In this document: positions 1 to 64,000 of the stretch, one piece after another
How positions within the stretch are numbered: position 1 is the stretch's first letter
How the letters are laid out: every line of letters starts with the position of its first letter
Virus record (IMG/VR): IMGVR_UViG_3300028920_000001
Span: 248,001-312,000 of that record
DNA: 64,000 bases
Direction: 5' to 3' (one strand)
The notes under the pieces: model-generated
Told to the model about the DNA's origin: nothing
Seen by the model: only the letters and a program-made list of their open reading frames with translations
Database searches by the model: none
Made by a program: the position numbers and the translations under genes

Positions 1-2
1 GG

Positions 3-308
3 AGACTACGAAAAAGAATAGTTAAGAAAAATCGTAAATCTCGATTTGTACCTTCAGATGCTATTATTGTTCCCCCTGATCATGAAATTTCGCCCATTAT
101 GCCGTCTGCTTATTTAAAGAACCTCCGTATAGTTTTTCTTTCTACTAGTCATGGCATTGGGATGACTTGTATCCTTCCTGATGAGCTCACTTCGTTTACA
201 ACTCCGCCTAAATCTGTTCATTGTATTAATGTCCATACCTTAAGTTCTAAGCGACTAGCACGATTCATAACTTATGATTGGATGGTGGAAGATATTATGG
301 AATCCTAG
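3..308 (+). CDS. Hypothetical protein, 5'-partial, with C-terminal VEDIMES motif
   Basis: Frame is open from the window edge (RLRKRIVKKNRKSRFVPS...) into ORF 99..308. Confidence 0.6.
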   Translation, partial: RLRKRIVKKNRKSRFVPSDAIIVPPDHEISPIMPSAYLKNLRIVFLSTSHGIGMTCILPDELTSFTTPPKSVHCINVHTLSSKRLARFITYDWMVEDIMES

Positions 309-781
309 CTATTCATCAAATCTTGAACTAAAGATAAATCAACAGCTTCTCTAATCTTTTCTTCTGATATTCCTCGTTGTTTGGCTATAGTAACTATCTC
401 AATTATATCTTCAATCAATGCGCTTTCCGGAATAGGTTCTCTTATGGCTTTCTCAGGGGAGCTAAAATACTCAAGATCACCCTCATATTGTATTTCTTTG
501 GATGTCACTCTAAAATTACTTCGAATTTGTCGATTGGAATGGGTTAGATTTTCTAATATGTGTCCTATATAATGGTTCATTTTGTCTGATTTAATATGAT
601 CAAAATAGGCAATAGGTCGTTTTGTACGAATCGCTTCTCGAATAAATCCGATAGCCAATAAAAATGTTCGTCCTTGACCCCGGTTCTTACTATTTAAAAG
701 CCAGTTGATAGTTCGAAGGTGACTTAATTGATCATCGTTAAGTCGAGCTACTAGGTCATAATAATATTGCCAACCACTCAT
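305..781 (-). CDS. Hypothetical protein with degenerate P-loop-like motif; ends VQDLMNS
   Basis: RGQGRT motif; leaderless-type GTAAACT-N6-ATG upstream. Confidence 0.65.
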   Translation of the reverse strand: MSGWQYYYDLVARLNDDQLSHLRTINWLLNSKNRGQGRTFLLAIGFIREAIRTKRPIAYFDHIKSDKMNHYIGHILENLTHSNRQIRSNFRVTSKEIQYEGDLEYFSSPEKAIREPIPESALIEDIIEIVTIAKQRGISEEKIREAVDLSLVQDLMNS

Positions 782-810
782 GTTTAGAGTTTACATTGGT
801 ATCATAAAAT
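782..810. promoter_or_regulatory. Back-to-back leaderless -10 promoters
   Basis: 29-bp gap holds GTAAACT-N6-ATG (minus) and GTATCAT-N5-ATG (plus). Confidence 0.65.
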
Positions 811-1938
811 ATGGTAGATGCTAGTAAAATTGGTTGGGGTCATTATCGAGAGTACGAAGGACCTTTTTTCAAGGGAAATGCCCCTTTTAAGTTTCCTGAA
901 GACCCATCTGAAAATCATAAGAGATTAGCAGTTATTACTGCTACTGAAGGTGGACGTTATAACGCCTATAATGGATATGATCGGTGTATTTGTTCACTTG
1001 GTTTGATTCAGTGGTGTGAGGCTAAGTATTATCTAGTTTCAACTATGCTTGGATATGTAGCTGATTTACACCCGGAGGCTCTTCAGCCTCTTCACACTCA
1101 TTTAGCTAAAATTAGAGCTGAATTCAAAAAGAATCATCGTGATCGTTATCGTTTCTTTTTCAAGGATGAACGGGGTGAAGTTGATCAGGGTCAAGAACAA
1201 AAGCAACTTTTCTTGTTAAACTCGAGTGGACTTCGAAATTCCTGGGATGAAGAATCAAAGTATTATGCTAAGCAAATGGCTTCGGTTCTAGCTTCAGTAT
1301 TTGAAGATAATAATGCTCAAAATGCTCAAGCAGTCTACACTGCTAAAAAATTGATTGGATTTGCTACCAAGCAAGCTCAACAAATTTTATTTGGTCATGA
1401 GCCTTCTGGGAAGGCTGAAGATTGGGTAGGAGCCGCTCAAGCTGCATATTTATCATATGCGGCTAATCTACCTGCTGTGGCATCTAAGCATATTATAAAA
1501 TATCAAGAACAAGCTGGTGACTTCCAACCAAATCAAGAATGGGTGGTTGGAATGTTGAAGCAACTCACTTTCGGGCCTAGTATTTCCATTTATCCACATC
1601 GATACAACGCTATTCGTCCAGTTCTCGAGAAGCTCTACAAAATCGATTTACCTGATTTTGCTAAAGAACTGAAGGAACAAGAAGACTTTCATGCTTCAAA
1701 AGTCGATATTGATATTGATGATGATTTTGATAAGTTAAAAGAACCTAAAGCAGTTCAAGAAGCACTTATTAGTCTGGGTTTTGATTTGGGTCCGCATGGA
1801 GCTGATGGAGTAATTGGTCGCAAAACACTTGCAGCTCTTATGGCTTTCCAACAACATCGTGGACTTAAAGTTGATGGAGTTATAGGATCAGATACTCGAA
1901 AGAAATTATGGGAAGCAATAACTGGTCGGTATTGTTAG
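811..1938 (+). CDS. Endolysin / peptidoglycan hydrolase with C-terminal PG-binding domain
   Basis: C-terminal VQEAL..LGF..GADGVIGRKT..AL..FQ...GL.VDGVIG is PG_binding_1-like; N-terminal TEGG..YD..SLGLIQW is lysozyme-like. Confidence 0.8.
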   Translation: MVDASKIGWGHYREYEGPFFKGNAPFKFPEDPSENHKRLAVITATEGGRYNAYNGYDRCICSLGLIQWCEAKYYLVSTMLGYVADLHPEALQPLHTHLAKIRAEFKKNHRDRYRFFFKDERGEVDQGQEQKQLFLLNSSGLRNSWDEESKYYAKQMASVLASVFEDNNAQNAQAVYTAKKLIGFATKQAQQILFGHEPSGKAEDWVGAAQAAYLSYAANLPAVASKHIIKYQEQAGDFQPNQEWVVGMLKQLTFGPSISIYPHRYNAIRPVLEKLYKIDLPDFAKELKEQEDFHASKVDIDIDDDFDKLKEPKAVQEALISLGFDLGPHGADGVIGRKTLAALMAFQQHRGLKVDGVIGSDTRKKLWEAITGRYC

Positions 1939-1941
1939 ATT

Positions 1942-2130
1942 ATGGTATTTGATTATCCCGATAAACCATTGAAGGAATTAACTGATGTTGAACTTTTGAA
2001 TTTATTAGATAAAGTTTCGGGTGAAGTTAAGATTAGAAATAGTCTAAAGTTAGAAGCTATTGGAAGAAATCCTCAAGAGGCTATCAAAACTGCTATAAAT
2101 ACGTTCATGGAGAATATGGATAAAAAATAA
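1942..2130 (+). CDS. Small hypothetical protein
   Basis: 62-aa ORF preceded by GTATTGT-N6-ATG. Confidence 0.6.
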   Translation: MVFDYPDKPLKELTDVELLNLLDKVSGEVKIRNSLKLEAIGRNPQEAIKTAINTFMENMDKK

Positions 2131-2150
2131 AAACGAACTAATTATCCTGA

Positions 2151-2702
2151 TTAGAATAGCCTCAGAGAATTTCTAGATTCTTCTTCATCATACTTTTGCT
2201 GAAGCCAAAAACGAAGATGAATAAGAGTTTCTTCCAATGCTGCAATAGTGTTTCTTAATTGGTTTGGGTTACAACTACTATCCCAATCAGTTAAGTGGAT
2301 ATAGAGATGTTTATGACTTTCAATAACACTCAATTTGACATCTAATGGAGGAACTCTCATCACTTGAATTCCATCATCCTCCAATTGTAGGTATTCCCAT
2401 TCTTCTTTATTTGAACCATCATAAGGAAAATGACAATAAGTAACTCTTTCGAGCTTCTCAGGTTGAGATCCACGATTAATTTTATTTACCTTAGCTATAC
2501 CGGAAAACGAAATCCAATCGCCGATTTGTAAGCCTGGATTTAATAAATCCTTAAGACGGTACGCTTTTTGATTTAAAGCACATTCAACAGTAACATGGTG
2601 ATTTGGTCCTTTTTGAGTTTCGTAACAAATTCTTCCTGTATCTGTCACATTAATAATCTTAGGATCCATATTACTACAATACAATGAAGCAGTTATTTTC
2701 AC
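2151..2702 (-). CDS. Hypothetical protein
   Basis: 183-aa ORF filling the gap. Confidence 0.55.
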   Translation of the reverse strand: MKITASLYCSNMDPKIINVTDTGRICYETQKGPNHHVTVECALNQKAYRLKDLLNPGLQIGDWISFSGIAKVNKINRGSQPEKLERVTYCHFPYDGSNKEEWEYLQLEDDGIQVMRVPPLDVKLSVIESHKHLYIHLTDWDSSCNPNQLRNTIAALEETLIHLRFWLQQKYDEEESRNSLRLF

Positions 2703-2758
2703 AAAAGGTTAAGTGTTCTAAGTGGTTGCGTTCTATTCGTCTATTAAGTGTAGATCAC

Positions 2759-2995
2759 ATGGCAACTATATTATGGGAATATGAACAGGGCGTATGTAGT
2801 GAATGCGGGTCCCATTCGCATTATGTGCGCAGGTATACAGACGGAAACAAACATAAGATTTTTTGTTTTGCCTGTTGGGACGCACACCAGAACGGTTGTA
2901 TAGTAAGTAGTAGAGAATGGAGAGAATCGGTCTCTTACATTTTCCGTCAGAGGCACAACTTTGGAACCACACAAGCCGCTTCCTGCCTCCATTAA
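2759..2995 (+). CDS. Small CxxC-CxxC zinc-finger protein
   Basis: CSECG...CFAC; start moved to internal ATG 2759 to avoid overlap. Confidence 0.5.
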   Translation: MATILWEYEQGVCSECGSHSHYVRRYTDGNKHKIFCFACWDAHQNGCIVSSREWRESVSYIFRQRHNFGTTQAASCLH

Positions 2996-3641
2996 GAAAT
3001 ATCAACTGTCACTGCAAGATAGCCCCAAAGAATATTTTAAGAAAGCTTATGCTTTCGTAAAGAAGTTTCATCGACAAGAACTGGATTTTATTCAGTCTAC
3101 TAAATTTGAAAAAGTCGATGAAGATTTCTTTTTTAAAGAGTATATTTGGGTTGTATATGCTTCCGGGTTTTCTGCTAAAGTTGTTAGCAAGATGCATCCT
3201 CGATTAGTTGATGCCTTTGGATATTTTGATCAATTAGCACAGAAAGAATTTGATGAAATCTTTGAAAAAGTGAAGCCGATTTGTAGAAATAAACAAAAAG
3301 CGAAATCGGTTTATAATATGGCTGTTTGGATGAGTTCTGAATTGGAGAAATTGTTGTGGGTTGAATTGAAAGATCAAAAATTAAATTCACCCGAAAAATT
3401 AATGAAACTGCCCTATATCGGTAAAATTACTTGTTATCATTTAGCACGCAACATTGGTTTACTCGAATTTGTAAAGCCTGATCTGCATTTAGTTAGAATG
3501 GCAGAACACTGGGGTTATGAGGACTGTATCAAATTATGCGAAGCAGTTCGACCTAAAAATATGTCGTTGGGGGTTGTGGATTTAATATTATGGTATGCTG
3601 CTTCTACTTTCGGCACTCTTGAAATTAAGACCTCTCGTTAA
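2961..3641 (+). CDS. HhH-GPD superfamily DNA glycosylase-like protein
   Basis: HhH motif LMKLPYIGKITC followed by VKPDLHL (catalytic Asp position). Confidence 0.7.
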   Translation: MEPHKPLPASIKKYQLSLQDSPKEYFKKAYAFVKKFHRQELDFIQSTKFEKVDEDFFFKEYIWVVYASGFSAKVVSKMHPRLVDAFGYFDQLAQKEFDEIFEKVKPICRNKQKAKSVYNMAVWMSSELEKLLWVELKDQKLNSPEKLMKLPYIGKITCYHLARNIGLLEFVKPDLHLVRMAEHWGYEDCIKLCEAVRPKNMSLGVVDLILWYAASTFGTLEIKTSR

Positions 3642-3792
3642 AATAAAGGACCGAAGGCGAAATCGAATAAAAGGATTTCAATATTTATTCTTTGTTCTGT
3701 TTCAGATTGTCGATTTAAGTCCTTTGAAATACGTTGATCTTCTTCTTTGCAGACTGTATAATATTCAGGTGGCATGCATTTATTAGATTCAT

Positions 3793-3978
3793 TCATAGAA
3801 GTCCCATTCCCTTGGCCCCACAGCGTTTGCATTCCGCCCATATTATTAATGGTTTTCCTGCCCCATTTTTCTTTTTTATAACTAAGTTATGGCCTATAAT
3901 ACGGCAAATCCAAAGTTTAGAAGGTTTGCCTAGATGTGATTGTTTAGCTTTGAATATGAGATTGGATTCTGCTTTCAA
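3793..3978 (-). CDS. Small Cys/His phage protein
   Basis: CRIIGH...CKRCG pattern; 4-bp overlap with the upstream gene. Confidence 0.55.
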   Translation of the reverse strand: MKAESNLIFKAKQSHLGKPSKLWICRIIGHNLVIKKKNGAGKPLIIWAECKRCGAKGMGLL

Positions 3979-4331
3979 CTAGTACCACCATAGCTGTTAA
4001 TCAAGAAAGTTGACATTAACCAGAGACAGTTGTCACCGGACTCAGTATCTACTGCTATTGTCCAAAAGTTTTTGACATGTGGAATATCTGAAATCGGTGC
4101 TGGGTCTAAAATATCTGTAAAGTCTTCAATCAAATCAGTTTCTTTAAGAAATTCTAATCTAGGTCCAGTTCCAATATTAACATCATCTTTATTTCGAACT
4201 AAAAATACTACGATATCATCAGTTGGACCATCTTCAATTCCATTACGCCAGGCTTCAACTATTTCCTGTTCATTTTCTTTAACTAATTGTTCCAGGATCT
4301 CTTCGGATTTGCTTTCAATCGTTAAGACCAT
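3975..4331 (-). CDS. Acidic hypothetical protein
   Basis: 118-aa ORF; GTAATAT-N5-ATG upstream. Confidence 0.65.
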   Translation of the reverse strand: MVLTIESKSEEILEQLVKENEQEIVEAWRNGIEDGPTDDIVVFLVRNKDDVNIGTGPRLEFLKETDLIEDFTDILDPAPISDIPHVKNFWTIAVDTESGDNCLWLMSTFLINSYGGTS

Positions 4332-4348
4332 AACTAATATTACATTTG

Positions 4349-4403
4349 AAAAGCTATCGCCCCCTTAGGTTGGGGATTAGGGATACCTAAGGGGGCGAAT
4401 AGC
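4349..4403 (-). terminator. Intrinsic terminator
   Basis: Stem cgcccccttaggt/acctaagggggcg followed by TTTT on the minus strand, downstream of 4453..4953. Confidence 0.65.
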
Positions 4404-4452
4404 AAAAGGCATGCCCTCTAGTTTCTGTGAATATCAAGACTTCATCACTTCA

Positions 4453-4953
4453 TCATGAATTCATAATTTTTCTTACCATCTTTAATTTGCTTTTTTCTAT
4501 TTTCTTAGCGTAGAAATGGTAATAATGAGGAAGATGAATTTCAAATTCTGACTGTTCATCTTTAATTGCGTTTTCAATTTCAAGAAAATGTAATATATTC
4601 TCTATAAACGAATTGCAAATAGTACCATTAATTTCGCCGTGATAAAGGGCTTCCAACATTTCTGCTATATAGAGTCCGACTGAACTCTCTATTTCAATTG
4701 AACGATTGTCTTGATCATTTGAAAAGATATAATTCGATAATTTGGTTTTGTTCCAATTTAGCTTCCAATTTACTCTATAATGTTGAATCGTGATTTTCCT
4801 ATTTGATAAAGTGTCTGTTTCCTCTATTTGAAAACAAATAGAGGTTATACTATTACCCCATGCTTTAATAGTTTTATATTTCAAATTGTTGGGTTTGACC
4901 ATTTTTGGTTCTGATCTCCCAACTAGATAATATGCTGATTGTTGTTCAAACAT
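4453..4953 (-). CDS. Hypothetical protein; ends VRKIMNS
   Basis: 166-aa ORF with the shared C-terminal motif. Confidence 0.6.
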   Translation of the reverse strand: MFEQQSAYYLVGRSEPKMVKPNNLKYKTIKAWGNSITSICFQIEETDTLSNRKITIQHYRVNWKLNWNKTKLSNYIFSNDQDNRSIEIESSVGLYIAEMLEALYHGEINGTICNSFIENILHFLEIENAIKDEQSEFEIHLPHYYHFYAKKIEKSKLKMVRKIMNS

Positions 4954-5128
4954 TAGACTTTCGAGCCCAGCTTAGTATGTTTTGTAATGCTGGTAAATAA
5001 ATTATACATCCAACTAGAACAATGATTGAACCTACCCAACTGGTCCAAAATTTATAATAAGACATCCAGGTAAACCAAACAGAAAAAAGAAGAACACAAA
5101 TACTGAAAATAAATACCCGCCAAGTCAT
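4946..5128 (-). CDS. Small membrane protein with two TM segments
   Basis: Two hydrophobic stretches in 60 aa. Confidence 0.55.
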   Translation of the reverse strand: MTWRVFIFSICVLLFSVWFTWMSYYKFWTSWVGSIIVLVGCIIYLPALQNILSWARKSNV

Positions 5129-5161
5129 ATTGAAAATGGATTTTTAAAATCTTATATAAGT

Positions 5162-5395
5162 GTGACTTTCAGACTTGATTGGATTCCAATTTGTGTGTCG
5201 AAGCCTCTTCGTATCTTTACTTTATATTATGGACAACGATACCTTGGGTGTATCACACGTCGATCTGATGAGCTTTTCTGGAAGGCCATACCATATAAGA
5301 TTGGCAGGAAGTCTAAAGTATTGTGTAAAGGTAGTTATAACCAGGTTGTTCGTGAGCTCGAGAATTGGGTAAGACTAAATCTCGATTTGGAGTAA
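5162..5395 (+). CDS. Hypothetical protein
   Basis: 77-aa ORF. Confidence 0.5.
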   Translation: MTFRLDWIPICVSKPLRIFTLYYGQRYLGCITRRSDELFWKAIPYKIGRKSKVLCKGSYNQVVRELENWVRLNLDLE

Positions 5396-5404
5396 AGTTT
5401 AGGT

Positions 5405-5746
5405 ATGAATAATTTAGATATGGTTTGTAGTAAATGCAAAATAGCAGAATGTTGTCCTAAGAAGGGGTCCAGTCCATTAGTTATACCTGGCAAAAAACCA
5501 GAAATGTGCCAGTTAGTTAACGGGTATGGGCGAGATCCGATTTCAGATGATAAATTATCTGAAGAATCTAAACAACTTGTAGATAAACAAGGAAGATGTC
5601 TATCTATTGCTGAAATTCCTGTTTTAGATGAACATACTGGAAAAATCTATCGCGAAATAGTCAAGATCTTTCATCAGCCTATTCTTCATCCACGTGAAAA
5701 AACTAATTGGCAATTAGATATGATATACCCAAGAAGTCATCGATGA
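5405..5746 (+). CDS. Cys-rich hypothetical protein
   Basis: CSKCKIAECC; GTAAAGT-N6-ATG upstream. Confidence 0.6.
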   Translation: MNNLDMVCSKCKIAECCPKKGSSPLVIPGKKPEMCQLVNGYGRDPISDDKLSEESKQLVDKQGRCLSIAEIPVLDEHTGKIYREIVKIFHQPILHPREKTNWQLDMIYPRSHR

Positions 5747-7089
5747 TCACCAATAGTATCAGGTTTCACTGCTCGACACCATTGCATTAATGATGGCCAC
5801 CGGTCTTTTGCTAGTTCATACATTTGATATGCAATTTTACGATATGAAATATGTCCCTGTGGTTGAGTTCGCAATTCTACAATATAATATAATTCCTTAA
5901 GATCCACTTGAAATTGAGATCTATGGAGATAACCCAATGGTATTATATATTGTATTAAATCTGTATCATAAATAACATTTTCATCTATATATTGGGCAGC
6001 TTGAATCATGATTTCATTATATTCATTATTTAATTCAGGATTTTCTGCAATATCCACTGGAGTGCAATATCCATAATTAGTAGATAATGGTTCAATATAT
6101 TGTTCACATCTTCGGTGTCTTTGTAAATCTCTGAATGCGCCATAATCCATCATGATTTCATAAGTGATTTTAATAGTTTTGAATATATCAGGAACTTCAA
6201 ACATGGATGGTCTTTGATTCATGCAATTTTTAAATTCTTCCCAACTCATATAATGCCAAGATGCAACCAAAGATTCAAATGCAGTTTGTTCTAAATCAGG
6301 ATCAGGTAATAAATATGGTCGCGAAATTTTTACATATGGAGATGGATGATCTGCAATGAATTCATCCCCTAATGATCCGAGATTTTTGATTGGAAACTGG
6401 AATTCATTTGGTTCAACATGTTTCATGAGTACAGGGACTACATTTTGTACTGCGGTCAATAATTTTTGTCCAATATGTTGGAATTCTGGATTAGTGTGAC
6501 TTAATAATTCAACAGTTAAATTTCGAATATCCCTGAGGTTTGCGACAGCTGCTAAATTAGTACCGGTTCCAGCAGGTAAAATATATCGAACATTATCAAA
6601 AGCTCGAGCTTTAACTATAGGGTCTTTTAATGTTGCAGGATCATCAGGGTCTTTCTCCATCTTTATAGCACATTCTCTTAATACTTTAGGATATAATCTA
6701 TCATAGGCATCATAAAATCTAGATACAAATTGGAGCATAGATGCAGATGCACCTGGTGGAGTAATGAATGATTCTTTGGAAAATTTTTGATATCTAGTAC
6801 TCTTTTCTGAATATCCGGGTCTTTGGAGTTTTTCAAGAATTTTAGATGCAATAATTGATACCCCTTCAAAGCAAATGGGTAAATTAGCTAATTCTGCTAC
6901 TGAGGAATGATTGTATTTAATTACCCACTTTTCATGAAATTTATCTGCCTCTTCCTTTGATAATTTAGCTAAAATCTCACGAGCTGAAAGAGGCGATCTC
7001 GAATACTTTGCTAGTACAGTTGCTTGTACGGCTGGATCAAGTAATCTACCATCTTGATCGGCCAAACAAAAGATATCAGCTGGAATCAT
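5737..7089 (-). CDS. thyX: Flavin-dependent thymidylate synthase, tandem-domain type
   Basis: HSSVAE, EKSTRY, ARAFDNVRYILP, RDLQRHR, ELRT..QGH motifs; start moved to ATG 7089, which has a GGAG SD. Confidence 0.85.
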   Translation of the reverse strand: MIPADIFCLADQDGRLLDPAVQATVLAKYSRSPLSAREILAKLSKEEADKFHEKWVIKYNHSSVAELANLPICFEGVSIIASKILEKLQRPGYSEKSTRYQKFSKESFITPPGASASMLQFVSRFYDAYDRLYPKVLRECAIKMEKDPDDPATLKDPIVKARAFDNVRYILPAGTGTNLAAVANLRDIRNLTVELLSHTNPEFQHIGQKLLTAVQNVVPVLMKHVEPNEFQFPIKNLGSLGDEFIADHPSPYVKISRPYLLPDPDLEQTAFESLVASWHYMSWEEFKNCMNQRPSMFEVPDIFKTIKITYEIMMDYGAFRDLQRHRRCEQYIEPLSTNYGYCTPVDIAENPELNNEYNEIMIQAAQYIDENVIYDTDLIQYIIPLGYLHRSQFQVDLKELYYIVELRTQPQGHISYRKIAYQMYELAKDRWPSLMQWCRAVKPDTIGDHR

Positions 7090-7099
7090 CGGAGCTCCT

Positions 7100-7738
7100 G
7101 TGGATATGGATGCACAATCCAAACTAAACTTACAGCAAAAAGTTTCTCAAATACAGCATTACTGGTTTGAATCACTGCATAAGCAATCTGCTAGAGTAAG
7201 CCAAGTACGAAGATATGATAAGGGCAAATCTAAGTATATCTTATTTAAAAAACCAATTAAGAAGAATATGCCTGAGGATTTCAGGCCATGGCAGAGTATG
7301 TTATCTCCATCTGCTTTATATAATTGTTCACTTAAATGCCGAAAGGCAATGGGAATCTCTACTCCTGAAGTAAAATGGGTTAGTATTAAAAGATGGGTTA
7401 CTACTACCCCGAGTGGAATTGACTTACCTGAAGGAGTATATTATTCAATCAAACGACACGAAGAATTTGATGCTTCAACAGATCCACCTAAATTCATCAA
7501 AACTCAATATATCTTATTAATGTTTCCTTATGGGAATGTATGGAGTCAAATTGAAAAAAATATACCTATTACTGAGGATTGGATGTTTACTGAACATGAG
7601 AATACGTTAATGCTTGAACATTTAATGCGTAAAGATGCTGCATATCCATTGGACGGATATTTTGGTCGTGTATATGAATATTTAATTAATAATGAAGATC
7701 AAATTGGAATCCATTTAAAGCGAAAGAAAAACAAATAA
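7100..7738 (+). CDS. Hypothetical protein (start uncertain)
   Basis: 212-aa ORF divergent from thyX. Confidence 0.5.
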   Translation: MDMDAQSKLNLQQKVSQIQHYWFESLHKQSARVSQVRRYDKGKSKYILFKKPIKKNMPEDFRPWQSMLSPSALYNCSLKCRKAMGISTPEVKWVSIKRWVTTTPSGIDLPEGVYYSIKRHEEFDASTDPPKFIKTQYILLMFPYGNVWSQIEKNIPITEDWMFTEHENTLMLEHLMRKDAAYPLDGYFGRVYEYLINNEDQIGIHLKRKKNK

Positions 7739-7987
7739 TTATCTAATTTGAATCCATGAGATAGTTTTAAGAATTCTAATTTGTTCTTCTAATTTAAGTC
7801 TAATGTCTTTATCATGACTCTTAGGTAATTTAATTTTTGCCTGTGGGGCTCCATTAGATTCTATTTCAAATTCAATATTTTCAATAAACCCTATTTGTTC
7901 GGTACCAACATAGACGGTGCACCCTCGAGTGCTTATACACACTGTGAGTACACCGTCTCCGAAAACTTTAGGATTATCGAAACTCAC
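7739..7987 (-). CDS. Small hypothetical protein coupled to the purZ-like gene
   Basis: 4-bp ATGA overlap with the stop of 7984..9204. Confidence 0.6.
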   Translation of the reverse strand: MSFDNPKVFGDGVLTVCISTRGCTVYVGTEQIGFIENIEFEIESNGAPQAKIKLPKSHDKDIRLKLEEQIRILKTISWIQIR

Positions 7988-9204
7988 AGCAGGCTGATAA
8001 TATCCTCATGGTCAGCACCGGTTCCGATCAAAACAACCGGTACTTGGGCAATCTCCTCGACTTTATCGATAAATTGACGAGTTTCTGAAGAAAGCTTTTC
8101 TAAAGCCTCTTTTCCGCCACGAATTCCATGGTCTTGCCAATTGAGATACTGAACAAAATTAACTGAAATTTTAGTGACTCCGTTGGTGCGGACCGCATCT
8201 TGTAAGCCAATCCAGGAAAAAGTAGCAACACGACGAATGCGTTTAGTTACTGTCGTTCGTTCACGCTCAGCCAAAATTTTCTTTTCTTCTTCTGGCATTC
8301 CGGCTTGATCAGCTACCTGTTCCCAGGTGAGTTCTTTGCAATCAGGATAAAAATCTCCGGAGTATCCTTTTTGCTTTCCTTCTTCAATCACGTTCCCGAC
8401 TCGGATCGGCACAGTACGGAGATTCATATAGACATCTCCAATCATAGAAGGTGGTATAGCCATATGATCCATAGCTGCCTGTAAGGTGCAATTTCGAGAA
8501 GTGCAATATGGATAATGAGAACCATGATCAATGCTGAGGGCATATCCTTGGCTTCCCTCATGTAGCCAGGTATGCCCTTCGTTTATAATATTGTGAGTTA
8601 AATTACGAAATTCGAAAGCATCTACAACCTTGACTTGTTCACAAAATTCATTAGGCATCCCATCAAGCCACATACTGGTTTCTTCATCAGTATTGATCAA
8701 ATGACGGACAGCATCTAGAACAGGATCACCACCATCACTACTGCTCCTGGCTAGAATAACATCTGGCTTTCGCATGATGCGGTCAGTGATAGCTGCTGCA
8801 GTACCTTGCATAGTCGAAGCCACATGCTTGGTGGAATTGGCGCCAGATTCTTCCCTTTTCTTATGTTCATCTGTAACGATGCTAGTGCGATCATGAATGA
8901 AAATCTTTGGCCTATTTGCTTGATCCCATTCTTTGATCAATTGTTTCCAAAAGAAACCAGAACCGGGCGAGACGAAACACTTAATATCGACGCCCTTAAC
9001 CTTCTTCAAAATAGCGGCAGTAGGCAAAGCCTTGGCTACAAATTTAGTTCCATCTTGGAAAGCAGCTGTATGTCCAGCATTAGGATAGTTTGAAGAAGAA
9101 ACATTTACAATTCCAAACTTATCAGCTAACCAAGCTGAAATTTTTCCTTTTCCACTAGATCCCCATGCCTGATCGATAAGACAATTAAACTTTCCTGTTT
9201 CCAT
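7984..9204 (-). CDS. purZ: Adenylosuccinate synthetase homologue, PurZ type
   Basis: WGSSGKG (Ser where PurA has catalytic Asp), PNAGHT, STMQG, EGSQG, YPYCTSR, PIRVGN, ELTWEQ, TTVTKRIRRV, NFVQYL. Family is clear; PurZ versus PurA is inferred from residues. Confidence 0.75.
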   Translation of the reverse strand: METGKFNCLIDQAWGSSGKGKISAWLADKFGIVNVSSSNYPNAGHTAAFQDGTKFVAKALPTAAILKKVKGVDIKCFVSPGSGFFWKQLIKEWDQANRPKIFIHDRTSIVTDEHKKREESGANSTKHVASTMQGTAAAITDRIMRKPDVILARSSSDGGDPVLDAVRHLINTDEETSMWLDGMPNEFCEQVKVVDAFEFRNLTHNIINEGHTWLHEGSQGYALSIDHGSHYPYCTSRNCTLQAAMDHMAIPPSMIGDVYMNLRTVPIRVGNVIEEGKQKGYSGDFYPDCKELTWEQVADQAGMPEEEKKILAERERTTVTKRIRRVATFSWIGLQDAVRTNGVTKISVNFVQYLNWQDHGIRGGKEALEKLSSETRQFIDKVEEIAQVPVVLIGTGADHEDIISLL

Positions 9205-9250
9205 GGCGGCCCTTTCTTAATTTATTTTACACAAGAAAAAACTTTGTAGG

Positions 9251-10021
9251 TTATTTGGGCCTGAATGTCTCAGTTTCTACTGAAGAAATTCGAACTCGGT
9301 TTTGTTTTCTAAGAATATTCTTTAAGTCTCGAGCTTCAGCATACTTGGCAATTGAATATTCAGGTTGGTCGGGCTGTCCAAGAGCTACTAATCGAGCCCC
9401 GGCTAATTCTTTTGGAGTATATTTCCTACCTTCAAGTTGAAGTTCTTTACGTCGTTTGACTCGATTAGCCCATCGCATATCAAGCATTCGTCGTACTGCT
9501 TTTTCGCTCACAAATTGAATTCGAATAGTGAGATCAAAGGGAATCTTTCGATATAAGCGTAGACTCATACGGCATGCGTAATCGCATCCCAAGGCAAAAG
9601 CATGTTGATATGAATTAGCTCGGATTAAAACATGTGACAACTTGAATTTTGGTGGAAAAATAGCCCTCCAAATTTTAATTTCAGGCGAAACTTCAGCTCC
9701 TGGACCTAATAACTTTTCCAAAGTCTCGTTTCGATAACCCGGGAAAGCTAAGCTCATGGCTGCATCATAAAGCTGATCAAATCTAGTTTTATTGGCCTTA
9801 TGAGCTGGTATAGGAATTTCTTTTAAAAGATCGAGTGGAATAGTATTATTATGAATAAAATCAACAAACATTGCTCTGAAGTAATCTCGGTCCTTTGGGC
9901 TTGAGGCTCTTTGGATATACTCTTCCAGGCGTTCCTTTGGGCTTCTCTCGCGTTTCCCGGCTTTAAAGGTCTTTTGTCCCGTCTTGGACTTAGAGGCTTT
10001 TTTCATACCTTCTCGTGTCAC
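9251..10021 (-). CDS. Basic hypothetical protein
   Basis: 256-aa K/R-rich ORF. Confidence 0.65.
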   Translation of the reverse strand: MTREGMKKASKSKTGQKTFKAGKRERSPKERLEEYIQRASSPKDRDYFRAMFVDFIHNNTIPLDLLKEIPIPAHKANKTRFDQLYDAAMSLAFPGYRNETLEKLLGPGAEVSPEIKIWRAIFPPKFKLSHVLIRANSYQHAFALGCDYACRMSLRLYRKIPFDLTIRIQFVSEKAVRRMLDMRWANRVKRRKELQLEGRKYTPKELAGARLVALGQPDQPEYSIAKYAEARDLKNILRKQNRVRISSVETETFRPK

Positions 10022-10041
10022 GAACGGGTTATATTTAAATA

Positions 10042-10084
10042 ACAGCCGTGAGAGAACTTTTGTTCAGAAGATCTCTTCGGCTGT
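10042..10084. other. Imperfect stem-loop
   Basis: acagccg..agaga / tctct..cggctgt. Confidence 0.5.
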
Positions 10085-10386
10085 AGAGTTATTTCGCATT
10101 GGATGGAGCGTGGGTATAAATGACAATACGAGTCATCTCCCCAATAAGGTTTAGATTTAACAGGGGTTGGATCATAGATCCGACGAGTCTGAACCTTATC
10201 CGAAAGGCGCGGGCGTCGATCCTAAAGATCGTAAAGAATATGAAGATCTGGATTCAGAGCAACTCCTCTCTGAGCCTAGATTTATTCAGAGTAGCCGAGT
10301 TCGGTTTTACCGTTCGTCGTTGCCCCTCTGTTTAGAGATTTTCTTTTCTCTTCTATTCTTTCTTTCGATCCATTCCTAATGCTCTT

Positions 10387-10776
10387 TTGAAAAAACTCAA
10401 TACCATGTATTCAAATACAGATATAAATTCAACGAGCGAAGCGAGTAAGCAGGAAGCGGAAGCGAAGGAGCATTGGGTACTAGAGGGTGAACATAAGGCG
10501 AGTGAAGGATCAGGTTTAGTCCGGACATTTATGATATTTATAGGGCTTCCGATACATATTGAGTATCAAGTAGCTCCAATGCCGATTTTAAATCCGGGCC
10601 GAGTAATCGATCTTGACCTCTCTTTAAGGCATCCGAAGGATCCGAGAAAGGTTAGGAAGATTCAGGGCCCGCACATAGTCTCGAGTTCTAAGCTCAGATA
10701 TGAATCGGACGGAAGACCTTCAAGAAAGGGTCTTTCTCAATATCTGGAAATGAAAATCTTCGAGCTTGCCACGTAA
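10387..10776 (+). CDS. Hypothetical protein (true start probably downstream)
   Basis: C-terminal ~70 aa looks protein-like; the 5' part crosses a GAAGC-repeat tract. Confidence 0.4.
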   Translation: MKKLNTMYSNTDINSTSEASKQEAEAKEHWVLEGEHKASEGSGLVRTFMIFIGLPIHIEYQVAPMPILNPGRVIDLDLSLRHPKDPRKVRKIQGPHIVSSSKLRYESDGRPSRKGLSQYLEMKIFELAT

Positions 10777-10876
10777 GCTCGGGCATGTTATTATCCAGAT
10801 TGTCTGGTGCCGTAAATACTCGGCGCGGCTCTGTAACTCCGTTAAGTCGACGAACCGGTCGTCGCAGGGAGGAAAG

Positions 10877-12265
10877 ATGAAACGCGTAAAAGTTATTATT
10901 CCGACGAACCAGTCATTTTTAAGAGACTGGTATTCGTGGACCCATGGCCGTGTGTCTCGTCACTTCAAGCGGAACAAGGAACGGGTAATTGATACCGCAC
11001 AGAACGTGCGGTTACGTCTCCTCAGCAAAGATTTCATCGGCAGGTGGTTTTTTAAACATCTGACTGAGGACTTAATCACTCGAGAACAAGCTGAGAAAAT
11101 TCTCGGTGGTATTCGAATTGCGTTTGCTGGTTCTATCCATCCGGTGGTGGGTGATCGGTCTGATCCGGAGTCTTTATGGCGCGTATCAGATATTTTGCAG
11201 TTTGCTAAATTTGATTACGATCGTTATTATTACTCAATTCAAAATCACACGATCGATAGTGATCGGATGATCCGCCTACTCGGTTATCCGGAAAAGTCGT
11301 ATGGCTTGTTACAATCATTGTATCGCCAAGGTCGAATTCGTCCTGCTGAATTTACTGAGCATGATTGCACAGGGAAAAAAGATTGTGTATCATGTGATCG
11401 AGGCCGAGCTCGTTTGCGTGGTAAAGGGATTTCTTTAGCTCATAACTGGCTAGATCCGAAAGTTGAATGTCACGTCAGCGCTTTACGTTGGAATGATTCT
11501 CAATTATCCCCATTTTTGCGTAATTGGAAGCGGATGAACTGGATCAAGTGTACTCCCGATTTCATCATGCGTCCTGAAGGCAAAAAGACGGCAACTATTA
11601 CTGCTGGCCTACTCAAGTATGCAGCTATTATTATTGATAATGAAGTTGTCAATGATTTTAAGCGGATGGGTCGCGTTGATGATTTGTCGAACGTGATTCT
11701 GAATAATGGTATGTCTCCTGAGCTTTCTAATAATGAAACTGTTGCTTATGAAGTAGATGAAAAAACTGAGGAAACAAAAGCTGTTCTATGTGATCCTCAG
11801 GCCAATGAGACTTTTGAAGAGTCTGATCGCCGTAGTGATATTACTGCACTGATCAATAGCTCAAATTTGACTGATGAGGAGTATGAAGTCATTTTGAGAA
11901 TTGATCTGCAAAATATGTCGGTTCGTGCTTTTAGTGAGGAGTATGAAATTCAGATTCAGAAAATTCACCGAATTCGAAATTCTGCACTTCGTAAAATGCG
12001 GGGGTCGAAATTAGATGAAGAGGGGATTAAGAATCTGGTCAGATCAATTTGTTTGGGTCATTCAATGACAATTGAGCAAATTTTGTCTCCGGAGCCGTTT
12101 GGCCCGTCGGTCGTTGCTCGGACTGATTTGTTTTCTACTCTTTACGATCATGGAATGAATATTGAGGCTATTTCTGGCTATTTCTTATACCCTCAACCTA
12201 AAATTGTGGCAGCCATTAATCGTAAATGTAATCAGGAAATGCGGGTTCGTAAGCCGAAGGGCTAG
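10877..12265 (+). CDS. Sigma-70/ECF-like factor with large region-2 insertion and C-terminal DnaA-domain-IV-like HTH
   Basis: GGAGG SD before ATG 10877; region-2-like segments (VIDTAQNVRLRLL; LLKYAAIIIDNEVVNDFKR); region 4 LTDEEYEVILRIDLQNMSVRAFSEEYEIQIQKIHRIRNSALRKMR. Confidence 0.65.
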   Translation: MKRVKVIIPTNQSFLRDWYSWTHGRVSRHFKRNKERVIDTAQNVRLRLLSKDFIGRWFFKHLTEDLITREQAEKILGGIRIAFAGSIHPVVGDRSDPESLWRVSDILQFAKFDYDRYYYSIQNHTIDSDRMIRLLGYPEKSYGLLQSLYRQGRIRPAEFTEHDCTGKKDCVSCDRGRARLRGKGISLAHNWLDPKVECHVSALRWNDSQLSPFLRNWKRMNWIKCTPDFIMRPEGKKTATITAGLLKYAAIIIDNEVVNDFKRMGRVDDLSNVILNNGMSPELSNNETVAYEVDEKTEETKAVLCDPQANETFEESDRRSDITALINSSNLTDEEYEVILRIDLQNMSVRAFSEEYEIQIQKIHRIRNSALRKMRGSKLDEEGIKNLVRSICLGHSMTIEQILSPEPFGPSVVARTDLFSTLYDHGMNIEAISGYFLYPQPKIVAAINRKCNQEMRVRKPKG

Positions 12266-12280
12266 ATTTTTATTCTATGA

Positions 12281-13711
12281 GTGGTCATGATGGCCACTCA
12301 AGTACACCTTGCCTCTTCAACTCGTTTGATCCTGGCTATGTTTCAACTTATAGCTGCGATTGAAGATAATTTCGGTAGGGCCTTATTTGATATTTTATCT
12401 AAGCAATATCCGGATCAAGTTGATGATATGGTAGCCAAGTTGTCCGGTTTTCCCGCAGAACAAATTGAAGCGGAGCCGGCAACTGCTAAAAGGGCTGCTT
12501 TTCGTCGACTTGGAAATCGGATGTTAGCAATAGCCCGTCGTGAGCTTCAGCATTCGCCAGATGAGGCGATTGATGTTGTTCAAGATTTTCTTACTTATAT
12601 TGCAACTGGATCAAAGACAGTTGAGGATCCTGAAACTGGTGAAAGGACTGAACGAACTGAAGCGGAGCCATGGGATTTTACCAAGGCTGATGAAAATTGG
12701 CAGGGAGCTTTAAAAAAGATTTTCCGTAATATTAAAACTACTGGGATTAGCCGATCTCAAAAGATTACTGGGATTCGTGATTCTGATAAACGTGAATTTG
12801 GAATGCTGAAATGGAAGATGGAACAAGGTGAAGAACTTGACGCACGTGAGAAGGCTGAATATAAGAAATTAGAGAAACTATTTAAGTCTAAGAAAGTTGA
12901 TCCTGATTCAATTCCGGCGTGGGATCCTGATAAGCCTTGGGGAGCTAAGGAAAAGGGGATTGAAGAAGCCTTCGGTAAGCGTGGTGAAGAAGGTGAAGAA
13001 AAGTCTGGTGGTGAAGGAGCCATTCCGACCACTGATGAAACTGCACTTGGTAAAGCTCTCGATGACAAAGCCGCTGTTCGTGAATTTATCGATTTAATTG
13101 ATCTTCATCTCCCGGATCTTAAGTCATCATTATCTGAAGATACCAGTAAGTTATTTGATTTAATTTTTGAAGATGAAATTGGTTCATTTGGTTCTGACAT
13201 TAAAGAAAATATGGGTCAAGCTTCAGCTCTTAAAGAAAAATATCCGGAACTTTATGAAGCTAATAAGAAGCGCTGGTCTGGATTTGTTGGTGATTTGCGT
13301 AAAAAGTTATTGAAAGAAATTTTCAAATATATAGATACTGAGATGTCGAAGCGTGATTATGAGCGCCTATATGAAGAATTTTTCGCGGACACGACTCCTC
13401 GAGATGTCGAAAAGAGGGAAGAGGCTAAAGTTAAAGAGAAAGAATCCTATCAACGTGGGATTGATGAACGCAAATTAGGTCGTCTTAAGTACAAAAAGGA
13501 TCAGAGTGGTAAGCTTTCCGATCGAGAGCAAAAAGAATGGGATCGTTTGGTTAAGAAACTTAATTTGTCTGAAGAAGAAATTGGAAGAATTGAAGCTGTT
13601 TCGCCTAAATCGAAGAAAGGTCCTGCAGCTGAAGCCATGGCATCTCTTAGCCCAATGGCTCGTAGATTAGCCATTAATTGGTTAATTGACCATGGATGGT
13701 TCACTATATAA
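12281..13711 (+). CDS. Divergent sigma-factor-like protein, possibly virion-associated
   Basis: RMLAIARRELQHSPDEAIDVVQDFLTYI resembles ECF region 2; LSEDTSKLFDLIF...DLRKKLLKEI is region-4-like. Confidence 0.5.
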   Translation: MVMMATQVHLASSTRLILAMFQLIAAIEDNFGRALFDILSKQYPDQVDDMVAKLSGFPAEQIEAEPATAKRAAFRRLGNRMLAIARRELQHSPDEAIDVVQDFLTYIATGSKTVEDPETGERTERTEAEPWDFTKADENWQGALKKIFRNIKTTGISRSQKITGIRDSDKREFGMLKWKMEQGEELDAREKAEYKKLEKLFKSKKVDPDSIPAWDPDKPWGAKEKGIEEAFGKRGEEGEEKSGGEGAIPTTDETALGKALDDKAAVREFIDLIDLHLPDLKSSLSEDTSKLFDLIFEDEIGSFGSDIKENMGQASALKEKYPELYEANKKRWSGFVGDLRKKLLKEIFKYIDTEMSKRDYERLYEEFFADTTPRDVEKREEAKVKEKESYQRGIDERKLGRLKYKKDQSGKLSDREQKEWDRLVKKLNLSEEEIGRIEAVSPKSKKGPAAEAMASLSPMARRLAINWLIDHGWFTI

Positions 13712-14045
13712 TAAATTCACTGGCGAGCGTCCTAACAGACGACTTCGGCTAGTTTCATATGAGTATGCTTGTACTAAGATTCCTCGTTTGGTTTTATTAT
13801 TATTGAGGCAAGAGCAACTAAGAATCACTACCGGGAGTCATCGGGAAGGTTATGATGTAGTTACTATTTATCGGCTTACTCATCCGGAAGATTATTGGGT
13901 ATTGCTTCGGGAAGATTTTGAAAGAGTCAAAAATATAGCGTCAAATTCTACTCTTAGAATATTTGGATCCGAAACTGATCAAGATATTAAGAATCGTATT
14001 TTAGCGCTTGTAAAAGTAGAGTTTTCAGATAGGAAGGTTTTCTAG
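13686..14045 (+). CDS. Hypothetical protein
   Basis: 119-aa ORF in the operon. Confidence 0.55.
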   Translation: MTMDGSLYNKFTGERPNRRLRLVSYEYACTKIPRLVLLLLRQEQLRITTGSHREGYDVVTIYRLTHPEDYWVLLREDFERVKNIASNSTLRIFGSETDQDIKNRILALVKVEFSDRKVF

Positions 14046-14052
14046 GTATTAT

Positions 14053-14253
14053 ATGACTAAGAAGAAGGATCCGGGACCAATCGTTTTAGTTCCGTGTAAG
14101 CGTGGAAGAGATCAAAAGACTGCCGGGACCAGTTGTTCTAGTAAAAAAGCATATAAATTAAGTGAAGACGGGGCTAAGCTTGTGAGGTTTAAGTGCGTTG
14201 AATGTGGACACACTTGGACTATTCCGGTTGGTGGCCAATTCACTGCTGTTTGA
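14053..14253 (+). CDS. Zinc-ribbon protein
   Basis: C..C..FKCVECGHTW. Confidence 0.65.
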   Translation: MTKKKDPGPIVLVPCKRGRDQKTAGTSCSSKKAYKLSEDGAKLVRFKCVECGHTWTIPVGGQFTAV

Positions 14254-14440
14254 TATTAGACACCGTTGGCAGTTGAAGATCGAAAATTCTCCGGCTCACG
14301 GAGGGGATAACCTGTATCAATGTCAAAATTGTGAATATAATATTTTCGCCAAGTCTCCAATGGAAGCTCAATGGCTTTCGGATAAATATGGTCACCCTTA
14401 TTGTAATTATCGCATTATATACAATATAATGGAGTCGTAG
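14198..14440 (+). CDS. Small His/Cys protein ending IYNIMES (start uncertain)
   Basis: HRW..CQNC..C plus the shared C-terminal motif. Confidence 0.5.
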   Translation: MNVDTLGLFRLVANSLLFDIRHRWQLKIENSPAHGGDNLYQCQNCEYNIFAKSPMEAQWLSDKYGHPYCNYRIIYNIMES

Positions 14441-14454
14441 TTGTAATTTTCAAA

Positions 14455-15255
14455 ATGAATTGTGGAGTTGTAGGAAACATTAATGCAGTTCGTACTTTCC
14501 AAAATTTCTTTAGTAGAGAATTTAGAGTCCTAGTTTTAAATGGTCCTTCTTATATTGGGAAGTGGACTTTTGCTAGAAATTGGTTGATTGAACAAGTACA
14601 GGCTGCTGATTTTTTTGAGCCAGATACTTCAATTTCCGGAGCTCGTGAAGTAAAGGCGTTTTTTGAAACTGAACCGTTATTTAGTTCATGGAAAGTAGCC
14701 TTAATTAATGACGCTGATCGACTAAGTGAACCGGCGCAAGATGTTTATCTCAAGATTTTGGAAGAACCGCCATCTAAAGCTCGAATTGTCTTCATTACTG
14801 AAGATTGTGATGCTCTTTTGTCTGCGTTGAAATCTAGACTTCAGCATATTATCCGATGGCATATGCTTTATGGTGGTGAGATGGATGAATTCATTGAGTC
14901 TAGTGAATTCACTGAAGATAAAGAGGCTCGACGTCTTTGTGCAGGTCGTCCTGGTTTGTATAATTTCTTAGCTGGAAAATGTGAACCTTATTCTCAGCTT
15001 TACACAGCTGTAGAACAATCTATTGGTGGTGAATCCTCTTTATTTATGCCTATTCCTGAGATTATTTTGAATCTGAAAAATAAGCGTTCGATTGAGAAAG
15101 ATGCAGCAGCTCAAATAATAAGATCAGCAGCTAAACAAAAATTATCTAAGAATAATCGGAAAGTGTCGAAATTTTATGAATTTGCAGCTATTTTACTTAG
15201 ACAACCATCAGCTAGTGCAGAAATTCATTGGCAAAAAGCTATCTTAGATCTTTGA
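14455..15255 (+). CDS. holB: Clamp-loader delta-prime-like subunit
   Basis: GPSYIGK, INDADRLSEPAQDVYLKILEEPP, ALKSRL. Confidence 0.85.
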   Translation: MNCGVVGNINAVRTFQNFFSREFRVLVLNGPSYIGKWTFARNWLIEQVQAADFFEPDTSISGAREVKAFFETEPLFSSWKVALINDADRLSEPAQDVYLKILEEPPSKARIVFITEDCDALLSALKSRLQHIIRWHMLYGGEMDEFIESSEFTEDKEARRLCAGRPGLYNFLAGKCEPYSQLYTAVEQSIGGESSLFMPIPEIILNLKNKRSIEKDAAAQIIRSAAKQKLSKNNRKVSKFYEFAAILLRQPSASAEIHWQKAILDL

Positions 15256-15270
15256 ATGTAATTTTTTGTC

Positions 15271-16197
15271 TTGGCTAATTTAGTTATCATAAACGGGGAT
15301 GATGAATTCCTCAAAGAACGTGCTGCTTTAGATGAAGCGCATAATTTTTTAACGAATGATATAGACTGGTTTGATTATTCCAATCTTGATCGTTATCTAG
15401 ATGAATCTCAAATGGTTCCGTTGTCGGGGGAAGGTCGAATATTTATCATCCGAAATTCGAAAAAAGTACCAGAACTCCCATGTGGTGAAAATGATGTACT
15501 CATTCTAATATCGCATTCTCAGCTTACCGATGGTAGAGCTAAACGAATACATAGTATAAAGGCGCTGAAAACTTTCGATAATAACAATGAAATCATTAAA
15601 TGGATTTTAGTTGAGGGTAGACGATCTAATATCGATTTATCTAGAGTCGCTGGTGCTTTATATATCAATAATGGAAAACGCTTAAGGAAAATTCATTCTG
15701 AAATCCAAAAATTAATAGCATTAACTGAACCCGGTGATATTGTTTCTCCTGAAGTTGCTAGATCAGTGTTATGTTTTTCTGCTGATCTCACACCTAAACA
15801 AGTAGTGGATGCAATGATTGATGGTAATGCTAGATTAGCACTAGGTTATTACGATAAGCTACAAGAAAAAGCGGATGAGACTGGATGGATCATATCATAT
15901 ATGCAATTTCATGTGCTTCAACAACTAAGAATGGAAGAATTACATCGGAAAGGAGTGGAACATAACGATTCGGCAGCTAAACTTAGTGTTCACCCGTTTG
16001 TATACAAAAAGATGTTAGAAAAACGTTTGGGACTGTGGACTTCAGAGTCTTTATTAAACAGTGTTTCTGCGCTCTGTGATCTCGATCTCGAACATAAGCG
16101 TGGCAACAAAGCAGCTCGATTAGGGTTGGAAGCAGAAATTATTAGACTGTCTGAGGAGTCAGGGAATGTCCAAAGAGTCAGTGGCACGAAAAACTGA
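15271..16197 (+). CDS. holA: Clamp-loader delta-like subunit
   Basis: IINGDDEFL, IHSEIQKL, LSVHPFVYKK, LCDLDLEHKRG..RLGLE. Confidence 0.8.
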   Translation: MANLVIINGDDEFLKERAALDEAHNFLTNDIDWFDYSNLDRYLDESQMVPLSGEGRIFIIRNSKKVPELPCGENDVLILISHSQLTDGRAKRIHSIKALKTFDNNNEIIKWILVEGRRSNIDLSRVAGALYINNGKRLRKIHSEIQKLIALTEPGDIVSPEVARSVLCFSADLTPKQVVDAMIDGNARLALGYYDKLQEKADETGWIISYMQFHVLQQLRMEELHRKGVEHNDSAAKLSVHPFVYKKMLEKRLGLWTSESLLNSVSALCDLDLEHKRGNKAARLGLEAEIIRLSEESGNVQRVSGTKN

Positions 16198-18955
16198 TAT
16201 CGAATCTCCTGGTGTCGCGACCTTAGAAAAAGTAGTGGGGATGCCGAAAGCCGGCAAAGAAGCTGGTACTTGGGAGCGTGTTTTTACTGTAGAAGGTGTA
16301 CATCCATTTGATGAAATAGAATGGAAGACAATAAATGCTAAAATCGTAGCTGAAAATGGTGAAATTAAATACGAGCAAAAAGATGTTGAATTTCCAATTT
16401 GGTGGCATCAGACCAATATTAATGTAGTAGCTAGTAAATATTTTCGTATTATTGATGGAGTTAAAGAAAATTCACTTAAACAAATTATAACTCGAGTAGC
16501 TAACGTTATTACGGATTGGGCTACTGAGCAAGAATACTTTAACACAGAGAATGACGCTAATATTTACAAGCAAGAATTAATTTATGCTTTGGTTCATCAA
16601 TATGGAGCTTTCAATTCTCCAGTATGGTTTAACTTAGGAGTACCTGGTCGTCGTCAAACAGCTAGTGCTTGTTTTATTCAAGGAATTTATGACTCATTAG
16701 ACTCAATACAGACTTTTCAACGTTCTGAACTTAGTATTTTTGCTAGTGGTTCTGGATCAGGTGCTAATTTTAGTGATCTTCGTTCTTCATATGAGAAGCT
16801 TTCATCTGGTGCATATGTGTCTGGTCCAATTGCATGGATGCGTCCTTTAGATCAGGCAGCTGGTGCTATGAAGTCAGGAGGATCCACCCGAAATGCGGCT
16901 AAAATGGTCGTTATGGATATGGATCATCCTGATATCATGGAAACGTTAGACGGTCGTCCAGGTTTCATTCGATGCAAGGCCGTTGAAGAGCAGCGAGCTC
17001 ATGACCTAATTGAGATGGGATATGGAACAGCTTATGATGATCCAAATTCTGCGTACAAGAATGTGATGTATCAGAATGCGAATCATTCGGTGAGTGTGCC
17101 TGATAATTTTATGAAGTCTGTTGAGTCCGATGGACAATGGGAGACTAAAGAACGATTAACTAATGAAACGGTTCATACTTATAAAGCTCGTGATTTATGG
17201 GATGAAATTGCTAAAGCAGCTTGGAAATGTGGAGACCCTGGAGTTCAATTTACTGATACTATCAATAACTGGCATACTACGCCGAAATCTGGGAAAATTC
17301 GTTCGAGTAATCCATGTAGTGAATTCTTACATGTTGACAATACGGCATGTAATTTATGTGGTCTAAATCTTAGCAAGTTTTTTCTTAATGGAGCTCCACT
17401 CGATGTTAAAGCTTTTGAACATGCAGTTCGTATTTTCGTGACTGCACAAAATGCTTTTGTGAATAAGGCTGAATATCCTACACCTGAGATTACTAAGAAC
17501 TCCCATATGCTGAGGCCAATTGGTCTTAATTATGGTGATTTGGGCGCCGTTATCATGAAGCTTGGGTACGCCTATGATTCAGATGAAGGACGTGCAGTAG
17601 CAGCACGTTTAGCTAGTTTGATGACAGGCTATGCTTATCTGTATTCATCTAAATTGGCCGCCCGTACTCAGGTATTTCCTGAGTATGAACGTAATAAGCA
17701 AGATATGTTGCGAGTCATGCGCATGCATCAGAAAGCTGATGCTGACATTTTGAATCGTTGGAACTTATCAGAAGATCCATTATCTGTTAGTGATAAATCA
17801 CAATCAGTTTGGGAACGAGTTAATGCTATTGGCGAGCGTCACGGATTCGCTAATTCTCAGACTACACTTCAAGCTCCGCTTGGCACGATTTCATTTCTCA
17901 TGGGAATGGATACTACCGGTATTGAACCAGCATTTTCGTTGGTATCATATAAATCACTTGTCGGTGGTGGCTTTGAAAAATTAGTTAATCACGCGGTAGA
18001 ACAAGCACTGCTGATGCTTGAGTATTCTGATGATCAAATCACGGAAATTAGGGATTATATTAATCAAAATGATTATATAGAAAAAGCTCCACATCTAAAA
18101 GAAGATCATTTATCAGTATTTGATTGTGCAGCTAACACAGGTCCATCAAAACGTCACATTTCAGCGATGGGTCATCTTAAGATGATGGCTGCCATTCAGC
18201 CACTCATTACCTGTGCTATGAGTAAGACAGTTAATTTACCAGAAGAAACAACTCCGGAGCAAATTGCTGAAACGTATATGGATAGTTGGAAGCTCGGTCT
18301 CAAGTGTGTGGCTCTTTATCGCAATGGGTCAAAGAAATCACAACCTTTGTCGAGTAAAAAAAATAATTTCAAAGAAGAAAGACCTTCAGGAATTCAAGAA
18401 GTAATTAAAGAGATTATTAAAGAGGTCCCTGCACCACGTCGAAAGCTGCCGGAGAATATCTCTGCTAAGCGGCATAAGTTTGTGATTGATGGTTCTAAGG
18501 GTTATTTAATTATGGGTGAATATGAGGATGGAACCTTAGGTGAAATCTTCATCCGATTCGGTAAGAACGGTTCTACGTTAAATGGTCTTATGGATGCGAA
18601 TACGCAATTAGCTAGTATTGCATTACAGCATGGTGTTCCACTTGAGAAGTTGATTCGTGCATTTATTAATACTAAGTTTGAGCCGGCTGGGTTTACTCAG
18701 AATCCCGACATCAGGTTTGCTACAAGTTTACTTGATTATGTTTTCAAATATCTTGATATCAGATACTGTGGTGGTCGAGTTTCAGGTTTAGATGCTCGTC
18801 TCTCCGATCAAGATCATGATATTTCTCATCCGAGTTCTGATCGTCCTAGTATGACGCCAGATGCTCCACCTTGTGTTCATTGCGGTTCTATTACTCGCCG
18901 GAATGGTTCTTGCTATTTATGTGAGACTTGTGGTAACACTTCGGGTTGTAGTTGA
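16166..18955 (+). CDS. nrdJ: Class II (B12-dependent) ribonucleotide reductase with C-terminal TSCPD/Zn domain
   Basis: FNSPVWFN, SACFI, TRNAAKM, SNPCSE, APLGTIS, SKTVNLP, CETCGNTSGCS. Confidence 0.95.
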   Translation: MSKESVARKTDIESPGVATLEKVVGMPKAGKEAGTWERVFTVEGVHPFDEIEWKTINAKIVAENGEIKYEQKDVEFPIWWHQTNINVVASKYFRIIDGVKENSLKQIITRVANVITDWATEQEYFNTENDANIYKQELIYALVHQYGAFNSPVWFNLGVPGRRQTASACFIQGIYDSLDSIQTFQRSELSIFASGSGSGANFSDLRSSYEKLSSGAYVSGPIAWMRPLDQAAGAMKSGGSTRNAAKMVVMDMDHPDIMETLDGRPGFIRCKAVEEQRAHDLIEMGYGTAYDDPNSAYKNVMYQNANHSVSVPDNFMKSVESDGQWETKERLTNETVHTYKARDLWDEIAKAAWKCGDPGVQFTDTINNWHTTPKSGKIRSSNPCSEFLHVDNTACNLCGLNLSKFFLNGAPLDVKAFEHAVRIFVTAQNAFVNKAEYPTPEITKNSHMLRPIGLNYGDLGAVIMKLGYAYDSDEGRAVAARLASLMTGYAYLYSSKLAARTQVFPEYERNKQDMLRVMRMHQKADADILNRWNLSEDPLSVSDKSQSVWERVNAIGERHGFANSQTTLQAPLGTISFLMGMDTTGIEPAFSLVSYKSLVGGGFEKLVNHAVEQALLMLEYSDDQITEIRDYINQNDYIEKAPHLKEDHLSVFDCAANTGPSKRHISAMGHLKMMAAIQPLITCAMSKTVNLPEETTPEQIAETYMDSWKLGLKCVALYRNGSKKSQPLSSKKNNFKEERPSGIQEVIKEIIKEVPAPRRKLPENISAKRHKFVIDGSKGYLIMGEYEDGTLGEIFIRFGKNGSTLNGLMDANTQLASIALQHGVPLEKLIRAFINTKFEPAGFTQNPDIRFATSLLDYVFKYLDIRYCGGRVSGLDARLSDQDHDISHPSSDRPSMTPDAPPCVHCGSITRRNGSCYLCETCGNTSGCS

Positions 18956-18967
18956 GTAAAATAAAAT

Positions 18968-19219
18968 ATGAAATTTGATAATGAACGGGATCGGAATGCC
19001 TACGGATATGATGCTGGAACAATTGTAGAAGGTGAGGTTCGTTGGAGTGAGTCTCTTAATCGATATGTAATTGTAGATGACGAAGACGTTGGATTTGATC
19101 CGAACGCTGTGCTTCAGAAATTAGATGGGATGAAAGTTCGATTTACATTGGTGAGTTTCGAAGCCATCGAAAATATAGAAAAAATGTTAGCGGTTGCTCA
19201 AACAGATGGCACTAACTAA
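18968..19219 (+). CDS. Hypothetical protein
   Basis: 83 aa; GTAAAAT-N5-ATG upstream. Confidence 0.65.
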   Translation: MKFDNERDRNAYGYDAGTIVEGEVRWSESLNRYVIVDDEDVGFDPNAVLQKLDGMKVRFTLVSFEAIENIEKMLAVAQTDGTN

Positions 19220-19248
19220 TATATGGAATAAAATCTTAATTCCCTATA

Positions 19249-20049
19249 TTGAATATGGGTAAAGAGAATTACTCCAGAATTCTTGAATTATATAAATCTG
19301 GATTATCTAAAAGAGAAATAAGAGAACAAGGATTTGGTTGGAATGAAGTAAAGAAAGCTTTGATTGGGAATACTAGGAGTCTCAAAGAAGTTGGCCGAAT
19401 TTATTCTGATAGGTATTTAGAAAAGAACACCCATGAATTGAATAAAAATCAACTTGATTTGATTTACGGGTCCTTACTCGGTGATTCAAGTTTGAGCAGG
19501 TATTCATATACTTTAATGTTTTCAAATACCCATTGTGACGCTCAATATGATTATTCTTTACATATGAAGAAAATATTACCTAGTGGGAATATTTATTCTA
19601 GGATTCAAAAGAGCGGATATAAAATCGGTGTACCAGTTCATTTCTTTTCATATCGAAATAAAGGAGCATTGATAAAAATATGGGATGTTGTGATGATTAA
19701 TAATAAGAAGACAGTGAATAAAAATTGGGTGGAGAGGATCAATAAAGAAGCTCTAGCTTATTGGTTTATGGATGATGGAACATCTTGTTATACTAAGCGT
19801 GAAACTGGCGTGTCTGTCACAATTCAATTTTCTACCTATTCTTTTTCATATTGTGAAAATTGTTTATTGAAGGAAAAACTGGAAGATTTTGGTATACGAT
19901 CTAATGTAAGGAATACTAAAAATGGTCATGTACTGGGGGTATCTAAACTGGATTCTGATAAACTGATTGAATTAATAAAGCCTACAATTGAAAAAGTTCC
20001 ATGCATGCAGTACAAACTCAAATTTACTAAACGTAAACCCCTTTTGTAA
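19249..20049 (+). mobile_element. Free-standing double-motif LAGLIDADG homing endonuclease with N-terminal HTH
   Basis: LIYGSLLGDSS and ALAYWFMDDG motifs; no intein ends. Confidence 0.85.
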
Positions 20050-21154
20050 GATTTCCTTCGCAGTACGGTATTACGTCATTCTTACGAGAAATGAGAACTT
20101 CGTCTCCTCTCGAGAGTTGAAGTTGGTTGAATATTTTAATATTATGGAGTGACACGTGAGTGATAGTTACTCCGCCAATGTGAACTGGTTCTAAGACAGC
20201 TACACCTGTGATACGTCCTGTAGGTCCAACCTGCCATTTAATATCTTTAATATTGGTGGTTCCCATTGCCGGATCAAATTTCCAAGCAATTTGTCCTCGA
20301 GGGCGCATATTGAGCTCACCGATTTCTTCTTGAGCCGGAATATTGTTGAGTCTGATTACGGTGCCGTCGATTTCGTATGGAATTTGATCTCTATTTTCAT
20401 GAATTCGGTGATGCCATTCAATCACTTTGTCTTGATCACCAACTAAATAAGGTGGGATCTCAAATTTCATTTTCTTTAAGACTTTAAATCGCTTTTCTTC
20501 TGAATCGGGTGCAGTTTCAGATATTAAGGTAAAGGCTACGAAGATTAGGTTTTTACAATCAGCTCCTTTATTTTTCTTATCCCTAACTTTGCCGGCTGCT
20601 GTATTTCGTGGATTTGCGTATTGATTCGAATAATATTGTTCAAAAGTTTTTTTGAGCATCATAATTTCACCGCGTACATGGATCCGTTCGCTAGTGATTG
20701 GGACAGACTTAGGGAGATTGGGAATTTGAATAATATTATATGTAACGTCTTCTCCTATTTTTCCATCTCCTCTAGTAACACCGCGAACTAAATTTCCTTT
20801 ATCATAAATTACTTCTAAGCTTGAACCATCTAATTTATAGGTAATTAACAATTCTTCAGGCTTAGTTTCACCATTTACTTCATTTTCAAGATCTACCACC
20901 CATTCAACGAAATCTTCTACTTCGTTGACCTTATTGAGGGATCCCATCGGGATTTCGTGTTGGATCTTCTCCCAAATTGAATGGGCTGAGGGAGTTGCCC
21001 CGATAGTAGTGACTTCAAAATCCTGTGGGGCTAATTGTCTGAGTTTATCAATTTTAGCATCATATTCTTGATCGGATAAAGTTGGAGTGAGATTATAATA
21101 GGCTTCTCGAGCTTCTTTCAGTTCTTTCTGGAGTTTTTTAATTTCTGAATCCAT
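20027..21154 (-). CDS. ligA: NAD-dependent DNA ligase, N-terminal part (Ia, adenylation, OB domains)
   Basis: YYN..P..SDQEYD, KLDG, TRGDG..GEDVT, VRGE, NPRNTAAG, EIDG, AWKF, NDVIP; start moved to ATG 21154 (GTATCTT-N5-ATG). Confidence 0.92.
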   Translation of the reverse strand: MDSEIKKLQKELKEAREAYYNLTPTLSDQEYDAKIDKLRQLAPQDFEVTTIGATPSAHSIWEKIQHEIPMGSLNKVNEVEDFVEWVVDLENEVNGETKPEELLITYKLDGSSLEVIYDKGNLVRGVTRGDGKIGEDVTYNIIQIPNLPKSVPITSERIHVRGEIMMLKKTFEQYYSNQYANPRNTAAGKVRDKKNKGADCKNLIFVAFTLISETAPDSEEKRFKVLKKMKFEIPPYLVGDQDKVIEWHHRIHENRDQIPYEIDGTVIRLNNIPAQEEIGELNMRPRGQIAWKFDPAMGTTNIKDIKWQVGPTGRITGVAVLEPVHIGGVTITHVSLHNIKIFNQLQLSRGDEVLISRKNDVIPYCEGNLTKGVYV

Positions 21155-21187
21155 ATCTAAAGATACATTGGTCAATAGGCCTTTGGT

Positions 21188-21814
21188 ATGGATGTGGATC
21201 TGAATATGACTCACTACAATATTGCCAAAGTTGCCTCTGAAATTGCCAATGACCCTAAACTAGAGGTGGTTTCTAAGCCAACTCATCTAGCAAAGGTGGC
21301 TACAGAGGTTCAGCAGAATCTTAAAATAGCTGCATCTAAGGACCAAGATGCTGAATGGCATCGGGTAAATTCCTATATTGCTGATATTTTAAAGGATGCT
21401 CATGTTCTTTATGCCAAGTTAGCTCGTCTTCAGAGTGATTTTTCGGATGTAGAACTGGCTAAGTTAGAAAAGATTTCTGAGCGGGTTTTAGAATTAGGTG
21501 AGCAGCTATCACAATTCTCGAAAGGATTTTATGAGGGCAAAATTGAAATGGTGAAGGAATTTTCTTATTCTGGCCCTGGTGGTTCAGCTCAATTGGAAGT
21601 ATCTAAAGAAGAACCTGAATCTGCTGAAGAACCCACTGAAGCAGATCTGGATATCGAATTAGACTTAGAAGGTGAATCTGATTTCTCCGATTATGAGGAA
21701 GAAGAGTCTGAAGGAGAGCCTAAAGAAGCCAGCTCTTCTGGTGAAGGCCGTGGTGAAGGTGGAGAAGGCGGCGTAGAAGAAGAAGACGGGAAGAAGGAAG
21801 AGGAAGAAGACTGA
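21188..21814 (+). CDS. Acidic-tailed protein with leader-like IAKVASEIA motif; possible virion internal protein
   Basis: N-terminal motif resembles the KIASRIAA family; E-rich tail. Confidence 0.6.
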   Translation: MDVDLNMTHYNIAKVASEIANDPKLEVVSKPTHLAKVATEVQQNLKIAASKDQDAEWHRVNSYIADILKDAHVLYAKLARLQSDFSDVELAKLEKISERVLELGEQLSQFSKGFYEGKIEMVKEFSYSGPGGSAQLEVSKEEPESAEEPTEADLDIELDLEGESDFSDYEEEESEGEPKEASSSGEGRGEGGEGGVEEEDGKKEEEED

Positions 21815-21833
21815 TACATTGTAAATTCAATGT

Positions 21834-22628
21834 ATGTCAGAGTTTTTTCGTATTCCTGAGTCGTGTCCTGTATGTGGCCGTCCGACGTCTTTAGAAGGCG
21901 ATTTTCTTTTTTGTAGAAATAGGTCTTGCCCAGCCAAATTAACGGGTTCTATTCAAGTTTGGGTAAAACAATTAGGATTACTTCATTGGGGGGATGCCTT
22001 AATCGAGGCTTTAACCAATCCGGATGATCCTAAAATTGAATCTGTAGCAGATTTATATAGATTGTCTGTTGAAGATATTGCTACTTGTTGTTCTGGGATG
22101 AAGGTAGCTCAAAAATGTTATGATGTTCTGCATGCAAATAAAGAAATAGCATTGGAATTATTGCTTGCCTCTCTTAATATTCCTAATTTTGGTTTAGCTA
22201 CCGCTACTGATGTAGTTCAGGCTGGATTTAATACTGTCGACAAGATAATATCTATGACTTATAGTGATTTGCTTAAAGTACCTAATGTTGGTGAAAAGAC
22301 TGCTGAGCAAGTCATTCAGGGTCTCATGTTGAGATTGGAATTAATTAAGGATCTCGAACAGGTTTTAAATATTAAAGAACCTCAGTCGGGTGGTTCTCTT
22401 CAGGGCAAGTCATTTTGTATTACTGGTGAGCTTTCGAAGCCTCGGAAAGCTGTGGAAAAAATGATATTGGATGCAGGTGGCCTGGCTAAGAGTTCGGTTA
22501 CTAAAACATTATCATACTTGGTAACAAATGACTCTGCCACTACATCAGGTAAGATGAAGAAAGCGCAAAAATATGGAGTATCGATTATCAATGAACAGGA
22601 TTTATATAATTTATTAAATGCAAATTAA
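21834..22628 (+). CDS. ligA: NAD-dependent DNA ligase, C-terminal part (Zn finger, HhH, BRCT)
   Basis: CPVCG..C.N..CPA, ADLYRL, LNIPNFG, VPNVGEKTA, BRCT GKSFCITGEL..SVTK..YLV..K.KKA.KYGV.IINE. Confidence 0.92.
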   Translation: MSEFFRIPESCPVCGRPTSLEGDFLFCRNRSCPAKLTGSIQVWVKQLGLLHWGDALIEALTNPDDPKIESVADLYRLSVEDIATCCSGMKVAQKCYDVLHANKEIALELLLASLNIPNFGLATATDVVQAGFNTVDKIISMTYSDLLKVPNVGEKTAEQVIQGLMLRLELIKDLEQVLNIKEPQSGGSLQGKSFCITGELSKPRKAVEKMILDAGGLAKSSVTKTLSYLVTNDSATTSGKMKKAQKYGVSIINEQDLYNLLNAN

Positions 22629-22652
22629 TTTGTTAATGTAATTTAGTATAAC

Positions 22653-24911
22653 GTGGATGAATTAGTATGCAAGATCGATGGGGTGGTATTTTCTAATCGT
22701 GGTACTGGGTTTTTCATACTTAAAGCCAAAGATGGTTCTGGTTCAAAAGTTTCCATAAAAGGAACTTTTCCTGGATTAAATTTAAATATTGGTGTTAAAG
22801 CTAAATTTTGTGGTAATTATGAGATTCATCCTACTTATGGTAAGCAATTAATTGCTCAATCTTGTGAGCTTCTTCCTGAAAAGGGAAGAAATGGAACTAT
22901 TACTTATTTAATTAATAATGTTCCTTCAATCGGGCCTATTACTGCAGCCAAGCTTTATAGTGTCTTTGGTGATGAACTTTTGAATGTTTTAGAAAATGAA
23001 TCAGATAAAATTTTAGAGCTAGATTTTCTTACTCGAGCTCAATCCAATGCTATTTTAACAGAATGGAAGAAATCTTCTGAATTACGAACAGTTGCTATTT
23101 TTCTTACTGATTTGGGTCTTAATGCAGCTCAAGTAAGGTCGGTTTATTCTAAATTTGGGATTGATACTACTCAAAGGGTTAAGGACAATCCATATATTTT
23201 ATATGAGTGTTCTAACATTGGGTTTATGACTGCTGATTCTGCTGCCCGTACTTTAGGTATTGGCGTTGATGATATCAGACGAGTTCGGGCTATGATTCTT
23301 TATATCATGTCTGAATTGTCTTTATCAGAAGGACACATATATGTTACTTCTAAGCAAATCAACGATTATGTAAAGAAAATTTTTAATCGTACTTCACTTG
23401 ATTCTTTTTCTCATGGTGAATATATTGCTGAGTCCCATTATTATGAAGCTCTAACTGATTTAATTAAACAAGGTGATGTTGTATCTAAACAGAATCGTCT
23501 ATACCTTGCTCCTCATTGGGTTTATGAAAGTATGTCTGCTGAGTATCTTAGTGGTATGATAACCAAAACTCCTCGAGTATTTGGAAATTTTCAGAAATTT
23601 TTATCAGATTTCGAAAAGAATCGAAATTTGACTTTATCGGATGAGCAAAAAGAAGCTTTCTTTGCTTTAGAACACTCCCAGGTTTGTGTTGTTTCTGGTT
23701 TTCCTGGTACCGGAAAGACTCTTCTTACTTCTGCTTTTGTTCACTTATTTGAGGAAGCGCGATTACATTATGTATTAATGTCACCTACCGGTATCGCTGC
23801 TAAGCGGCTGTCACAGGTTACAGGTAAGCCTGCTTTTACCATTCACCGTGCTTTAGGATATGGTCGTGATGGGACTTGGGAATTTTCAGCTTCTAACCGA
23901 TTTTATTCAGATGCGATTATTGTTGATGAGATGTCGATGGTAGATAGTTCTACTTTTTACCATTTAATTTCTGCTTTAGATCCGTCTACTATTCTTGTTT
24001 TAATCGGTGATGTTGCTCAGTTGCCATCAGTTGGCGCAGGCTATGTTTTAAATAATCTTATGAATTGTGAAGACGTACCCTGTGTTTCATTAACTAAAAT
24101 CTTTAGACAAGAGAAACAATCTGACATTGTCACTGTTGCTCATTCTATTCTAGCTGGTGAGCCTGTTGATACAACTTTTAAGCCTGAATCAGAGTTTCTT
24201 TTCTTGCCATTTGAACAAGATAAAATTTTAGGTGAAGTTTGTAAAATCACCTCTAGAATGAAGGAAAAAAGCACAAATTTCCAGGTGATTGCTCCTACTT
24301 ACAATGGAGACTTGGGAGTTGATAATTTGAATAAGGAGCTTCGTACAGTCCTGAATTCAAGATTCGCAAAAAGTAAAGCTAATAAATTAAAGTTACGTTT
24401 AGGTGAAAATTCCTCGAAGGAAATATACGAGGGCGATCGTGTGATGGTAGTGAGAAATGACTATGATCGAATGATATTTAATGGGGACGTAGGAAAAGTT
24501 GAGCGGATTTCTCTTAGAGACGACGAAGTTCAGGTCAGGATTTTTGAATGGTTTAATCAAGATATTATCAATCCGACTTATGAAGATAAGATTTTCAAAT
24601 TCACAGTTGAAGAAGCGATGCATGTTTTAAGAGTGGCTTTTGCCTGCACTACTCATAAAGTTCAAGGTCAGGAATTTGATTATGTAATCATGCCTATGAC
24701 TATGAAGTACGGCATCATGCTGTATCGAAATCTAATTTATACTGCTCTTACTCGAGCCAAGAAAAAGGCATTTATATTTGGTGATCCATCAGCATTCCAA
24801 TTTGCAATTGGTAATAATAGAGAAACTATTCGAAATTCAGCATTGTCTGAATTAATCCATTCCCATATTGAATCTCAGGATGAGAGTATGAATAAATGTT
24901 CTTCAATGTAA
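22653..24911 (+). CDS. recD2: RecD2-like SF1B helicase
   Basis: HPTYGKQ, IGPITA, GFPGTGKT, SPTGIAAKRL, VDEMSM, GDVAQLPSVG, THKVQGQE, YTALTRAK. Confidence 0.93.
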   Translation: MDELVCKIDGVVFSNRGTGFFILKAKDGSGSKVSIKGTFPGLNLNIGVKAKFCGNYEIHPTYGKQLIAQSCELLPEKGRNGTITYLINNVPSIGPITAAKLYSVFGDELLNVLENESDKILELDFLTRAQSNAILTEWKKSSELRTVAIFLTDLGLNAAQVRSVYSKFGIDTTQRVKDNPYILYECSNIGFMTADSAARTLGIGVDDIRRVRAMILYIMSELSLSEGHIYVTSKQINDYVKKIFNRTSLDSFSHGEYIAESHYYEALTDLIKQGDVVSKQNRLYLAPHWVYESMSAEYLSGMITKTPRVFGNFQKFLSDFEKNRNLTLSDEQKEAFFALEHSQVCVVSGFPGTGKTLLTSAFVHLFEEARLHYVLMSPTGIAAKRLSQVTGKPAFTIHRALGYGRDGTWEFSASNRFYSDAIIVDEMSMVDSSTFYHLISALDPSTILVLIGDVAQLPSVGAGYVLNNLMNCEDVPCVSLTKIFRQEKQSDIVTVAHSILAGEPVDTTFKPESEFLFLPFEQDKILGEVCKITSRMKEKSTNFQVIAPTYNGDLGVDNLNKELRTVLNSRFAKSKANKLKLRLGENSSKEIYEGDRVMVVRNDYDRMIFNGDVGKVERISLRDDEVQVRIFEWFNQDIINPTYEDKIFKFTVEEAMHVLRVAFACTTHKVQGQEFDYVIMPMTMKYGIMLYRNLIYTALTRAKKKAFIFGDPSAFQFAIGNNRETIRNSALSELIHSHIESQDESMNKCSSM

Positions 24912-24930
24912 AAATATATAGGAGAACATA

Positions 24931-25929
24931 TTGTCTGAGTTTAGATTTGTTACTTCATCCGATGAACATCTTGCTGATCTAAGTCCTGGATTCAGGAAGG
25001 ATGGATATCGGAATGCCATATTTCGAAAATTAGAGTGGCAAGGTAAGTTCGCTAAAAAATTCGGGGCTGATGCTCTTTTACGAGGTGGGGACTTTTTCCA
25101 CGTTCGGGCGGCTAATAAGACCACTATGGCCACCTTGGCCGAAGCTGCTAGAATACATCGTCGATACCCCTGTCGCACTTATGCTTTGGCTGGTAACCAT
25201 GATATGTGTTATGGTGACCCTGATACTATAGCGAAGCAACCACTTGGAGTGATGATTGAATCTAAATCTTTCTGGCCTCTTCGAGATGAATATTTTATCC
25301 ATGGATCAATGAGGGTCAGAGTTATCGGTGTTGAATACACTCCTGATTTGGATTATGATGGATTAGCTAGTATGATCCGAAAGAAGGATGGGGATACTTA
25401 TACTATTGCTGTTGTTCACGCTTTAGCTGCTAATTCACCTGAGAAGAAAATGGAGGCATTTTTCGGTGAGAGAATATTTGATTATCGGGATTTAGTATTT
25501 CAGGGGTGTCCTGATGTCTATATCTTTGGTCATTATCACAAAGACCAAGGAATTCAAGAACATTTAGGTGTTCAGTTTGTGAATTTAGGTGCTATTTCAC
25601 GTGGTGCTTTGACTTTTGAAAATTTGAGTCGCGTTCCCAAGATATCATCGATTATATGTAGTTCTCAAGGAATTTCAATTGAGGAGCACATAGTTCCTCA
25701 TGATGACGCCTCGGAAGTTTTTGACTTAGAGCGAAAACAACAATTGGATAAAGAAAGGCGGTCTTTTGATAGTTTCTTAGAGAAATTAAAGACGAATGCT
25801 CAGTTGTCTTCTGATGGAGGTGTTAAGGAGTATTTAGCTAAATTTCAAGAATCTGATTATCCTGCCGACTTGAAACGTGTTGTGGTTGAAACCTTAGAAG
25901 CTGCTGAAGCTGGTGTCTTAGAAGAATGA
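24931..25929 (+). CDS. sbcD: SbcD/Mre11-like metallophosphoesterase nuclease
   Basis: SDEH, GGDFFH, GNHD, VVH, GHYH motifs. Confidence 0.85.
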   Translation: MSEFRFVTSSDEHLADLSPGFRKDGYRNAIFRKLEWQGKFAKKFGADALLRGGDFFHVRAANKTTMATLAEAARIHRRYPCRTYALAGNHDMCYGDPDTIAKQPLGVMIESKSFWPLRDEYFIHGSMRVRVIGVEYTPDLDYDGLASMIRKKDGDTYTIAVVHALAANSPEKKMEAFFGERIFDYRDLVFQGCPDVYIFGHYHKDQGIQEHLGVQFVNLGAISRGALTFENLSRVPKISSIICSSQGISIEEHIVPHDDASEVFDLERKQQLDKERRSFDSFLEKLKTNAQLSSDGGVKEYLAKFQESDYPADLKRVVVETLEAAEAGVLEE

Positions 25930-26774
25930 TGTCTGGATACGATCTTTATCTTAGTTACTCCGGGCGTCGGGCTTATTTAATTTGTCCGAAGAAGTATTAT
26001 AATCAATACGTAAAGAAAATTCCTCCAGAATATGACCCTCGTACTCATATGTTCGGATCTGCTATAGGGAAAGTGTTTGAATGGTTTTATAATAATAGAG
26101 TTTGGTCTCATCCTAATCCTGAACGAGAAACACTTAATTTAATAGTTCCTGCTATCAATCAAATTTTCAAGGAAGAAAAATTTAGTAAAGATACTGATAA
26201 GGGGTATACAGCTCAGCTTCTTGATGACATGAAACAATATGTTTCAGCCGGTATTGAAGTAATCAGGGATTATAAACTTGTCACTCCACGCAGTATAGCG
26301 GAGCAAGATTTAACTTTAAATTGTACTAATAGTGATTTTGGAATTACAATTCGGATTGGTGGGAAGGCTGATTTTTTACACGGGTATGATGATAAAATTT
26401 GGTTAATCGATGGTAAGGGTTCTAAATATAGAGATCAATACACTGATCCTGAACAATTAATCTGGTATGCTTTACAGCATTATTTAAAATATCATATAGC
26501 TCCATCTAGGATCGGATTTTTATTTTGGAGGTTTCCAGACGATCCTTTACAGTGGATTGAATATAATGAACAATCATTAAAGAATAGTCTGAATCTTACT
26601 TTTGAAGTAGCTCAAAACATCAGGTCTGGTTCGTTTAATACTAAGCCTTCCAAAAATTGTAATCTTTGCGATTATAAGAAGACTTGCACAGATGGCCAAG
26701 AATATTTGGAGGCAATGAATGTCGATAGTAAGGATACTGTTGATGATTCAGTATTCGATATCGAATTTGTTTAA
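25926..26774 (+). CDS. PD-(D/E)XK nuclease (RecB/AddB/Cas4-like)
   Basis: LSYS..CPKKY, GKADF..LIDGK, QLIWY, C-terminal CNLCDYKKTC. Confidence 0.85.
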   Translation: MMSGYDLYLSYSGRRAYLICPKKYYNQYVKKIPPEYDPRTHMFGSAIGKVFEWFYNNRVWSHPNPERETLNLIVPAINQIFKEEKFSKDTDKGYTAQLLDDMKQYVSAGIEVIRDYKLVTPRSIAEQDLTLNCTNSDFGITIRIGGKADFLHGYDDKIWLIDGKGSKYRDQYTDPEQLIWYALQHYLKYHIAPSRIGFLFWRFPDDPLQWIEYNEQSLKNSLNLTFEVAQNIRSGSFNTKPSKNCNLCDYKKTCTDGQEYLEAMNVDSKDTVDDSVFDIEFV

Positions 26775-27094
26775 TGGCGGAGGTTGTGATGGACCAAGAA
26801 TCTATATCTAACCAAATTGATGATTTGGTTAAGTTACATAGAGAATTAACCGAGAGAAAAGATAAACTAGTTCAAGATAAGAACAAGATCGAAGCAGAAC
26901 TTAAAGTGAATAAACGAGCGTTAGAACAAACTATGAATGAAGCTCGAGAAGAAGGATTTAATCCAAACAATTTAAAAGAAGAATTACAAAAGGAAGCTGA
27001 AGCTGTTCAAATTAAACTCAATGTTTTGAAGGGTGATATTGAAGCTGGGGAAAAGATTGTTGAGCCCATTTTGAGGGAAATCGATAATGCCTAA
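26774..27094 (+). CDS. Coiled-coil protein
   Basis: Heptad-rich 106 aa, coupled to both neighbours. Confidence 0.7.
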   Translation: MAEVVMDQESISNQIDDLVKLHRELTERKDKLVQDKNKIEAELKVNKRALEQTMNEAREEGFNPNNLKEELQKEAEAVQIKLNVLKGDIEAGEKIVEPILREIDNA

Positions 27095-28217
27095 GTTTCA
27101 CTTCAAATCTGATGTTTTGAAGATGGGATTAGCTTTGGCTAGGTTAGTAAAGCCAGAATCTGGAAGTGGTATAAAAGGAGATTATTGTTTTAAATTTTTA
27201 CCGAATTCTTTGGTTATTTTTTCTTATGATAAACGTCGGTTTGTAAGAGCTTCTATTGCATGTGAAGCAGAGATCGATGAGCAATTTGAATCTGATGAAT
27301 TTTATTTATTACCAGATCGAACGGCATTATTTGATGTTGACCTGGAGAATATAACGGCTACATTAAATGCTAAATCTCTTTCAATTAAAGTATATGGCGA
27401 TGGTAAATCACGTCAAGCTAATCTCAAGAGACGTTCTGCGCAGTCTCGTCGTCCATCAGTTCCGGGATTTCCTGATTCTGAATATATTTCTGTTAATCGG
27501 ATAAACTTAGAATCAGCTTTACACCAAGTATCATGTTCTGCTTTGGTAAAAGAAACCAAAACTGAAGAAGATATGAGGATTAATCAGGTTCATTTCTATC
27601 CGGAACATAATTGTATTGTTTCTAGTACTAGATATTATGGTTCTGTTGTTCAACTTAATGAGCCTATTGGATTGGATGTTTCTATTGTAAGTGCTGACAT
27701 TCCTGCTATTCGTGGATTCTTGAACAAGATAAAATCTGATTGTGTGCAAATTTGTCAGGATGACAGGAATTTTAGCGTAATTGATCCTAATACTGAATCT
27801 TATTTATCAGTTGGGAAAGTTGCAACCAATAAGCCTAAATTTGATGTTTTAGATAAGGATAGATTTCAAACTTGTCTTCAGTTAGATTTAAAAACTCTAT
27901 CAAAGAATCTTGAATGGGCTTCTTTAGCAATTGAGGGTACTCAAAGGTTGGGGTTTCAGGCAGAACGAGAATCGGTTAAATTATTCAATGCTAAAGAAGA
28001 ATTAGCTGAAATTCCTGTTCAGTTTGTGCGTGGAGATAAACTAATTGCTGATTTTCCGGTTAGGTATTTACATATGATGGTGAAGCATCTCAGCAAAGAT
28101 CCTATACTTTATTATGATCATGAACGGGCCCCTAATATTCTTGGAGTTTCTCAGATTGATGATGAGGATCAACAAATTGATTTCATACATTTCTTACCAA
28201 GTATGAGGATGAGATGA
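27087..28217 (+). CDS. dnaN: Probable DNA sliding clamp (DnaN-like)
   Basis: 376 aa; INQVHF..IVSSTRYY like clamp domain II; C-terminal HFLPSMR; DnaX/HolA/HolB in the window. Divergent. Confidence 0.6.
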   Translation: MPKFHFKSDVLKMGLALARLVKPESGSGIKGDYCFKFLPNSLVIFSYDKRRFVRASIACEAEIDEQFESDEFYLLPDRTALFDVDLENITATLNAKSLSIKVYGDGKSRQANLKRRSAQSRRPSVPGFPDSEYISVNRINLESALHQVSCSALVKETKTEEDMRINQVHFYPEHNCIVSSTRYYGSVVQLNEPIGLDVSIVSADIPAIRGFLNKIKSDCVQICQDDRNFSVIDPNTESYLSVGKVATNKPKFDVLDKDRFQTCLQLDLKTLSKNLEWASLAIEGTQRLGFQAERESVKLFNAKEELAEIPVQFVRGDKLIADFPVRYLHMMVKHLSKDPILYYDHERAPNILGVSQIDDEDQQIDFIHFLPSMRMR

Positions 28218-28870
28218 CTGACTTAGGAACTCTTCCTAATCAATTAGCATCTTTTAAACAGAAAATACTCAAGGTTAAAGCCTACCGTAGTTTAATTCGT
28301 ACACAAATTAAATCTGAAGAGGAAAAGGTATTAAAATTAAAATACGATGCTGATCTAAATCAAAGGAGTTCAGAAATAATTAAATCGTGGCTAGAGGAAC
28401 TATTGAAGGCTAATATTGATTCAGTGGCAGATTTAGTAACTAATGGATTTAATCACATAATTGATGATCAGAATTTGCAGTTTCGTATCAAACAGGATAT
28501 CAAATATAATCGTCTATCTATTAGTTTTGCAATTTCTGAAGATGGTATTGAAGGTGATCCACTAACTTCATTTGGTGGTGGTGCTGTCTTAGTGGCTTCA
28601 CTGATTTTGAGATTAAGCGTAATGGCTCGTATGAATATGGCTAATTTATTGTTGTTAGACGAATCGATGTCAGCATTAGCCAATAGATATGTACCAGCAG
28701 CTGCAGAATTTATGAAACAAATTTCTGAAAAAACTGGTGTGAATATTTTGATGGTAACACATAACGAAGAATTTATGTCTAATGCTCATATTGCATATGA
28801 AGGTATTTTAATCCCTGCCGGGAAAGATAGGCCAAAGGCTCTCCAACTTAAACGCAGATTCGTACAGTAG
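28214..28870 (+). CDS. SbcC/Rad50 C-terminal ATPase half
   Basis: Signature SFGGG, Walker B LLLLDES, H-loop MVTHN; no Walker A. Confidence 0.8.
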   Translation: MTDLGTLPNQLASFKQKILKVKAYRSLIRTQIKSEEEKVLKLKYDADLNQRSSEIIKSWLEELLKANIDSVADLVTNGFNHIIDDQNLQFRIKQDIKYNRLSISFAISEDGIEGDPLTSFGGGAVLVASLILRLSVMARMNMANLLLLDESMSALANRYVPAAAEFMKQISEKTGVNILMVTHNEEFMSNAHIAYEGILIPAGKDRPKALQLKRRFVQ

Positions 28871-28874
28871 ACTT

Positions 28875-29453
28875 GTGAAATCTAAAAGGCAAATTTACTT
28901 GAGGCTGAAGAAGCTTTATTTCCGCTATCTGAAGAAGTATGTTAAAAGTACTCAAAAAAGGGCTTGTGCTAATTGTAGATATTGTGAAAATCATGTTATC
29001 AGGTCATTATCTTATGATCGTAAGCCGATTGCGCAGTACGAACTTTATCCGACTCATGTGTCAACGACTTTATTAATTGAACCTGAGCCAGGACCAATTT
29101 CACTTTGTATGTATGGAGCGGAGAATCCTGCAAAGTGGAATGGTAACACGTGTAATGATGAGATAGCTAAAGGTTGTAATCTTTTCATTCCGTCCGTTTC
29201 GAGACAAGAAGCGCAAAATAATTTCGATGAATTAATGAATGACGATGATTGGGTGCTTGAACATTATAATGATATAGCTGTACTACAGTGGATATTAGAC
29301 GATCGCATTGTTAGTCATTTATCTTGGTGGGATCGTTTGTTAATTTGGATTAGGTCTAAATTAACAAAGCCTGATCCACTTGTTCCTCAGTTACCGCCAC
29401 CTGACATTCCAGAGGATTTTTGGGATGATTTTACTTCGAATTCTGGAACATGA
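28875..29453 (+). CDS. Cys-rich hypothetical protein
   Basis: CANCRYC..C..C..C. Confidence 0.6.
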   Translation: MKSKRQIYLRLKKLYFRYLKKYVKSTQKRACANCRYCENHVIRSLSYDRKPIAQYELYPTHVSTTLLIEPEPGPISLCMYGAENPAKWNGNTCNDEIAKGCNLFIPSVSRQEAQNNFDELMNDDDWVLEHYNDIAVLQWILDDRIVSHLSWWDRLLIWIRSKLTKPDPLVPQLPPPDIPEDFWDDFTSNSGT

Positions 29454-30024
29454 TTTACATCGATCTCGAGATGCAAATTCTGTTCCATTAATGATTTCTA
29501 CCCCTGTTCCTCCTAAATCAGTGCCTGCTATCGTTAGTGATACTCGAGGGCGGTTCATTGCAATTAGAAAAATGAGGCAAGAAGGGAATTTTATTGCTTC
29601 TGGTGTATTTGAATATGATTCAGATAGAGTAGATGATGTAGTATCTGATTTGTTTGATGCAGCTTATGTTTTATCCTGCGAAGATAAACTAGGTAACACA
29701 TTTTCGGGCAAAGATGCTCCTAAGCGTGCTTTCAATTACATAAAGAGAAGTTCTGGGATCCCAGGTCAGCCTCATGTTTGTTTAGTTCCTGAATCCTGGA
29801 AAGAAACAAAGATTAAACAATTTTTTGGGGTTAAGAATCTTGAAAATGTAAGAAAGTATCAAAAATTCTGTCGAATTGTTTCGACTAAGGTTTCAATCCC
29901 GGTTTTTTGTTCTAGACCTGACATGGTTGGGATGTATACTCAATTTTTAGGCGGCAAAACTAGTATAATTCTACATAATGTAAAATTAGGGTTGGCTTTT
30001 GTGGTCCCGACTGGCGGATCCTAA
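29425..30024 (+). CDS. Hypothetical protein, possible capsid-fold paralogue
   Basis: C-terminus resembles the MCP C-terminus; start moved to ATG 29425. Confidence 0.5.
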   Translation: MILLRILEHDLHRSRDANSVPLMISTPVPPKSVPAIVSDTRGRFIAIRKMRQEGNFIASGVFEYDSDRVDDVVSDLFDAAYVLSCEDKLGNTFSGKDAPKRAFNYIKRSSGIPGQPHVCLVPESWKETKIKQFFGVKNLENVRKYQKFCRIVSTKVSIPVFCSRPDMVGMYTQFLGGKTSIILHNVKLGLAFVVPTGGS

Positions 30025-30812
30025 TGTCATTTTTGAACCCGTTTTTAGATTGGGCTAATAGTTGCCTGGATGAAGAAGAGGATGCTCAAGAATATTTACT
30101 AAGTCGTGGTATTTCTGAAGAACAATGGAAACGACATCGGATTGGTTATATTAACGGTGCATATGAAGTTGATCCGTCTGTTGATCCAGCTCATAATGAA
30201 AATTGTGGGGATAAACATCAAAAACATTTATGGTGTGATATTTGTCGTTATCAGTGGTGGTCTTCAACTTGGGAAGGAGAAGAGGATAGACCTAAACAAC
30301 GATTTATCGGGAAGAGGCTGATTGGAAATATAGTGTTTCCATTAACTGCTTACACTGGTGCAGTGATAGGATTTCAGGTTAGATCAATAATAGAGAAATC
30401 ATATGATACATTTGCCATAAAACGCAGACCTGAGGGTTATTTTTTCGGTACTCAGGCTGCTATTAATTCAATTTGGTCTACTAAAGAAGTTACTTTAGTG
30501 GAGGGAGGGCCTGATCATTTGGTGTGGGAGCGTTTAATTTCTCCTAATGTATTGGCTTTAACTACTAGTGCTGTCGGCAAGGCTCAATTTCGATTTTTGA
30601 GGAGATTTGTAAAGACTGTAAATATGTGTCTTGATATGGATGGTCCTGGTCGTCAAGGTGTATTATCTTTTATCGAATATAATGCAGATTATTTTAATAT
30701 TCGGAACATCAAATATCCATCTCTTAGAAAGGGAGATAAGGATCTTGGTGATCTGTGGAAACGGTGGGGAGACGAAAAATTCAGGAGATACTTCTTGAAT
30801 AATTGGAGATAA
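30024..30812 (+). CDS. dnaG: DnaG-type primase catalytic core
   Basis: YLLSRGI..IGY, IVFPL..IGFQVR, TOPRIM LVEGGPD, LDMD, KDLGD. Confidence 0.85.
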   Translation: MSFLNPFLDWANSCLDEEEDAQEYLLSRGISEEQWKRHRIGYINGAYEVDPSVDPAHNENCGDKHQKHLWCDICRYQWWSSTWEGEEDRPKQRFIGKRLIGNIVFPLTAYTGAVIGFQVRSIIEKSYDTFAIKRRPEGYFFGTQAAINSIWSTKEVTLVEGGPDHLVWERLISPNVLALTTSAVGKAQFRFLRRFVKTVNMCLDMDGPGRQGVLSFIEYNADYFNIRNIKYPSLRKGDKDLGDLWKRWGDEKFRRYFLNNWR

Positions 30813-31276
30813 TTATGGCTGGAAAAGAAAAAAAGCCAAACCTTGCGCAAATGCCACTTATATTTAGCGGTTTTGAAGCCGCCGAGGAAATAGCTATTAA
30901 ATTAATCAGGAAACATCATCCTGATTTAGCTTCTGCGAGAATTAAGTATATTTGTCGAAATAAAGCAAAGAAACGTAGTGGTAATCCTGTTCCTGGTCAT
31001 GTTTACAAAATGTCTCCAATGTATTCGTTTTTAACTGATTTTGACTATGTTGTAGAAATTGCTCTTGATGTATGGAATTATTTTAATCCTCATCAACGGA
31101 ATGCTGTTATTGATCATCTTCTTACTCGTTGCTATGGAGAAGAAAATGAACATACCGGAGATATGAGATGGAAGATTCGTCCTCCAGAAATACAAGAATT
31201 TACTGAAGTAGCCGAACGTTATGGTCAGTGGCACGAAGGATTAGTGGAGATGGAGAAGTGTCTCCGGAAGAGGTAA
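30803..31276 (+). CDS. Phage metallopeptidase-like protein with degenerate HExxH
   Basis: W......AVIDHLLTRC, IRPPEIQEF.EVAERYG.W. Confidence 0.6.
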   Translation: MEIIMAGKEKKPNLAQMPLIFSGFEAAEEIAIKLIRKHHPDLASARIKYICRNKAKKRSGNPVPGHVYKMSPMYSFLTDFDYVVEIALDVWNYFNPHQRNAVIDHLLTRCYGEENEHTGDMRWKIRPPEIQEFTEVAERYGQWHEGLVEMEKCLRKR

Positions 31277-31277
31277 A

Positions 31278-32738
31278 GTGTCAGCTAAGCTTGACCTGAA
31301 ATATCGTCCTCAAAAGTTCGCTGAAGTTTTAGGTAATGAAGGAGTTAAGCAACTTCTTCTAGTTCGAAGTAAAAAAGGCGAATTTACTAACCAATCAATG
31401 ATGTTTAGTGGCCCAAAAGGCTGTGGGAAAACATCATTAGCCAGATTAGTAGCTCGTTCGATTGTATGCACTGCGCGGGTGGAAGGCGAACCGTGTAATG
31501 AATGCATGGCTTGTAAGTCTGTACTGGAAGAGACTTCAACTAGTGTGGAGGAGCTTGATGCTGCATCTCAAGGAACAGTAGACAAAATTCGATCTATGGT
31601 AAGAGATATTGAATACGAGCCTTTGGATGGAGCTGAAACTAGTATTTATATAGTAGACGAAGCTCAGCGATTATCTAAAGCTGCACAGGACGCTTTTCTT
31701 AGAGCCATTGAGAATCGACAATTTATAGTCATATTTTGTACCACTGAACCGCATAAAATTCAAGGTCCGATTAGAGACAGACTCGAGGAGTACCCGATTC
31801 GTCCTCCAACTGAAGACGAATTAGTTCACCGAATGACTGAGATTTGTCAAAAGGAACAAATTCAAGCTTCAGATGAGGTTTTACACTTAATAGCTCAAAT
31901 TCATGGTAATACTCCGCGTTCGAGTTTTTTAGCTATTGACTCTCTTTCAGATCTTGGTGAAATTACTGTCGAAAATGCCAAAAAGCTGTTCAGATTTGAC
32001 AGTTACAAATTAACGGATTTAGTGCTTACTTTAGTAGATTCCGATCCAGTTAAAGCATTTGAGTATCTCGATATGTTATCTAATCTTGAAAGTTCTACTT
32101 GGATTCGTGACGCTATCGTATTGGCAGTTTCTAGTGCATTTCGTGAGAGTATTGGAGCTAAATCTACGTATTTAGTCCCTACTCATTTTTTCTCTATTCG
32201 ACAACGAAATTGGATTAAATTAGCTCAGAAGATTGGTGGGATAGATCGACCTTCCATAGCTGACATCGAAGCAGCGTTATTGGTGGATAGTCAGGCTGTT
32301 CCTGAATCTGAGTTTAATACTGAACTTTTTTCAAATCCTAAAATGTCGTCGGCCAAATCTGTTGACGGTCAGGCGTTGGAAGTCGAAATGACAACAGTGT
32401 CTGAGTCTGCTGATCATCCTTTACGAAATTCTCTTTCTGAACTTCAAGAAGCACGTACTGAAAACTTGTCAAATTATATGAACAAGCCTGTTCTGAATTT
32501 GCCTCCGATAGAATCAACATCAACCGAACCGAAGTCTAAGGAAGCTAAACCTGTAAAATCGATAGAAGTGGAGGGAGTTAGATTTTCATCTACTGAGAGT
32601 TTAACTTCTTTGGATGATAAAATAGAAAAGTCGGAATTGAAGAAAGATATTAAACGTGATTTACTTGAGGTAGAGTTAGATAAATCACGTGTCCCAGTTA
32701 CCTCCAAAGAGTTCTCCAAACTCCTCAAAGATATTTAA
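31278..32738 (+). CDS. dnaX: DNA polymerase III gamma/tau subunit
   Basis: KYRPQKFAEVLG, GPKGCGKTSLAR, PCNECMAC, ELDAAS, IVDEAQRLS, CTTEPHKI. Confidence 0.93.
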   Translation: MSAKLDLKYRPQKFAEVLGNEGVKQLLLVRSKKGEFTNQSMMFSGPKGCGKTSLARLVARSIVCTARVEGEPCNECMACKSVLEETSTSVEELDAASQGTVDKIRSMVRDIEYEPLDGAETSIYIVDEAQRLSKAAQDAFLRAIENRQFIVIFCTTEPHKIQGPIRDRLEEYPIRPPTEDELVHRMTEICQKEQIQASDEVLHLIAQIHGNTPRSSFLAIDSLSDLGEITVENAKKLFRFDSYKLTDLVLTLVDSDPVKAFEYLDMLSNLESSTWIRDAIVLAVSSAFRESIGAKSTYLVPTHFFSIRQRNWIKLAQKIGGIDRPSIADIEAALLVDSQAVPESEFNTELFSNPKMSSAKSVDGQALEVEMTTVSESADHPLRNSLSELQEARTENLSNYMNKPVLNLPPIESTSTEPKSKEAKPVKSIEVEGVRFSSTESLTSLDDKIEKSELKKDIKRDLLEVELDKSRVPVTSKEFSKLLKDI

Positions 32739-33243
32739 GTGGGTAATAGTAGAATTAACTTCAACTGGAGAAAAGGAAGAAAATATTCAAAGTATTATTC
32801 AATCTGCTCATAAATTATTGAAAAAACCTGACTTGGCAGTATTTGTTCCTGCTATTTCCCAGACAGTTCGTGATGATTCTCAAACAATGTTTTATATGAA
32901 TGGATATGTATTTATAGAATACATGCTAGGTGTGAATTATCTAAGATTGAGAGAGACTACTTATTTTAGGGATGTTCTTTGTTCTTCTTATAATAATAAC
33001 GAACCTCAATATTCTTTGCTTGATGATTCGGAATTAGATTCTATTCGAAGGGGAATGGATGATCTTAAAGTAGGGGAGTATAAGGAGGGGGACGCAGTTT
33101 TAGTAAAAGAGGGATGTTATCGTAATCTTCCTGGTGTAGTTTCTTTAGTATATGAAGATAAACAAAATATCCAAGTAGCGGTGAATCTCTTGTCTAAGAG
33201 GATGCTGATCGATTTTCCAGTTACTTACGTAGAGAAGGTATGA
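32689..33243 (+). CDS. nusG: NusG-family transcription factor
   Basis: NGN domain (WVIV..VFVP..YMNGYVFI) and KOW (GDAVLVKEGCYRNLPGVV). Confidence 0.8.
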   Translation: MSQLPPKSSPNSSKIFKWVIVELTSTGEKEENIQSIIQSAHKLLKKPDLAVFVPAISQTVRDDSQTMFYMNGYVFIEYMLGVNYLRLRETTYFRDVLCSSYNNNEPQYSLLDDSELDSIRRGMDDLKVGEYKEGDAVLVKEGCYRNLPGVVSLVYEDKQNIQVAVNLLSKRMLIDFPVTYVEKV

Positions 33244-34220
33244 TAAATAGGAATATTTTGATTGACGGCAACAATTTATTGCATCGCATTTATTATGCTT
33301 TGGTCAAAGATAAAGAACCACTTACTTCTCATTCCGGTTATCCCACTGGTCTCATTTTTGGTGTTTTTCATACTATTTCTGACTGGATCGGGGATATATC
33401 AGATCCAACTCGGATGGAATTCTTTTTAGATGGTGTTCCAAAACGCCGATTGGATATCGATCCTCAGTATAAATTCAAAGAAGATTCCATTCAACCTGGT
33501 AAAGATCCATGTCCTATTAAGTTATCTGATGGATTTGAAGCAAAAAATGAAGTCGAAGTTATTGCTCATTTGTTTCAATTATTAGGAGCTGATCTTTACT
33601 ATCATAAAGAGGAAGAAGCGGATGATTTAATTGCATCTTACATTAAACGACATGAGAATGATGTTAATATCATAATATCTAATGATAAAGATTTTTATCA
33701 GCTATTAGCTGATAATCCAAGAGTTATTATTTATAAACCAGGTGTTAGTGGGGATCGATTTTTTGATGCTGAGCGGGCGGAAGAAGATCTGTTTAAAAAA
33801 TTCAAAGTGAGAATACCTCCGGCTAATGTCAGAATGTTTAAGGCTTTGACTGGAGACCCGTCTGATAATATTACAGGAATTCCTAGGCTTAGGAAAAGGG
33901 TAGCTGCTCCATTATGCGAATGTAAAAGCGTAGATGAACTGTATGAGACTGGCCTTCCAGGGCTGTCTAAAGCTGAACGTGAAAAGGCTATTTCACTTAA
34001 GGAAAAAATTGCAACTAATTTTGAATTAGTTGCATTGCATGATGATCTAGATATTGAAATTATACGTAATCGAATTGAGTCTGATTTTGAAATGGCATCT
34101 AAGATTTTCAAGGAAGATTTAAATATTAATTCCGTTTATCCTTATACATTTGAATTTAAATCGAAGGGAACATTCCGAACGTCTTTTTGTGGCGTTGCTG
34201 ATTTCCTTCAGGATATTTAA
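33240..34220 (+). CDS. 5'-3' exonuclease / flap endonuclease (PolA N-terminal-like)
   Basis: LIDGNNLLHR, EADDLIAS, ISNDKDFYQL, ALTGDPSDNITGI. Confidence 0.92.
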   Translation: MINRNILIDGNNLLHRIYYALVKDKEPLTSHSGYPTGLIFGVFHTISDWIGDISDPTRMEFFLDGVPKRRLDIDPQYKFKEDSIQPGKDPCPIKLSDGFEAKNEVEVIAHLFQLLGADLYYHKEEEADDLIASYIKRHENDVNIIISNDKDFYQLLADNPRVIIYKPGVSGDRFFDAERAEEDLFKKFKVRIPPANVRMFKALTGDPSDNITGIPRLRKRVAAPLCECKSVDELYETGLPGLSKAEREKAISLKEKIATNFELVALHDDLDIEIIRNRIESDFEMASKIFKEDLNINSVYPYTFEFKSKGTFRTSFCGVADFLQDI

Positions 34221-34245
34221 AAACTTTCAACATTGCTATTATCGG

Positions 34246-34366
34246 TAAAGTATTTATGGTTGCTTATGCAACCTCGGTCGATATCATACCTAATATAAAA
34301 CAGACCTCGATATTATAATGATACCTACACAACCACGACACATATTGTGTCCGACCGAGGTTGCCA
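34246..34366 (+). promoter_or_regulatory. Structured 5' leader with SD-occluding stem
   Basis: -10 TAAAGT at 34246; perfect 13-bp inverted repeat 34268-34280 / 34352-34364 covers the GAGG SD. Confidence 0.6.
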
Positions 34367-35146
34367 ATGACGTCTTCTCATGTTTTGATCCAAGATCCGA
34401 ATGATATTTCTGCACGATATAGTAATGATGATAGATTAGGTTTTGATGGGGAAGATGATTTTGATGATTTTGATGGTTTAGATGAACATATTGAAGATCA
34501 GTTAGCTCCAGCAATCCCTGATGAAGTTTCTACTAAGAAATTAGCTTTTGAGGCGATTGAGCGATTTTTATACAGGATTCCGCCTCGAGAAGCGGATTTA
34601 ATTACTTTATATTATAAGAATCATTTAAAGCAAGAACAAATAGCTAAATTATTCAATATTACTCAGGCTGCAGTTTCCTATCGTCTTCATCGTGGAATTA
34701 AGAGAATTCAATTCCTTCGAACAATTCCTGAATTAGAGCGTGATACTTTTGAGCTCGAGCTCGGACCTAAGTTTTCTGATCAAGATCGGGAAATTTTGTG
34801 GCGGATGTATAAAACGACATGTCAGTCTGCAATAGCTAAGCAGATGGGACTAACCCAAGGTCGCGTTCGTCATCGTTTCTTTAGGTCATTGAGTCGAATT
34901 AAGGAATTGATTGCTGATGAAGCCAAAGAAACTCAGATTGGTCTTAGAATGGAACAAAGAAAGGGAGTTAACATTACAGATGAAGAGATTCAAATAGAGG
35001 TGAATGAAACTATTAATAATTGTAAATATTCTAAATATTGGACTGTTTTTTTTGCAATTTCAGACAAATACTTCAATATCTTACATGAAGTTAGCCTACC
35101 GCAATTTCAAAATAGGGGCGACGCTCAGATTTTATCGGGTGGATAG
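34367..35146 (+). CDS. Regulator with tandem sigma-70 region-4 HTHs
   Basis: IPPREADLITLYY..LKQEQIAKLFNITQAAVSYRLHRG and FSDQDREIL..QSAIAKQMGLTQGRVRHRFFR; no region 2. Confidence 0.75.
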   Translation: MTSSHVLIQDPNDISARYSNDDRLGFDGEDDFDDFDGLDEHIEDQLAPAIPDEVSTKKLAFEAIERFLYRIPPREADLITLYYKNHLKQEQIAKLFNITQAAVSYRLHRGIKRIQFLRTIPELERDTFELELGPKFSDQDREILWRMYKTTCQSAIAKQMGLTQGRVRHRFFRSLSRIKELIADEAKETQIGLRMEQRKGVNITDEEIQIEVNETINNCKYSKYWTVFFAISDKYFNILHEVSLPQFQNRGDAQILSGG

Positions 35147-35180
35147 GTGTTAAGGTATTTATCAAATGTAATGTGTAATT

Positions 35181-36827
35181 GTGGATATCTTACAAAATTT
35201 GTTGGATCGAGGTATTGAGTCTAGTAATCTTAATACTGAAAAGACTTTAAAACATTTAGTCAAATTCGGACTAAACTCTAAGTCCGAAGTATATGCTGTT
35301 TGTAAATGTGGTAACGAAAGATTAATTAAATTAGCTTCTATTTTGAGAGTTATTAAACGAACTGGTTCATATCAATGTAATTCATGTGCTGTCAAAAATA
35401 AATGGGATGACCCATCTTATGCTCAGAGGCATAAGGACGGTGTTTCCAATTCATGGACAAAATCTAAAAGACAGAAACAATCTGTTATTTCCAGAGATTT
35501 ATGGTCCGATAGTAAATTTCGGGAGAAACAGCGGACTCTATCTATTGAATTATGGGACGATAAAGATAAAAGAGAAGAAGCTTCGAAATTTGCTAAGAAT
35601 TTATGGAGGAATTTAGAATATAGAAAACGTCATGAAGAAGTATGGGCTGATTCTAAATATAAAGCTGATAATTCTGAAAGAATAAAGAAAGTCTGGCAAA
35701 GGTCTGATTACAAAGAAAAATTTGAAAAACTGTGGGCTGATTCAGATTTCAAAAAGAAATTGTCTAAATGTGCTAAGCTTCTTTGGGAAAGTGAGGAGTA
35801 TAGACAGAAAGTAGTTATTGCACAGCGTAGACTTTGGGAGAATCAAAAATATAGAGAAAGGATGGCTAATATTAGAGCATCTCATTCTGGGAAAGATTCG
35901 ATTCTAGAACGAGTTACTCAGCAATTACTTAATCTTTTGAATGTGGAATATAATAAACATTATGTGATTGGTCCTTATGAATTTGATCTATTTGTTCAGT
36001 CTTATGATTTGCTGATTGAGTGTCAAGGAGAGTATTGGCATTCTCTAGATAAAGCAAAGAAAAATGATGCTGTAAAATCTACATATATAGATGAATATTT
36101 TCCTCAATTACAATTACTTTATCTATATGAAAGGGATTTTCTTAATCCTGAGATTGTTAAACAAAAGTTAGCTAAGGCTATTTATGGAGAAAATACTGAG
36201 GTTACTGAAATTGATTTCTTATTTTCCGATATTCAGATTCAAAAATTAGATATGAAGAAAAAGTTAAAGGATTCTTTTTATTCAGAGCCTGAAGAATTTC
36301 TTCAATCATTTCATTATGCGGGCTTTGGAAGATCAGCTAAAGTAATTTACGGGGCTTATTTAGGTGATAAGTTAACTGCGATTTGCAAGTTTGCAGGAGT
36401 GGTAAGAAAAGAAGTAGCTACGTCTATGAAATTAAAGCCATCAGAGGTCTTAGAATTAGATAGGTTTTGCATTCATCCCGAATATCAAAAGAAGAATTTC
36501 GCCTCTTGGTTTATTTCTCGTTGTTCTAAATTAGTATTTGAGGAATTTTCGAAGTTAAAGTATTTAGTTTCTTTTGCTGATACTACCTACGAACATTTTG
36601 GAACGATTTATAAAGCTGCTAATTGGCAAGAATTCCATAGAACTAGACCTAGTTATCATTATATGTCTGATGATGGTTTCATCATGCATAAGAAGACATT
36701 ATATGGACATGCTCGTTCAATGAAAAAGACTGAAAGAGAATACGCCAAAGAATTTGGATATACCAGGATCTATGGGAAGGAAAAAATTAAATTTATTTAT
36801 CCTAAGCTAATTTCAGCTTCTTGTTAA
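35181..36827 (+). CDS. Vsr/DUF559-like endonuclease fused to a Mom-like GNAT domain
   Basis: Trp-periodic helical repeats; YEFDLF..LIECQGEYWH; LELDRFC, LVSFADT, GTIYKAANW. Confidence 0.75.
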   Translation: MDILQNLLDRGIESSNLNTEKTLKHLVKFGLNSKSEVYAVCKCGNERLIKLASILRVIKRTGSYQCNSCAVKNKWDDPSYAQRHKDGVSNSWTKSKRQKQSVISRDLWSDSKFREKQRTLSIELWDDKDKREEASKFAKNLWRNLEYRKRHEEVWADSKYKADNSERIKKVWQRSDYKEKFEKLWADSDFKKKLSKCAKLLWESEEYRQKVVIAQRRLWENQKYRERMANIRASHSGKDSILERVTQQLLNLLNVEYNKHYVIGPYEFDLFVQSYDLLIECQGEYWHSLDKAKKNDAVKSTYIDEYFPQLQLLYLYERDFLNPEIVKQKLAKAIYGENTEVTEIDFLFSDIQIQKLDMKKKLKDSFYSEPEEFLQSFHYAGFGRSAKVIYGAYLGDKLTAICKFAGVVRKEVATSMKLKPSEVLELDRFCIHPEYQKKNFASWFISRCSKLVFEEFSKLKYLVSFADTTYEHFGTIYKAANWQEFHRTRPSYHYMSDDGFIMHKKTLYGHARSMKKTEREYAKEFGYTRIYGKEKIKFIYPKLISASC

Positions 36828-36842
36828 CTTTCAAAATCGAAT

Positions 36843-37754
36843 ATGGCTAATCCTGTTGTTGCCGGCGGCTGCTATGGGTTCAATATTGAATCTATAGGCG
36901 GAACTTGGAGTTGGAATGTTCATGCTGATAACACTCAGGGTCTAGGTCAGTTATTTAAGGTTCAGGATATCAATACCCCATATGGATCTCTTTATACTGC
37001 CATGATCCCTATTCCTGGGGACGTTGTTTTAGCAATGGCAGATTCGTTATCCGATGTTCAAGATCAGTTAGCTCCAATGTTGTCTTTAACGCAAGGAAGC
37101 GTTTCGTCTTTCAATATTGTAATTACTGAAGGCGATTCAAATGTTGACATCGGAACTATCGGTATTCAAAATGTGGGTGCTTTCGGTTCATTTATGGTAG
37201 CCACGGCTACTCCTACAGTTTCCTGGCTTCAGACCAATCCTAGTTACATAAGCGATTTAGGTAAGAATGGTACTGGCAATTTTGGTTTTACGTTATTGAC
37301 TGGTGCACTTTTAAATGCTAATTCTCCTTATACGGGAATAGTGAATTTGCAGGACAATCGAAATGTCCCAACTACTATTCCAATTAGTTTTACGGTTACT
37401 GTAAATCCGCGTCCGGTAATTTCAGCAGTGCCGTTGTCATTGGCCTTTACCCATAGTTTATCACTGAACACTTCGAGTGGTGCTCAGCAAGTTGAAATTG
37501 AGAATGTAGGACCGGCATCTTCTGTATTAAATGTTAGTTTGGTCCGAGTAAATAACAACTCGAGTTGGATTGATTTCACTCCGACTGCTGCTGGACCTTT
37601 AAATTCTGGAGATTCTACTCTTATTACTTTTAGTGTTGTTAAAGCTAATGTTCCATTATCTCCTGGAGTTTATCAAGATACTATTCGGATTTCTTCTCCT
37701 AATGCCGCTAACTCGCCAGTTGATGTCACAGTAACATTGACCGTTAGTGCATAA
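36843..37754 (+). CDS. Virion protein with Ig/BACON-like beta domains
   Basis: S/T/V/N-rich; WL/WI..P..G.L..G, G.Y...I.I...NA.NSP..V.VTLTV. Confidence 0.7.
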   Translation: MANPVVAGGCYGFNIESIGGTWSWNVHADNTQGLGQLFKVQDINTPYGSLYTAMIPIPGDVVLAMADSLSDVQDQLAPMLSLTQGSVSSFNIVITEGDSNVDIGTIGIQNVGAFGSFMVATATPTVSWLQTNPSYISDLGKNGTGNFGFTLLTGALLNANSPYTGIVNLQDNRNVPTTIPISFTVTVNPRPVISAVPLSLAFTHSLSLNTSSGAQQVEIENVGPASSVLNVSLVRVNNNSSWIDFTPTAAGPLNSGDSTLITFSVVKANVPLSPGVYQDTIRISSPNAANSPVDVTVTLTVSA

Positions 37755-37787
37755 ACTTGTTGTTAAATTTTCTCAGGGAGGACAAAT

Positions 37788-38060
37788 ATGAGTAAATTTA
37801 ATATCGAGGATCTTCGGTTTTCTTCCAGTTCAATTGATGATTTTTTCAAGAGTCCTGAACCCAGGGTTCATACTTCTTCGACGGTTGGGAAGGTCCGGGT
37901 TTCAGGACTTCATGAATTAGCCGGATTTAGTTTTATAGCTGAAGATAAACTGGTTAGGACTAGTAAACAAGACTTTTGGCAATTAGGTCAAGATGATGAT
38001 GGGTATTTCATCGAACGTTTGGTCAGTGACGATGATGGGCCGATCAAGGAAGAAGAATAA
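37788..38060 (+). CDS. Head-cluster hypothetical protein
   Basis: GGAGG SD; 90 aa. Confidence 0.7.
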   Translation: MSKFNIEDLRFSSSSIDDFFKSPEPRVHTSSTVGKVRVSGLHELAGFSFIAEDKLVRTSKQDFWQLGQDDDGYFIERLVSDDDGPIKEEE

Positions 38061-39184
38061 TGGACCTAGATAAGATTGCCCGTCGGATTAGTTCTTCTGG
38101 TCGCATTCGTACGGCTGGACGAATTGAATTCGTCCGTGATCAAGGTCCTCTTCGTCGTGATTTGCGTGCCAAGGGGTTTTCATTTAGCTCCGATACCTTA
38201 AAGGATTTAGCTAAAGTATTATGGGCTGCTGAACGAGCTCATAGTTATGGAATGGCTGCTCTAAGATTATTTTCTAAGACCCCTGCCTCTGAGATCAGTC
38301 CTGATGGATTATTGGGTGGCCGTGGGTATATTCAGCAAATTAAAGAGATGCGTTCTAATCTTTCTCAAGCTGTTGAAGTTCTATCTGCATTTTCAGATAC
38401 TATGCATGATGAAGTAAATGCAGATCATTGGGCTGGTGCTAGTGAATCAGAACCTGAAATTGAAGAGATTGTAGAACAAGCTGATGCTGTGAAAGCTGCC
38501 CCCGAGCAGTACGTTGAGGAGCAATTTGAACAGCAAGTTCCGGAAGCATCTGAAGATTTTAATCAGTTAACAAATCCTTCTCCGGAAGAAATGAATCCGG
38601 TAGTAGAAAATTCTGGCCCTCCGGATTGGGATTGGGGTCAAGAAGAGACTCAGATTCAGTCTTCGGAGAAAGCAATCCACCGCCCAAAAGATCCAAAGGA
38701 CTCTGATTTAAGAGTCCTGAAGGGCCAAATATCGAGCTCATCAATTCCAGTAGAGACTTTGCCTGGTCCCAGAGTGAAGCATATTGGGCCGGGTGAGGGT
38801 GATCAGGAATTCGGATATTATGCCGATGATGATGAGCGGCCAAGTGATGATCCTATCGGAGAAGGATTTCGTTTTCTAGAAGAAGTATATCAGGATTGGG
38901 ACATTGGAAAGGGTGGGGTGACTGGTTATGATAATCCCACCGATGGTGATACATCAAAATTTAAGCAATCTGCTCTTAAATTGGCAAATTATTCATGGCT
39001 TCCTGGTTCTCGAAATGAAAAATTAATGCCATACTATGATCCTAATGCTACTGATGAAGATGTTGAATGGATGAGAGCTCATGATCAGCCTGAGCCTCCG
39101 AAAAGCTTAGCGCCTCCTCCTGAAAATATGTTGCCTGATAAATTATGGGAGGCTCGACGTAATGCCGACATCTCTTCCGACTGA
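38060..39184 (+). CDS. Acidic putative internal head protein with MDLDKIARRISS leader
   Basis: Shared N-terminal motif; TAATG coupling. Confidence 0.65.
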   Translation: MDLDKIARRISSSGRIRTAGRIEFVRDQGPLRRDLRAKGFSFSSDTLKDLAKVLWAAERAHSYGMAALRLFSKTPASEISPDGLLGGRGYIQQIKEMRSNLSQAVEVLSAFSDTMHDEVNADHWAGASESEPEIEEIVEQADAVKAAPEQYVEEQFEQQVPEASEDFNQLTNPSPEEMNPVVENSGPPDWDWGQEETQIQSSEKAIHRPKDPKDSDLRVLKGQISSSSIPVETLPGPRVKHIGPGEGDQEFGYYADDDERPSDDPIGEGFRFLEEVYQDWDIGKGGVTGYDNPTDGDTSKFKQSALKLANYSWLPGSRNEKLMPYYDPNATDEDVEWMRAHDQPEPPKSLAPPPENMLPDKLWEARRNADISSD

Positions 39185-40289
39185 AGATGCGGCTGATAAG
39201 GCTGTTAAAGATTTTGGAATTGGAACATATGATTCCGAATCAGATGATACTAGTGTAAAAGGCGAAGATACTGAAGGTAAAACTAAAAAAGGGAAGTCTC
39301 TTCCGGATGGAGGCGGATCTTTAGCTCCGGATCCAGAGGAGTGGCTTAGTTATCCTTATCCGGTATTAGATTATAGTAAATCATATTCTGCAAATACTCT
39401 TCCCGGGGATCTAGATCGTCCTCCGCGTGGACGGAGGCCAGCGGATGATACTAAAAATGTAGTTGCTGATGAATGGGATATTGAAGATTATGATGAGCCG
39501 GAAGAAGCTCTCCCAGAGGGAGATACTGGGAATAGGCATTCTGAATTACCAAGTGATAAGAGTAATCCATCATCCCGTGCTGACTATTATGATAAATTAA
39601 CCATCGGAAAGGCTATTAAGGATATTTGGCCAAGTGAAGATTCTGGGGCCTATGTAAGTCAAGATAAGGATGAATCTGAAACTGAAAAAGATGAAGAATC
39701 CCTTCCTACACCAGCTAAAAATGAAGTTTGTATGGATGATTTTTTAGGAGCCTTAGGAAATATTTGGTCTGGATTTGTAATGGATGATTTATCCAATCCT
39801 ACAGGGTTCCCATCAGAAGATTTTAGTGAAGAAGTGGATTATATGGATACTGATTCCGGCGGAAGTCTTCAACCATTTGGATATGGACCAATGGCTAGCA
39901 ATAATTTAAATGTGAGAATATCAACTGATTTGGAGTTAGTTGGAGAATTGACTAAAGAATTCTTGAGCAAACATGGGAAGAAGAACATTACGCGTCGTAA
40001 TGTTCTTGCTTTTTTGCAAGAAAAATCTCTACCTCAATATTTGGCATCTGATATTGTTCGGTGTATGAAGCTACGTCATAAAGTTCATATCCCTGATGTC
40101 ATGGACACTTTTCCGGTTAAGACTGCATCATCGGAAGAAATGAGTTTATATCGAATTCGTGATCAACTTGTTGGATATGAGATTCAAAATATGACCGATC
40201 CAACAACGGCCGCTAAATTTCGTCGATGTGCTGCCGATTTATCTCAAATCATAGCGCATCTAGAGAAGCTCGAGGATAGAAATGGCTGA
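39162..40289 (+). CDS. Acidic low-complexity putative head protein
   Basis: D/E/P-rich; repeated xLP motifs; VKTAS site. Confidence 0.65.
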   Translation: MPTSLPTEDAADKAVKDFGIGTYDSESDDTSVKGEDTEGKTKKGKSLPDGGGSLAPDPEEWLSYPYPVLDYSKSYSANTLPGDLDRPPRGRRPADDTKNVVADEWDIEDYDEPEEALPEGDTGNRHSELPSDKSNPSSRADYYDKLTIGKAIKDIWPSEDSGAYVSQDKDESETEKDEESLPTPAKNEVCMDDFLGALGNIWSGFVMDDLSNPTGFPSEDFSEEVDYMDTDSGGSLQPFGYGPMASNNLNVRISTDLELVGELTKEFLSKHGKKNITRRNVLAFLQEKSLPQYLASDIVRCMKLRHKVHIPDVMDTFPVKTASSEEMSLYRIRDQLVGYEIQNMTDPTTAAKFRRCAADLSQIIAHLEKLEDRNG

Positions 40290-42210
40290 TAAGAAGCTTC
40301 CGGATCTTCAGGATAGAGGTTTGGGTGACCTCACCCATCTTATGCACAATCAGAGTGTATCTGATCTCTCTTGGCTTGATATTGATCCTGAAGAATACCG
40401 TAGACAAGAGGCCCTGCCGAAGCAAAATCTGGATATGATTCCGGAGTTGGCACAGGCTTTAAGTCAAGAAGAAGATGGAGTCCCTCAAATGATTCCTCTT
40501 CGTCCTCAGACTATTGTAAATACGAATCCGCTTGAATACACAGATCCGGTTTCGCCCAGGAGTGGTCTTGGTGTAGATCCGAGAAAAGTTGAAATTCAAC
40601 TTGCTCATCACATTATGGCTGGCCTTTCAGATTCTTTAATTGAGAAGAATCTGAAATCTGAGTTTAGTTCTTCTCAAATTCGATCTGCATCAGTTAATGC
40701 ACGTCAACTTCTTGGTGAGCGTCATTTGTTAGGGAAAGTGTATATTAATGCTTCTCATTTTCCTCGATGCGCTCAGCGTGGTTCTCATAAGGATTTTGTA
40801 CGAAAGCACGCTAGCAAGGCTCTTTACGTTTTAGCTAAAGATGAATGTAATGGATGCGTCCATAATAATTGTGGGAATTGTTCGGTATTCAAGAAGCGAA
40901 TTGTTAGTTCTGTTCCTTATGATGAGTATACTTTTGCTCATTACTTAACTGGATTAGTTGCTGAAAAGCGTCTTATTCCGGAGGAAACTGCTAATATTCC
41001 GACCGATTCTGAGGGACGTAAGAAGCTGTTGGAATTAGGATTTAGTCGCTCTCCTGCGTTTGCTCGTAGCGTTCAGACCATTCAATACCAAAATACTGAA
41101 AAAAAGACAGATGCTGTAACTATGGATGACATTCGTGGTTACATGGCTAGGCAAGCATCTCGGGGTCCAGACCCTATGCCTAGTTCTATATATTTAGTAG
41201 CAGCTAAAAAACTTCAACATGGTGTTATTAGCTCAGACTCATTAGCTGCATCCTCTAATCCTGAAATTCGGAAATTAGCATCTGAATACGGGATTATTGG
41301 TCATACTTATCTAGATGCAGATGCATTGGGTGGATGTGCTGCAGCTTTAGATTTTATTAACAAAAAAAGGGTTCGTCCAAGTTTTGTGCTTTTGCGTTCG
41401 ACGGATGCGGAAGTATCTAGCAAGCCTTTTACGGAATTGGCTCAAATCACTAAGGTAACTGCTAATTATCCCAAATTAGGGAAAGAGCATTTAATTAATG
41501 CATTGGAATTGGCAGTGACTCAAAATCGAATTAGTGCTAAAAATGCTCAAAGTGTTTTGAAGAAGGCTTCTGACGATATTGATTGGCCTAGCTTAATTGC
41601 TCAAGTTAACTTATTTACTCCGGAGCCAAGAACAAAAACGCCTCAGTATCAGGGTCCGAAGATTAGAGGATATCATGGTGGCACTGTCATAGCTGAACAT
41701 GATGCTGAGTCGGTTCGGTTAGATATTGCTCGAATGATGAATGCTGGTCTTTCCGGTAAGGATTTGAAGAAGGCCATTCTGAGTCGATATAGCGTTGAGA
41801 GTCTTCGTCCTCTTCGTTCAATTATTGAACGGGCTGCTGCTGATGATGGAGTTCAGGGTCACTATTTTGTTGATCCTTCTGTTTACCCGGACTATGGTAA
41901 AGGTTGTAGGAATGGATCTAAGTCTTCTAATAGACGTGCATCTTATATTCTAGCTGGATCATCTTGTACTGGATGTACGCTTCAGACTTATCCGGGATAT
42001 TGTTCTAAATATTGTAAGCAGATGATTAGATCTGTGCCACAGGCGGTTCGAATTGCGGCGGCAGAACGAAGATCTGCCCGGGTGGCTAATAATGCTCCAA
42101 TTAATGATCCTGCCGAACAGTTTGGACTCGAGAAGCCTGAAATTGAAATTGAACCCGATCCTAAAGTCAAATCAGTTGATATTTCGATTTCCGGGCCGAC
42201 TATTGATTAA
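40282..42210 (+). CDS. Putative virion protein with internally repeated Cys-rich modules
   Basis: Three G-[KH]-x-[YF] modules, two of them with CxGC...C clusters. Confidence 0.7.
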   Translation: MADKKLPDLQDRGLGDLTHLMHNQSVSDLSWLDIDPEEYRRQEALPKQNLDMIPELAQALSQEEDGVPQMIPLRPQTIVNTNPLEYTDPVSPRSGLGVDPRKVEIQLAHHIMAGLSDSLIEKNLKSEFSSSQIRSASVNARQLLGERHLLGKVYINASHFPRCAQRGSHKDFVRKHASKALYVLAKDECNGCVHNNCGNCSVFKKRIVSSVPYDEYTFAHYLTGLVAEKRLIPEETANIPTDSEGRKKLLELGFSRSPAFARSVQTIQYQNTEKKTDAVTMDDIRGYMARQASRGPDPMPSSIYLVAAKKLQHGVISSDSLAASSNPEIRKLASEYGIIGHTYLDADALGGCAAALDFINKKRVRPSFVLLRSTDAEVSSKPFTELAQITKVTANYPKLGKEHLINALELAVTQNRISAKNAQSVLKKASDDIDWPSLIAQVNLFTPEPRTKTPQYQGPKIRGYHGGTVIAEHDAESVRLDIARMMNAGLSGKDLKKAILSRYSVESLRPLRSIIERAAADDGVQGHYFVDPSVYPDYGKGCRNGSKSSNRRASYILAGSSCTGCTLQTYPGYCSKYCKQMIRSVPQAVRIAAAERRSARVANNAPINDPAEQFGLEKPEIEIEPDPKVKSVDISISGPTID

Positions 42211-42247
42211 TTAAATATTAATTAAATATTTTAGGTAGGGTTAGAGT

Positions 42248-42853
42248 ATGGATGATGGCCCTACCGATGATCAGGATAAGGGTAACGGCGACGGCAAAGG
42301 GAAATTAATAACTTTCCCTGGTGGTAAGAAAGTTGACCCTGAAGAAGTTGGCCTGGATAGTATAGTAGGCCAAACTGGGGATATTCCTACTCCAGATATT
42401 TTAGATCCAGTGTACTTAGATAAAGAATTGCGGGAGCGAGTTGAATATGTAAAGAAACAGGCTCTAGTTCAGGCTATCACTGAAAAAAAGAGTACTATTG
42501 ACACTATCGATGCTGTTTTGGTTGAAATAGCGGAAGAATTAGCTCATCTTAAATTTGAAAGAAGAAAAGCTGCTAAAGAAGGTAAAAATACTGCGAGCTA
42601 TACCATTGGTAGAATAGGTTCTCTGACTAAATTAGCTGATTTATTATTGAAGAAGAAAGAATCTATGATGCAAGAGGAACTGGACCTGAAATCGTCCAGA
42701 TTCCAGGCAGTTTTTAGAGTTTGGATGGAATTTTTCCATGATTCGATGGAAAAATCTGGTATTTCTCCAGAAGTAATTGATGTTATATTTCAACAGATGA
42801 AAGCTGATATGGTTGATTGGGAAAGAAAAATGTCTACTGCCGGTATTGAATAA
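42248..42853 (+). CDS. Candidate terminase small subunit
   Basis: Helical 201-aa protein coupled (TAATG) to terL; positional inference only. Confidence 0.4.
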   Translation: MDDGPTDDQDKGNGDGKGKLITFPGGKKVDPEEVGLDSIVGQTGDIPTPDILDPVYLDKELRERVEYVKKQALVQAITEKKSTIDTIDAVLVEIAEELAHLKFERRKAAKEGKNTASYTIGRIGSLTKLADLLLKKKESMMQEELDLKSSRFQAVFRVWMEFFHDSMEKSGISPEVIDVIFQQMKADMVDWERKMSTAGIE

Positions 42854-44799
42854 TGCCTAGTATTGAGAAACAAGAAAAAAGTAAATTAACTGGACTTGTT
42901 GACGATTTTCTAATTAAAAGAAAGAAAATTAGTTCTGGAAATGATAGTGATGATAGTACTACATTTCTTACTATTATTGATTTTATCGAACGATTTAAAT
43001 TACTTCCATATGGTTTATTTCCAGTTCAAAAGTTCATATTGAAATTATATTATAATATTCCATTAGATGATAAGTTACCTGGAGACGAGCGGGATAGAAT
43101 CTATGTAACTCCGAATTTTAGATCCAATAAACGGGTCTATATGACGGAAGTTAAATACCTCGAATATTTATATAGTCAAGGTCGCTGCAATATAAAAGAG
43201 CAGGGTGATATTCGATATGAATTAATTTTAGTATTGGGACGACGAAGTGGGAAAAGTGCACTAGCTTCTTTAATCGCAGCTTATGAACTTTATAAATTAT
43301 TAGCTCGTGATTGTCCTCAGAAATTCTATGGGATGCCAGTTTCCAGTGAAATTCGAGTATTAGATGTTGCAAATGACAAAGACCAAGCTGAGATTGTTTA
43401 CCAAGATATTGCTGGATACGTAGAAAGTGTTGATTATTTTAGAACGTCGTTGGCTAATCATACGACACAATTTATGAAATTCAAAACTCCCCATGATAAA
43501 AGAAAATTTGGTGACGAAGGGCGCTCAACATTAACAGCTACATTCAAGAGCTCAATTGCTAAAGGTCTTCGTGGTCGTGGTGTTATTTGTTTTATTCTGG
43601 ATGAATTTGCATTCTTCTTAAATGAAAGCGGTAAGTCTAATGCGCGTGAAGTTTACCGAGCTATTACTCCATCGCTTAAGCAATTTACTCCAAAAGATTC
43701 TAAAGACAAACGAAAAGCTATCGCAAAATCTGAAGGTAGAACTGTTGTTATTTCTTCCCCTGATGCAAAAGATGGATTCTTTTATCATCTTTACCAACTT
43801 TCTTTGACTAAGGATGTTGCTGCGTCGAATATGCTAATGATTCAGGCTCCGACGTGGGAAGTTAATCCTACATTGAGCCAGCAAGATTATGAAATTGAAT
43901 ATGCTAAAGATCCTCGGGCATTTATTACCGAGTATGGAGCTCAATTTTCTGATCGAGTTCGTGGTTGGATAGAAGATGCGAAGGACTTACAAGATTGCAT
44001 TATTGATGATTTAAAGCCATTGGTACGTGGTAATCCTCGAGAGCCCTTCTGGGCCGGGTTGGACTTCGGAATTTCGAAGGATGGTACTGCTGTTGCTCTA
44101 ACTCATTTGTTGAATGGAAGGATTACTCTTGGTTATCATGAAGCTTGGTATGCTGGAAAAAACTGGAAAGAGACTAATCCTCATCTTACTAATCCCTTAG
44201 TTCCGTATGCGCGAACTCTTCAAGACGTTAAACGACTCGATATTGATGAGATAGCTAACTGGTTATTTGTCTTATCTAAACGATTTTATATTTTGAAAGG
44301 AGTATTTGACCAATGGGCCGGTCCAGTATTTGAACAAAAATTACATAAAACTGGACTTCAGCAATTTGAAATGCGTCATTTCAGTACTGCCGATAGTTCT
44401 AAAGTATACCAAAACGCCAAGATGTTCATGTACACCACTCAGTTGGCATTTTATGATTATCCGATTCCTAAGCAAGTTATTCAGGAAGATGGCCTAGTTC
44501 TACACTCTCCTTTAATTGCTGAAATGTTAGAACTTCAAGCTACTTCAGCGGGGAAAAATTTAATCTCTGTAGAGGCTCCAAACATTCCAGGAAAGCATGA
44601 TGATAATTCCGATGCTGTGATGAGAAGTATTTATCTAGCTGCTGAGTATATTTCTGAAAATCCTGGAATTTTGGATATTAGTCATATTGAAGTAATGCCG
44701 ATGGCTCGCAAAAATTATGGTTATCGGCATTTCCATCGGGCTCGAACCAGGCTCCATGGCCCTCCTCCGCCTGAAAGGCGTGTCTTTAGGCGGGGATAA
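42853..44799 (+). CDS. terL: Terminase large subunit
   Basis: Walker A GRRSGKS, Walker B FILDEFAFF, ISSP, nuclease GLDFG..D, FDQW, HDDNSDA. Confidence 0.92.
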   Translation: MPSIEKQEKSKLTGLVDDFLIKRKKISSGNDSDDSTTFLTIIDFIERFKLLPYGLFPVQKFILKLYYNIPLDDKLPGDERDRIYVTPNFRSNKRVYMTEVKYLEYLYSQGRCNIKEQGDIRYELILVLGRRSGKSALASLIAAYELYKLLARDCPQKFYGMPVSSEIRVLDVANDKDQAEIVYQDIAGYVESVDYFRTSLANHTTQFMKFKTPHDKRKFGDEGRSTLTATFKSSIAKGLRGRGVICFILDEFAFFLNESGKSNAREVYRAITPSLKQFTPKDSKDKRKAIAKSEGRTVVISSPDAKDGFFYHLYQLSLTKDVAASNMLMIQAPTWEVNPTLSQQDYEIEYAKDPRAFITEYGAQFSDRVRGWIEDAKDLQDCIIDDLKPLVRGNPREPFWAGLDFGISKDGTAVALTHLLNGRITLGYHEAWYAGKNWKETNPHLTNPLVPYARTLQDVKRLDIDEIANWLFVLSKRFYILKGVFDQWAGPVFEQKLHKTGLQQFEMRHFSTADSSKVYQNAKMFMYTTQLAFYDYPIPKQVIQEDGLVLHSPLIAEMLELQATSAGKNLISVEAPNIPGKHDDNSDAVMRSIYLAAEYISENPGILDISHIEVMPMARKNYGYRHFHRARTRLHGPPPPERRVFRRG

Positions 44800-44824
44800 G
44801 CCTGTTATATTGTCATCAATTTAA

Positions 44825-45088
44825 ATGCCCACGAAAGCCGGTATTACTAATACTGCTGCCTATCGAGTTATTAGGGAAGTTATGGATCATGTGTTTGATC
44901 CGGATACTGAACTTGAAGAAGATGATGTAATTGGGATCTGTGATATTTTTAGGGATTTGAATGGATCTTGGGAGTCGGTCATGAGTGGGGATATGGATGA
45001 ATATCAGAAATTGGAGAATGCTATTGAATCTAGATTAAGTCTAAATCAAATGGCCAGACAGCTCGCCTCACAGTCTTTTAAAAGGTAA
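44825..45088 (+). CDS. Hypothetical protein; C-terminal LNQMARQLAS
   Basis: 87-aa ORF. Confidence 0.65.
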   Translation: MPTKAGITNTAAYRVIREVMDHVFDPDTELEEDDVIGICDIFRDLNGSWESVMSGDMDEYQKLENAIESRLSLNQMARQLASQSFKR

Positions 45089-45097
45089 GGTTTAACA

Positions 45098-45490
45098 GTG
45101 GAGAACCAAGTCGAATCCAACTTTGAAGCTCAGGAGCGGGAGCGGGAAGTTAAGAGGAGAAAGGCTCGGTTGGCTCGAGCTCGGGAGGATCGAATTCGGA
45201 ATCTGGATTCTTTCTTTGCTATTTATAACCAAATCCAAACTAAAACTGATAAAATCGTTATTTCACTTAAGGAGGTTATGAATTTAACATTATCCTTAAA
45301 TCAAAAGATGACTTCCGGTAATTATAGGGAAATGAATTTGGTGAGGCGGTTAAAGATGCAATTGATGCTGCAAACTTTTAGTGCAGCCATTAATCAGTTA
45401 TCTAGAGTAAGTAAGCTTTCTAAAATATTGTCTCCAGCGGTGAAGGAGGAAGCTATTCACCAAATTGAATCTCCTCCTACATTTGAGTAA
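45098..45490 (+). CDS. Helical hypothetical protein
   Basis: 130-aa ORF between terL and portal. Confidence 0.6.
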   Translation: MENQVESNFEAQEREREVKRRKARLARAREDRIRNLDSFFAIYNQIQTKTDKIVISLKEVMNLTLSLNQKMTSGNYREMNLVRRLKMQLMLQTFSAAINQLSRVSKLSKILSPAVKEEAIHQIESPPTFE

Positions 45491-45495
45491 AAACC

Positions 45496-47319
45496 ATGGC
45501 AGCTAAGAAGAACGGGAATGGACGAGTTAGAACCGGTCAAATTCCGGTTCAGCACGTTAATATCCAGAAGGTTCCTTCCAAAAAGCTAACTAAATTAGAA
45601 AGGCAAGCCCGGAGAGAAGCTGCTCAATCTATTCGTGTGGCTGCTACCTGTGGTCCAATTGGTGGATCTGGATTAGGAAGCGGGGGTTTTGGTGGTTATG
45701 GGAATGCCGATATTGGATTAGCTAATTCCAATTTTTACAGTCCTCAGTTATCAACTGACTTTTTAGAGTTACCTCAATCTGAGCGTGAAAAACGCGAGTT
45801 ATTTAGATTTTGGTATACAACTCATCCAATCGTTGGGGCATCAATTGATTTTCATACTGATGTCCCGATGTCAAAAATTCGGTTGTCTCTGCCGAAGGGG
45901 AAAGATCACAAAAGAAATAAGCAGATCTTGCATTACTATCAAGAAATGTGCAGGCGACTGCGGCTTTTCCAAGTTCTCTACGATGCCACTCATGAATATT
46001 GGTTACATGGAAATGTGTTTATTTTCTGTGAAGACCAAGATATGGCACCAGAACTTCCTGATTCTATCTTCGTGAAAGAAGTGGAAGAAGAAATTGGTGA
46101 AGTTGATGCATTAGGAAACCCGACGGTTCGTAAAGAAAAGAAACAAGTAGAGAAATCTGAAAAAGAAAGAATGGATGCCATTCACGAATATGTGGCTGAT
46201 AAATATCAGGGATGGCAGCGTCTTCAAATTTTGCCGCCAGAGCAAGTTAAACTAGAAGTTTTTCAGTATACTAATAAAGTTAATATGGAACTTATCCCGA
46301 GCGAAAAAGATCGTTTGGTGGTATTGAGAGCTGAAGATCAAGGGGATCCGGAAGCTAGAAGAATTGCTGATGATATTCCAGAACAAATTAAAGAGAATTT
46401 ACTTAACGGTCAGCCTATTCCATTAAATACTAGTCCTTACGAAGATTATATTTGTTCTTCGTTTTGTTATCATTTATCGCACAAAAAATCATCTTATGAT
46501 GATCGTGGAATTTCAATTTTAGAGCGTTGTCTTCGTACTCTTCTCTATCAAGATAAACTTCGTCAAGCCCAGACTTCGATTGCCTCCCGTGCAATGACAC
46601 CAAAGCGCATTGTGTGGGCAGACAAAATGTCTCAAACAGATGTGGAAGATCTGCGAGATCAGGTTGATCAAGCTCTGATTGATCCGGATTTCACTATTAT
46701 TACTAATTTTGAGCTTCATTGGGATGAGATTGGAGCTCGAGATCGTCTTTTAGATTTAGGTACTGAATACGAGATTACAAATAAATTATTGTTTATCGGC
46801 CTTCGAATTACTGAGGCTATGTTAACAGGAGAAAGTACCTATTCCGGGGAGCGTATTCATCTGGACGTGATGAATACAATGTATTTGCTTTACCGTGAGA
46901 CAATAGCGGAATTCGTTGAGGAGCAGATTTTTGCACCGGTAGCCGAAAAGAAAGGTTTTTGGGAAATTGATGAATATGGGAATCGGGTTCTTCTTTATCC
47001 GAAGCTTCAGTTTACCCGACTGGCTCTTCGAGATAATGCTGAACTTCAGGATTTCATGTTTAATTTATATCAAAAAGGCTCATTGCCTATTTCATATATT
47101 TATGAACTTTTGAACATTGATGTTGATGACGCCCATTCGGAACTTCAGAAGGATGTATTTACTCTGAAGGATTCTCAGATGAATGAATTGGTCAGGAACC
47201 TTCTAGGTGCGGCCGGGGAAAAGCTTTTGGATGAGACCGATGTGATTGATAAGATAGTAAAAAGTCTTGGTCTTAAACATGAAAAGAAAGAAGGAGATCG
47301 TTTTGGTAAGGAAGAATAA
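45496..47319 (+). CDS. Portal protein
   Basis: Position after terL; HPIVGASIDFH, EYWLHGNVF, RGISILERC, LTGESTYS; 607 aa. Confidence 0.8.
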   Translation: MAAKKNGNGRVRTGQIPVQHVNIQKVPSKKLTKLERQARREAAQSIRVAATCGPIGGSGLGSGGFGGYGNADIGLANSNFYSPQLSTDFLELPQSEREKRELFRFWYTTHPIVGASIDFHTDVPMSKIRLSLPKGKDHKRNKQILHYYQEMCRRLRLFQVLYDATHEYWLHGNVFIFCEDQDMAPELPDSIFVKEVEEEIGEVDALGNPTVRKEKKQVEKSEKERMDAIHEYVADKYQGWQRLQILPPEQVKLEVFQYTNKVNMELIPSEKDRLVVLRAEDQGDPEARRIADDIPEQIKENLLNGQPIPLNTSPYEDYICSSFCYHLSHKKSSYDDRGISILERCLRTLLYQDKLRQAQTSIASRAMTPKRIVWADKMSQTDVEDLRDQVDQALIDPDFTIITNFELHWDEIGARDRLLDLGTEYEITNKLLFIGLRITEAMLTGESTYSGERIHLDVMNTMYLLYRETIAEFVEEQIFAPVAEKKGFWEIDEYGNRVLLYPKLQFTRLALRDNAELQDFMFNLYQKGSLPISYIYELLNIDVDDAHSELQKDVFTLKDSQMNELVRNLLGAAGEKLLDETDVIDKIVKSLGLKHEKKEGDRFGKEE

Positions 47320-47347
47320 TAAACCTTAATTTAAATATCTAAATCGA

Positions 47348-49582
47348 ATGTTGCATCAAGGTGACAGCTCTTTGAGTCCTGCTGAAAAGGAGGATCAAGA
47401 GATTGAACATCGAATGAAGAGTATTAAGGAACGTCCTCATTCTAGAAAGTACAGATCTCGGCGTCCTGATCGTAGTAAACGTAGACAAAGGATGAAAATT
47501 GAAGATTCAGATATCCAAGCTCCTGTAAAGGCGGATCCAGATTTGTCAAAGATGGCTGCACGTATAGCAGTTGAACCCTTTGAAGATATTAGAGAACTCT
47601 TTAATAAGCGTGCTCAGTCGATTTTCAGGGCTTTATCTGAACTTTCTACTCCTTTAGCTGATGCATTTCATTCTGAAATGCATGAAAAATTCATAGATGT
47701 TTGGGATAATACTAAGAAACAACAACTACTATTACAGGAAATGGGAGAATTTAAAGATAAAATTAAGGGTGAAGTAAAAAAATACGGTAGGATATTAGGA
47801 AAAGCTGAACCGGCAGCTGTGGCAAGAATTATTGCTGATAATTGGCCTGATAAATCAGATTGGCAAACTCGAGCGGCCATAATTGGTGGAATAAGAAAAG
47901 CAGCAGACGATTCTAAGCTTCCTGAAGCTATTAAAGTCCCTTTTCTACGTCAAGACATTCCTAATGTATTAGCAGACAATAAAGCAATAAAGGCAATTCT
48001 TAAATCTAATGTGAAAAAATCCGGGGCTGATGAAAATGATTTATTCAGATTTGCTCAGTTAGTGGCTGCTTATCAAGTTTTATCTAAAAATCCGGATAAA
48101 ATTTCTACTGATCAATTAATGGCAGATGTTAAAAAATTGGCAGGATCATTAGACGAGCAGGTTTCTGAAGTTGTTGATCTTAATAACATTATGAATATTT
48201 GGACTAGTGCTTTAGGTCAGATTAAAGCCAAAGATACGAATATAGATTATAAACCAAATGATTATGATAAATTGTTGAAAAATCTGAGCAGTTTTTTTGA
48301 TCAAAGTAAATATGTGAATCCTGAACCTACCATGAAGGAGATGGAAAAACTATTGAAAGAAGAATTTAAAGATATTCCACCTGAAATGGAAGCAATGTTT
48401 AAGGGGTTCAAACGTGCAGCAACTTCTAATGAAACTCCAAGGATTAGGATAATGGCTAAAAAAGTCGTTGACTATGCTAAAGTGGCCGGTCGGGTTGCTA
48501 CCTATCATGGAATAATTGATCAAAGGGGCAATCCTACAGATCCTATTAATACCGGGTGGAAATCGTACGATAAAAGATATTTCGGTGAAGATAATTATAA
48601 ATCAATTGTTAAATATGCCAAAGAATTGCTAACTCAAGATTGGTTTAAATATGGATGGGGAGAGAAAAAGAGCGATGCTAGCCTTAGAGCCGCTCTTGAT
48701 GTAGCTATCTATGTGGGAGATTCCACACTTCATCAATCTAAGATTGATTCAGAGACATATAATATGCTCTTGAATCGATTGGCGGGTTGGGGATATGATT
48801 CATTTTCGGAGACTATTGTCTTTGAATCCGGAAAAGGCACCAAGAGGAGCGCTTCAATGAAGGCAGAAATCCAAAATTTAGTTCGGATTGCTAATGATAT
48901 CCGTCAGACTAATCCTACGGTGGCCTTTGAGATGTTAAAGAACATCAGAGGACTTACTGCTGGGCTTGGTATTGAGCCTGAGCTTGAGCCTGAGCCCCCT
49001 ACTACTTCTGGTGCTAAAGAAGATATTTCTAAGGCAATTGAAGAAACCATTTCTGAAATGTCCGGAGAGGAACCTGACAAGGTAGCTCAGGCTATTGCTG
49101 ATATTCTCGAAAAAGGCTTCGAGAAGATGCGTCCCAAGTCCCCTGAAGACCTTCAAACAGGCCTGGAAGAGCTCGTTGAAGCTGCTGGAGAGGTTATGGG
49201 CGGTCAGGCAGCAGTCGGATCTACTCTTGGGTACTTGGTTAGGGTGGCCTATAAAGCCCCTTCTCTTCGTCCCTTAATTCTGCCGGTGGTCGCGGCAGCT
49301 AAAAAAGGTAAGGGTAAAGGTAAAGCCCAGCCTAAGGGTAAAGGTAAAGCCCAGCCTAAGGGTAAAGGTAAGGCCCAGCCTAAGGGTAAAGGTAAAGCCC
49401 AGCCTAAGGGTAAAGGTAAAGCCCCACCATTTGGTGGTAAGAAGGCCCCACCATTTGGTGGTAAGAAGGCCCCACCATTTGGTAAGAAGGACGAAGAGGA
49501 AAAGAAGACCGCTAAAGGTAAAAAGACTTCTAAAGGTAAGAAGCGTCGGTCTTCTATTACCGCCACAGATCTGGAATGGTGA
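47348..49582 (+). CDS. Large putative internal head protein with Lys/Gly/Pro repeat tail
   Basis: Internal DLSKMAARIA; (KGKGKAQP)4 and GGKKAPPF repeats. Confidence 0.7.
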   Translation: MLHQGDSSLSPAEKEDQEIEHRMKSIKERPHSRKYRSRRPDRSKRRQRMKIEDSDIQAPVKADPDLSKMAARIAVEPFEDIRELFNKRAQSIFRALSELSTPLADAFHSEMHEKFIDVWDNTKKQQLLLQEMGEFKDKIKGEVKKYGRILGKAEPAAVARIIADNWPDKSDWQTRAAIIGGIRKAADDSKLPEAIKVPFLRQDIPNVLADNKAIKAILKSNVKKSGADENDLFRFAQLVAAYQVLSKNPDKISTDQLMADVKKLAGSLDEQVSEVVDLNNIMNIWTSALGQIKAKDTNIDYKPNDYDKLLKNLSSFFDQSKYVNPEPTMKEMEKLLKEEFKDIPPEMEAMFKGFKRAATSNETPRIRIMAKKVVDYAKVAGRVATYHGIIDQRGNPTDPINTGWKSYDKRYFGEDNYKSIVKYAKELLTQDWFKYGWGEKKSDASLRAALDVAIYVGDSTLHQSKIDSETYNMLLNRLAGWGYDSFSETIVFESGKGTKRSASMKAEIQNLVRIANDIRQTNPTVAFEMLKNIRGLTAGLGIEPELEPEPPTTSGAKEDISKAIEETISEMSGEEPDKVAQAIADILEKGFEKMRPKSPEDLQTGLEELVEAAGEVMGGQAAVGSTLGYLVRVAYKAPSLRPLILPVVAAAKKGKGKGKAQPKGKGKAQPKGKGKAQPKGKGKAQPKGKGKAPPFGGKKAPPFGGKKAPPFGKKDEEEKKTAKGKKTSKGKKRRSSITATDLEW
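49310..49490 (+). repeat. Coding 24-bp tandem repeats of two unit types
   Basis: aagggtaaaggtaaagcccagcct x4 (one substitution), a hybrid unit, then ggtggtaagaaggccccaccattt x2. Confidence 0.95.
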
Positions 49583-49624
49583 TACGATTTCTATATCGTT
49601 GATCTAGTCAGGAGACTCCACACC

Positions 49625-50110
49625 ATGAAGAAGCAAGTTGCCAATTTAGTTCTTTCCAAGCTTGACAGTACTGCCAGCACAATTGAGACCCTTGCCAAAG
49701 AGGGTAAAATTGAGCGACAGGCGGCGAGTCAGCTAATTAAGAATCTGGACTCGTTTGCTGATAAGTTTGAAGTAGCAGCATTCGGAGAAAAGAATCTTAA
49801 GGCCCGTCAAGCTAAGGTTATTCAGCAGGATAATGATGAGCCGTATATGAAGACCTTTGACAATGTCAATGAGGTTCATCAGTCTGATGCTGACGAGCCT
49901 TATATGCATAAGTCTCCTCCGTCGTTCAATTCCAAGGGAATTGATAACTACGACCAGGATGCTAGCTCGACGGTTTCTACTCGTGATGAATATCAGGTTC
50001 GCGATTTGAGCGAGCATGCTGACGGCACCAAGCCGCAGCCGTCCTGGCCGAATGGCTCGGCCGGTAAGAGCACTCGTCAGGGTACTGCAAAGCCGAAGTC
50101 TTGGGCCTAA
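49625..50110 (+). CDS. Putative head protein
   Basis: AGGAG SD; duplicated DEPYM; GC-richer codons. Confidence 0.7.
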   Translation: MKKQVANLVLSKLDSTASTIETLAKEGKIERQAASQLIKNLDSFADKFEVAAFGEKNLKARQAKVIQQDNDEPYMKTFDNVNEVHQSDADEPYMHKSPPSFNSKGIDNYDQDASSTVSTRDEYQVRDLSEHADGTKPQPSWPNGSAGKSTRQGTAKPKSWA

Positions 50111-50148
50111 TCTTCAACTAGGCTTTTAACCCTAGATTGGAGTAAGGC

Positions 50149-50901
50149 ATGCGGAGCAGAGTTGCGTTTGTAGACGATCAAGTTATGGCGAAGGACTATG
50201 CCACGGGTGACATCGTGCGCAAAGTCAATTTCCGTGACTATTTTCAAACTCCGTATGCCGGTCGTGTCATTTATTCTAACCCGAAGACTGGAAAAGTCCA
50301 GGTTCAATGGCCTTGGGGAGCTGAACAGGAGTCTCCAACCGAATTGATTCGGGAAATCAATCCGAAGTTTGTTCCTCCGATCGCCTTGAATCAATGGTAT
50401 TCTACTTGGGAGGGTTCTCGTCTAATCAATGACAAGGACCTTCTCAAGGAAGAAGATAAATGGCGTAAGTCCCTTACTGCTTCTACCGTTCAAATTATTA
50501 CCAAGCATGAACAAAATACCATGCCGGTGTGGCGGCATGCTTGTAAGGCTTGGCATAATGGTTTAGATGAGGTTGAAGCTTTCCGGATTCTTTCTTTCCA
50601 ATTTGGAGAGGAATTCGGTGACGAAACAATCAGATTAACTATTTCTAATCTCTATAATCTCGGACGTCGAACTAAACTAGCGATTTATTGGAAAGATAAT
50701 ACTCGTCGATATAAAGTTACGAAGAAAGAAAAAGAAACTGGGAAATTAAAGTGTCCGCGTTGCAGTGGAACTCGGATGAAGCCGCGAGTTTATCGACAAG
50801 GCAAAAAATTGATTCAGTGTCGTGATTGTGGTTTTTCAATTTCTCCGAAAGATTTGATTTGGCCCTCTGAGACAATTACTGATATTGAAGATGATGAATA
50901 A
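50149..50901 (+). CDS. Head-cluster protein with C-terminal zinc ribbon
   Basis: CPRC...CRDCG. Confidence 0.7.
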   Translation: MRSRVAFVDDQVMAKDYATGDIVRKVNFRDYFQTPYAGRVIYSNPKTGKVQVQWPWGAEQESPTELIREINPKFVPPIALNQWYSTWEGSRLINDKDLLKEEDKWRKSLTASTVQIITKHEQNTMPVWRHACKAWHNGLDEVEAFRILSFQFGEEFGDETIRLTISNLYNLGRRTKLAIYWKDNTRRYKVTKKEKETGKLKCPRCSGTRMKPRVYRQGKKLIQCRDCGFSISPKDLIWPSETITDIEDDE

Positions 50902-50903
50902 AT

Positions 50904-51413
50904 TTAAGATTCCATAATCATTTGGACATCCATCAGTTCCTGAGCTGCACAAATCACTCCATCCCATTCCCATTGATTATGCCAATGGGTAGTGATTTTT
51001 CTTGAGATCGGCCTATTTTCTATAGGTCCTTTATCAATATTATGCTGTCCAAACTGTCGACAGGCAAATTGAGTAGCCGCAGCTATAATTATACGAGTTC
51101 TGAACATTTCGAATGACCAGTGTTGGTTATAATTTTTGAGATTAAAATACATAGTATTTTTATCTTCGGATTTGAGATCCATACTGAAGACTAATACTAT
51201 TTGATTATAATAACCCATCCGATCTAAGGTCTCAAACTGTTTTTCTTCAAATTTATGAACTTTTAACTGAATGTTTTCTAAATTTGGAACTGGTTGAATT
51301 TGTCCTTTGCTATCTTGGATTTCAATATATTTCTTCACTTTCTTTTTAGACCGTTCCCATCTTCCTCCGATGGTACTTCGGCGGTCTGGATGAGCTCCTC
51401 GGATTCGAGGCAT
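50904..51413 (-). CDS. Hypothetical protein ending VQMIMES, antisense within the head operon
   Basis: GTAATAT-N5-ATG upstream; shared C-terminal motif. Confidence 0.65.
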   Translation of the reverse strand: MPRIRGAHPDRRSTIGGRWERSKKKVKKYIEIQDSKGQIQPVPNLENIQLKVHKFEEKQFETLDRMGYYNQIVLVFSMDLKSEDKNTMYFNLKNYNQHWSFEMFRTRIIIAAATQFACRQFGQHNIDKGPIENRPISRKITTHWHNQWEWDGVICAAQELMDVQMIMES

Positions 51414-51464
51414 GGATAATATTACATCTCAGAATTTTGATAATGAATCATATGCAGGGAATTT

Positions 51465-54224
51465 ATGGCCTTCAAGCGTAAAGCAAATGCTATAGTTTCA
51501 AAATCTGACATCCATTTCGAAGAATGGATGGATGAAATTCGTAAAAATAATGAAGGGGCCGTTCCTAAGGATTACGTAGGACGAGTTGCTAAAGACGTTC
51601 TTCGTAAATGTGACCCGAATAAATATTTACTGTCTCATGCCACTATAGTCGCATCAGTTGATGTGTATGCCCCTCAGGGCGTCAAGACTGGCAAGATGAC
51701 AGATAATCGGGGAATGGAAATTGAGGTTAAGTGGCCTGAATATCGAATTAAGCCTGAATGTCAAGAATTGATCAATAATAATGGAGATGCTTGGGAAAGA
51801 TCTTTACTGTTATCGACATATCGGACCTTTATTGGGGCTCCGAACTATTTAGAGCATATACAAATCCCAGAATTATCCAAGGGATTTATTGTTGATGCGA
51901 TTGCTCGAGACCTTGGTAATACTTGTTATATTGATATTCTGGTTGGTACTGATCGCAAACATAATGTACTTATTCAGGATATTTTATCTAACAAGTTAAA
52001 TGCGATGAGTATGGGGTGCTTTGTTGCTGGTACTAAAGTTACTTTAGCAGATGGCTCCATGATTTCTATTGAAGATATTAGACCTGACATGCATGTTTTC
52101 TCTCAAAAGGGGAATGCTTGTCGAGTAAAGAATTTACAAATCCGAGAAAATCGATGGGGGATGTGTGAAATTAAGACAACTGGTCATTTTAAGTTGTCTT
52201 GCACTGATAATCATAAATGGTATGCAGTTCCTAGAGAAGAGGTTGAATATCGATCTACTTATAGGAAGAATCAAGTTCCGATAAATAAAGACTATGGATT
52301 TGAATATCGTGAAGCTGGTGATTTGAAAGTTGGTGATATAGTCGCTTTCCCGATTCCTCAAAAGGTTGTTGAGACTGATATATCAGAATCTGATGCTAGG
52401 TTAATCGGTATTTTTGCTGCTGATGGGTGGAAGTTTGAAAATACTCATGATTCTACTATTGGTTTAGGTTTTTGTTTGAATAGATTTGAATCTCAAACGA
52501 TTAATGACGTTGTTAATAAGATAGAACAAATCATGTGGTTGTCTGGGGAAAACCGGATGACTGCAAATGGGCATTCTTGTAATCGTTCGGTTAATTCTTC
52601 GATTCGGAGAAATGCTTGTTATTTAACATCAACTAGTCGTAAAGCTAGAAATCTGATTGATGAATTTGTGCATGGCAGAACAGCCAAGACTAAGATTTTT
52701 GATGAAGCGGTTTTGTGCTGGCCTAAGAATTTACAAAAGGCTCTTTTATCAGGTTATGTTGATGGGGATGGATCGGTTTCAACGGCTAAAAGGAAAACTA
52801 AGAATCTTCATATTAGTAGCAGAAATCCTGATTTGATTAATCAACTGAGGTTAATTGCAGCCCGTTGTGGATTGATTACTACTATAAGCAAAGCGAAAAG
52901 AAAAGGTACTAAATTAGTTCCCGGTGGAGCTGGGGTTGACTATCAGCTTCGATTTATGAATAATGGTGTTAATCAAATCAATGCTAATAAACTAAATGAT
53001 ATTGAAATTAAAGAAAGTCTAGTTGGTTTAAATAAACGATGGATCACTGATAAATATATTTATACTACTGTTGAATCAATTCGAAGATTTGATTATGATG
53101 GATTTGTATATGATATGGAGGTTGAGGGAGACCATTCATATACAGTGAATGGTATCGGGGTGTCTAATTGTGTGTCGTTATTTACGATTTGCACCCATTG
53201 TGGCAATGTAGCTATTGATGATACTCAATTTTGTAGTCATGTTGCATATGATGGAAAGAACTCTGAATTTATCGATGAGAATGGCCAGAAGCATCGACTA
53301 GCAGAATTGATTGGTCACACTACAGTTCCTAATAGTAATCAATTTATCGAGGCTTCTTGGGTTCGAGCTCCAGCATTTTCTGGTGCCCAGCGTAGGAATG
53401 TGTTAAACGCTGAGATGCCAACTATCGCTACTAAGATTGAAGCTGCCGGTAAGATTTATGAAATTAAGTGCAGCCAGGATGAATTGGAAGGTATTTTAAG
53501 AGCCGCGTCGATTGATCCGAAGTTAAATGTGTTGCATACAGCCCAAGATGAAGAGGATGATGCAGCCGGATCTGCTTTAGATGAGCTTATGGGTGGTGGG
53601 GACGAAGAAGCAAAGCCGGAAGATAAAGATGAAGAGGTTAAAGCTGAGGCTGAAAAAGATAAAGCTGAAGCTGAAACTGAAGGTGGGGAAGAAACTCCGG
53701 CAGAACCGGCTAAGCCCAAGATTGATAAATTGGTAGAAAAAGCTCAGGAACAGCTATTACAGACGATTGTTAATGATTTGAGTGAACGTTTAGCTCCTAA
53801 ACCTGAAGATGTTGGGGTTGCAATTCCCGGTATTGAGGAAGCTAGTTATAATGATAATCTAGTTCGAGCATCTCAATTTGATAAGAGGCTCCAATCTATA
53901 TTTAAGGATTATCCCAAGATTGTCAAATGGGCATCTCGGGTTAATAGATTGATTCATCTCGGTGGTCGAGATGCTATCAAGAGAGCAGGATATACTCCTT
54001 CAGATCTGATAGTTTTTTCATGGATAAATGATACTGTTAGATCTAAGGTTTATCCACCGGGTCTATATAAACTTGCCATGAAGATTGGTCCAATCAATTC
54101 TTTCCCTAGCGAAACTTCTTATTTCGCTGCGTGTCAAATTGATTTGAACCGTCCTCTGGTCCCTGGCGAGAAGAGATTCCTTCGGCAGAAGGGTCGAATC
54201 GCGTCGCTGTCCACCAAATTTTAA
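51465..54224 (+). CDS. Probable prohead maturation protease containing an intein
   Basis: NNNGDAW, YRTFIGAPNYLEH, SKGFIVDA, SMG|C, FIEASWV..PAF; lies before scaffold and MCP. Confidence 0.7.
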   Translation: MAFKRKANAIVSKSDIHFEEWMDEIRKNNEGAVPKDYVGRVAKDVLRKCDPNKYLLSHATIVASVDVYAPQGVKTGKMTDNRGMEIEVKWPEYRIKPECQELINNNGDAWERSLLLSTYRTFIGAPNYLEHIQIPELSKGFIVDAIARDLGNTCYIDILVGTDRKHNVLIQDILSNKLNAMSMGCFVAGTKVTLADGSMISIEDIRPDMHVFSQKGNACRVKNLQIRENRWGMCEIKTTGHFKLSCTDNHKWYAVPREEVEYRSTYRKNQVPINKDYGFEYREAGDLKVGDIVAFPIPQKVVETDISESDARLIGIFAADGWKFENTHDSTIGLGFCLNRFESQTINDVVNKIEQIMWLSGENRMTANGHSCNRSVNSSIRRNACYLTSTSRKARNLIDEFVHGRTAKTKIFDEAVLCWPKNLQKALLSGYVDGDGSVSTAKRKTKNLHISSRNPDLINQLRLIAARCGLITTISKAKRKGTKLVPGGAGVDYQLRFMNNGVNQINANKLNDIEIKESLVGLNKRWITDKYIYTTVESIRRFDYDGFVYDMEVEGDHSYTVNGIGVSNCVSLFTICTHCGNVAIDDTQFCSHVAYDGKNSEFIDENGQKHRLAELIGHTTVPNSNQFIEASWVRAPAFSGAQRRNVLNAEMPTIATKIEAAGKIYEIKCSQDELEGILRAASIDPKLNVLHTAQDEEDDAAGSALDELMGGGDEEAKPEDKDEEVKAEAEKDKAEAETEGGEETPAEPAKPKIDKLVEKAQEQLLQTIVNDLSERLAPKPEDVGVAIPGIEEASYNDNLVRASQFDKRLQSIFKDYPKIVKWASRVNRLIHLGGRDAIKRAGYTPSDLIVFSWINDTVRSKVYPPGLYKLAMKIGPINSFPSETSYFAACQIDLNRPLVPGEKRFLRQKGRIASLSTKF
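52017..53168 (+). mobile_element. Intein (384 aa) with LAGLIDADG endonuclease
   Basis: Starts CFVAGT; block B TDNHKW; LIGIFAADG and LLSGYVDGDG; ends VYDMEVEGDHSY..NGIGVSN, followed by Cys+1. Confidence 0.93.
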
Positions 54225-54266
54225 GGCATTGATAAGCGGATATCCTAATAGGAGGCATTTGTAACA

Positions 54267-55535
54267 ATGACTCGTCGTCGAAGCACTTGGCAGCAGCCGA
54301 AACCCACTTCTCATCAGGCAGCCACAAGTCGTAAAGCAGAAGATATTTACGACATGAATCAGGAGCATCCGCAACCCTCCGCAACGGAGTATGAGAGCGG
54401 AAGCCCCGATAGTTGGGCTGAAACTCCTACCACCAATAAGAACGTGGAAGGTGATTACGATGGTGATCACGTGAAGCGTAATGAGGTTGGCTTAGGTGAA
54501 CTCCGGGATGATACCTGGAGTCACAAAGATGCCGATCGGTGGAATGGTGGCGGCAAATATGACAATCAGGGTAAGTTAGCGGCCAAAAAGGCTTCGTTAG
54601 CTGAGCGGATTGCTCATGCCACGCTTCGAACCGATAATAAGGATCTGGTCACTCAGCAGGCGGCAGATTTAATGAATCTGCCAATTAAGGTCCTGGCTGC
54701 TACCGCTGAGCGGATGAATAAGGTATCCCCGGATGCCTTGGACAAAGAGCGGAAGTATCGTCGGGCTTTGGCTTGCTGCAAGCTGAGCGCCAACATTCTC
54801 GGTGAGACGGCCACTGAGGAGCAAGTTGAGCGGTTAGCACAGACCATCATGACGATCGATGATCCTACTCTCAAGTCGATTTTGAAGATATCGGCTGAGG
54901 TTCGGACAGCCGAGTGCAATTGTCCTCCTGGTGAGTGCACTTGTGACGACAAGACTGCTGGTGAGTTAAAGCCTCCGATGGGAGAAGGTGAAGAAGAATC
55001 CGAAGAGGAGACTGCAGCTGCTAAGTGCATGGGTGCTGACGACGAGAAGAAGCTCGAGGAAATGCTTCCTGAGCAAAGAGAAGAGACAGGATGTCTGGTT
55101 CCGGTCGCACCTGCTCCAGCACCTGCTTTGACCGAGATGTTTGAAGAGGCTCCGGCCCCAGCCGCACCGGTCATGTCTCCTCCAGTTCCGGCGGGACCTG
55201 TTGCCCCCGCGACTGCTACTGATTCTCCGGAAATCACTTTCGATGATGAATCGGACATCACCTTTGATGAGCCGGAGGAGCCTTCCGCCATGACTGCTAC
55301 TGATCAGCAGGAATTGTCGGCTCTCTTTGATGATGACGAAGAGGTTCAGGCCCAGCGTCAAATTCAGGCATCTGAGCAAGAGCAGAAAGCTCGTGAGCTC
55401 GGTAACTATGGTCCACACCCGGCTGCACGTACTGCCTCTGATGGTGCCAAGAAGCTTGGTGCTGTGACTCGCACTGCGTCCAATAAGGATGAAGACGAAC
55501 TTGCGGCTCTTTGGGCCGGAAACGAACTCGCATAA
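54267..55535 (+). CDS. Probable capsid scaffolding protein
   Basis: Acidic, Pro/Ala-rich, many R/K-T-A sites; GGAGG SD; between protease and capsid genes. Confidence 0.65.
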   Translation: MTRRRSTWQQPKPTSHQAATSRKAEDIYDMNQEHPQPSATEYESGSPDSWAETPTTNKNVEGDYDGDHVKRNEVGLGELRDDTWSHKDADRWNGGGKYDNQGKLAAKKASLAERIAHATLRTDNKDLVTQQAADLMNLPIKVLAATAERMNKVSPDALDKERKYRRALACCKLSANILGETATEEQVERLAQTIMTIDDPTLKSILKISAEVRTAECNCPPGECTCDDKTAGELKPPMGEGEEESEEETAAAKCMGADDEKKLEEMLPEQREETGCLVPVAPAPAPALTEMFEEAPAPAAPVMSPPVPAGPVAPATATDSPEITFDDESDITFDEPEEPSAMTATDQQELSALFDDDEEVQAQRQIQASEQEQKARELGNYGPHPAARTASDGAKKLGAVTRTASNKDEDELAALWAGNELA

Positions 55536-55748
55536 TGACTACGGTTCTACCTAACGGGGAACCACCACAAATACCAGAGCAAATATATAAACTGGGTTCA
55601 GTAACCGGAGGTTTTGGGTCAGATTTGATTTGATGATATTGGAAGGAGAGACGATTTCGCGGTTCGCCGGACTTGAAATTATCTCCTGAAGAGATTCGAA
55701 GAATACAGATTTGATTCTAAACTCAACGAAACTGGAGAATTATTAATC

Positions 55749-56423
55749 ATGGGATCCATCGGCGGACAGAGCTCGGGTGACTTTACGCTCACCCAGGGTG
55801 CGCTGCGTATCCTGTACTCGGTCATTAAGGGAGACACCATTCCCGATTTGGCTGAGGACGCGTTCACGCAGAACAACCCAAATGTCATAACGACCGCCAT
55901 TGCTGTCTCAACCACTCTTCCCACGAATGTGAAGAAGGGCGTGTTGGGTGGCTCGGTGGCGTTTGTTCGCCCGGACATCGGTGAGAATACCGTCGGTGGC
56001 GCGGTCCAAGTTGCTGCGGCTTATGTCGCAAAGACCCGCCCTCTCGGTTTGTTCCTCAATGATGCTCTGGGTAACGCAAATGAAAACACCCCCGGTGTGG
56101 GGTCTGGCAAGGGACCGTTCCTTCGCGGTGGCGCAGCTGGCGTGAAGATCTACGAGACCCAACTGCAAACCACGGTCAGTGGTGGTGCGGTTGGTGATCC
56201 GATCACTTACGCGGTGGGCGATCGCCTTTATGCCAGTGTCAACGGCCTGCTTACGAACGTGTGGCAGGATTCGTACGAGACGCAGTGGATTACGACAGCT
56301 ACCACCGGTTCCGGTGTTGCTGGCGCCGCCATTGAGCCGGACGTCACCTGCATGGGTGTGGTCCTTTCACCTCCAGATTCTGCTTCGGCAGAGATCTTCT
56401 TCGAAGTTGCTTTCCTCCCGTGA
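55749..56423 (+). CDS. Capsid decoration / minor capsid protein
   Basis: Immediately upstream of MCP; PLGLF.ND, YET, YAVGD.LYAS.NGLLT. Confidence 0.7.
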   Translation: MGSIGGQSSGDFTLTQGALRILYSVIKGDTIPDLAEDAFTQNNPNVITTAIAVSTTLPTNVKKGVLGGSVAFVRPDIGENTVGGAVQVAAAYVAKTRPLGLFLNDALGNANENTPGVGSGKGPFLRGGAAGVKIYETQLQTTVSGGAVGDPITYAVGDRLYASVNGLLTNVWQDSYETQWITTATTGSGVAGAAIEPDVTCMGVVLSPPDSASAEIFFEVAFLP

Positions 56424-56456
56424 GGGCGCTAGAAGGAATGAAAGGGCAAATTAGTC

Positions 56457-57350
56457 ATGGCTAACCCTTACGGCGTTCAGGTTGTTGACAACACGATCAA
56501 GGAGAGGATCGCTGAGAAGTGGATCAGCACGTCTCCTGGTCGCAAGCGCATTGCCGCTTCAATGATCCAACCGCTCCGCGAGCGGAGGGATTACTCATCT
56601 GTTGGACGTAAGACCTTCTTGGTCGAGCAGATTCCTGATGGAGCTCTCGCGATTTACGACAAGGATCCGGACGTTACGGCGTACGTGATCGGTGAAGAGG
56701 GTAACAGCATCACGGCCGTAATGAAGCCGCGTCGCGTTATCTTCCCGTTGTTCGAGATTGCGGCTCTCCCCAAGGCTCCTCTGACTCAGATCAAGGAGCG
56801 TCGGTACGACCTGCTCAAGCGTATGCAGGACCTCGGTAAGGCTCAGGTCCAGGCTGCTGAGGACGATCGCGTTTTCAGCATCATGGATGCGATTGCCATT
56901 AACGGGTTCGATTCGCTTGCGGGTCAGACCAACCCGGATATTCCGGTGGTGGCGCCGATTTCGCCGGCCATCCTTGCGGATGCGTTCGCCGAGATCGAGT
57001 TCCACGATCTGCGTGTTGCTCGCGTTTACATGAACGCGAAGGATTACGCAGACATCCGGAAGTTCGGCCGCGACGTGCTCGACATCGAGAGTCAGGCCGT
57101 CCTGTGGAAGACTGGAATGATGGCTACTGGTTGGAACGCCCAGTTCATCGTTTCCCGTCTCGTGCCGCAGGGTGTGGTCTACTGTTGCTGTGAGCCCGAG
57201 ATGTTCGGACGGATTCCGGTTCGTACCGAGCTCACGGTTCTGAGCGCGGATAACCCTGAGGAACGTACCATTGGTTTCTCGATGTTCGAGAATCTGGGCA
57301 TCGGCGCCTATAATCCTAGGGGTCTGGTGCGCCTCATTGTGACGCGGTAA
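56457..57350 (+). CDS. Major capsid protein (HK97-like fold)
   Basis: 297 aa; QAAEDDRVF, VYMNAKDYADIRKF, VSRLVPQG, ENLGIGAYNPRG; strong codon bias; position. Confidence 0.85.
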   Translation: MANPYGVQVVDNTIKERIAEKWISTSPGRKRIAASMIQPLRERRDYSSVGRKTFLVEQIPDGALAIYDKDPDVTAYVIGEEGNSITAVMKPRRVIFPLFEIAALPKAPLTQIKERRYDLLKRMQDLGKAQVQAAEDDRVFSIMDAIAINGFDSLAGQTNPDIPVVAPISPAILADAFAEIEFHDLRVARVYMNAKDYADIRKFGRDVLDIESQAVLWKTGMMATGWNAQFIVSRLVPQGVVYCCCEPEMFGRIPVRTELTVLSADNPEERTIGFSMFENLGIGAYNPRGLVRLIVTR

Positions 57351-57355
57351 CGCAC

Positions 57356-57419
57356 TTCCAACGTCCTTTTCGGCCCGGTTGGCTATTTCAGGCCTTCCGG
57401 GCCGAAGAGTGTTTGGGAA
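57356..57419 (+). terminator. Long GC-rich hairpin ending the capsid operon
   Basis: ttcggcccgg / ccgggccgaa core stem with imperfect extension; weak U-tract. Confidence 0.6.
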
Positions 57420-57445
57420 TGTAAAGAAAAGCCGTAAGAAAATAC

Positions 57446-57475
57446 TTGACTTTTGTTATTAATGTTTGTTATACT
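57446..57475 (+). promoter_or_regulatory. Near-consensus sigma-70 promoter, leaderless
   Basis: TTGACT-N18-TATACT with extended TG, 5 nt before ATG 57481. Confidence 0.75.
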
Positions 57476-57480
57476 TATTA

Positions 57481-57630
57481 ATGTTTGTGATTGAAGAAAC
57501 TAAAATATGCTATCAATGCGGAGGTGAATTTCCGATATCTGTAGATGAGATTGATCCGGAAACTCAGACATCTACGGCTGAGCATATGGAACAAGGTGAT
57601 GACATTTTATCTATGATTCAAGAAGCCTAA
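57481..57630 (+). CDS. 49-aa protein with CxxC, absent from the ORF track
   Basis: MFVIEETKICYQCGGEF...ILSMIQEA; directly behind the promoter. Confidence 0.55.
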   Translation: MFVIEETKICYQCGGEFPISVDEIDPETQTSTAEHMEQGDDILSMIQEA

Positions 57631-57756
57631 CTTTGGAATTTTTTCATATTGTATAATTCGTTGTGTATACCCCTGGGTAAAATTAGTCCCTCAAGATGCT
57701 TGGTCGAAGCACTAGGCTTTGAATCCTCCATTTAATTAGATTTCGGAGGATCTATC

Positions 57757-58302
57757 ATGAAAGTTGGGGAATTAATTTCTGAGCTTCAAAAATTTGATTC
57801 TGAAGCTGAAGTAGGTTGTGGTCTTTCCAAGCTTTCAGGATGGGCTCAGAAAATTGATGATGTTTTAATGTCTGAAGAGGGCATTGTTTTTATTAATATG
57901 GGGCGTGAAACTATTGGTGAAAATGAATTAACGCTTGCGTCTACCAAAGTAAATCTTTCTAAAATTGCTTCGAGAATTGCCGCTGTTGAAGGATTGGAAG
58001 ATCCTTGGACTGATATTTCAGAAGAAGTTAAGCGGATTCTTGAAAGTAAAGGCGCAGATCTTGAAGAAGATCAACGTGCTGCAGAACAATTTGTTGATCT
58101 AATTTTGAATTATGCTGATATGAGTCTTGGTCCTCATTCTTCAGAGGATATGGCCCCCATTGAAGCATTTGAGGCCGGGCTGCGTATGAAGCAGCCTGTG
58201 TATCATACAGTAGATCCATTTAATCCTGAAGATGAGCATTATTATTTTGAGGAAGCTTCCAAGGATGCATTTTTAAGGGCTCTTCAGGGAGAAGCTGAGT
58301 GA
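57757..58302 (+). CDS. Leader-array protein 1 (internal VNLSKIASRIAA)
   Basis: GGAGG SD; motif at 57949-57984. Confidence 0.75.
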   Translation: MKVGELISELQKFDSEAEVGCGLSKLSGWAQKIDDVLMSEEGIVFINMGRETIGENELTLASTKVNLSKIASRIAAVEGLEDPWTDISEEVKRILESKGADLEEDQRAAEQFVDLILNYADMSLGPHSSEDMAPIEAFEAGLRMKQPVYHTVDPFNPEDEHYYFEEASKDAFLRALQGEAE

Positions 58303-58619
58303 TGAATCTCTCCAAGATTGCCTCGAGAATCGCTGCGGCTAATACTGCATACCGAGTTATTACTGATGAGCCGGTAGGCATTACTATCGGATTTGAACCT
58401 AAAGGTTTTGAATATGATGAATTTCAAATTCAATCTGATGATGGTGGAGATAATGTTTATATTCAAGAAGATGGAGAAACTTTAATCATTTCTAAGGACC
58501 CTAATCTTAATGGTGAATTTCCTGAACCTGATTTATTAATCTGGCGCACTCCAGATGAATTTAAGAGTTGGATTGCAGAGATGGATGAAGAGGAAGAGAT
58601 GGATGAAAAGGAAGAATAA
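58302..58619 (+). CDS. Leader-array protein 2 (MNLSKIASRIAA)
   Basis: TGATG coupling; acidic. Confidence 0.75.
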   Translation: MNLSKIASRIAAANTAYRVITDEPVGITIGFEPKGFEYDEFQIQSDDGGDNVYIQEDGETLIISKDPNLNGEFPEPDLLIWRTPDEFKSWIAEMDEEEEMDEKEE

Positions 58620-59305
58620 TGAATCTTTTTAGGATTGCCTCTCGAATAGCCAATATTACTAATTTTAAATCATTTAAATATGATATTGGTGATGAACGAG
58701 CTTTTGGACGGTTAGAATTTGAAGCTGATACCCCTAAGGGTGCTCTTAAGTATGAAGCTAACATAAATACTGATGGTGAGATGGAAGACGAAAAAGCAAT
58801 TTTAGACGGCGAACCTGTTGAATTGGATTTGGGTATTAATCTTCCTCATTATTATAAAATTGACCCTGAGTTTTGGACTTACACGGAGGAAGAGGCGGAA
58901 GAACATAGGGAAGAACAGCCTTCGGATGAAGAAGCTAAACAAATTGTGACCGAAGCTATAGATTATTGGATTAGCTCAGGGGCTGAGACTGGTAAGCCCT
59001 ATCAAGAAGGGGATGAACCTAGGTTGCCTCATAAAGTTTCTGAATCACAAATGAATGCTTGGAATGAGATGAGGAGTCAAATCAATAAAGCTCTTAGATC
59101 TGTTCAAAAGGATGATATCGAAAGTGGAATTGAGTCGCTGGAGGCGGCTAAAGAAAAAGCTTCATCGAATATGATTAAAAAAATTGATCAAGCGATTGAG
59201 ATGGTAAAATCAGATTCTGAAAAATCAAAAGCAGTGATATATAATTTATGGAATCGAGGAGTTGGTGGTTCCATTACAGATTGGATTTCTGAATCTATCG
59301 TATAA
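58619..59305 (+). CDS. Leader-array protein 3 (MNLFRIASRIAN)
   Basis: TAATG coupling; acidic. Confidence 0.75.
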   Translation: MNLFRIASRIANITNFKSFKYDIGDERAFGRLEFEADTPKGALKYEANINTDGEMEDEKAILDGEPVELDLGINLPHYYKIDPEFWTYTEEEAEEHREEQPSDEEAKQIVTEAIDYWISSGAETGKPYQEGDEPRLPHKVSESQMNAWNEMRSQINKALRSVQKDDIESGIESLEAAKEKASSNMIKKIDQAIEMVKSDSEKSKAVIYNLWNRGVGGSITDWISESIV

Positions 59306-59313
59306 TTGGAGGA

Positions 59314-59559
59314 ATGATGGACTTTAATAGAATCGCTTCTCGAGTTGCTGCCAATACCAATCAATGGCTTTGGATTAGTGAGTCATGGGAAGGTGGTAGA
59401 ATAATTCAAGCTGCTGATGATGGGGCAGCTTATGAAATCGCTATTCAAAGTAGAATGGATGATTCAAATCAATCTCGGGAAGAAGCGGAAGAATGGTTTG
59501 AAAAGAATGATCAATTGGTTCCAATCCTAAATTTACCTCCATTAACTGGAGCTGAGTAA
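59314..59559 (+). CDS. Leader-array protein 4 (MDFNRIASRVAA)
   Basis: GGAGG SD; acidic. Confidence 0.75.
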   Translation: MMDFNRIASRVAANTNQWLWISESWEGGRIIQAADDGAAYEIAIQSRMDDSNQSREEAEEWFEKNDQLVPILNLPPLTGAE

Positions 59560-59912
59560 TGAATTTTTCTAAGATTGCTTCCCGAATTGCAGCTGATAAA
59601 TCTCAACATACTATTATGTTTGAATTTGCAGAGCCGGATGAAGAAACAATAGTCTATACTGCTGATTTATCAAATGAAGAATTAAATCAACTTAAACAAT
59701 TATTTACGGAGTTACAAGAAAAAGCTGGTGATAATTGGGGAGACACTTTAGCTGCTTGGTCAATTGATTCTGCTGATTCTGCTGAAGCTGTTGAGCATTT
59801 CACTAATTTTCCAGATTTATTAAATGATATCGCTTTAAATTCTCGTTATAATGAAACTGACACTCCTGGTGAATTTTATGGTGGTTCAATCGCTTTATTG
59901 GAAGGAAGATGA
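59559..59912 (+). CDS. Leader-array protein 5 (MNFSKIASRIAA)
   Basis: TAATG coupling. Confidence 0.75.
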   Translation: MNFSKIASRIAADKSQHTIMFEFAEPDEETIVYTADLSNEELNQLKQLFTELQEKAGDNWGDTLAAWSIDSADSAEAVEHFTNFPDLLNDIALNSRYNETDTPGEFYGGSIALLEGR

Positions 59913-60229
59913 TGAATTTTTCTAGAATCGCCTCCCGTATTGCTGCCACTGAAGATGAGATAACTCTCCTCAGTAAGCAAGATGTGATTAATCTAGTATC
60001 TCGGACTTTAGAAGTGGAGCCAGCCTCCATCGAATTTAAGACTTTTGAATTTACGGTTCATGGCGGTTCCTATGGCGGCCCAACTTCAATTGGGGCTCGA
60101 GGCGGTGGTGAAGTTGACGGCCGCGATTTTTATTTCTCAATTCAGGGTCATGTTTGGGCCGATAAAGAAGGCGTGAAATACGATCCGAATCCTGACAATA
60201 ATCCTATGGAAATTATGTGGGAGGATTGA
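59909..60229 (+). CDS. Leader-array protein 6 (MNFSRIASRIAA)
   Basis: ATGATG overlap with the previous stop. Confidence 0.75.
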   Translation: MMNFSRIASRIAATEDEITLLSKQDVINLVSRTLEVEPASIEFKTFEFTVHGGSYGGPTSIGARGGGEVDGRDFYFSIQGHVWADKEGVKYDPNPDNNPMEIMWED

Positions 60230-60591
60230 TGGACTTTAATAAAATTGCTTCCCGGATTGCTGCAAGGGAGGTAAATATCCAATATGATCTTGATTTTGAT
60301 TGGGATGAAGAGTTATCTTCTGCTCGTCAAAGTGGAACAGTTAGTATTTCTCTTGGTCCAACTGATGAAGAAATTATAGATTACTTAGAAAGTGATGAAG
60401 GTGATTCTATTTTGAATAATCTATCTTCTGATCCAAATGGATATGTTTCATTAGTTCCTCAGACTATCAATGGTCAGTCTGCTGATATTTCCGGTAATGA
60501 TTATTTATCATTCACTAGCAGGGCTATTATAAATTATCTTCAGTCTAATCCTGGAGTTCGGGAATTTAAAGTTACGGGTCTGATTGAGTAG
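60229..60591 (+). CDS. Leader-array protein 7 (MDFNKIASRIAA)
   Basis: TGATG coupling; start moved to 60229. Confidence 0.75.
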   Translation: MDFNKIASRIAAREVNIQYDLDFDWDEELSSARQSGTVSISLGPTDEEIIDYLESDEGDSILNNLSSDPNGYVSLVPQTINGQSADISGNDYLSFTSRAIINYLQSNPGVREFKVTGLIE

Positions 60592-60600
60592 CAAGCATGA

Positions 60601-61257
60601 TTAACGATATCGGCGCATAGTGATTCGGGCTGAAGGTTTATTTATTGCTACTTCTCCGTAAGTAAATTTACGATCTAAAAATTCTTTAAAAATTTCTTTC
60701 ATGCTATGATGTTTAAAGAAGGACATATCAAATCCTTCGCCTAATTTATACTGAACATGACCTACTTGGTTACCTAAGTATCCGGCGACTTCTACAAATC
60801 TATCCCCATCTTCTTTATAGGTGGTGAATTTCCAGCGGGGATACATGAAATTGTTGAATACTAACCGGGCGCCTGGAGGCATGATTGCCTCCATAGTGGC
60901 CGCCAATTTAGCCATATCCAAATAGCCAAGTGCTTGTCGAATGACGCAAAGTGAAGGTTTTGGGGATGGTGGGTAAATTTCAGGATTTTGAACATCTCCG
61001 GTAATACAAACTATTTCCGGATTTGGACAACGTGGATTGAGGTCGATTAGTACAGGCTGATGTTCAGCTCCTCTTTTCAGCGCTTCTAAAGCTACAACTC
61101 CAGTTCCACCACAGAGATCATATAGAACATCGGTTTTGGGATTGTAGCGACCAAAATCAAGTAGGGAGCCGGGATTTTTTAACCATCGGATATAAAGACG
61201 GTCATACTTGTCGGTGGTACATTTAAACATAGACATTATGAATGTGTCCGTTTTCAT
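60601..61257 (-). CDS. Class I SAM-dependent methyltransferase
   Basis: Motif I YDLCGGTG; LIDLN; GDV; RQALGYL..PPGARLVF. Confidence 0.75.
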   Translation of the reverse strand: MKTDTFIMSMFKCTTDKYDRLYIRWLKNPGSLLDFGRYNPKTDVLYDLCGGTGVVALEALKRGAEHQPVLIDLNPRCPNPEIVCITGDVQNPEIYPPSPKPSLCVIRQALGYLDMAKLAATMEAIMPPGARLVFNNFMYPRWKFTTYKEDGDRFVEVAGYLGNQVGHVQYKLGEGFDMSFFKHHSMKEIFKEFLDRKFTYGEVAINKPSARITMRRYR

Positions 61258-62287
61258 TCACGCCTGCTACAAATCCATGACTTTCAATATTGAAAGCAGG
61301 TTGTAGAATAGCGCGTTGACTATCACGCACAGTTCCAGGAGGGGCATATGGGAATTCTGGGACTCCTATATCTAAGAATTGATGTAAATGTACAACTCCA
61401 GGATACTTAGGATGTGCATCGAAAAATTGATGAAGCAATGGGGCATTCATTGTCGCTTTGACTCCATCCGTTTCGACTAATAATTTTTGATGGTTAACTC
61501 TCACCATCACACATTCTCGAACTCGAATATAGGGATGCTTGTGGCGGGGAGTCACTAGCATGGTTCCATCGTTACCACGTACAGCCAGACACCCGAATTG
61601 TTTGTCTTCACCAGCATAAGTGCTATGAAAACTATCACGATATCGGTCTAACAATTTCTGCATTAAGGGTTCGCATTGTGCGCGATAGGCAGCAAGCTTT
61701 AGATTTTGGACACTGTGATAATGCTTATCTTCAATAATCTGTCGGATTTCTTCATTCAGGGCTCTGAATTCATTATTATAATAGAGGACAGCTCCGTCAG
61801 GGAAACAGAGCATTTTCTTTTTTAAATTGGTTTTATCGTTAGCAACCACGGCGTGGCAGCGAGCTCGAGCCATGAGTTGTTGAGCTTTGACAATAGTATC
61901 TTCAGGTTGTTCTCGGGAAGTAAGTTTGCAACCGATGAGGGTAAGATTTGGATTTTGTTTCCTCATTTCATCGATAACATATGGGGCTCGAGTGAGAATA
62001 AGATTAATCTCATCGAGGTTGGTGGGCATCTTTCCTTCATAGGGATCGGTGCAGATATAGTTAATGACGGCCGCCGTCATCACAGCGGCATTTACTTTAG
62101 GAGCGGCTTCAATACAATAATCTCGATAGTGTTTATATTCTGAATTGATTACCATGGTAATGGAATGACCATGATTTTGAAGATGCTCTCCTAGGCGAGT
62201 AGCCCAGGTCCCTCGAGCATGATTGGTCAAGATCTTATTGTCGTCGATATGGGTATAAACGGGACCGCCAGTAATCAGAATATCCAT
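61223..62287 (-). CDS. CoaB/DFP-like ligase domain fused to class II aldolase-like domain
   Basis: ILITGGP..ID..LTNHARG, MTAAVINY, GKMP, LIGCKL, VVAND; then GCLAVR..LVTPR, H..F....VVHLH, HGFV. Confidence 0.7.
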   Translation of the reverse strand: MDILITGGPVYTHIDDNKILTNHARGTWATRLGEHLQNHGHSITMVINSEYKHYRDYCIEAAPKVNAAVMTAAVINYICTDPYEGKMPTNLDEINLILTRAPYVIDEMRKQNPNLTLIGCKLTSREQPEDTIVKAQQLMARARCHAVVANDKTNLKKKMLCFPDGAVLYYNNEFRALNEEIRQIIEDKHYHSVQNLKLAAYRAQCEPLMQKLLDRYRDSFHSTYAGEDKQFGCLAVRGNDGTMLVTPRHKHPYIRVRECVMVRVNHQKLLVETDGVKATMNAPLLHQFFDAHPKYPGVVHLHQFLDIGVPEFPYAPPGTVRDSQRAILQPAFNIESHGFVAGVNENGHIHNVYV

Positions 62288-62316
62288 ATTTAGATATACA
62301 ACGGATATCTAAATAT

Positions 62317-62877
62317 TTACGCGGCTTCCATTAAGGTTACTACTCTTTGAATTGAGTTCTGAAGCTCACCGGCTTTGCTAGCTGCTTCTTCCAAAGCTTT
62401 GACTATTTCCTTTCGGTTGTTACTTTTATCCCTTGGAAGTCTATATTCAAAAGGTTTTAGTTCGGGAGCTCGTTCCAGTTCTTGATGCTCATAAAGATGA
62501 GTAAGACGACGTCGAACGTTGTCTTTATCAATTTTATTCTTTGCTTTGAGTTTTTTACAAATTTCGATTGAGGATAATTGGGTGCTGGGTCCGAAGAGTC
62601 CCTTTATTTTGGTATCTAGATCTTGGCTACTTAGGCCAACTTGGCCGTTTTTATACCACCAATAACGACCTTTTCGATCTAAGTGTCCTTTATCTCTGGC
62701 ATACATTAGTGATCTTCGGGTTGAGTTAATGGAGAGGGGTCTTCCTTGACTGTTAATCCATTTTTGGCATTCTTCAGTGGTTTTTTTCTGGTCGTTGCCT
62801 AACAACTTCTTTAGCCAATGAACCAACATCATGGCGTCATTAATTAGTTGCTTAGTGGTACGGAGCTTATTGGCCAT
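62317..62877 (-). CDS. Probable winged-HTH DNA-binding protein
   Basis: AAGGAG SD; two wHTH-like segments (STRRSL..ARDKGHL; VRRRLTHLYEHQEL). Confidence 0.55.
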   Translation of the reverse strand: MANKLRTTKQLINDAMMLVHWLKKLLGNDQKKTTEECQKWINSQGRPLSINSTRRSLMYARDKGHLDRKGRYWWYKNGQVGLSSQDLDTKIKGLFGPSTQLSSIEICKKLKAKNKIDKDNVRRRLTHLYEHQELERAPELKPFEYRLPRDKSNNRKEIVKALEEAASKAGELQNSIQRVVTLMEAA

Positions 62878-63052
62878 TGTGATCTCCTTCAGGATACATT
62901 ACACTCTGGAGGATCGAGTTTGCTACTGAGGATCTCGGTTCTCTTGATGAGCTCGCTTCTCTTCATAACCTTACCGCTCTGAATCGGCGATTAAAACTCC
63001 AAAAGAGCGCCGCTATTCAGGACCATTGATTGAAACTGTAATTTAAATAATA

Positions 63053-63274
63053 ATGCAGATATTCAGCTTCACGATTGTTTTGGATGAAATTAATATTTCT
63101 GATGAGATGGCTAATGATCTATACGGTGGGGGGTGTGATGATGCTCTCTTAGCACGTCAAGGAGGAGAGGTTACCCTGGATTTTGATCGTGAAGCTGAAG
63201 ACGAGCAGTCAGCTATTGATTCGGCGATTGAGGATGTCCGCAAGGCAGGATATAAAGTCAGATTTGTTCGTTAG
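63053..63274 (+). CDS. Small ferredoxin/ACT-like hypothetical protein
   Basis: LYGGGCDDALL..VTLDFDREA..AI.SAI.DV..AG. Confidence 0.65.
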   Translation: MQIFSFTIVLDEINISDEMANDLYGGGCDDALLARQGGEVTLDFDREAEDEQSAIDSAIEDVRKAGYKVRFVR

Positions 63275-63326
63275 GCTTTCAATCTGACTTCACAATTAGG
63301 TTTCCAAGACCTCAAGGAGTTGATTC

Positions 63327-63512
63327 ATGGTTAAGCCTAGTGATGTTGCAAATCGTCTTCGTCAGATCGCAGCCGCGATTGATAATTCGAAATCTCCGAA
63401 ACGGGAACTAGTTGCTGAGGATTTGCAGGAAGTTCTTAGCGTTCTTGAGAATGCGGAGCCCCCGGCAGCAGAGCCCCCGGCAGCAGAGCCCCCGGCACCC
63501 CCGGCCGAATAA
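63327..63512 (+). CDS. Small protein with VANRLRQIAAA motif and EPPAA repeats
   Basis: AGGAG SD; 15-bp repeats. Confidence 0.7.
   Translation: MVKPSDVANRLRQIAAAIDNSKSPKRELVAEDLQEVLSVLENAEPPAAEPPAAEPPAPPAE
63456..63497 (+). repeat. Coding 15-bp tandem repeat
   Basis: gagcccccggcagca x2 plus a partial third copy. Confidence 0.9.
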
Positions 63513-63519
63513 GTCCTGC

Positions 63520-63843
63520 ATGGACTTGGCCAGGATTGCCAGGCGATTGGTCATCGCCAGGCAAATCGCGTATGGCGATGAAGGGACTGGTCTAACTTGG
63601 CAGGCGGATTTCCCTGCGACAACTCCTTGTGAGCACTGCGGGGCAGATGCTCGTCTTGCTTTCACCCTATTGGAAGAGGGTGAGGATGACGAATATATTT
63701 GTAATTTACATGATAATGATCACGAAGAAGGTGGGGAAGGTTTTTGGCTTCATGATGCCGGAGCTTTTGCCTTGTATATTTGTACTGATATAGATTGTGT
63801 AACTAAAACGGGTGGCACTACTACACTTTGGAATCAAGCCTGA
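63520..63843 (+). CDS. Leader-family protein (MDLARIARRLV) with Cys/His cluster
   Basis: Start moved to ATG 63520; CEHC..C..H..HD..C..C. Confidence 0.7.
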   Translation: MDLARIARRLVIARQIAYGDEGTGLTWQADFPATTPCEHCGADARLAFTLLEEGEDDEYICNLHDNDHEEGGEGFWLHDAGAFALYICTDIDCVTKTGGTTTLWNQA

Positions 63844-64000
63844 TGGATTTTATTAAGATGGCCGCTCGAATTTCAGGGTTAGCTCCTGAATGGTACTCGA
63901 GCGGACGTGAATTTTTAAATAATCAAACACCAATAGATTCTGGTAAAACTCCGGCTGAGGAAAAAGCTGGTACTTCTCTTCCCGGGGATAATCCTGAAGG
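63843..64000 (+). CDS. Leader-family protein (MDFIKMAARISG), 3'-partial
   Basis: TGATG coupling; runs off the window. Confidence 0.65.
   Translation, partial: MDFIKMAARISGLAPEWYSSGREFLNNQTPIDSGKTPAEEKAGTSLPGDNPE

What the first reader, a model, noticed from the sequence alone, without database searches (positions are those of the whole stretch)
12281..13711. Second sigma-like protein with head-protein motifs: possible injected sigma factor
Seen: ECF-like region 2, a degenerate region 4, a duplicated charged segment (DKREFGMLKWK..GEELDAREKAEY / DERKLGRLKYK..GKLSDREQKEW), N-terminal VHLASS and C-terminal LSPMARRLA, which resembles the leader. Inference: it could be packaged, trimmed and delivered to redirect host RNAP at infection.
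Basis: inference. Interest (0 to 1): 0.62.

Follow-up and report, generated by a model that had tools for sequence, protein, structure and literature searches.

The report
Hidden phage sigma factor with leader tail
This gene of a 427-kb uncultivated marine-sediment phage encodes a protein that no sequence search recognises but that folds like a bacterial sigma factor. It ends in the same short peptide that starts about twenty other proteins of this phage, so it may share their destination, possibly the capsid.

Summary
The ORF is real: 12281..13711 on the + strand, with ATG 12287 the likelier start. It belongs to a conserved, unannotated family (at least 168 relatives) on 180-430 kb phage contigs. 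Pfam, PHROGs, PDB sequence search and profile-profile comparison all fail to call it a sigma factor.

An AlphaFold2 model (pLDDT 77.6) gives sigma factors as the top structural matches. A sigma2-like domain covers aa ~25-163 and a sigma4-like domain aa ~259-357, in the canonical order.

A controlled complex prediction places helix 93-109 (near-invariant D98 and Q101) on the E. coli beta' clamp helices. The score was 0.69 against 0.00 for the best control.

The "duplicated charged segment" is real. It is a lineage-specific copy of the family's C-terminal helical hairpin.

The C-terminal "LSPMARRLA" is the phage's leader peptide, [IV]A[AS]R[VI]A[AS]. That peptide sits at or near the N-terminus of about 20 otherwise unrelated ORFs, most of them clustered around the head genes. 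Of 120 family members, 39 carry it in their tail; 0.44 would be expected by chance. The N-terminal "VHLASS" is not leader-like.

Verdict: a strongly divergent sigma70-type factor for host RNA polymerase. Packaging and injection are plausible by analogy with phage T4 capsid-targeting sequences, but untested. There is no evidence for trimming.

The parts
12287..13711 (+). Gene of the sigma-like protein. The ORF opens at GTG 12281; ATG 12287 is the likelier start. Residue numbers below count from 12281.
   Evidence: (identical 474-aa record)
12353..12769 (+). Sigma2-like helical domain, aa ~25-163. Family-invariant residues include G78, Y106, F133, A143, N150 and S159.
   Evidence: AF2 pLDDT 84-96. 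VIA rows: SigK sigma2 at 35-162 (Z 5.7), and whole-chain ECF SigL, SigH and SigB (Z 5.5-6.8). Invariant columns.
12557..12607 (+). Helix aa 93-109 (AIDVVQDFLTYI), the equivalent of sigma region 2.2 and the predicted beta' clamp-helix contact. D98 and Q101 are nearly invariant.
   Evidence: tightest predicted pairs involve residues 97-109, most of them Q101
12437..12505 (+). Lineage-specific insertion 1, aa 53-75, present only in this protein and its closest relative.
12776..12928 (+). Lineage-specific insertion 2, aa 166-216.
12944..13045 (+). Conserved Gly/acidic linker predicted to be disordered, aa 222-255. Family consensus AFGxRxEGGGxPEGGExRMPTxxETxLGKALDD. It lies where the sigma2-sigma4 linker (region 3.2) lies.
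   Evidence: pLDDT about 40; conservation; in-register but non-significant hhalign to sigma region 3.2/4.1
13055..13351 (+). Sigma4-like helix-turn-helix domain, aa 259-357. R331, W332, G334, V336 and R340 are invariant in the putative recognition helix.
   Evidence: VIA rows: SigR r4 (Z 5.6, rmsd 2.3, 64/65 aligned), sigmaE r4 (69/69), SigL r4, CnrH, SigW, SigD4, WhiG
13391..13567 (+). Family-wide charged helical hairpin, aa 371-429.
   Evidence: Only generic coiled-coil matches.
13646..13708 (+). C-terminal tail after a disordered linker. It holds the leader-type peptide LSPMARRLAIN (aa 456-466) followed by W467, W473 and F474.
10877..12265 (+). Upstream partner gene, always adjacent. A second sigma-like protein (462 aa) with a Zn-ribbon insert and a C-terminal domain with the DnaA domain IV fold.
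14053..14253 (+). TFIIS-type zinc-ribbon protein (66 aa) two genes downstream, conserved in the syntenic loci.
   Evidence: PF01096, E 1.6e-4, 21.9 bits against a cut-off of 21
58299..60591 (+). Array of six small ORFs just downstream of the major head protein. Each starts with the leader M(M)[ND][FL]x[KR]IASR[IV]AA and continues with unrelated sequence.
47348..49582 (+). 744-aa protein just downstream of the portal gene. It carries the leader peptide at aa 66-76 and a Lys/Gly-rich repeat tail.
38060..39184 (+). 374-aa ORF upstream of the terminase gene, with an N-terminal leader (MDLDKIARRISSS).

Best explanation
The gene encodes a strongly diverged two-domain (ECF-like) member of the sigma70 superfamily. 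It is conserved in a clade of uncultivated 180-430 kb phages.

Proposed mechanism. These phages have no Pfam-detectable RNA polymerase of their own, so the protein is proposed to bind host core RNA polymerase. Its region-2.2-like helix (aa 93-109, D98/Q101) would dock on the beta' clamp helices. The conserved aromatic stretch PWDF..TW..AL..SN (aa 129-150) would serve as the -10/melting module. The conserved Gly/acidic linker would play the part of region 3.2. The sigma4-like domain (aa 259-357, invariant RWSGFVGDLR helix) would read a -35-like element.

It would work as one of several phage sigma factors, together with the adjacent sigma-like gene and a TFIIS-type zinc-ribbon protein, at the head of the replication and nucleotide-metabolism operon.

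Two additions are specific. The first is a charged helical hairpin, duplicated in this lineage. The second is a flexible C-terminal tail ending in the phage's leader peptide. That tail most likely docks the protein on the same partner that receives about 20 leader-bearing proteins.

What is shown and what is inferred. Shown in silico: the fold, the predicted beta' interface, the identity of tail and leader, and the synteny. Inferred: promoter-specific initiation, the roles assigned to the aromatic stretch, linker and sigma4 helix, and what the tail binds.
For: Family and synteny:
- At least 168 homologues at 36-86% identity, none annotated, on contigs up to 428 kb.
- Gene order is the same in all 17 loci examined: sigma-like 1, this gene, a ~115-aa ORF, two Zn-ribbon ORFs, pol III delta', delta, RNR.

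Fold:
- AF2 pLDDT 77.6, with both domains at 84-96.
- Foldseek PDB: the top 23 rows, and 33 of the top 34, are sigma chains of RNAP holoenzymes, at weak E-values of 0.07-0.6.
- VIA-align against 48,161 chains: 16 of the first 22 rows are sigma factors. They cover sigma2 (35-162), sigma4 (259-361, with whole sigma4 domains aligned at rmsd 2.3-3.3) and whole ECF sigmas in order (Z 5.5-6.8).
- The best viral match is a phage sigma factor.
- The nearest Pfam-bearing protein-language-model cluster carries Sigma70_r2.

Interface:
- Complex prediction with RPOC_ECOLI 230-340 gave ipSAE 0.68/0.71/0.69; the best of 3 controls was 0.00.
- That mark was reached by 58 of 80 solved complexes and 2 of 110 mismatched pairs.
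- The runs agree in at least 54% of contacts, and partner pLDDT is at least 74.
- The interface is beta' 271-301 against aa 23-38 and 94-112. This is the canonical sigma region 2.2/clamp-helix contact (established knowledge).

Context:
- No Rpb1/Rpb2-type polymerase was found in the complete 426,960-bp genome.
- Canonical sigma genes also occur elsewhere in the genome.
- The neighbour gene matches sigma region 4 by hhalign (80%, E 1.3e-5).
- A TFIIS-type Zn ribbon lies two genes downstream.
Against: - No sequence method sees a sigma factor. Pfam and PHROGs found nothing in 40 members. A PDB profile search found nothing. hhalign against sigma70 and against the neighbour family was non-significant.
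- Structural scores are modest for helical proteins: Z<8, Foldseek E>0.05, TM 0.1-0.2 for whole chains.
- The complex model used E. coli beta', not the unknown host's. The tool warns that a pass can come from memory of solved sigma-core complexes, so it shows likeness rather than binding.
- No promoter motif was found.
- No expression data exist.
Confidence: 0.68

Rival explanations
1. Injected sigma factor. The C-terminal leader peptide is a capsid-targeting signal. The sigma-like protein is loaded into the procapsid, travels in the virion and enters the cell with the DNA to capture host RNAP at once. This adds to the sigma explanation rather than excluding it.
For: - The tail peptide is statistically the same as the leader: 14.2 bits here, and 39/120 family tails reach 10 bits against 0.44 expected.
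- Leaders head about 20 otherwise unrelated ORFs (22 hits against 1.45 in shuffles). Thirteen lie within 286-321 kb, around the head module at 290-305 kb.
- These include a six-gene array right after the major head protein and a 744-aa Lys-rich protein right after the portal.
- The motif can also be C-terminal in other head-module ORFs (window 44825..45088, 10.9 bits; a 95-aa ORF in G008).
- Leader and major capsid protein (86-91% identity) are both unusually conserved across phages whose sigma-like proteins are 32-62% identical.
Against: - There is no evidence that the leader targets the capsid. Leader-bearing proteins have no recognisable domains.
- The gene sits with early/middle-type replication genes, not late genes.
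- The tail is eroded or absent in a large part of the family (41 of 117 'none'). One example is a phage (G009) that still has 19 leader hits. The tail is therefore dispensable for the protein's core job.
- No processing site could be defined.
- I found no precedent for a packaged sigma factor.
- No virion proteome exists, because the phage is uncultivated.
Confidence: 0.25
2. The tail is a tether to a non-capsid hub. One model is the replisome or sliding clamp, as with the C-terminal clamp-binding tails of T4 gp55 and gp33. Another is an autoinhibitory or turnover element that also regulates the small leader-bearing proteins.
For: - The architecture (folded sigma, disordered linker, short terminal peptide) and the position next to the clamp-loader genes delta' and delta recall T4 late transcription (established knowledge).
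- The peptide works at either terminus, as short docking motifs do.
Against: - The motif [IV]A[AS]R[VI]A[AS] does not resemble the bacterial clamp-binding consensus QL[SD]LF (own knowledge).
- No replication protein of the genome carries it at 12 bits or more.
- Its other carriers cluster at the head module.
Confidence: 0.12
3. It is not a sigma factor. It is a helical DNA-binding or structural protein whose helix-turn-helix domain and helical bundle only resemble sigma4 and sigma2, for example a replication-origin or nucleoid-associated factor of the replication operon.
For: - Every sequence-based test for sigma membership failed.
- Z 5-7 is within the range that unrelated helical proteins can reach, per the tool note.
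- A designed helical repeat protein scores Z 5.9 on aa 25-162.
- The neighbour carries a domain with the DnaA domain IV fold.
Against: - Sigma factors dominate two independent structure searches for two separate domains in the right order.
- The predicted beta' contact uses the near-invariant D98/Q101 helix, with controls at 0.00.
Confidence: 0.18

Closest known systems
ECF (group 4) sigma70-family factors, e.g. M. tuberculosis SigL/SigH/SigK and E. coli sigmaE
   Same: Two-domain sigma2-linker-sigma4 architecture. These are the best structural matches. The region-2.2-like helix is predicted on the beta' clamp helices. The sequence pattern D-x-x-Q-D-F-L..W..N..R resembles ECF region 2.
   Different: - No HMM-detectable similarity.
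- 375-476 aa instead of about 180-220.
- Beta-hairpin and other insertions inside sigma2.
- A conserved Gly/acidic 30-aa linker.
- An insertion inside the sigma4 helix-turn-helix.
- An extra C-terminal charged hairpin and a terminal docking peptide.
T4 late-transcription factors gp55 (sigma2-like) and gp33 with sliding clamp gp45
   Same: A phage-encoded, extremely divergent sigma. A short C-terminal tail tethers it to another phage protein. There is a genomic and functional link to the clamp/clamp-loader system (established knowledge; Iyer et al., PMC7824862, for jumbo phages).
   Different: gp55 lacks sigma4, whereas here both domains sit in one chain. The tail motif is unrelated. The other carriers of the motif are head-module ORFs, not replication proteins.
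T4 internal proteins (IPI-III, Alt) with the capsid-targeting sequence
   Same: A short conserved terminal peptide on otherwise unrelated, fast-evolving small proteins arranged in arrays. In T4 it directs encapsidation and injection (PMC3012670).
   Different: The T4 signal is N-terminal and is removed by the prohead protease. Here the sigma-like protein carries the peptide at the C-terminus. Neither cleavage nor encapsidation is shown. The peptide sequences are unrelated.
C-terminal cargo signals of HK97-fold shells (HK97 prohead protease C-terminus, encapsulin cargo-loading peptides)
   Same: A short peptide after a flexible linker, at either terminus, that docks cargo on the inner face of an HK97-fold shell (own knowledge). 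This phage has an HK97-type major head protein.
   Different: No sequence resemblance. The binding partner here is unknown.
Virion-packaged RNA polymerases (N4 vRNAP, phiKZ-like virion RNAP)
   Same: Transcription machinery delivered with the genome, if the novel reading holds (PMC7598289).
   Different: Those are whole polymerases independent of the host enzyme. Here it would be only a specificity subunit for the host core.

Membership tests
sigma70 superfamily (ECF-like two-domain sigma) | Significant match to the Sigma70_r2 / Sigma70_r4 sequence models | tested here: not met
   No sigma family at E<=1 in this protein or in 39 homologues. hhalign against a 25-sequence sigma70 alignment gave 0.1-1.3% probability. 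A PDB profile search found nothing.
sigma70 superfamily (ECF-like two-domain sigma) | Sigma2 helical-domain fold at the N-terminal side | tested here: inconclusive
   SigK sigma2 aligned to aa 35-162 (Z 5.7, rmsd 3.7, 79 aa). Whole-chain rows to ECF SigL, SigH, SigB and sigma32 (Z 5.3-6.8). A designed helical repeat scores the same, and Z<8 is not decisive for helical proteins.
sigma70 superfamily (ECF-like two-domain sigma) | Region 2.2 helix that binds the beta' clamp helices (coiled coil 260-309 of E. coli beta') | tested here: met
   In silico only. ipSAE 0.69 against 0.00 for the best of 3 controls. The interface is beta' 271-301 against aa 94-112 and 23-38. The mark was reached by 58/80 solved complexes and 2/110 mismatched pairs.
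sigma70 superfamily (ECF-like two-domain sigma) | Sigma4 helix-turn-helix domain C-terminal to sigma2 | tested here: met
   Full-length sigma4 domains of SigR (64/65 aa, rmsd 2.3), sigmaE (69/69, rmsd 2.7), SigD (68/68), SigL, SigW, CnrH and WhiG align to aa 259-361 (Z 5.5-6.1).
sigma70 superfamily (ECF-like two-domain sigma) | Promoter-specific initiation with core RNAP | not testable with these tools
   Needs biochemistry. A 9-mer enrichment scan of intergenic DNA found no promoter candidate.
T4-type capsid-targeted (internal/injected) proteins | Short conserved terminal peptide shared with otherwise unrelated phage proteins | tested here: met
   22 genome hits at 12 bits or more against 1.45 in shuffles. 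This tail scores 14.2 bits. 39/120 family tails reach 10 bits against 0.44 expected.
T4-type capsid-targeted (internal/injected) proteins | Signal at the N-terminus and removed by the prohead protease | tested here: not met
   In this protein the peptide is C-terminal, and the N-terminus is not leader-like (2/120). Cleavage cannot be tested here.
T4-type capsid-targeted (internal/injected) proteins | Presence in procapsids or virions and delivery into the cell | not testable with these tools
   Uncultivated phage from a marine sediment metagenome. No proteome and no RNA runs.
T4 gp55/gp33-type clamp-tethered transcription factors | C-terminal sliding-clamp-binding motif | not tested
   The motif does not look like the bacterial clamp-binding consensus (own knowledge).

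The most novel reading that the evidence does not exclude
A sigma factor that carries a capsid-targeting peptide, is loaded into the phage head with about 20 other leader-tagged proteins, and is injected with the DNA. The very first transcription on the incoming 427-kb genome would then use host core RNAP already reprogrammed by a virion-borne specificity subunit. I know of no precedent for such a delivered sigma factor.
Probability: 0.22. Interest if true: 0.85.

Novelty: new variant of a known kind. Interest (0 to 1): 0.62.

Why it matters
- Hidden transcription factors. A whole clade of huge environmental phages carries a core transcription factor that every sequence-based annotation pipeline labels "hypothetical". 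Recognising it, and its sigma-like neighbour, shows that these phages run a multi-sigma programme on the host polymerase.
- A new sorting signal. The shared 7-residue peptide defines a previously undescribed sorting or docking signal used by about 20 proteins per genome and conserved across the clade. Finding its receptor would explain a large block of dark-matter genes.
- A new takeover strategy, if the receptor is the procapsid. That would add a third strategy beside injected RNA polymerases and injected RNAP-modifying enzymes: an injected sigma factor.
- A possible tool. The same peptide would be a handle for loading cargo into large capsids.

Tried and rejected
- Sequence routes that gave nothing for this protein:
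  - Pfam and PHROGs, and Pfam on all 40 aligned members.
  - tblastn and megablast against 50,697 phage records.
  - Profile search of PDB sequences.
  - hhalign against a sigma70 alignment, whole and by domain, and against the neighbour family. The alignments were in register with regions 2.1-2.3 and 3.2/4.1 but not significant.
- ESM Atlas shape search: TM 0.19-0.23 only, uninformative.
- Leader-bearing proteins: Pfam and PHROGs gave no usable domain. Two had sub-threshold APH-kinase-like matches.
- Promoter search: 9-mer enrichment in intergenic DNA found only tRNA T-loop words.
- Expression: no RNA run holds the locus.
- N-terminal 'VHLASS' as a leader: rejected.
- Tail loss as a single event: rejected. 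Tail, weak and none forms are interleaved on the tree, needing at least 17 changes, though the labels are clustered.
- The large representative protein search was not run, because the word search had already given at least 168 relatives.
- No alternative genetic code was needed.
Full report
**1. What is there**

The window lies at 248,001-312,000 of a complete virus record. The record is 426,960 bp long, has direct terminal repeats and is estimated 100% complete. Its DNA is held by a marine sediment metagenome, and no RNA run holds it.

The ORF 12281..13711 (+, 476 aa from GTG) is real. An identical database record starts at ATG 12287 (474 aa). There is no strong Shine-Dalgarno sequence in front of it. 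The upstream gene has a clear one (GGGAGGAAAG) before ATG 10877.

**2. Family and context**

Pfam, PHROGs, the phage nucleotide and protein collection and a PDB sequence-profile search give nothing.

The word-indexed protein search finds at least 168 relatives. They share 36-86% identity, are 360-570 aa long, are all unnamed, carry no Pfam domain, and sit on contigs up to 428 kb.

The gene order is the same in the 17 loci examined:
- adenylosuccinate synthase on the opposite strand;
- two small ORFs;
- a 460-557 aa protein (here 10877..12265);
- this gene;
- a ~115-aa ORF;
- two zinc-ribbon ORFs;
- pol III delta' and delta;
- ribonucleotide reductase;
- ligase.

The first zinc ribbon (14053..14253) passes the Pfam cut-off for the TFIIS-type ribbon.

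The upstream protein is itself sigma-like:
- hhalign to sigma70 region 4 gives 80% probability, E 1.3e-5.
- Its AF2 model (pLDDT 81.8) matches sigma4 domains at Z 7-8.7.
- It adds a C-terminal domain with the DnaA domain IV fold (Z 10.4).

The genome has no Rpb1/Rpb2-type polymerase detectable by Pfam. It does have three further sigma-related genes:
- a canonical 396-aa RpoD-like sigma;
- a 219-aa region-2 protein;
- a protein with two region-4 domains (window 34361..35146).

**3. Is it a sigma factor?**

*Sequence says no.* None of 40 members touches a sigma model at E<=1. Profile-profile comparison with a 25-member sigma70 alignment gives about 1% probability. The alignments it proposes are in register, though:
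- sigma 2.1-2.3 falls on G-x-K-M-M-x-I-A-R-K .. A-x-D-x-I-Q-D-F-L-T-Y .. P-W-D-F .. T-W-x-D-A-L;
- sigma 3.2/4.1 falls on E-T-x-L-G-K-A-L-D-D .. S-L-S-x-D-x-R-x-L-F-D-L-I-F-E-D.

*Structure says yes, moderately.* The AF2 model built on 40 homologues has mean pLDDT 77.6, with both folded domains at 84-96.
- Foldseek against the PDB: the top 23 rows, and 33 of the top 34, are sigma chains of RNAP holoenzymes, at E 0.07-0.6.
- The Foldseek-independent aligner was run against 48,161 chains.
  - ECF SigL (Z 6.8) and SigB (Z 6.3) come first.
  - 16 of the first 22 rows are sigma factors.
  - Whole sigma4 domains align to aa 259-361: SigR 64/65 residues at rmsd 2.3, sigmaE 69/69, SigD 68/68.
  - SigK sigma2 aligns to aa 35-162.
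- The best match among predicted viral structures is a Vibrio phage sigma factor (E 0.064).
- The nearest Pfam-bearing language-model cluster carries Sigma70_r2 (score 0.90, a lead only).

*The predicted interface is the strongest single test.* I folded aa 1-166 with E. coli beta' 230-340.
- The score (ipSAE) was 0.69 (runs 0.68, 0.71, 0.69). The best of three controls was 0.00.
- This mark was reached by 58 of 80 solved complexes and 2 of 110 mismatched pairs.
- The runs agree in at least 54% of contacts, and partner pLDDT is at least 74.
- The interface is beta' 271-301 against aa 94-112 and 23-38. beta' 271-301 is the clamp-helix coiled coil, which includes positions 275 and 295 known to matter for sigma70 binding (own knowledge).
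- The tightest pairs centre on Q101. D98 and Q101 are nearly invariant in the family and are spaced like D403/Q406 of sigma70 region 2.2.
- The tool's caveat applies. Such a pass shows likeness to solved sigma-core complexes, not that this copy binds. The true host's beta' is also unknown.

I conclude it is a sigma70-superfamily protein diverged beyond HMM reach (confidence about 0.7).

**4. Anatomy beyond sigma2 and sigma4**

- A beta-hairpin and a variable insertion lie inside sigma2, at aa 110-128.
- A predicted-disordered but conserved Gly/acidic linker (AFG-R-EGGG-PEGGE-RMPT) sits where region 3.2 would be.
- There is an insertion within the sigma4 helix-turn-helix.
- The putative recognition helix is invariant: K-R-W-S-G-F-V-G-D-L-R-K-K-L.
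- A family-wide charged helical hairpin covers aa 371-429.
- A disordered linker follows, and then a short terminal helix at aa 458-470.

The first copy (aa 166-216) is an insertion found only in this protein and its two nearest relatives. A further insertion (aa 53-75) is found only in this protein and its nearest relative.

**5. The leader**

A regular-expression scan, followed by a scoring matrix built from ten N-terminal sequences, shows that this genome uses a peptide M(M)[ND][FL]x[KR]-I-A-[SA]-R-[IV]-A-A. The peptide sits at or near the N-terminus of about 20 otherwise unrelated ORFs. There are 22 hits at 12 bits or more, against 1.45 in shuffled proteomes.

Thirteen of them lie within 286-321 kb, around the head module. 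That module comprises:
- terminase, 42853..44799;
- portal, 45496..47319;
- an intein-bearing prohead protease, 51465..54224;
- the major head protein, 56457..57350.

The nearby leader carriers include a six-gene array directly after the major head protein (58299..60591). They also include a 744-aa protein with a Lys/Gly-rich repeat tail directly after the portal.

The same matrix was built without any member of the sigma-like family. It scores the C-terminal tail of this protein at 14.2 bits, the only C-terminal hit in the genome at that threshold. Across the family:

| Region scanned | Members at 10 bits or more |
|---|---|
| Last 45 residues | 39/120 |
| Same tails, shuffled | 0.44 expected |
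| ~330-aa middle parts | 0/120 |
| N-termini | 2/120 |

The core [IV]-A-[AS]-R-[VI]-A-[AS] is the same in leaders and tails. In the tails an aromatic residue usually follows, close to the C-terminus (44/49).

On a tree built without the last 50 residues, tail-bearing members occur on both sides of the midpoint root, interleaved with eroded forms. The counts are 49 tail, 27 weak and 41 none. The labels are clustered (0 of 500 shuffles as low), but at least 17 changes are needed. The tail is therefore probably ancestral and often lost.

Leaders are also abundant in related phages. G009 has 19 hits against 1.0 expected, and G008 has 9 against 0.6. G009's sigma-like protein has no tail motif.

The major head protein is 86-91% identical across these phages, while the sigma-like protein is 32-62% identical.

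**6. What the tail means**

The pattern is many unrelated, fast-evolving small proteins in arrays near head genes, sharing only a short terminal peptide. This is the pattern of T4 internal proteins, whose capsid-targeting sequence directs them into the scaffolding core and hence into the host (PMC3012670).

It is more than I expected to be able to say for it.

It remains an inference, for these reasons:
- Nothing identifies the receptor of the peptide.
- Leader-bearing proteins have no recognisable domains.
- The sigma-like gene lies with replication genes rather than late genes.
- The peptide is at the other terminus.
- The tail is dispensable in many lineages.
- No cleavage site can be defined.
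- No virion proteome exists.

I put this reading at about 0.2-0.25. Alternatives are a tether to another hub, as with the clamp-binding tails of T4 gp55 and gp33, or a regulatory element. "Trimmed" has no support, and the N-terminal "VHLASS" is not a leader.

**7. Comparison and novelty**

The protein works like an ECF-type sigma factor, but it fails the family's sequence-model test. It meets the fold and predicted core-binding tests in silico.

The literature I could search describes sigma factors in jumbo phages that lack their own polymerase (PMC7824862). It does not describe this family, the leader peptide or any packaged sigma.

I rate it a new variant of a known kind. It comes with an attached and genuinely new observation, the clade-wide leader peptide shared with a sigma factor, which could lead to something categorically new.

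**8. Limits**

- Every functional statement is computational.
- E. coli beta' stood in for an unknown host.
- Structural Z-scores are modest.
- The costly representative search and read laying were not used. There was no RNA run to lay.

Noticed in passing
window 10877..12265 (+): The upstream neighbour is a second divergent sigma-like protein (462 aa). It has a sigma2-like N-terminal part with a CxxC..CxxC zinc-ribbon insertion and a sigma4 domain (hhalign against sigma70 80%, E 1.3e-5; VIA Z 7-8.7). It also has an extra C-terminal domain with the DnaA domain IV fold (Z 10.4, rmsd 2.1 over 77 aa). A sigma fused to a DnaA-box-type DNA-binding domain is unusual.
   Followed up: partly
window 58299..60591; also 38060..39184, 47348..49582 (aa 66), 57757..58302 (aa 67, probably its own GTG start), 63412.., 63828..; genome 85988, 106369, 107417, 240183 (two copies), 244753, 317243, 319190, 320364: A clade-wide leader peptide, M(M)[ND][FL]x[KR]IA[SA]R[IV]AA, sits at or near the N-terminus of about 20 otherwise unrelated ORFs. 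Many of them are small, acidic and arranged in arrays next to the head genes. It resembles T4 capsid-targeting-sequence arrays in organisation but not in sequence. Its function is unknown.
   Followed up: partly
window 51465..54224 (+): The 919-aa head-maturation protease homologue is interrupted by an intein: Hint plus a LAGLIDADG homing endonuclease (Pfam PF14528 E 2.6e-12, Intein_splicing, Hom_end_hint).
   Followed up: no
window 47348..49582 (+): The 744-aa protein right after the portal has a very basic N-terminus, the leader peptide at aa 66-76 and a C-terminal KGKGKAQP / FGGKKAPP repeat tract. It is a candidate DNA-associated internal head protein.
   Followed up: no
window 14053..14253 (+) and 14198..14440 (+): Two small zinc-ribbon ORFs lie downstream of the sigma pair and are conserved in all syntenic loci. 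The first passes the Pfam cut-off for the TFIIS-type ribbon (21.9 bits against 21). Together with the ~115-aa ORF 13686..14045 they may form a transcription module.
   Followed up: partly
window 56457..57350 (+) and related phages G001-G010: The major head protein (297 aa, phrog_2522 E 1e-43) is 86-91% identical across phages of very different G+C content, whose sigma-like proteins share only 32-62% identity. This is unusually strong capsid conservation. The region 54-58 kb also has G+C 0.51, against 0.34-0.44 elsewhere in the window.
   Followed up: partly
window 34361..35146 (+); genome 65.9-66.6 kb (-) and 44.1-44.8 kb (+): Further sigma-related genes are present. One is a 261-aa protein with two Sigma70 region-4 domains (E 2.6e-14). 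Another is a canonical 396-aa RpoD-like sigma. A third is a 219-aa protein with region 2 only (E 2.3e-8). With the two divergent ones, the phage has at least five sigma-type genes.
   Followed up: partly
window 44825..45088 (+): An 87-aa ORF between terminase and portal ends in LSLNQMARQLASQSFKR. This is a weaker (10.9-bit) C-terminal copy of the leader-type peptide. A 95-aa ORF of related phage G008 has a 14.5-bit C-terminal copy.
   Followed up: no
loci L013, L016, L019 compared with window 16166..18955: The ribonucleotide reductase is 929 aa here but 1338-1366 aa in three related phages. That suggests an intein or another large insertion in those copies.
   Followed up: no
related phage G009 (L058:15627-16955): Two adjacent leader-bearing proteins (223 and 218 aa) have sub-threshold matches to the APH phosphotransferase/kinase family (E about 1e-3, below the cut-off).
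   Followed up: no

What the first reader, a model, noticed from the sequence alone, without database searches (positions are those of the whole stretch)
19249..22628. NAD-dependent ligase split into two divergently transcribed genes without an intein
Seen: the catalytic half (minus strand) stops just after motif VI (NDVIPY). The Zn-HhH-BRCT half (plus strand) starts right at the Zn finger (RIPESCPVCG). The break is in the domain linker with little or no loss. Both halves are intact, each has its own leaderless -10 element, and neither has intein motifs. A LAGLIDADG gene overlaps the broken 3' end by 23 bp. Inverting ~19240-21830 would give ligN-HEG-ligC, like the endonuclease-split nrdA of phage Aeh1. 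Inference: a two-subunit LigA assembled in trans.
Basis: partly seen in the sequence, partly recalled or inferred. Interest (0 to 1): 0.75.

Follow-up and report, generated by a model that had tools for sequence, protein, structure and literature searches.

The report
Inversion-split two-gene phage DNA ligase
A 427-kb marine-sediment phage encodes its NAD-dependent DNA ligase as two back-to-back genes made by inverting the front half; two-piece ligases are already known from phage T5, but this inverted layout, which has switched to and from the one-piece form several times among relatives, is new.

Summary
ligN (20027-21154, minus; Ia+NTase+OB) ends 11 residues after motif VI. ligC (21834-22628, plus; Zn finger+HhH+BRCT) starts 10 residues before the first zinc cysteine. 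Together they tile a full-length LigA profile with about 5 positions missing. No intein or intron is present. A LAGLIDADG gene overlaps the ligN 3' end by 23 bp.

The layout is not a misassembly: 22 independent metagenomic relatives share it. Both halves are under purifying selection as strong as the neighbouring RecD2. A complex model supports OB/Zn-finger docking (0.69 against 0.00 for controls).

The endonuclease did not cause the split. It is present in only 3 of those loci and lies outside the inverted unit. Relatives with a one-piece LigA have acidic(-) then LigA(+), so inverting [acidic + ligN] reproduces the window.

Fused and inverted forms are interleaved on the tree, and AU tests reject a single origin of either. 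The state therefore changed at least 4 times.

Two-subunit LigA is already known: T5 subunits A/B split at the same linker, with solved structures 9hu3 and 9i5i. The window's split arose independently.

Verdict: a new variant of a known kind.

The parts
18968..19219 (+). Conserved 83-aa gene of unknown function. It is the left neighbour of the rearranged block.
   Evidence: Homologs (42-58% identity) sit between the RNR gene and the ligase block in most relatives that hold this stretch, both inverted and fused; tblastn found none in L010.
19249..20049 (+). Free-standing LAGLIDADG homing endonuclease gene, a sporadic later insertion at the left junction.
   Evidence: Pfam LAGLIDADG_2, E 7e-21; phrog_11023. 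Homologs lie at the same place and orientation only in L021 (52% identity) and L101 (47% identity), and are absent from the other inverted and all fused loci. It is one of three LAGLIDADG_2 genes in the genome.
20027..20049 (.). 23-bp convergent overlap of the HEG 3' end and the ligN 3' end. It lies at the left inversion junction.
   Evidence: ORF coordinates. The last residues of the ligN tail (TKGVYV) are encoded antisense to the HEG C-terminus.
20027..21154 (-). ligN, the catalytic subunit (domain Ia + nucleotidyltransferase + OB fold), 375 aa.
   Evidence: Pfam adenylation and OB domains. It aligns to E. coli LigA 8-386. Y19, Y20, D28, D32, K107, D109, G110, R161-E163, D263 and K292 are invariant across 15 homologs.
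21155..21187 (.). 33-bp divergent intergenic region between the ligN and acidic-gene starts. Inferred to hold the shared control region, which moves with the cassette.
   Evidence: The divergent ligN/acidic pairing is kept in both inverted and fused relatives, with gaps of 53-72 bp in L010, L017, L101, L105 and L106 and 99 bp in L016. Promoter function was not tested.
21188..21814 (+). Conserved protein of unknown function: a helical hairpin followed by a disordered acidic tail. It lies between the ligase halves and inverts together with ligN.
   Evidence: No Pfam or PHROG hit. The core (about residues 55-115) is conserved across 11 loci. AlphaFold gives helices 33-82 and 88-115 with pLDDT above 90 there, and the tail below 50.
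21815..21833 (.). 19-nt spacer between the acidic-gene stop and the ligC start. This is the right inversion junction. It holds a 6-bp stem (21816-21821 with 21828-21833).
   Evidence: Read directly from the sequence. No inverted repeat links it to the left junction.
21834..22628 (+). ligC, the DNA-binding subunit (Zn finger + HhH + BRCT), 264 aa.
   Evidence: Pfam HHH_5, HHH_2 and BRCT. It aligns to Thermus filiformis LigA 400-658 and to T5-type subunit B, 9hu3_B.
22653..24911 (+). RecD2-like helicase, the conserved right neighbour. Used as the phylogenetic and selection yardstick.
   Evidence: Pfam; synteny.

Best explanation
The phage makes its NAD-dependent DNA ligase from two polypeptides.

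- ligN (Ia + NTase + OB) carries out adenylylation and the nick-sealing chemistry.
- ligC (Zn finger + HhH + BRCT) supplies DNA binding.
- They are predicted to dock through the same OB/Zn-finger contact that is intramolecular in ordinary LigA, and to close around nicked DNA together.

The gene was not split by an intein, an intron or the endonuclease. A 1.8-kb cassette, made of the acidic gene, the divergent control region and the 5' 57% of ligA, was inverted. One breakpoint lay in the flexible OB/Zn linker. The other lay just past the 3' end of the acidic gene.

Because the control region travelled with the cassette, ligN stays expressed leftward. ligC now lies 19 nt behind the acidic gene and is presumably co-transcribed with it.

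In this clade of jumbo phages the fused and inverted-split states have interchanged several times. The LAGLIDADG gene is a later, mobile passenger at the left junction.

Shown: domain content, synteny, conservation, the phylogenetic pattern, and the absence of repeats and recombinases.
Inferred: heterodimer activity, co-transcription, the direction of each switch, and its mechanism.
For: 1. The halves tile the full LigA profile (7-383 and 389-652 of 656) and keep the catalytic and zinc residues.

2. The same layout, ligN(-) acidic(+) ligC(+) RecD2(+), occurs in 22 independent loci at 45-72% amino-acid identity. A Logan contig at depth 762 spans 18800-23000 colinearly.

3. dN is 0.12-0.35 with dS above 1 or saturated for ligN and ligC, the same as RecD2.

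4. The five in-clade fused relatives (L010, L102, L103, L104, L107) have the acidic homolog on the minus strand upstream of a one-piece LigA(+) followed by RecD2 (directly adjacent in four; further upstream in L104). This is exactly the un-inverted form.

5. Complex model: ipSAE 0.69 against a best control of 0.00. That mark was reached by 51 of 78 solved complexes and 2 of 108 mismatched pairs. The interface is ligN 305-316 and 338-349 (OB) with ligC 2-42 (Zn finger).

6. Precedent: T5-type subunits A/B end and begin at the same linker. They are named as subunits in PMC3632103. They are solved as two chains in 9hu3 and 9i5i.

7. Recurrence: in the careful concatenated tree (ligN + ligC + RecD2), fused rows fall among inverted rows. 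(L101 inv, L010 fused) has 100/100 support and (L023 inv, L102 fused) has 100/99. Starred branches force at least 4 changes. AU tests reject all inverted rows as one clade (p 1e-62) and the five fused rows as one clade (p 9e-120).

8. The HEG is in 3 inverted loci only.
Against: - No biochemical data exist for this enzyme.
- The complex score may come from the model's memory of full-length LigA and 9hu3 structures.
- The genome also has an ATP-type ligase-like gene (374 aa, with DNA_ligase_OB_2). The split LigA therefore need not be essential.
- No promoter was identified, and 33 bp is tight for two divergent promoters.
- The direction of the switches is unresolved: one inversion plus at least 4 re-fusions, or about 9 parallel inversions.
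- No repeat or recombinase explains the recurrence.
- The groups tested by AU were named after the tree had been seen.
Confidence: 0.75

Rival explanations
1. One reading: the LAGLIDADG endonuclease split ligA, as mobE split nrdA in phage Aeh1, and a later inversion of about 19240-21830 separated the halves.
For: The HEG sits exactly at the left junction and overlaps the ligN 3' end. A distant lineage, L080, really does have ligN, then a TnsA-like endonuclease ORF, then ligC in one direction.
Against: The HEG is present in only 3 of 22 inverted loci and in no fused locus. Fused relatives show that the inverted unit is ligN plus the acidic gene, without any endonuclease. Undoing the proposed inversion would also put the HEG on the opposite strand to both halves.
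Confidence: 0.06
2. The two genes no longer form one enzyme. ligN acts as a minimal stand-alone ligase or adenylyltransferase, and ligC acts as a separate DNA-binding or BRCT scaffold protein.
For: The halves are transcribed in opposite directions. L084 has a ligN with no ligC within 4.5 kb. An ATP-type ligase-like gene is also present.
Against: ligN and ligC co-occur next to each other in every inverted locus examined. They evolve at matched rates. They are predicted to dock by the native OB/Zn interface. Lineages have apparently gone back to, or kept, the one-piece form, which implies the halves remain compatible. From prior knowledge, not tested here: LigA lacking its HhH domain does not seal nicks.
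Confidence: 0.12
3. The cassette is an active, programmed invertible switch, like the Mu G segment or a shufflon, that toggles LigA between one-chain and two-chain forms within a phage population.
For: The state changed at least 4 times on the tree.
Against: There are no inverted repeats at the junctions in 16 loci (best z 2.0) or in the window. The genome has no serine or tyrosine recombinase. Inverted forms have fixed stop and start codons, so simple re-inversion would not restore an open frame. No alternative joint appears in the source-run contigs, although contigs drop rare variants.
Confidence: 0.04
4. Assembly artefact or decaying pseudogene.
For: None beyond the unusual layout.
Against: There are 22 independent assemblies with the same layout. 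A colinear contig at depth 762 spans the region. Frames and motifs are intact, and dN/dS is far below 1.
Confidence: 0.01

Closest known systems
Phage T5-type NAD-dependent DNA ligase subunits A and B (Demerecviridae; PDB 9hu3 and 9i5i; PHROGs 3359 and 3498)
   Same: LigA is cut in the same linker, a few residues after motif VI and a few before the first zinc cysteine. It is made as two proteins without an intein (PMC3632103).
   Different: The T5 genes are adjacent and codirectional, and subunit A is shorter (about 323 aa). The T5 lineage sits on a separate long branch outside the jumbo-phage LigA group, so the window's split is an independent event. Here the N half is inverted and a third gene lies between the halves.
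Codirectional two-cistron LigA in a sister lineage (L016/L034)
   Same: Same clade, same linker, and the same neighbours (RNR, an upstream minus-strand acidic-like gene, RecD2).
   Different: ligN and ligC follow each other as TAA-A-ATG, with a GGAGG inside the last ligN codons. This is translational coupling, not inversion.
Endonuclease-split genes (Aeh1 nrdA/mobE; T4-type split topoisomerase genes). Recalled from the literature, not tested here.
   Same: An essential replication or nucleotide-metabolism enzyme is made from two polypeptides in a phage, with a homing endonuclease nearby.
   Different: In the window the endonuclease is not between the halves, is absent from most relatives, and is not needed to explain the split. 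A true ligN-endonuclease-ligC case exists in the unrelated locus L080.
Invertible DNA segments whose breakpoint lies inside a coding region (Mu G/Gin, P1 C/Cin). Recalled from the literature.
   Same: Inversion of a short segment changes what is joined to a constant coding part.
   Different: There are no flanking inverted repeats and no invertase. The changes are fixed differences between lineages, not a within-genome switch.
One-piece bacterial LigA (E. coli 2owo; T. filiformis 1dgs)
   Same: All six domains are present and align end to end.
   Different: Here the chain is broken between the OB fold and the Zn finger.

Membership tests
NAD-dependent DNA ligase (LigA) | Domain Ia with conserved Tyr/Asp residues for NMN binding | tested here: met
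   Y19, Y20, D28 and D32 are invariant in 15 homologs. The region aligns to E. coli LigA from residue 8.
NAD-dependent DNA ligase (LigA) | Nucleotidyltransferase domain with the KxDG lysine and motifs III-V | tested here: met
   PF01653, E 1e-53. K107, D109, G110, R161-E163, D263 and K292 are invariant.
NAD-dependent DNA ligase (LigA) | OB fold with motif VI | tested here: met
   PF03120, positions 1-70 of 79. R357, N359, I362 and P363 are invariant.
NAD-dependent DNA ligase (LigA) | Tetracysteine Zn finger, HhH domain and BRCT domain | tested here: met
   C11, C14, C27 and C32 are read in ligC. HHH_5, HHH_2 and BRCT hit in Pfam. ligC aligns to 1dgs 400-658.
NAD-dependent DNA ligase (LigA) | All domains on one polypeptide | tested here: not met
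   Two ORFs lie on opposite strands with a stop after the OB fold.
NAD-dependent DNA ligase (LigA) | NAD-dependent nick sealing | not testable with these tools
   Needs an enzyme assay.
T5-type two-subunit LigA (subunits A/B) | Break between motif VI and the Zn finger | tested here: met
   T5-like subunit A ends ...GGVIPCIVERVD and subunit B starts MKIEIPTQCPSCG. The window has ...NDVIPY+11 and MSEFFRIPESCPVCG.
T5-type two-subunit LigA (subunits A/B) | Adjacent codirectional genes | tested here: not met
   ligN is on the minus strand, and a 208-aa gene lies between the halves.
T5-type two-subunit LigA (subunits A/B) | Common descent with T5 subunits | tested here: not met
   T5-like subunit A sequences form a separate long branch. 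The window clade nests among fused jumbo-phage LigAs. This was a quick tree with long branches, so support is moderate.
T5-type two-subunit LigA (subunits A/B) | Stable A:B complex | tested here: inconclusive
   The model score is 0.69 against a best control of 0.00. That mark was reached by 51 of 78 solved complexes and 2 of 108 mismatched pairs. The score may reflect memory of solved LigA structures.
Endonuclease-split gene (Aeh1 nrdA type) | Endonuclease ORF inserted between the two halves | tested here: not met
   The HEG lies outside the halves and is absent from 19 of 22 inverted loci and from all fused ones.
Split intein / intein-containing gene | Hint splicing blocks at the break | tested here: not met
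   No Hint or intein Pfam hit in either half. The halves abut the native linker.
Group I/II intron-split or trans-spliced gene | Intron RNA structure at the break | tested here: not met
   No Rfam match at E up to 1 in 18800-22800.
Site-specific invertible segment (Gin/Hin/Cin type) | Inverted repeats at both ends and a cognate recombinase | tested here: not met
   No junction inverted repeat exceeds shuffles in 16 loci. There is no PF00239 or PF00589 match in the genome.

The most novel reading that the evidence does not exclude
The [acidic gene - control region - ligN] cassette is a recurrently flipping module. Selection repeatedly moves these jumbo phages between a one-chain and a two-chain ligase. 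The always-linked acidic helical protein may be a functional partner of the ligase, for example a third subunit, a regulator or a DNA mimic. The homing endonuclease at the junction may supply the breaks that drive the flips.
Probability: 0.12. Interest if true: 0.8.

Novelty: new variant of a known kind. Interest (0 to 1): 0.55.

Why it matters
This is a natural, replicated experiment in gene fission and fusion. An essential six-domain enzyme tolerates being cut at one linker, and an inversion rather than a mobile element did the cutting here. The one-piece and two-piece forms have replaced each other several times in one virus clade.

That gives three things:
- matched natural pairs, such as L101 with L010 and L023 with L102, for asking what a covalent linker contributes to LigA;
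- evidence that the OB/Zn linker is the generally permissive split site, used independently by T5-like phages, this clade and several others;
- a caution for annotation pipelines, which label such halves as truncated ligases or miss that two genes on opposite strands make one enzyme.

Tried and rejected
- **Misassembly.** Rejected by 22 independent loci and a colinear contig at depth 762. Only contigs, not raw reads, were available, so rare orientation variants could not be excluded.
- **Intein or intron.** No Hint domains and no Rfam hit.
- **Promoters.** Consensus hits are not above shuffles, so no claim is made.
- **Junction inverted repeats.** None in the window or in 16 relatives.
- **Recombinases in the genome.** None found.
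- **Pairwise dN/dS.** dS is above 1 or saturated in every pair, so only an upper bound (far below 1) can be given.
- **Nucleotide comparison of the closest inverted/fused pair (L101 and L010).** The sequences are too diverged to place breakpoints to the base. Homology ends within a few nucleotides after the acidic-gene stop.
- **Acidic protein.** No Pfam, PHROG or Atlas lead. The model is a generic helical hairpin, so no fold search was run.
- **HEG relatives in IMG/VR, searched with the single protein.** Only one distant hit.
- **Literature searches for a paper behind 9hu3 or on split or heterodimeric T5 ligase.** Nothing found in the held library.
- **First scan with ligN alone.** It found no loci. 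An alignment query was needed.
Full report
**What is there**

The window is part of a 426,960-bp virus record with direct terminal repeats. A near-identical contig occurs in a marine-sediment metagenome run. Almost all genes run on the plus strand. The region reads as follows:

| Feature | Coordinates | Strand |
|---|---|---|
| Class II RNR | 16166-18955 | + |
| 83-aa gene | 18968-19219 | + |
| LAGLIDADG_2 endonuclease | 19249-20049 | + |
| ligN | 20027-21154 | - |
| 208-aa acidic protein | 21188-21814 | + |
| ligC | 21834-22628 | + |
| RecD2-like helicase | 22653-24911 | + |
| Mre11-like phosphoesterase | 24931-25929 | + |

ligN has the LigA adenylation and OB domains. ligC has HhH and BRCT domains and a CxxC...CxxxxC zinc finger at residues 11-32. 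Against the full-length PHROG LigA profile, ligN covers positions 7-383 and ligC covers 389-652 of 656. ligN aligns to E. coli LigA 8-386. ligC aligns to Thermus filiformis LigA 400-658. The break is therefore in the OB/Zn linker, with essentially nothing lost.

There are no intein domains and no Rfam family in the region. The genome has only one LigA adenylation domain. It also has an ATP-type ligase-like gene and a small NTase gene elsewhere.

**Is it real and maintained?**

A Logan contig at depth 762 spans 18800-23000 colinearly, with no alternative joints.

The order ligN(-) acidic(+) ligC(+) RecD2(+) recurs in IMG/VR loci L019-L033 and L035 and in the assemblies L017, L101, L105 and L106. 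L014 holds the ligN side of the same layout. Amino-acid identity to the window ranges from 45 to 72%.

Catalytic residues are invariant across 15 homologs. Pairwise dN is 0.12-0.35 with dS above 1 or saturated for ligN and ligC, the same as for RecD2. Neither half shows relaxed selection.

A complex prediction scored ipSAE 0.69 against a best control of 0.00. In calibration that mark was reached by 51 of 78 solved complexes and 2 of 108 mismatched pairs. The contact is between the OB fold (ligN 305-316, 338-349) and the Zn finger (ligC 2-42). This supports binding but does not show it, and it may reflect the model's memory of solved LigA structures.

**How the split arose**

The closest representative of ligN in a 1.8-billion-protein library is a one-piece 654-aa LigA, P0003 (59% identity). 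It was found in four assemblies. Its locus reads RNR(+), two small genes (+), acidic homolog(-), LigA(+), RecD2(+).

Four more one-piece relatives (L102, L103, L104, L107) also carry the acidic homolog on the minus strand upstream of LigA(+) followed by RecD2. It is the adjacent gene in all but L104, where extra genes lie between. Inverting [acidic(-) + control region + ligN part of LigA(+)] gives exactly the window's layout. The inverted unit is therefore about 20027-21830. The endonuclease gene lies outside it.

Homologs of the endonuclease occur at the same spot, convergent with ligN and overlapping its 3' end, only in L021 and L101. It is one of three LAGLIDADG_2 genes in this genome. It is best read as a mobile passenger that homes to the left junction. 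In the window it has rewritten the last few codons of the dispensable ligN tail.

A sister lineage (L016/L034) has the halves codirectional, joined as TAA-A-ATG with a Shine-Dalgarno-like GGAGG inside the last ligN codons.

**Recurrence**

A search with P0003 found about 80 N-only proteins (362-412 aa) and 8 one-piece proteins in the clade. In a FastTree of the N part, one-piece forms fall at six or more separate places among N-only forms.

A careful IQ-TREE of concatenated ligN + ligC + RecD2 used 31 rows and 1358 columns. It gave these placements:
- (L101 inverted, L010 fused), support 100/100;
- (L023 inverted, L102 fused), support 100/99;
- L107 fused inside an 8-row clade, support 96/91.

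Starred branches force at least 4 changes, and the best tree needs 6. AU tests reject all inverted rows as one clade (delta lnL 477, p 1e-62). They also reject the five in-clade fused rows as one clade (p 9e-120). The groups were named after seeing the tree, but the margins are very large. Single-gene trees of ligN, ligC and RecD2 agree for L010.

Parsimony favours one old inversion plus four or five re-fusions over about nine parallel inversions. Linker lengths fit this reading. Outgroup LigAs have 17-18 residues between motif VI and the first cysteine. The two best-supported derived fusions have 25 and 28, roughly a ligN tail plus a ligC head. The direction of each event remains an inference.

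No inverted repeats flank the cassette in the window or in 16 relatives. The genome has no serine or tyrosine recombinase. Inverted forms carry fixed stop and start codons. A programmed switch is therefore unlikely. The simplest reading is rare illegitimate inversions, filtered by selection because only breakpoints in this linker leave a working enzyme.

**What is already known**

T5-like phages annotate LigA subunits A and B (PMC3632103). Subunit A ends a few residues after motif VI, and subunit B starts a few residues before the zinc finger. A T5-type pair has been solved as two chains in PDB entries 9hu3 and 9i5i. PHROGs holds separate half-size families.

On a tree the T5-type subunit A sequences form a distant long branch. 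N-only forms also appear in several other clades among fused LigAs. About 22 of the 150 nearest 50%-identity representatives are N-only proteins that end 6-33 residues after motif VI. One distant locus, L080, has ligN, a TnsA-like endonuclease and ligC in a row. Splitting LigA at this linker is thus recurrent in phages.

What is new here is the inversion mechanism, the divergent layout with a conserved third gene between the halves, and the repeated interchange with the fused form.

**Verdict**

The two-subunit reading is supported. The endonuclease-split reading is not. This is a new variant of a known kind. It is of moderate interest as a natural fission/fusion series and offers good material for enzymology.

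Noticed in passing
L080:4459-7024: A distant jumbo-phage lineage has ligN, then immediately a 230-aa TnsA-like endonuclease ORF (PF08722, 26.9 bits), then ligC, all on one strand. This is a true endonuclease-between-halves split of LigA.
   Followed up: partly
L084:4381-5601: A ligN-only gene that ends 8 residues after motif VI, with no ligC-like sequence within 4.5 kb on either side.
   Followed up: no
L016:7080-7100 (same as L034): A codirectional two-cistron LigA in a sister lineage. The ligN stop and ligC start form TAA-A-ATG, with GGAGG inside the last ligN codons. This suggests translational coupling.
   Followed up: partly
window:21188-21814: A conserved helical-hairpin protein with a disordered acidic tail, of no known family. 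It is paired divergently with ligN or LigA in every relative, whichever way the cassette points.
   Followed up: partly
G000:C1 about 204446-205570 and 350287-350937 (L100, L099): The same phage also encodes a 374-aa ATP-type DNA-ligase-like protein (DNA_ligase_OB_2 plus part of DNA_ligase_A_M) and a 216-aa ligase/capping-type nucleotidyltransferase.
   Followed up: partly
window:51465-54224: A 919-aa ORF carrying an intein (Hint plus a LAGLIDADG_3 endonuclease domain). The host protein was not identified.
   Followed up: no
window:54000-58000: A block with GC 0.51 against about 0.38 elsewhere. It holds four ORFs (181-422 aa) with no Pfam match.
   Followed up: no
L010:2836-6855; L003:326-1434; L006:8553-8788: Relatives carry insertions in neighbouring replication genes. 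L010's RNR has an intein with a LAGLIDADG_3 domain. L003's RNR has a gap of about 1.1 kb. L006's RecD2 has a gap of about 230 bp. The window's copies are uninterrupted.
   Followed up: no
G000:C1:160323-160778 and 27492-28007 (L109, L110): Two further LAGLIDADG_2 endonuclease genes elsewhere in the genome.
   Followed up: no
L104:1040-2908: In one fused relative, a 622-aa gene with a weak restriction-endonuclease-like match (MTES_1575, below the Pfam cut-off) and a 157-aa gene are inserted between the acidic gene and LigA.
   Followed up: no

Follow-up and report, generated by a model that had tools for sequence, protein, structure and literature searches.

A conserved leader, previously uncatalogued and absent from Rfam, precedes the gene for a regulator-like protein with two helix-turn-helix (HTH) domains in a group of ~400-kb phages; it buries the ribosome-binding site of that gene in a long-range helix and carries two rows of AUAC-like repeats spaced six bases apart, so that it most likely controls translation through an RNA-binding factor whose existence is inferred from sequence alone. 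The leader was examined in a 64,000-nucleotide stretch (the window; bases 248001-312000) of a 426,960-bp IMG/VR virus record with direct terminal repeats and 40% GC (the whole record is referred to below as G000). A search of sequencing runs for this DNA found only DNA runs, from marine sediment, and no RNA run. A blastn search against phage GenBank records found no match.

Results

Structure and stability of the leader

To determine whether the features proposed by an earlier sequence-only reading are present, we located each of them in the window (Table 1). That reading had described a -10-like TAAAGT element, a hairpin competing with a perfect 13-bp stem that buries the GAGG Shine-Dalgarno (SD) sequence, a second hairpin and a TATAAT within the loop, and a downstream protein with two sigma4 HTH domains and no sigma2 domain. 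The observation was correct in every element. RNAfold placed the 13-bp helix (P2) in the minimum-energy structure (-40.4 kcal/mol, compared with -25.6 ± 3.2 kcal/mol for 200 dinucleotide shuffles; z = -4.62), and none of the shuffles was as good. P2 is the longest perfect long-range stem over any SD region in the genome, and it has the best SD-to-upstream duplex energy of 297 candidate starts (-28.7 kcal/mol against a mean of -13.7, sd 4.1). Forcing the SD arm open was calculated to cost 19.7 kcal/mol in the window and a median of 16.9 kcal/mol across leaders.

Table 1. Positions of the leader, its parts and associated features (window numbering unless G000 is given)
Position	Strand	Feature	Remarks
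34244-34366	+	Leader of the tandem-sigma4 gene	Starts 23 nt after the exonuclease stop codon
34244-34251	+	GGTAAAGT, copy of the GGTAnnGT motif	Contains TAAAGT (34246-34251); probably a -10-type promoter element (TAnnGT) without a -35
34258-34273	+	P1, 5'-proximal hairpin ggttgc/gcaacc	3' strand overlaps 6 nt of the anti-SD arm
34268-34280	+	P2 5' arm (anti-SD), gcaacctcggtcg	Perfect 13-nt complement of 34352-34364
34281-34305	+	Repeat array A: ATAT c ATAC ct.ATAT a AAAC AGAC	Degenerate in this AT-rich genome; position matches array A of relatives (consensus AnACnnATACnnATACnnAnAC)
34310-34336	+	Repeat array B: ATAT t ATAA tg ATAC ct ACAC aa CCAC	Period 6 from 34315; contains TATAAT (34314-34319) at the junction of units ATAT t and ATAA tg; relatives have ATACnnATACnnATACnnAnAC at this position
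34337-34351	+	P4 hairpin gacaca-tat-tgtgtc	Directly next to the P2 3' arm
34352-34364	+	P2 3' arm, cgaccgaggttgc	Contains SD GAGG (34357-34360), 6 nt before the ATG at 34367
34367-35146	+	Gene for the tandem-sigma4 protein, 259 aa	Two sigma4-like HTH domains, no sigma2 domain, helical C-terminal part, conserved disordered tail
35099-35143		C-terminal tail (residues 245-259)	Predicted disordered (pLDDT below 50); nearly invariant P-Q-F-x-x-R-G-D-A-Q-I
32689-33243	+	NusG-like gene (NGN plus KOW-like)	47% identical to the copy in related locus L004
33240-34220	+	5'-3' exonuclease gene
35181-36827	+	548-aa ORF	HNH/homing-endonuclease-like PHROG hits; C-terminal Mom-like domain (Pfam Mom, E 1.9e-20)
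36843-37754		Next conserved gene	48% identical to L004:4336-5247
42234-42250		GGTAnnGT 6-7 nt before an ATG (for example GGTAGGGTtagagtATG)	Also at G000 341864 and 393700
G000:C1:362907-363015		Second leader of the same class (L053:1501-1609)	Covariance-model hit at 362907-363006
G000:C1:~327400-327520		Terminator-like hairpin, T-tract, AGTAAGGT, about 10 nt, ATACggATAT, ATG	Precedes a small conserved gene (…DIYLAAY…AGC…)
G000:C1:44101-44757 and 65934-66590	+ and -	219-aa sigma2-only protein and full sigma factor (sigma2 plus sigma4)

The downstream protein and its neighbours

Pfam searches of the 259-aa ORF found Sigma70_r4 (and r4_2) matches in two stretches (about residues 62-114 and 138-180) and no region 2, and a scan of the genome with PF04542 hit two other genes but not this one, so the protein does not qualify as a sigma-70 family sigma factor. 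PHROG hits were to sigma-factor families, and a profile of 35 orthologues hit SigF region 4 in PDB. An AlphaFold model (pLDDT 79.8) was all-helical, and Foldseek searches with it matched only single sigma4 domains, with no full-length analogue in PDB or BFVD. At least 368 homologue clusters exist, all about 250-295 aa and 60-70% identical, on contigs up to 445 kb, and they carry only automatic "sigma24" names. The predicted disordered tail, with its nearly invariant residues, looks like a short linear docking motif for a partner that is not identified. The genome also encodes a sigma2-only protein and a full sigma factor, which, together with the sigma4-only tandem protein, hints at split or modular sigma functions next to clamp-loader and exonuclease genes, as in T4 late transcription.

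The order NusG-like gene, exonuclease gene, leader and sigma4 gene is kept in relatives, and a clamp-loader-like gene also lies further upstream in the window. Downstream, the 548-aa ORF lies between the sigma4 gene and the next conserved gene; because L004 has no ORF of 80 aa or more at this position, it looks like a mobile insertion.

Conservation and covariation

To assess whether the leader is conserved, 41 related loci were retrieved and compared. The same leader lies before the orthologous tandem-sigma4 gene in more than 30 related megaphage contigs; two loci that had appeared negative (L029 and L036) carry reduced versions of it. The sequences have diverged strongly but share one plan: a near-invariant GGTAnnGT motif, a 5' hairpin, an anti-SD arm containing CUCC, array A of 3-4 A[U/G]AC units, a variable central hairpin that is missing in the window, array B of 3-4 units followed by an A(A/G)ACUnCCGC-like motif, a hairpin next to the 3' arm, the 3' arm with GGAG, and the AUG 5-8 nt later. 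SD-region nucleotides were in predicted long-range pairs in 32 of 33 leaders, and a hairpin of at least 4 bp ended within 6 nt of the 3' arm in 21 of 30 leaders, with different sequences.

RNAalifold on the raw MAFFT alignment gave no structure, and the helix was therefore specified by hand on columns anchored by sequence and not by structure. On this alignment the 12 columns of the closing helix were 72.9% paired, as opposed to 32-49% when the 3' partners were slid by 1-3 columns; 10 of 12 pairs carried changes on both sides (47 cells), and none of 500 column shuffles reached the observed covariation score. A covariance model (R1) built from this alignment found the leader at E < 1e-4 in 33 distinct loci, although its E-values are rough, and after realignment the helix was 77.3% paired (overall, 73-77% of cells paired against 30-49% for slid partners). 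Part of the P2 complementarity is forced by conservation of CUCC and GGAG, the innermost pairs being constrained by the SD itself, so that the informative covariation is in the flanking pairs; furthermore, part of the alignment evidence comes from related sequences and may overcount inherited changes. Searches against Rfam returned nothing relevant at E <= 10 in the window region or at E <= 1 in nine relatives.

To determine whether the leader could act by attenuation, we looked for a terminator and a leader peptide. No U-tract follows the helix, the 3' arm being followed by ccaATG, no terminator was called in the leader, and a uORF occurred in only 6 of 31 leaders, these being unrelated; leader-peptide attenuation was rejected on this basis, and the absence of a U-tract and of a conserved uORF points to control at translation rather than by attenuation. 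Pairing of GGUAGU with the downstream ACUACC motif as a pseudoknot was likewise rejected, because by eye the downstream motif does not change with the variable positions of GGTAnnGT.

Periodic AKAC arrays

The most distinctive feature, missed by the sequence-only reading, is the hexamer-periodic arrays. The 31 non-redundant leaders held 5.3 AKAC motifs each compared with 1.16 in shuffles, and 70 of 133 successive spacings were exactly 6 nt compared with 0.23 expected. The unit is A, U (76%) or G (24%), A, C, then two free bases. Triple units occurred 32 times in the leaders and never in the other 218 kb of the fetched loci on either strand, whereas the reversed-pattern control gave 1 hit. The arrays are predicted to be mostly unpaired. 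In the window itself the repeats are degenerate, with only 3 canonical AKAC units. Repeated k-mers of the window leader elsewhere in G000 showed no family, and a strict AKAY-array pattern was not enriched in G000 (19 hits against 6-21 in shuffles). An IMG/VR-wide scan for three ATACnn units followed by AKAC returned mostly hexanucleotide microsatellites and coding repeats and was uninformative, although many small phage contigs unrelated to the window (L093, L110, L118, L123, L126, L143 and others) were found to carry (GATACA)4-7 tracts preceded by repeated GTAACG- or AACGC-like words, a different and unexplained repeat element.

Other occurrences of the element

R1 found one strong copy per complete genome. 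Its next-best hits lay directly upstream of a second conserved gene with the N-terminus MxIGPFTTYAPPGVY, in G000 (E 1.7 genome-wide), in the relative's genome G005 (E 6.7e-5) and in seven of ten other contigs. In G000 this large gene (MTIGPFTTYAPPGVY...) has the second-best long-range SD duplex in the genome (-27.3 kcal/mol), in which AGCUCUCUAU is predicted to pair with AUAGGGAGCU over the SD. Its relatives show AKAC arrays, a conserved AUAUuuAGACUUCUGCUC stretch before the SD and a conserved GGCTCTCTATG motif at the 5' side, which could be another promoter type. The protein has no PHROG hit and only a weak DUF2460 hit, and ESM Atlas hints at sheath or DUF3383 families at scores below 0.9, so that a tail-sheath-like identity is a lead only.

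In full genomes of relatives the strict triple unit occurred a few more times. All but one of these hits, a perfect AGACGA tandem repeat in G003, were on the same strand of the record as the sigma4 gene, and most were immediately 5' of an AUG, including genes that lack an SD (in loci L049, L050 and L212). For the small …DIYLAAY… gene, the arrangement GTAnnGT, about 10 nt, AKAC array and AUG is kept in three distant genomes (G001, G005 and G000).

The GGTAnnGT motif

The G, T, A, G and T of the motif are invariant in 33 aligned leaders. Only a T-rich tract is conserved upstream, with no -35, and in many loci the upstream exonuclease stop codon lies 2-11 nt before the motif. No sigma70-type promoter, with a -35 and a -10 hexamer at 16-18 bp spacing, was predicted in 34220-34366, for either TAAAGT or TATAAT. 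The -10-like TAnnGT with GG upstream is conserved, so that a -10-only or phage-specific promoter remains possible for the former. In G000 the motif is depleted in coding DNA (27 sense and 15 antisense occurrences against 107 and 57 for permuted controls) and has the highest intergenic fraction of 60 controls. Several copies lie 5-7 nt before start codons, which suggests leaderless or near-leaderless mRNAs; in a relative (L068:13-30), GGTAAAGT lies 5 nt before the ATG of a GIY-YIG-like homing endonuclease gene. Another copy follows the terminator-like hairpin before the small conserved gene. We therefore favor a -10-only, possibly phage-factor-dependent, promoter with an inferred start near 34258, which would put P1 at the very 5' end of the mRNA.

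Discussion

We interpret the leader as a translational operator of the tandem-sigma4 gene, a reading to which we assign a probability of roughly 0.5. The analysis itself demonstrates the pairing of the SD with an upstream anti-SD arm, its covariation, the conservation of this helix together with the adjacent hairpin and the two arrays (predicted to be single-stranded) in more than 30 megaphages despite diverged primary sequence, the single strong copy per genome at this gene, the weaker relative before a second conserved gene and the bare AKAC arrays at the ribosome-binding site of a third. The remainder is inferred: that transcription starts about 7 nt after the GGTAnnGT motif, so that the whole structure, including the 5' arm, would be in the mRNA; that the closed helix, costing about 17-20 kcal/mol to open, keeps basal translation low; that expression responds to its opening; and that the arrays are the docking platform for a multimeric or multi-domain RNA-binding factor, phage- or host-encoded, whose binding would either lock or open the SD helix and so set when and how much of the regulator is made. 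The strict period and the base-specific conservation of A, K, A and C, with free spacers, across phages of 33-63% GC argue for specific pockets. One candidate factor is the tandem-HTH product itself, because the strongest copy sits on a nucleic-acid-binding protein's own mRNA, which makes autogenous feedback a reasonable sub-hypothesis. However, no candidate binding protein was found, since searches of G000 returned no S1, CsrA, Hfq or RegA homologue, and arrays placed where an SD would be in other genes fit a factor-independent ribosome-recruiting role equally well.

The main rival, less likely but not dismissed, is a ribosome standby or enhancer leader with no dedicated regulator, in which the unstructured arrays recruit 30S subunits, for example through ribosomal protein S1, and the waiting subunits capture the SD whenever P2 breathes, so that the leader would only tune a fixed translation level. 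The arrays before AUGs lacking an SD, their predicted single-stranded state and the absence of an obvious RNA-binding regulator among the families searched are consistent with this view. On the other hand, S1 is not known to need a specific tetramer at a strict 6-nt period, the base-specific conservation points to specific pockets, and so costly a helix is expensive if no regulation is intended.

A more doubtful alternative is that GGTAGnGT is not a promoter but an ops-like site on the non-template strand that would load the NusG/RfaH-like protein encoded two genes upstream, which, as with RfaH, would couple ribosomes to an mRNA whose SD is unavailable and which is read through from the upstream operon. 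The sequence GGTAGCGT, as in L023, L037 and L039, is identical to positions 4-11 of the ops element GGCGGTAGCGTG, of which G4, G5, A7 and G8 are essential for RfaH recruitment and T6 is the flipped-out base (PMC5995543); the NusG-like gene is syntenic, and the motif often lies close to the upstream stop codon. Among the leaders G4, G5, T6, A7, G10 and T11 are invariant or nearly so, but G8 is present in about 70% and is A in the window and several relatives, the flanks and G12 (of the T11-G12 pause signal) are not conserved, and a C3:G8-type pair is inconsistent. These points, together with the copies just before start codons, the copy after a terminator-like hairpin and the depletion on both strands of coding DNA, all fit a promoter better.

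An RNase III-type processing site is unlikely. P4 sits 0-3 nt from the 3' arm in most leaders, and the 13-bp P2 stacked coaxially on the 6-bp P4 could form a duplex of about 19 bp, compared with the roughly 20 bp or more of near-continuous duplex expected of such a site, whose cleavage would free the SD and activate translation, or would destabilize the mRNA, as in phage lambda N and T7 early mRNAs. The helix is long and conserved, but P2 alone, at 8-17 bp, is short for RNase III, and this reading does not explain the arrays.

The interpretation offered by the sequence-only reading, that mutually exclusive folds or two promoters gate translation, perhaps as a timing switch, was only partly supported: the SD-hiding leader of a tandem-sigma4 gene and the conserved -10-like element held, whereas the switch and the second promoter did not find support. 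A nascent 5' hairpin overlapped at least 4 nt of the 5' arm in only 21 of 32 leaders, was weak (-5 to -15 kcal/mol) relative to the cost of freeing the SD arm, and was absent in some relatives such as L022 and L008. TATAAT, which as an internal promoter would make a transcript that lacks the 5' arm, exists only in the window's closest relatives and is a degenerate part of array B, which occupies that position elsewhere. The arrays point to a trans-acting factor rather than self-switching, and a timing role rests on inference alone. A small-molecule riboswitch, although suggested by a conserved multi-helix leader with SD sequestration as expression platform, is the least likely reading given the lack of an Rfam match, conserved bases that are iterated tetramers in single-stranded arrays rather than a junction core, and a central hairpin that is variable and missing in the window.

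The closest parallels each differ in part. In the phage T4/RB69 RegA operators and the T4 gene 32 autoregulatory leader, translation is set by a protein binding iterated short motifs in an unstructured stretch near a structured element, and several genes, including the regulator's own, share the operator; here no RegA homologue was found in G000, the motif is A[U/G]AC at a strict 6-nt period in two arrays, and the SD is additionally locked in a long-range helix of 8-17 bp. The Bacillus TRAP (11 G/UAG triplets) and HutP (two sets of three UAG) targets are evenly spaced short repeats, in HutP's case two clusters separated by a spacer, read by a ring-shaped oligomer that changes leader folding, but those systems mainly control transcription attenuation through host-encoded proteins and use triplets spaced by 2-4 nt; the resemblance is one of arrangement, with no homologous motif or protein shown. 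In the MS2 coat gene and tisB a stable helix covers the SD and an upstream single-stranded region could hold 30S subunits, yet standby sites are not known to need a periodic, sequence-specific motif. With respect to the protein, sigma-70 family factors and the T4 late-transcription proteins gp55/gp33 offer a comparison in their sigma4-like domains and gene neighborhood, but the present protein lacks sigma2 and sigma3 domains and has two sigma4 copies in tandem.

A further possibility, speculative and improbable on present evidence but of considerable interest if true, is that the AKAC-array leader defines a clade-wide post-transcriptional regulon of megaphages covering the regulator gene, the possibly tail-sheath-like structural gene and further genes, read by a new kind of periodic-motif RNA-binding protein, possibly the tandem sigma4-like protein itself using its two HTH domains on the two arrays in autogenous feedback; that would be a sigma-derived protein working on RNA.

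Gene regulation in uncultivated phages of about 400 kb is almost unknown. The present analysis provides a covarying, clade-wide cis-regulatory RNA, its presence in the mRNA being inferred, with a simple anatomy of an SD lock plus two periodic repeat arrays, a link through the same element between a conserved regulator gene and a second conserved, possibly structural, gene, and a candidate promoter motif, GGTAnnGT. If a specific binding factor exists, it would be a new translational control system and a compact orthogonal part (operator plus repressor or activator) for synthetic biology; if no such factor exists, the arrays would be a new sequence-specific ribosome-recruiting signal.
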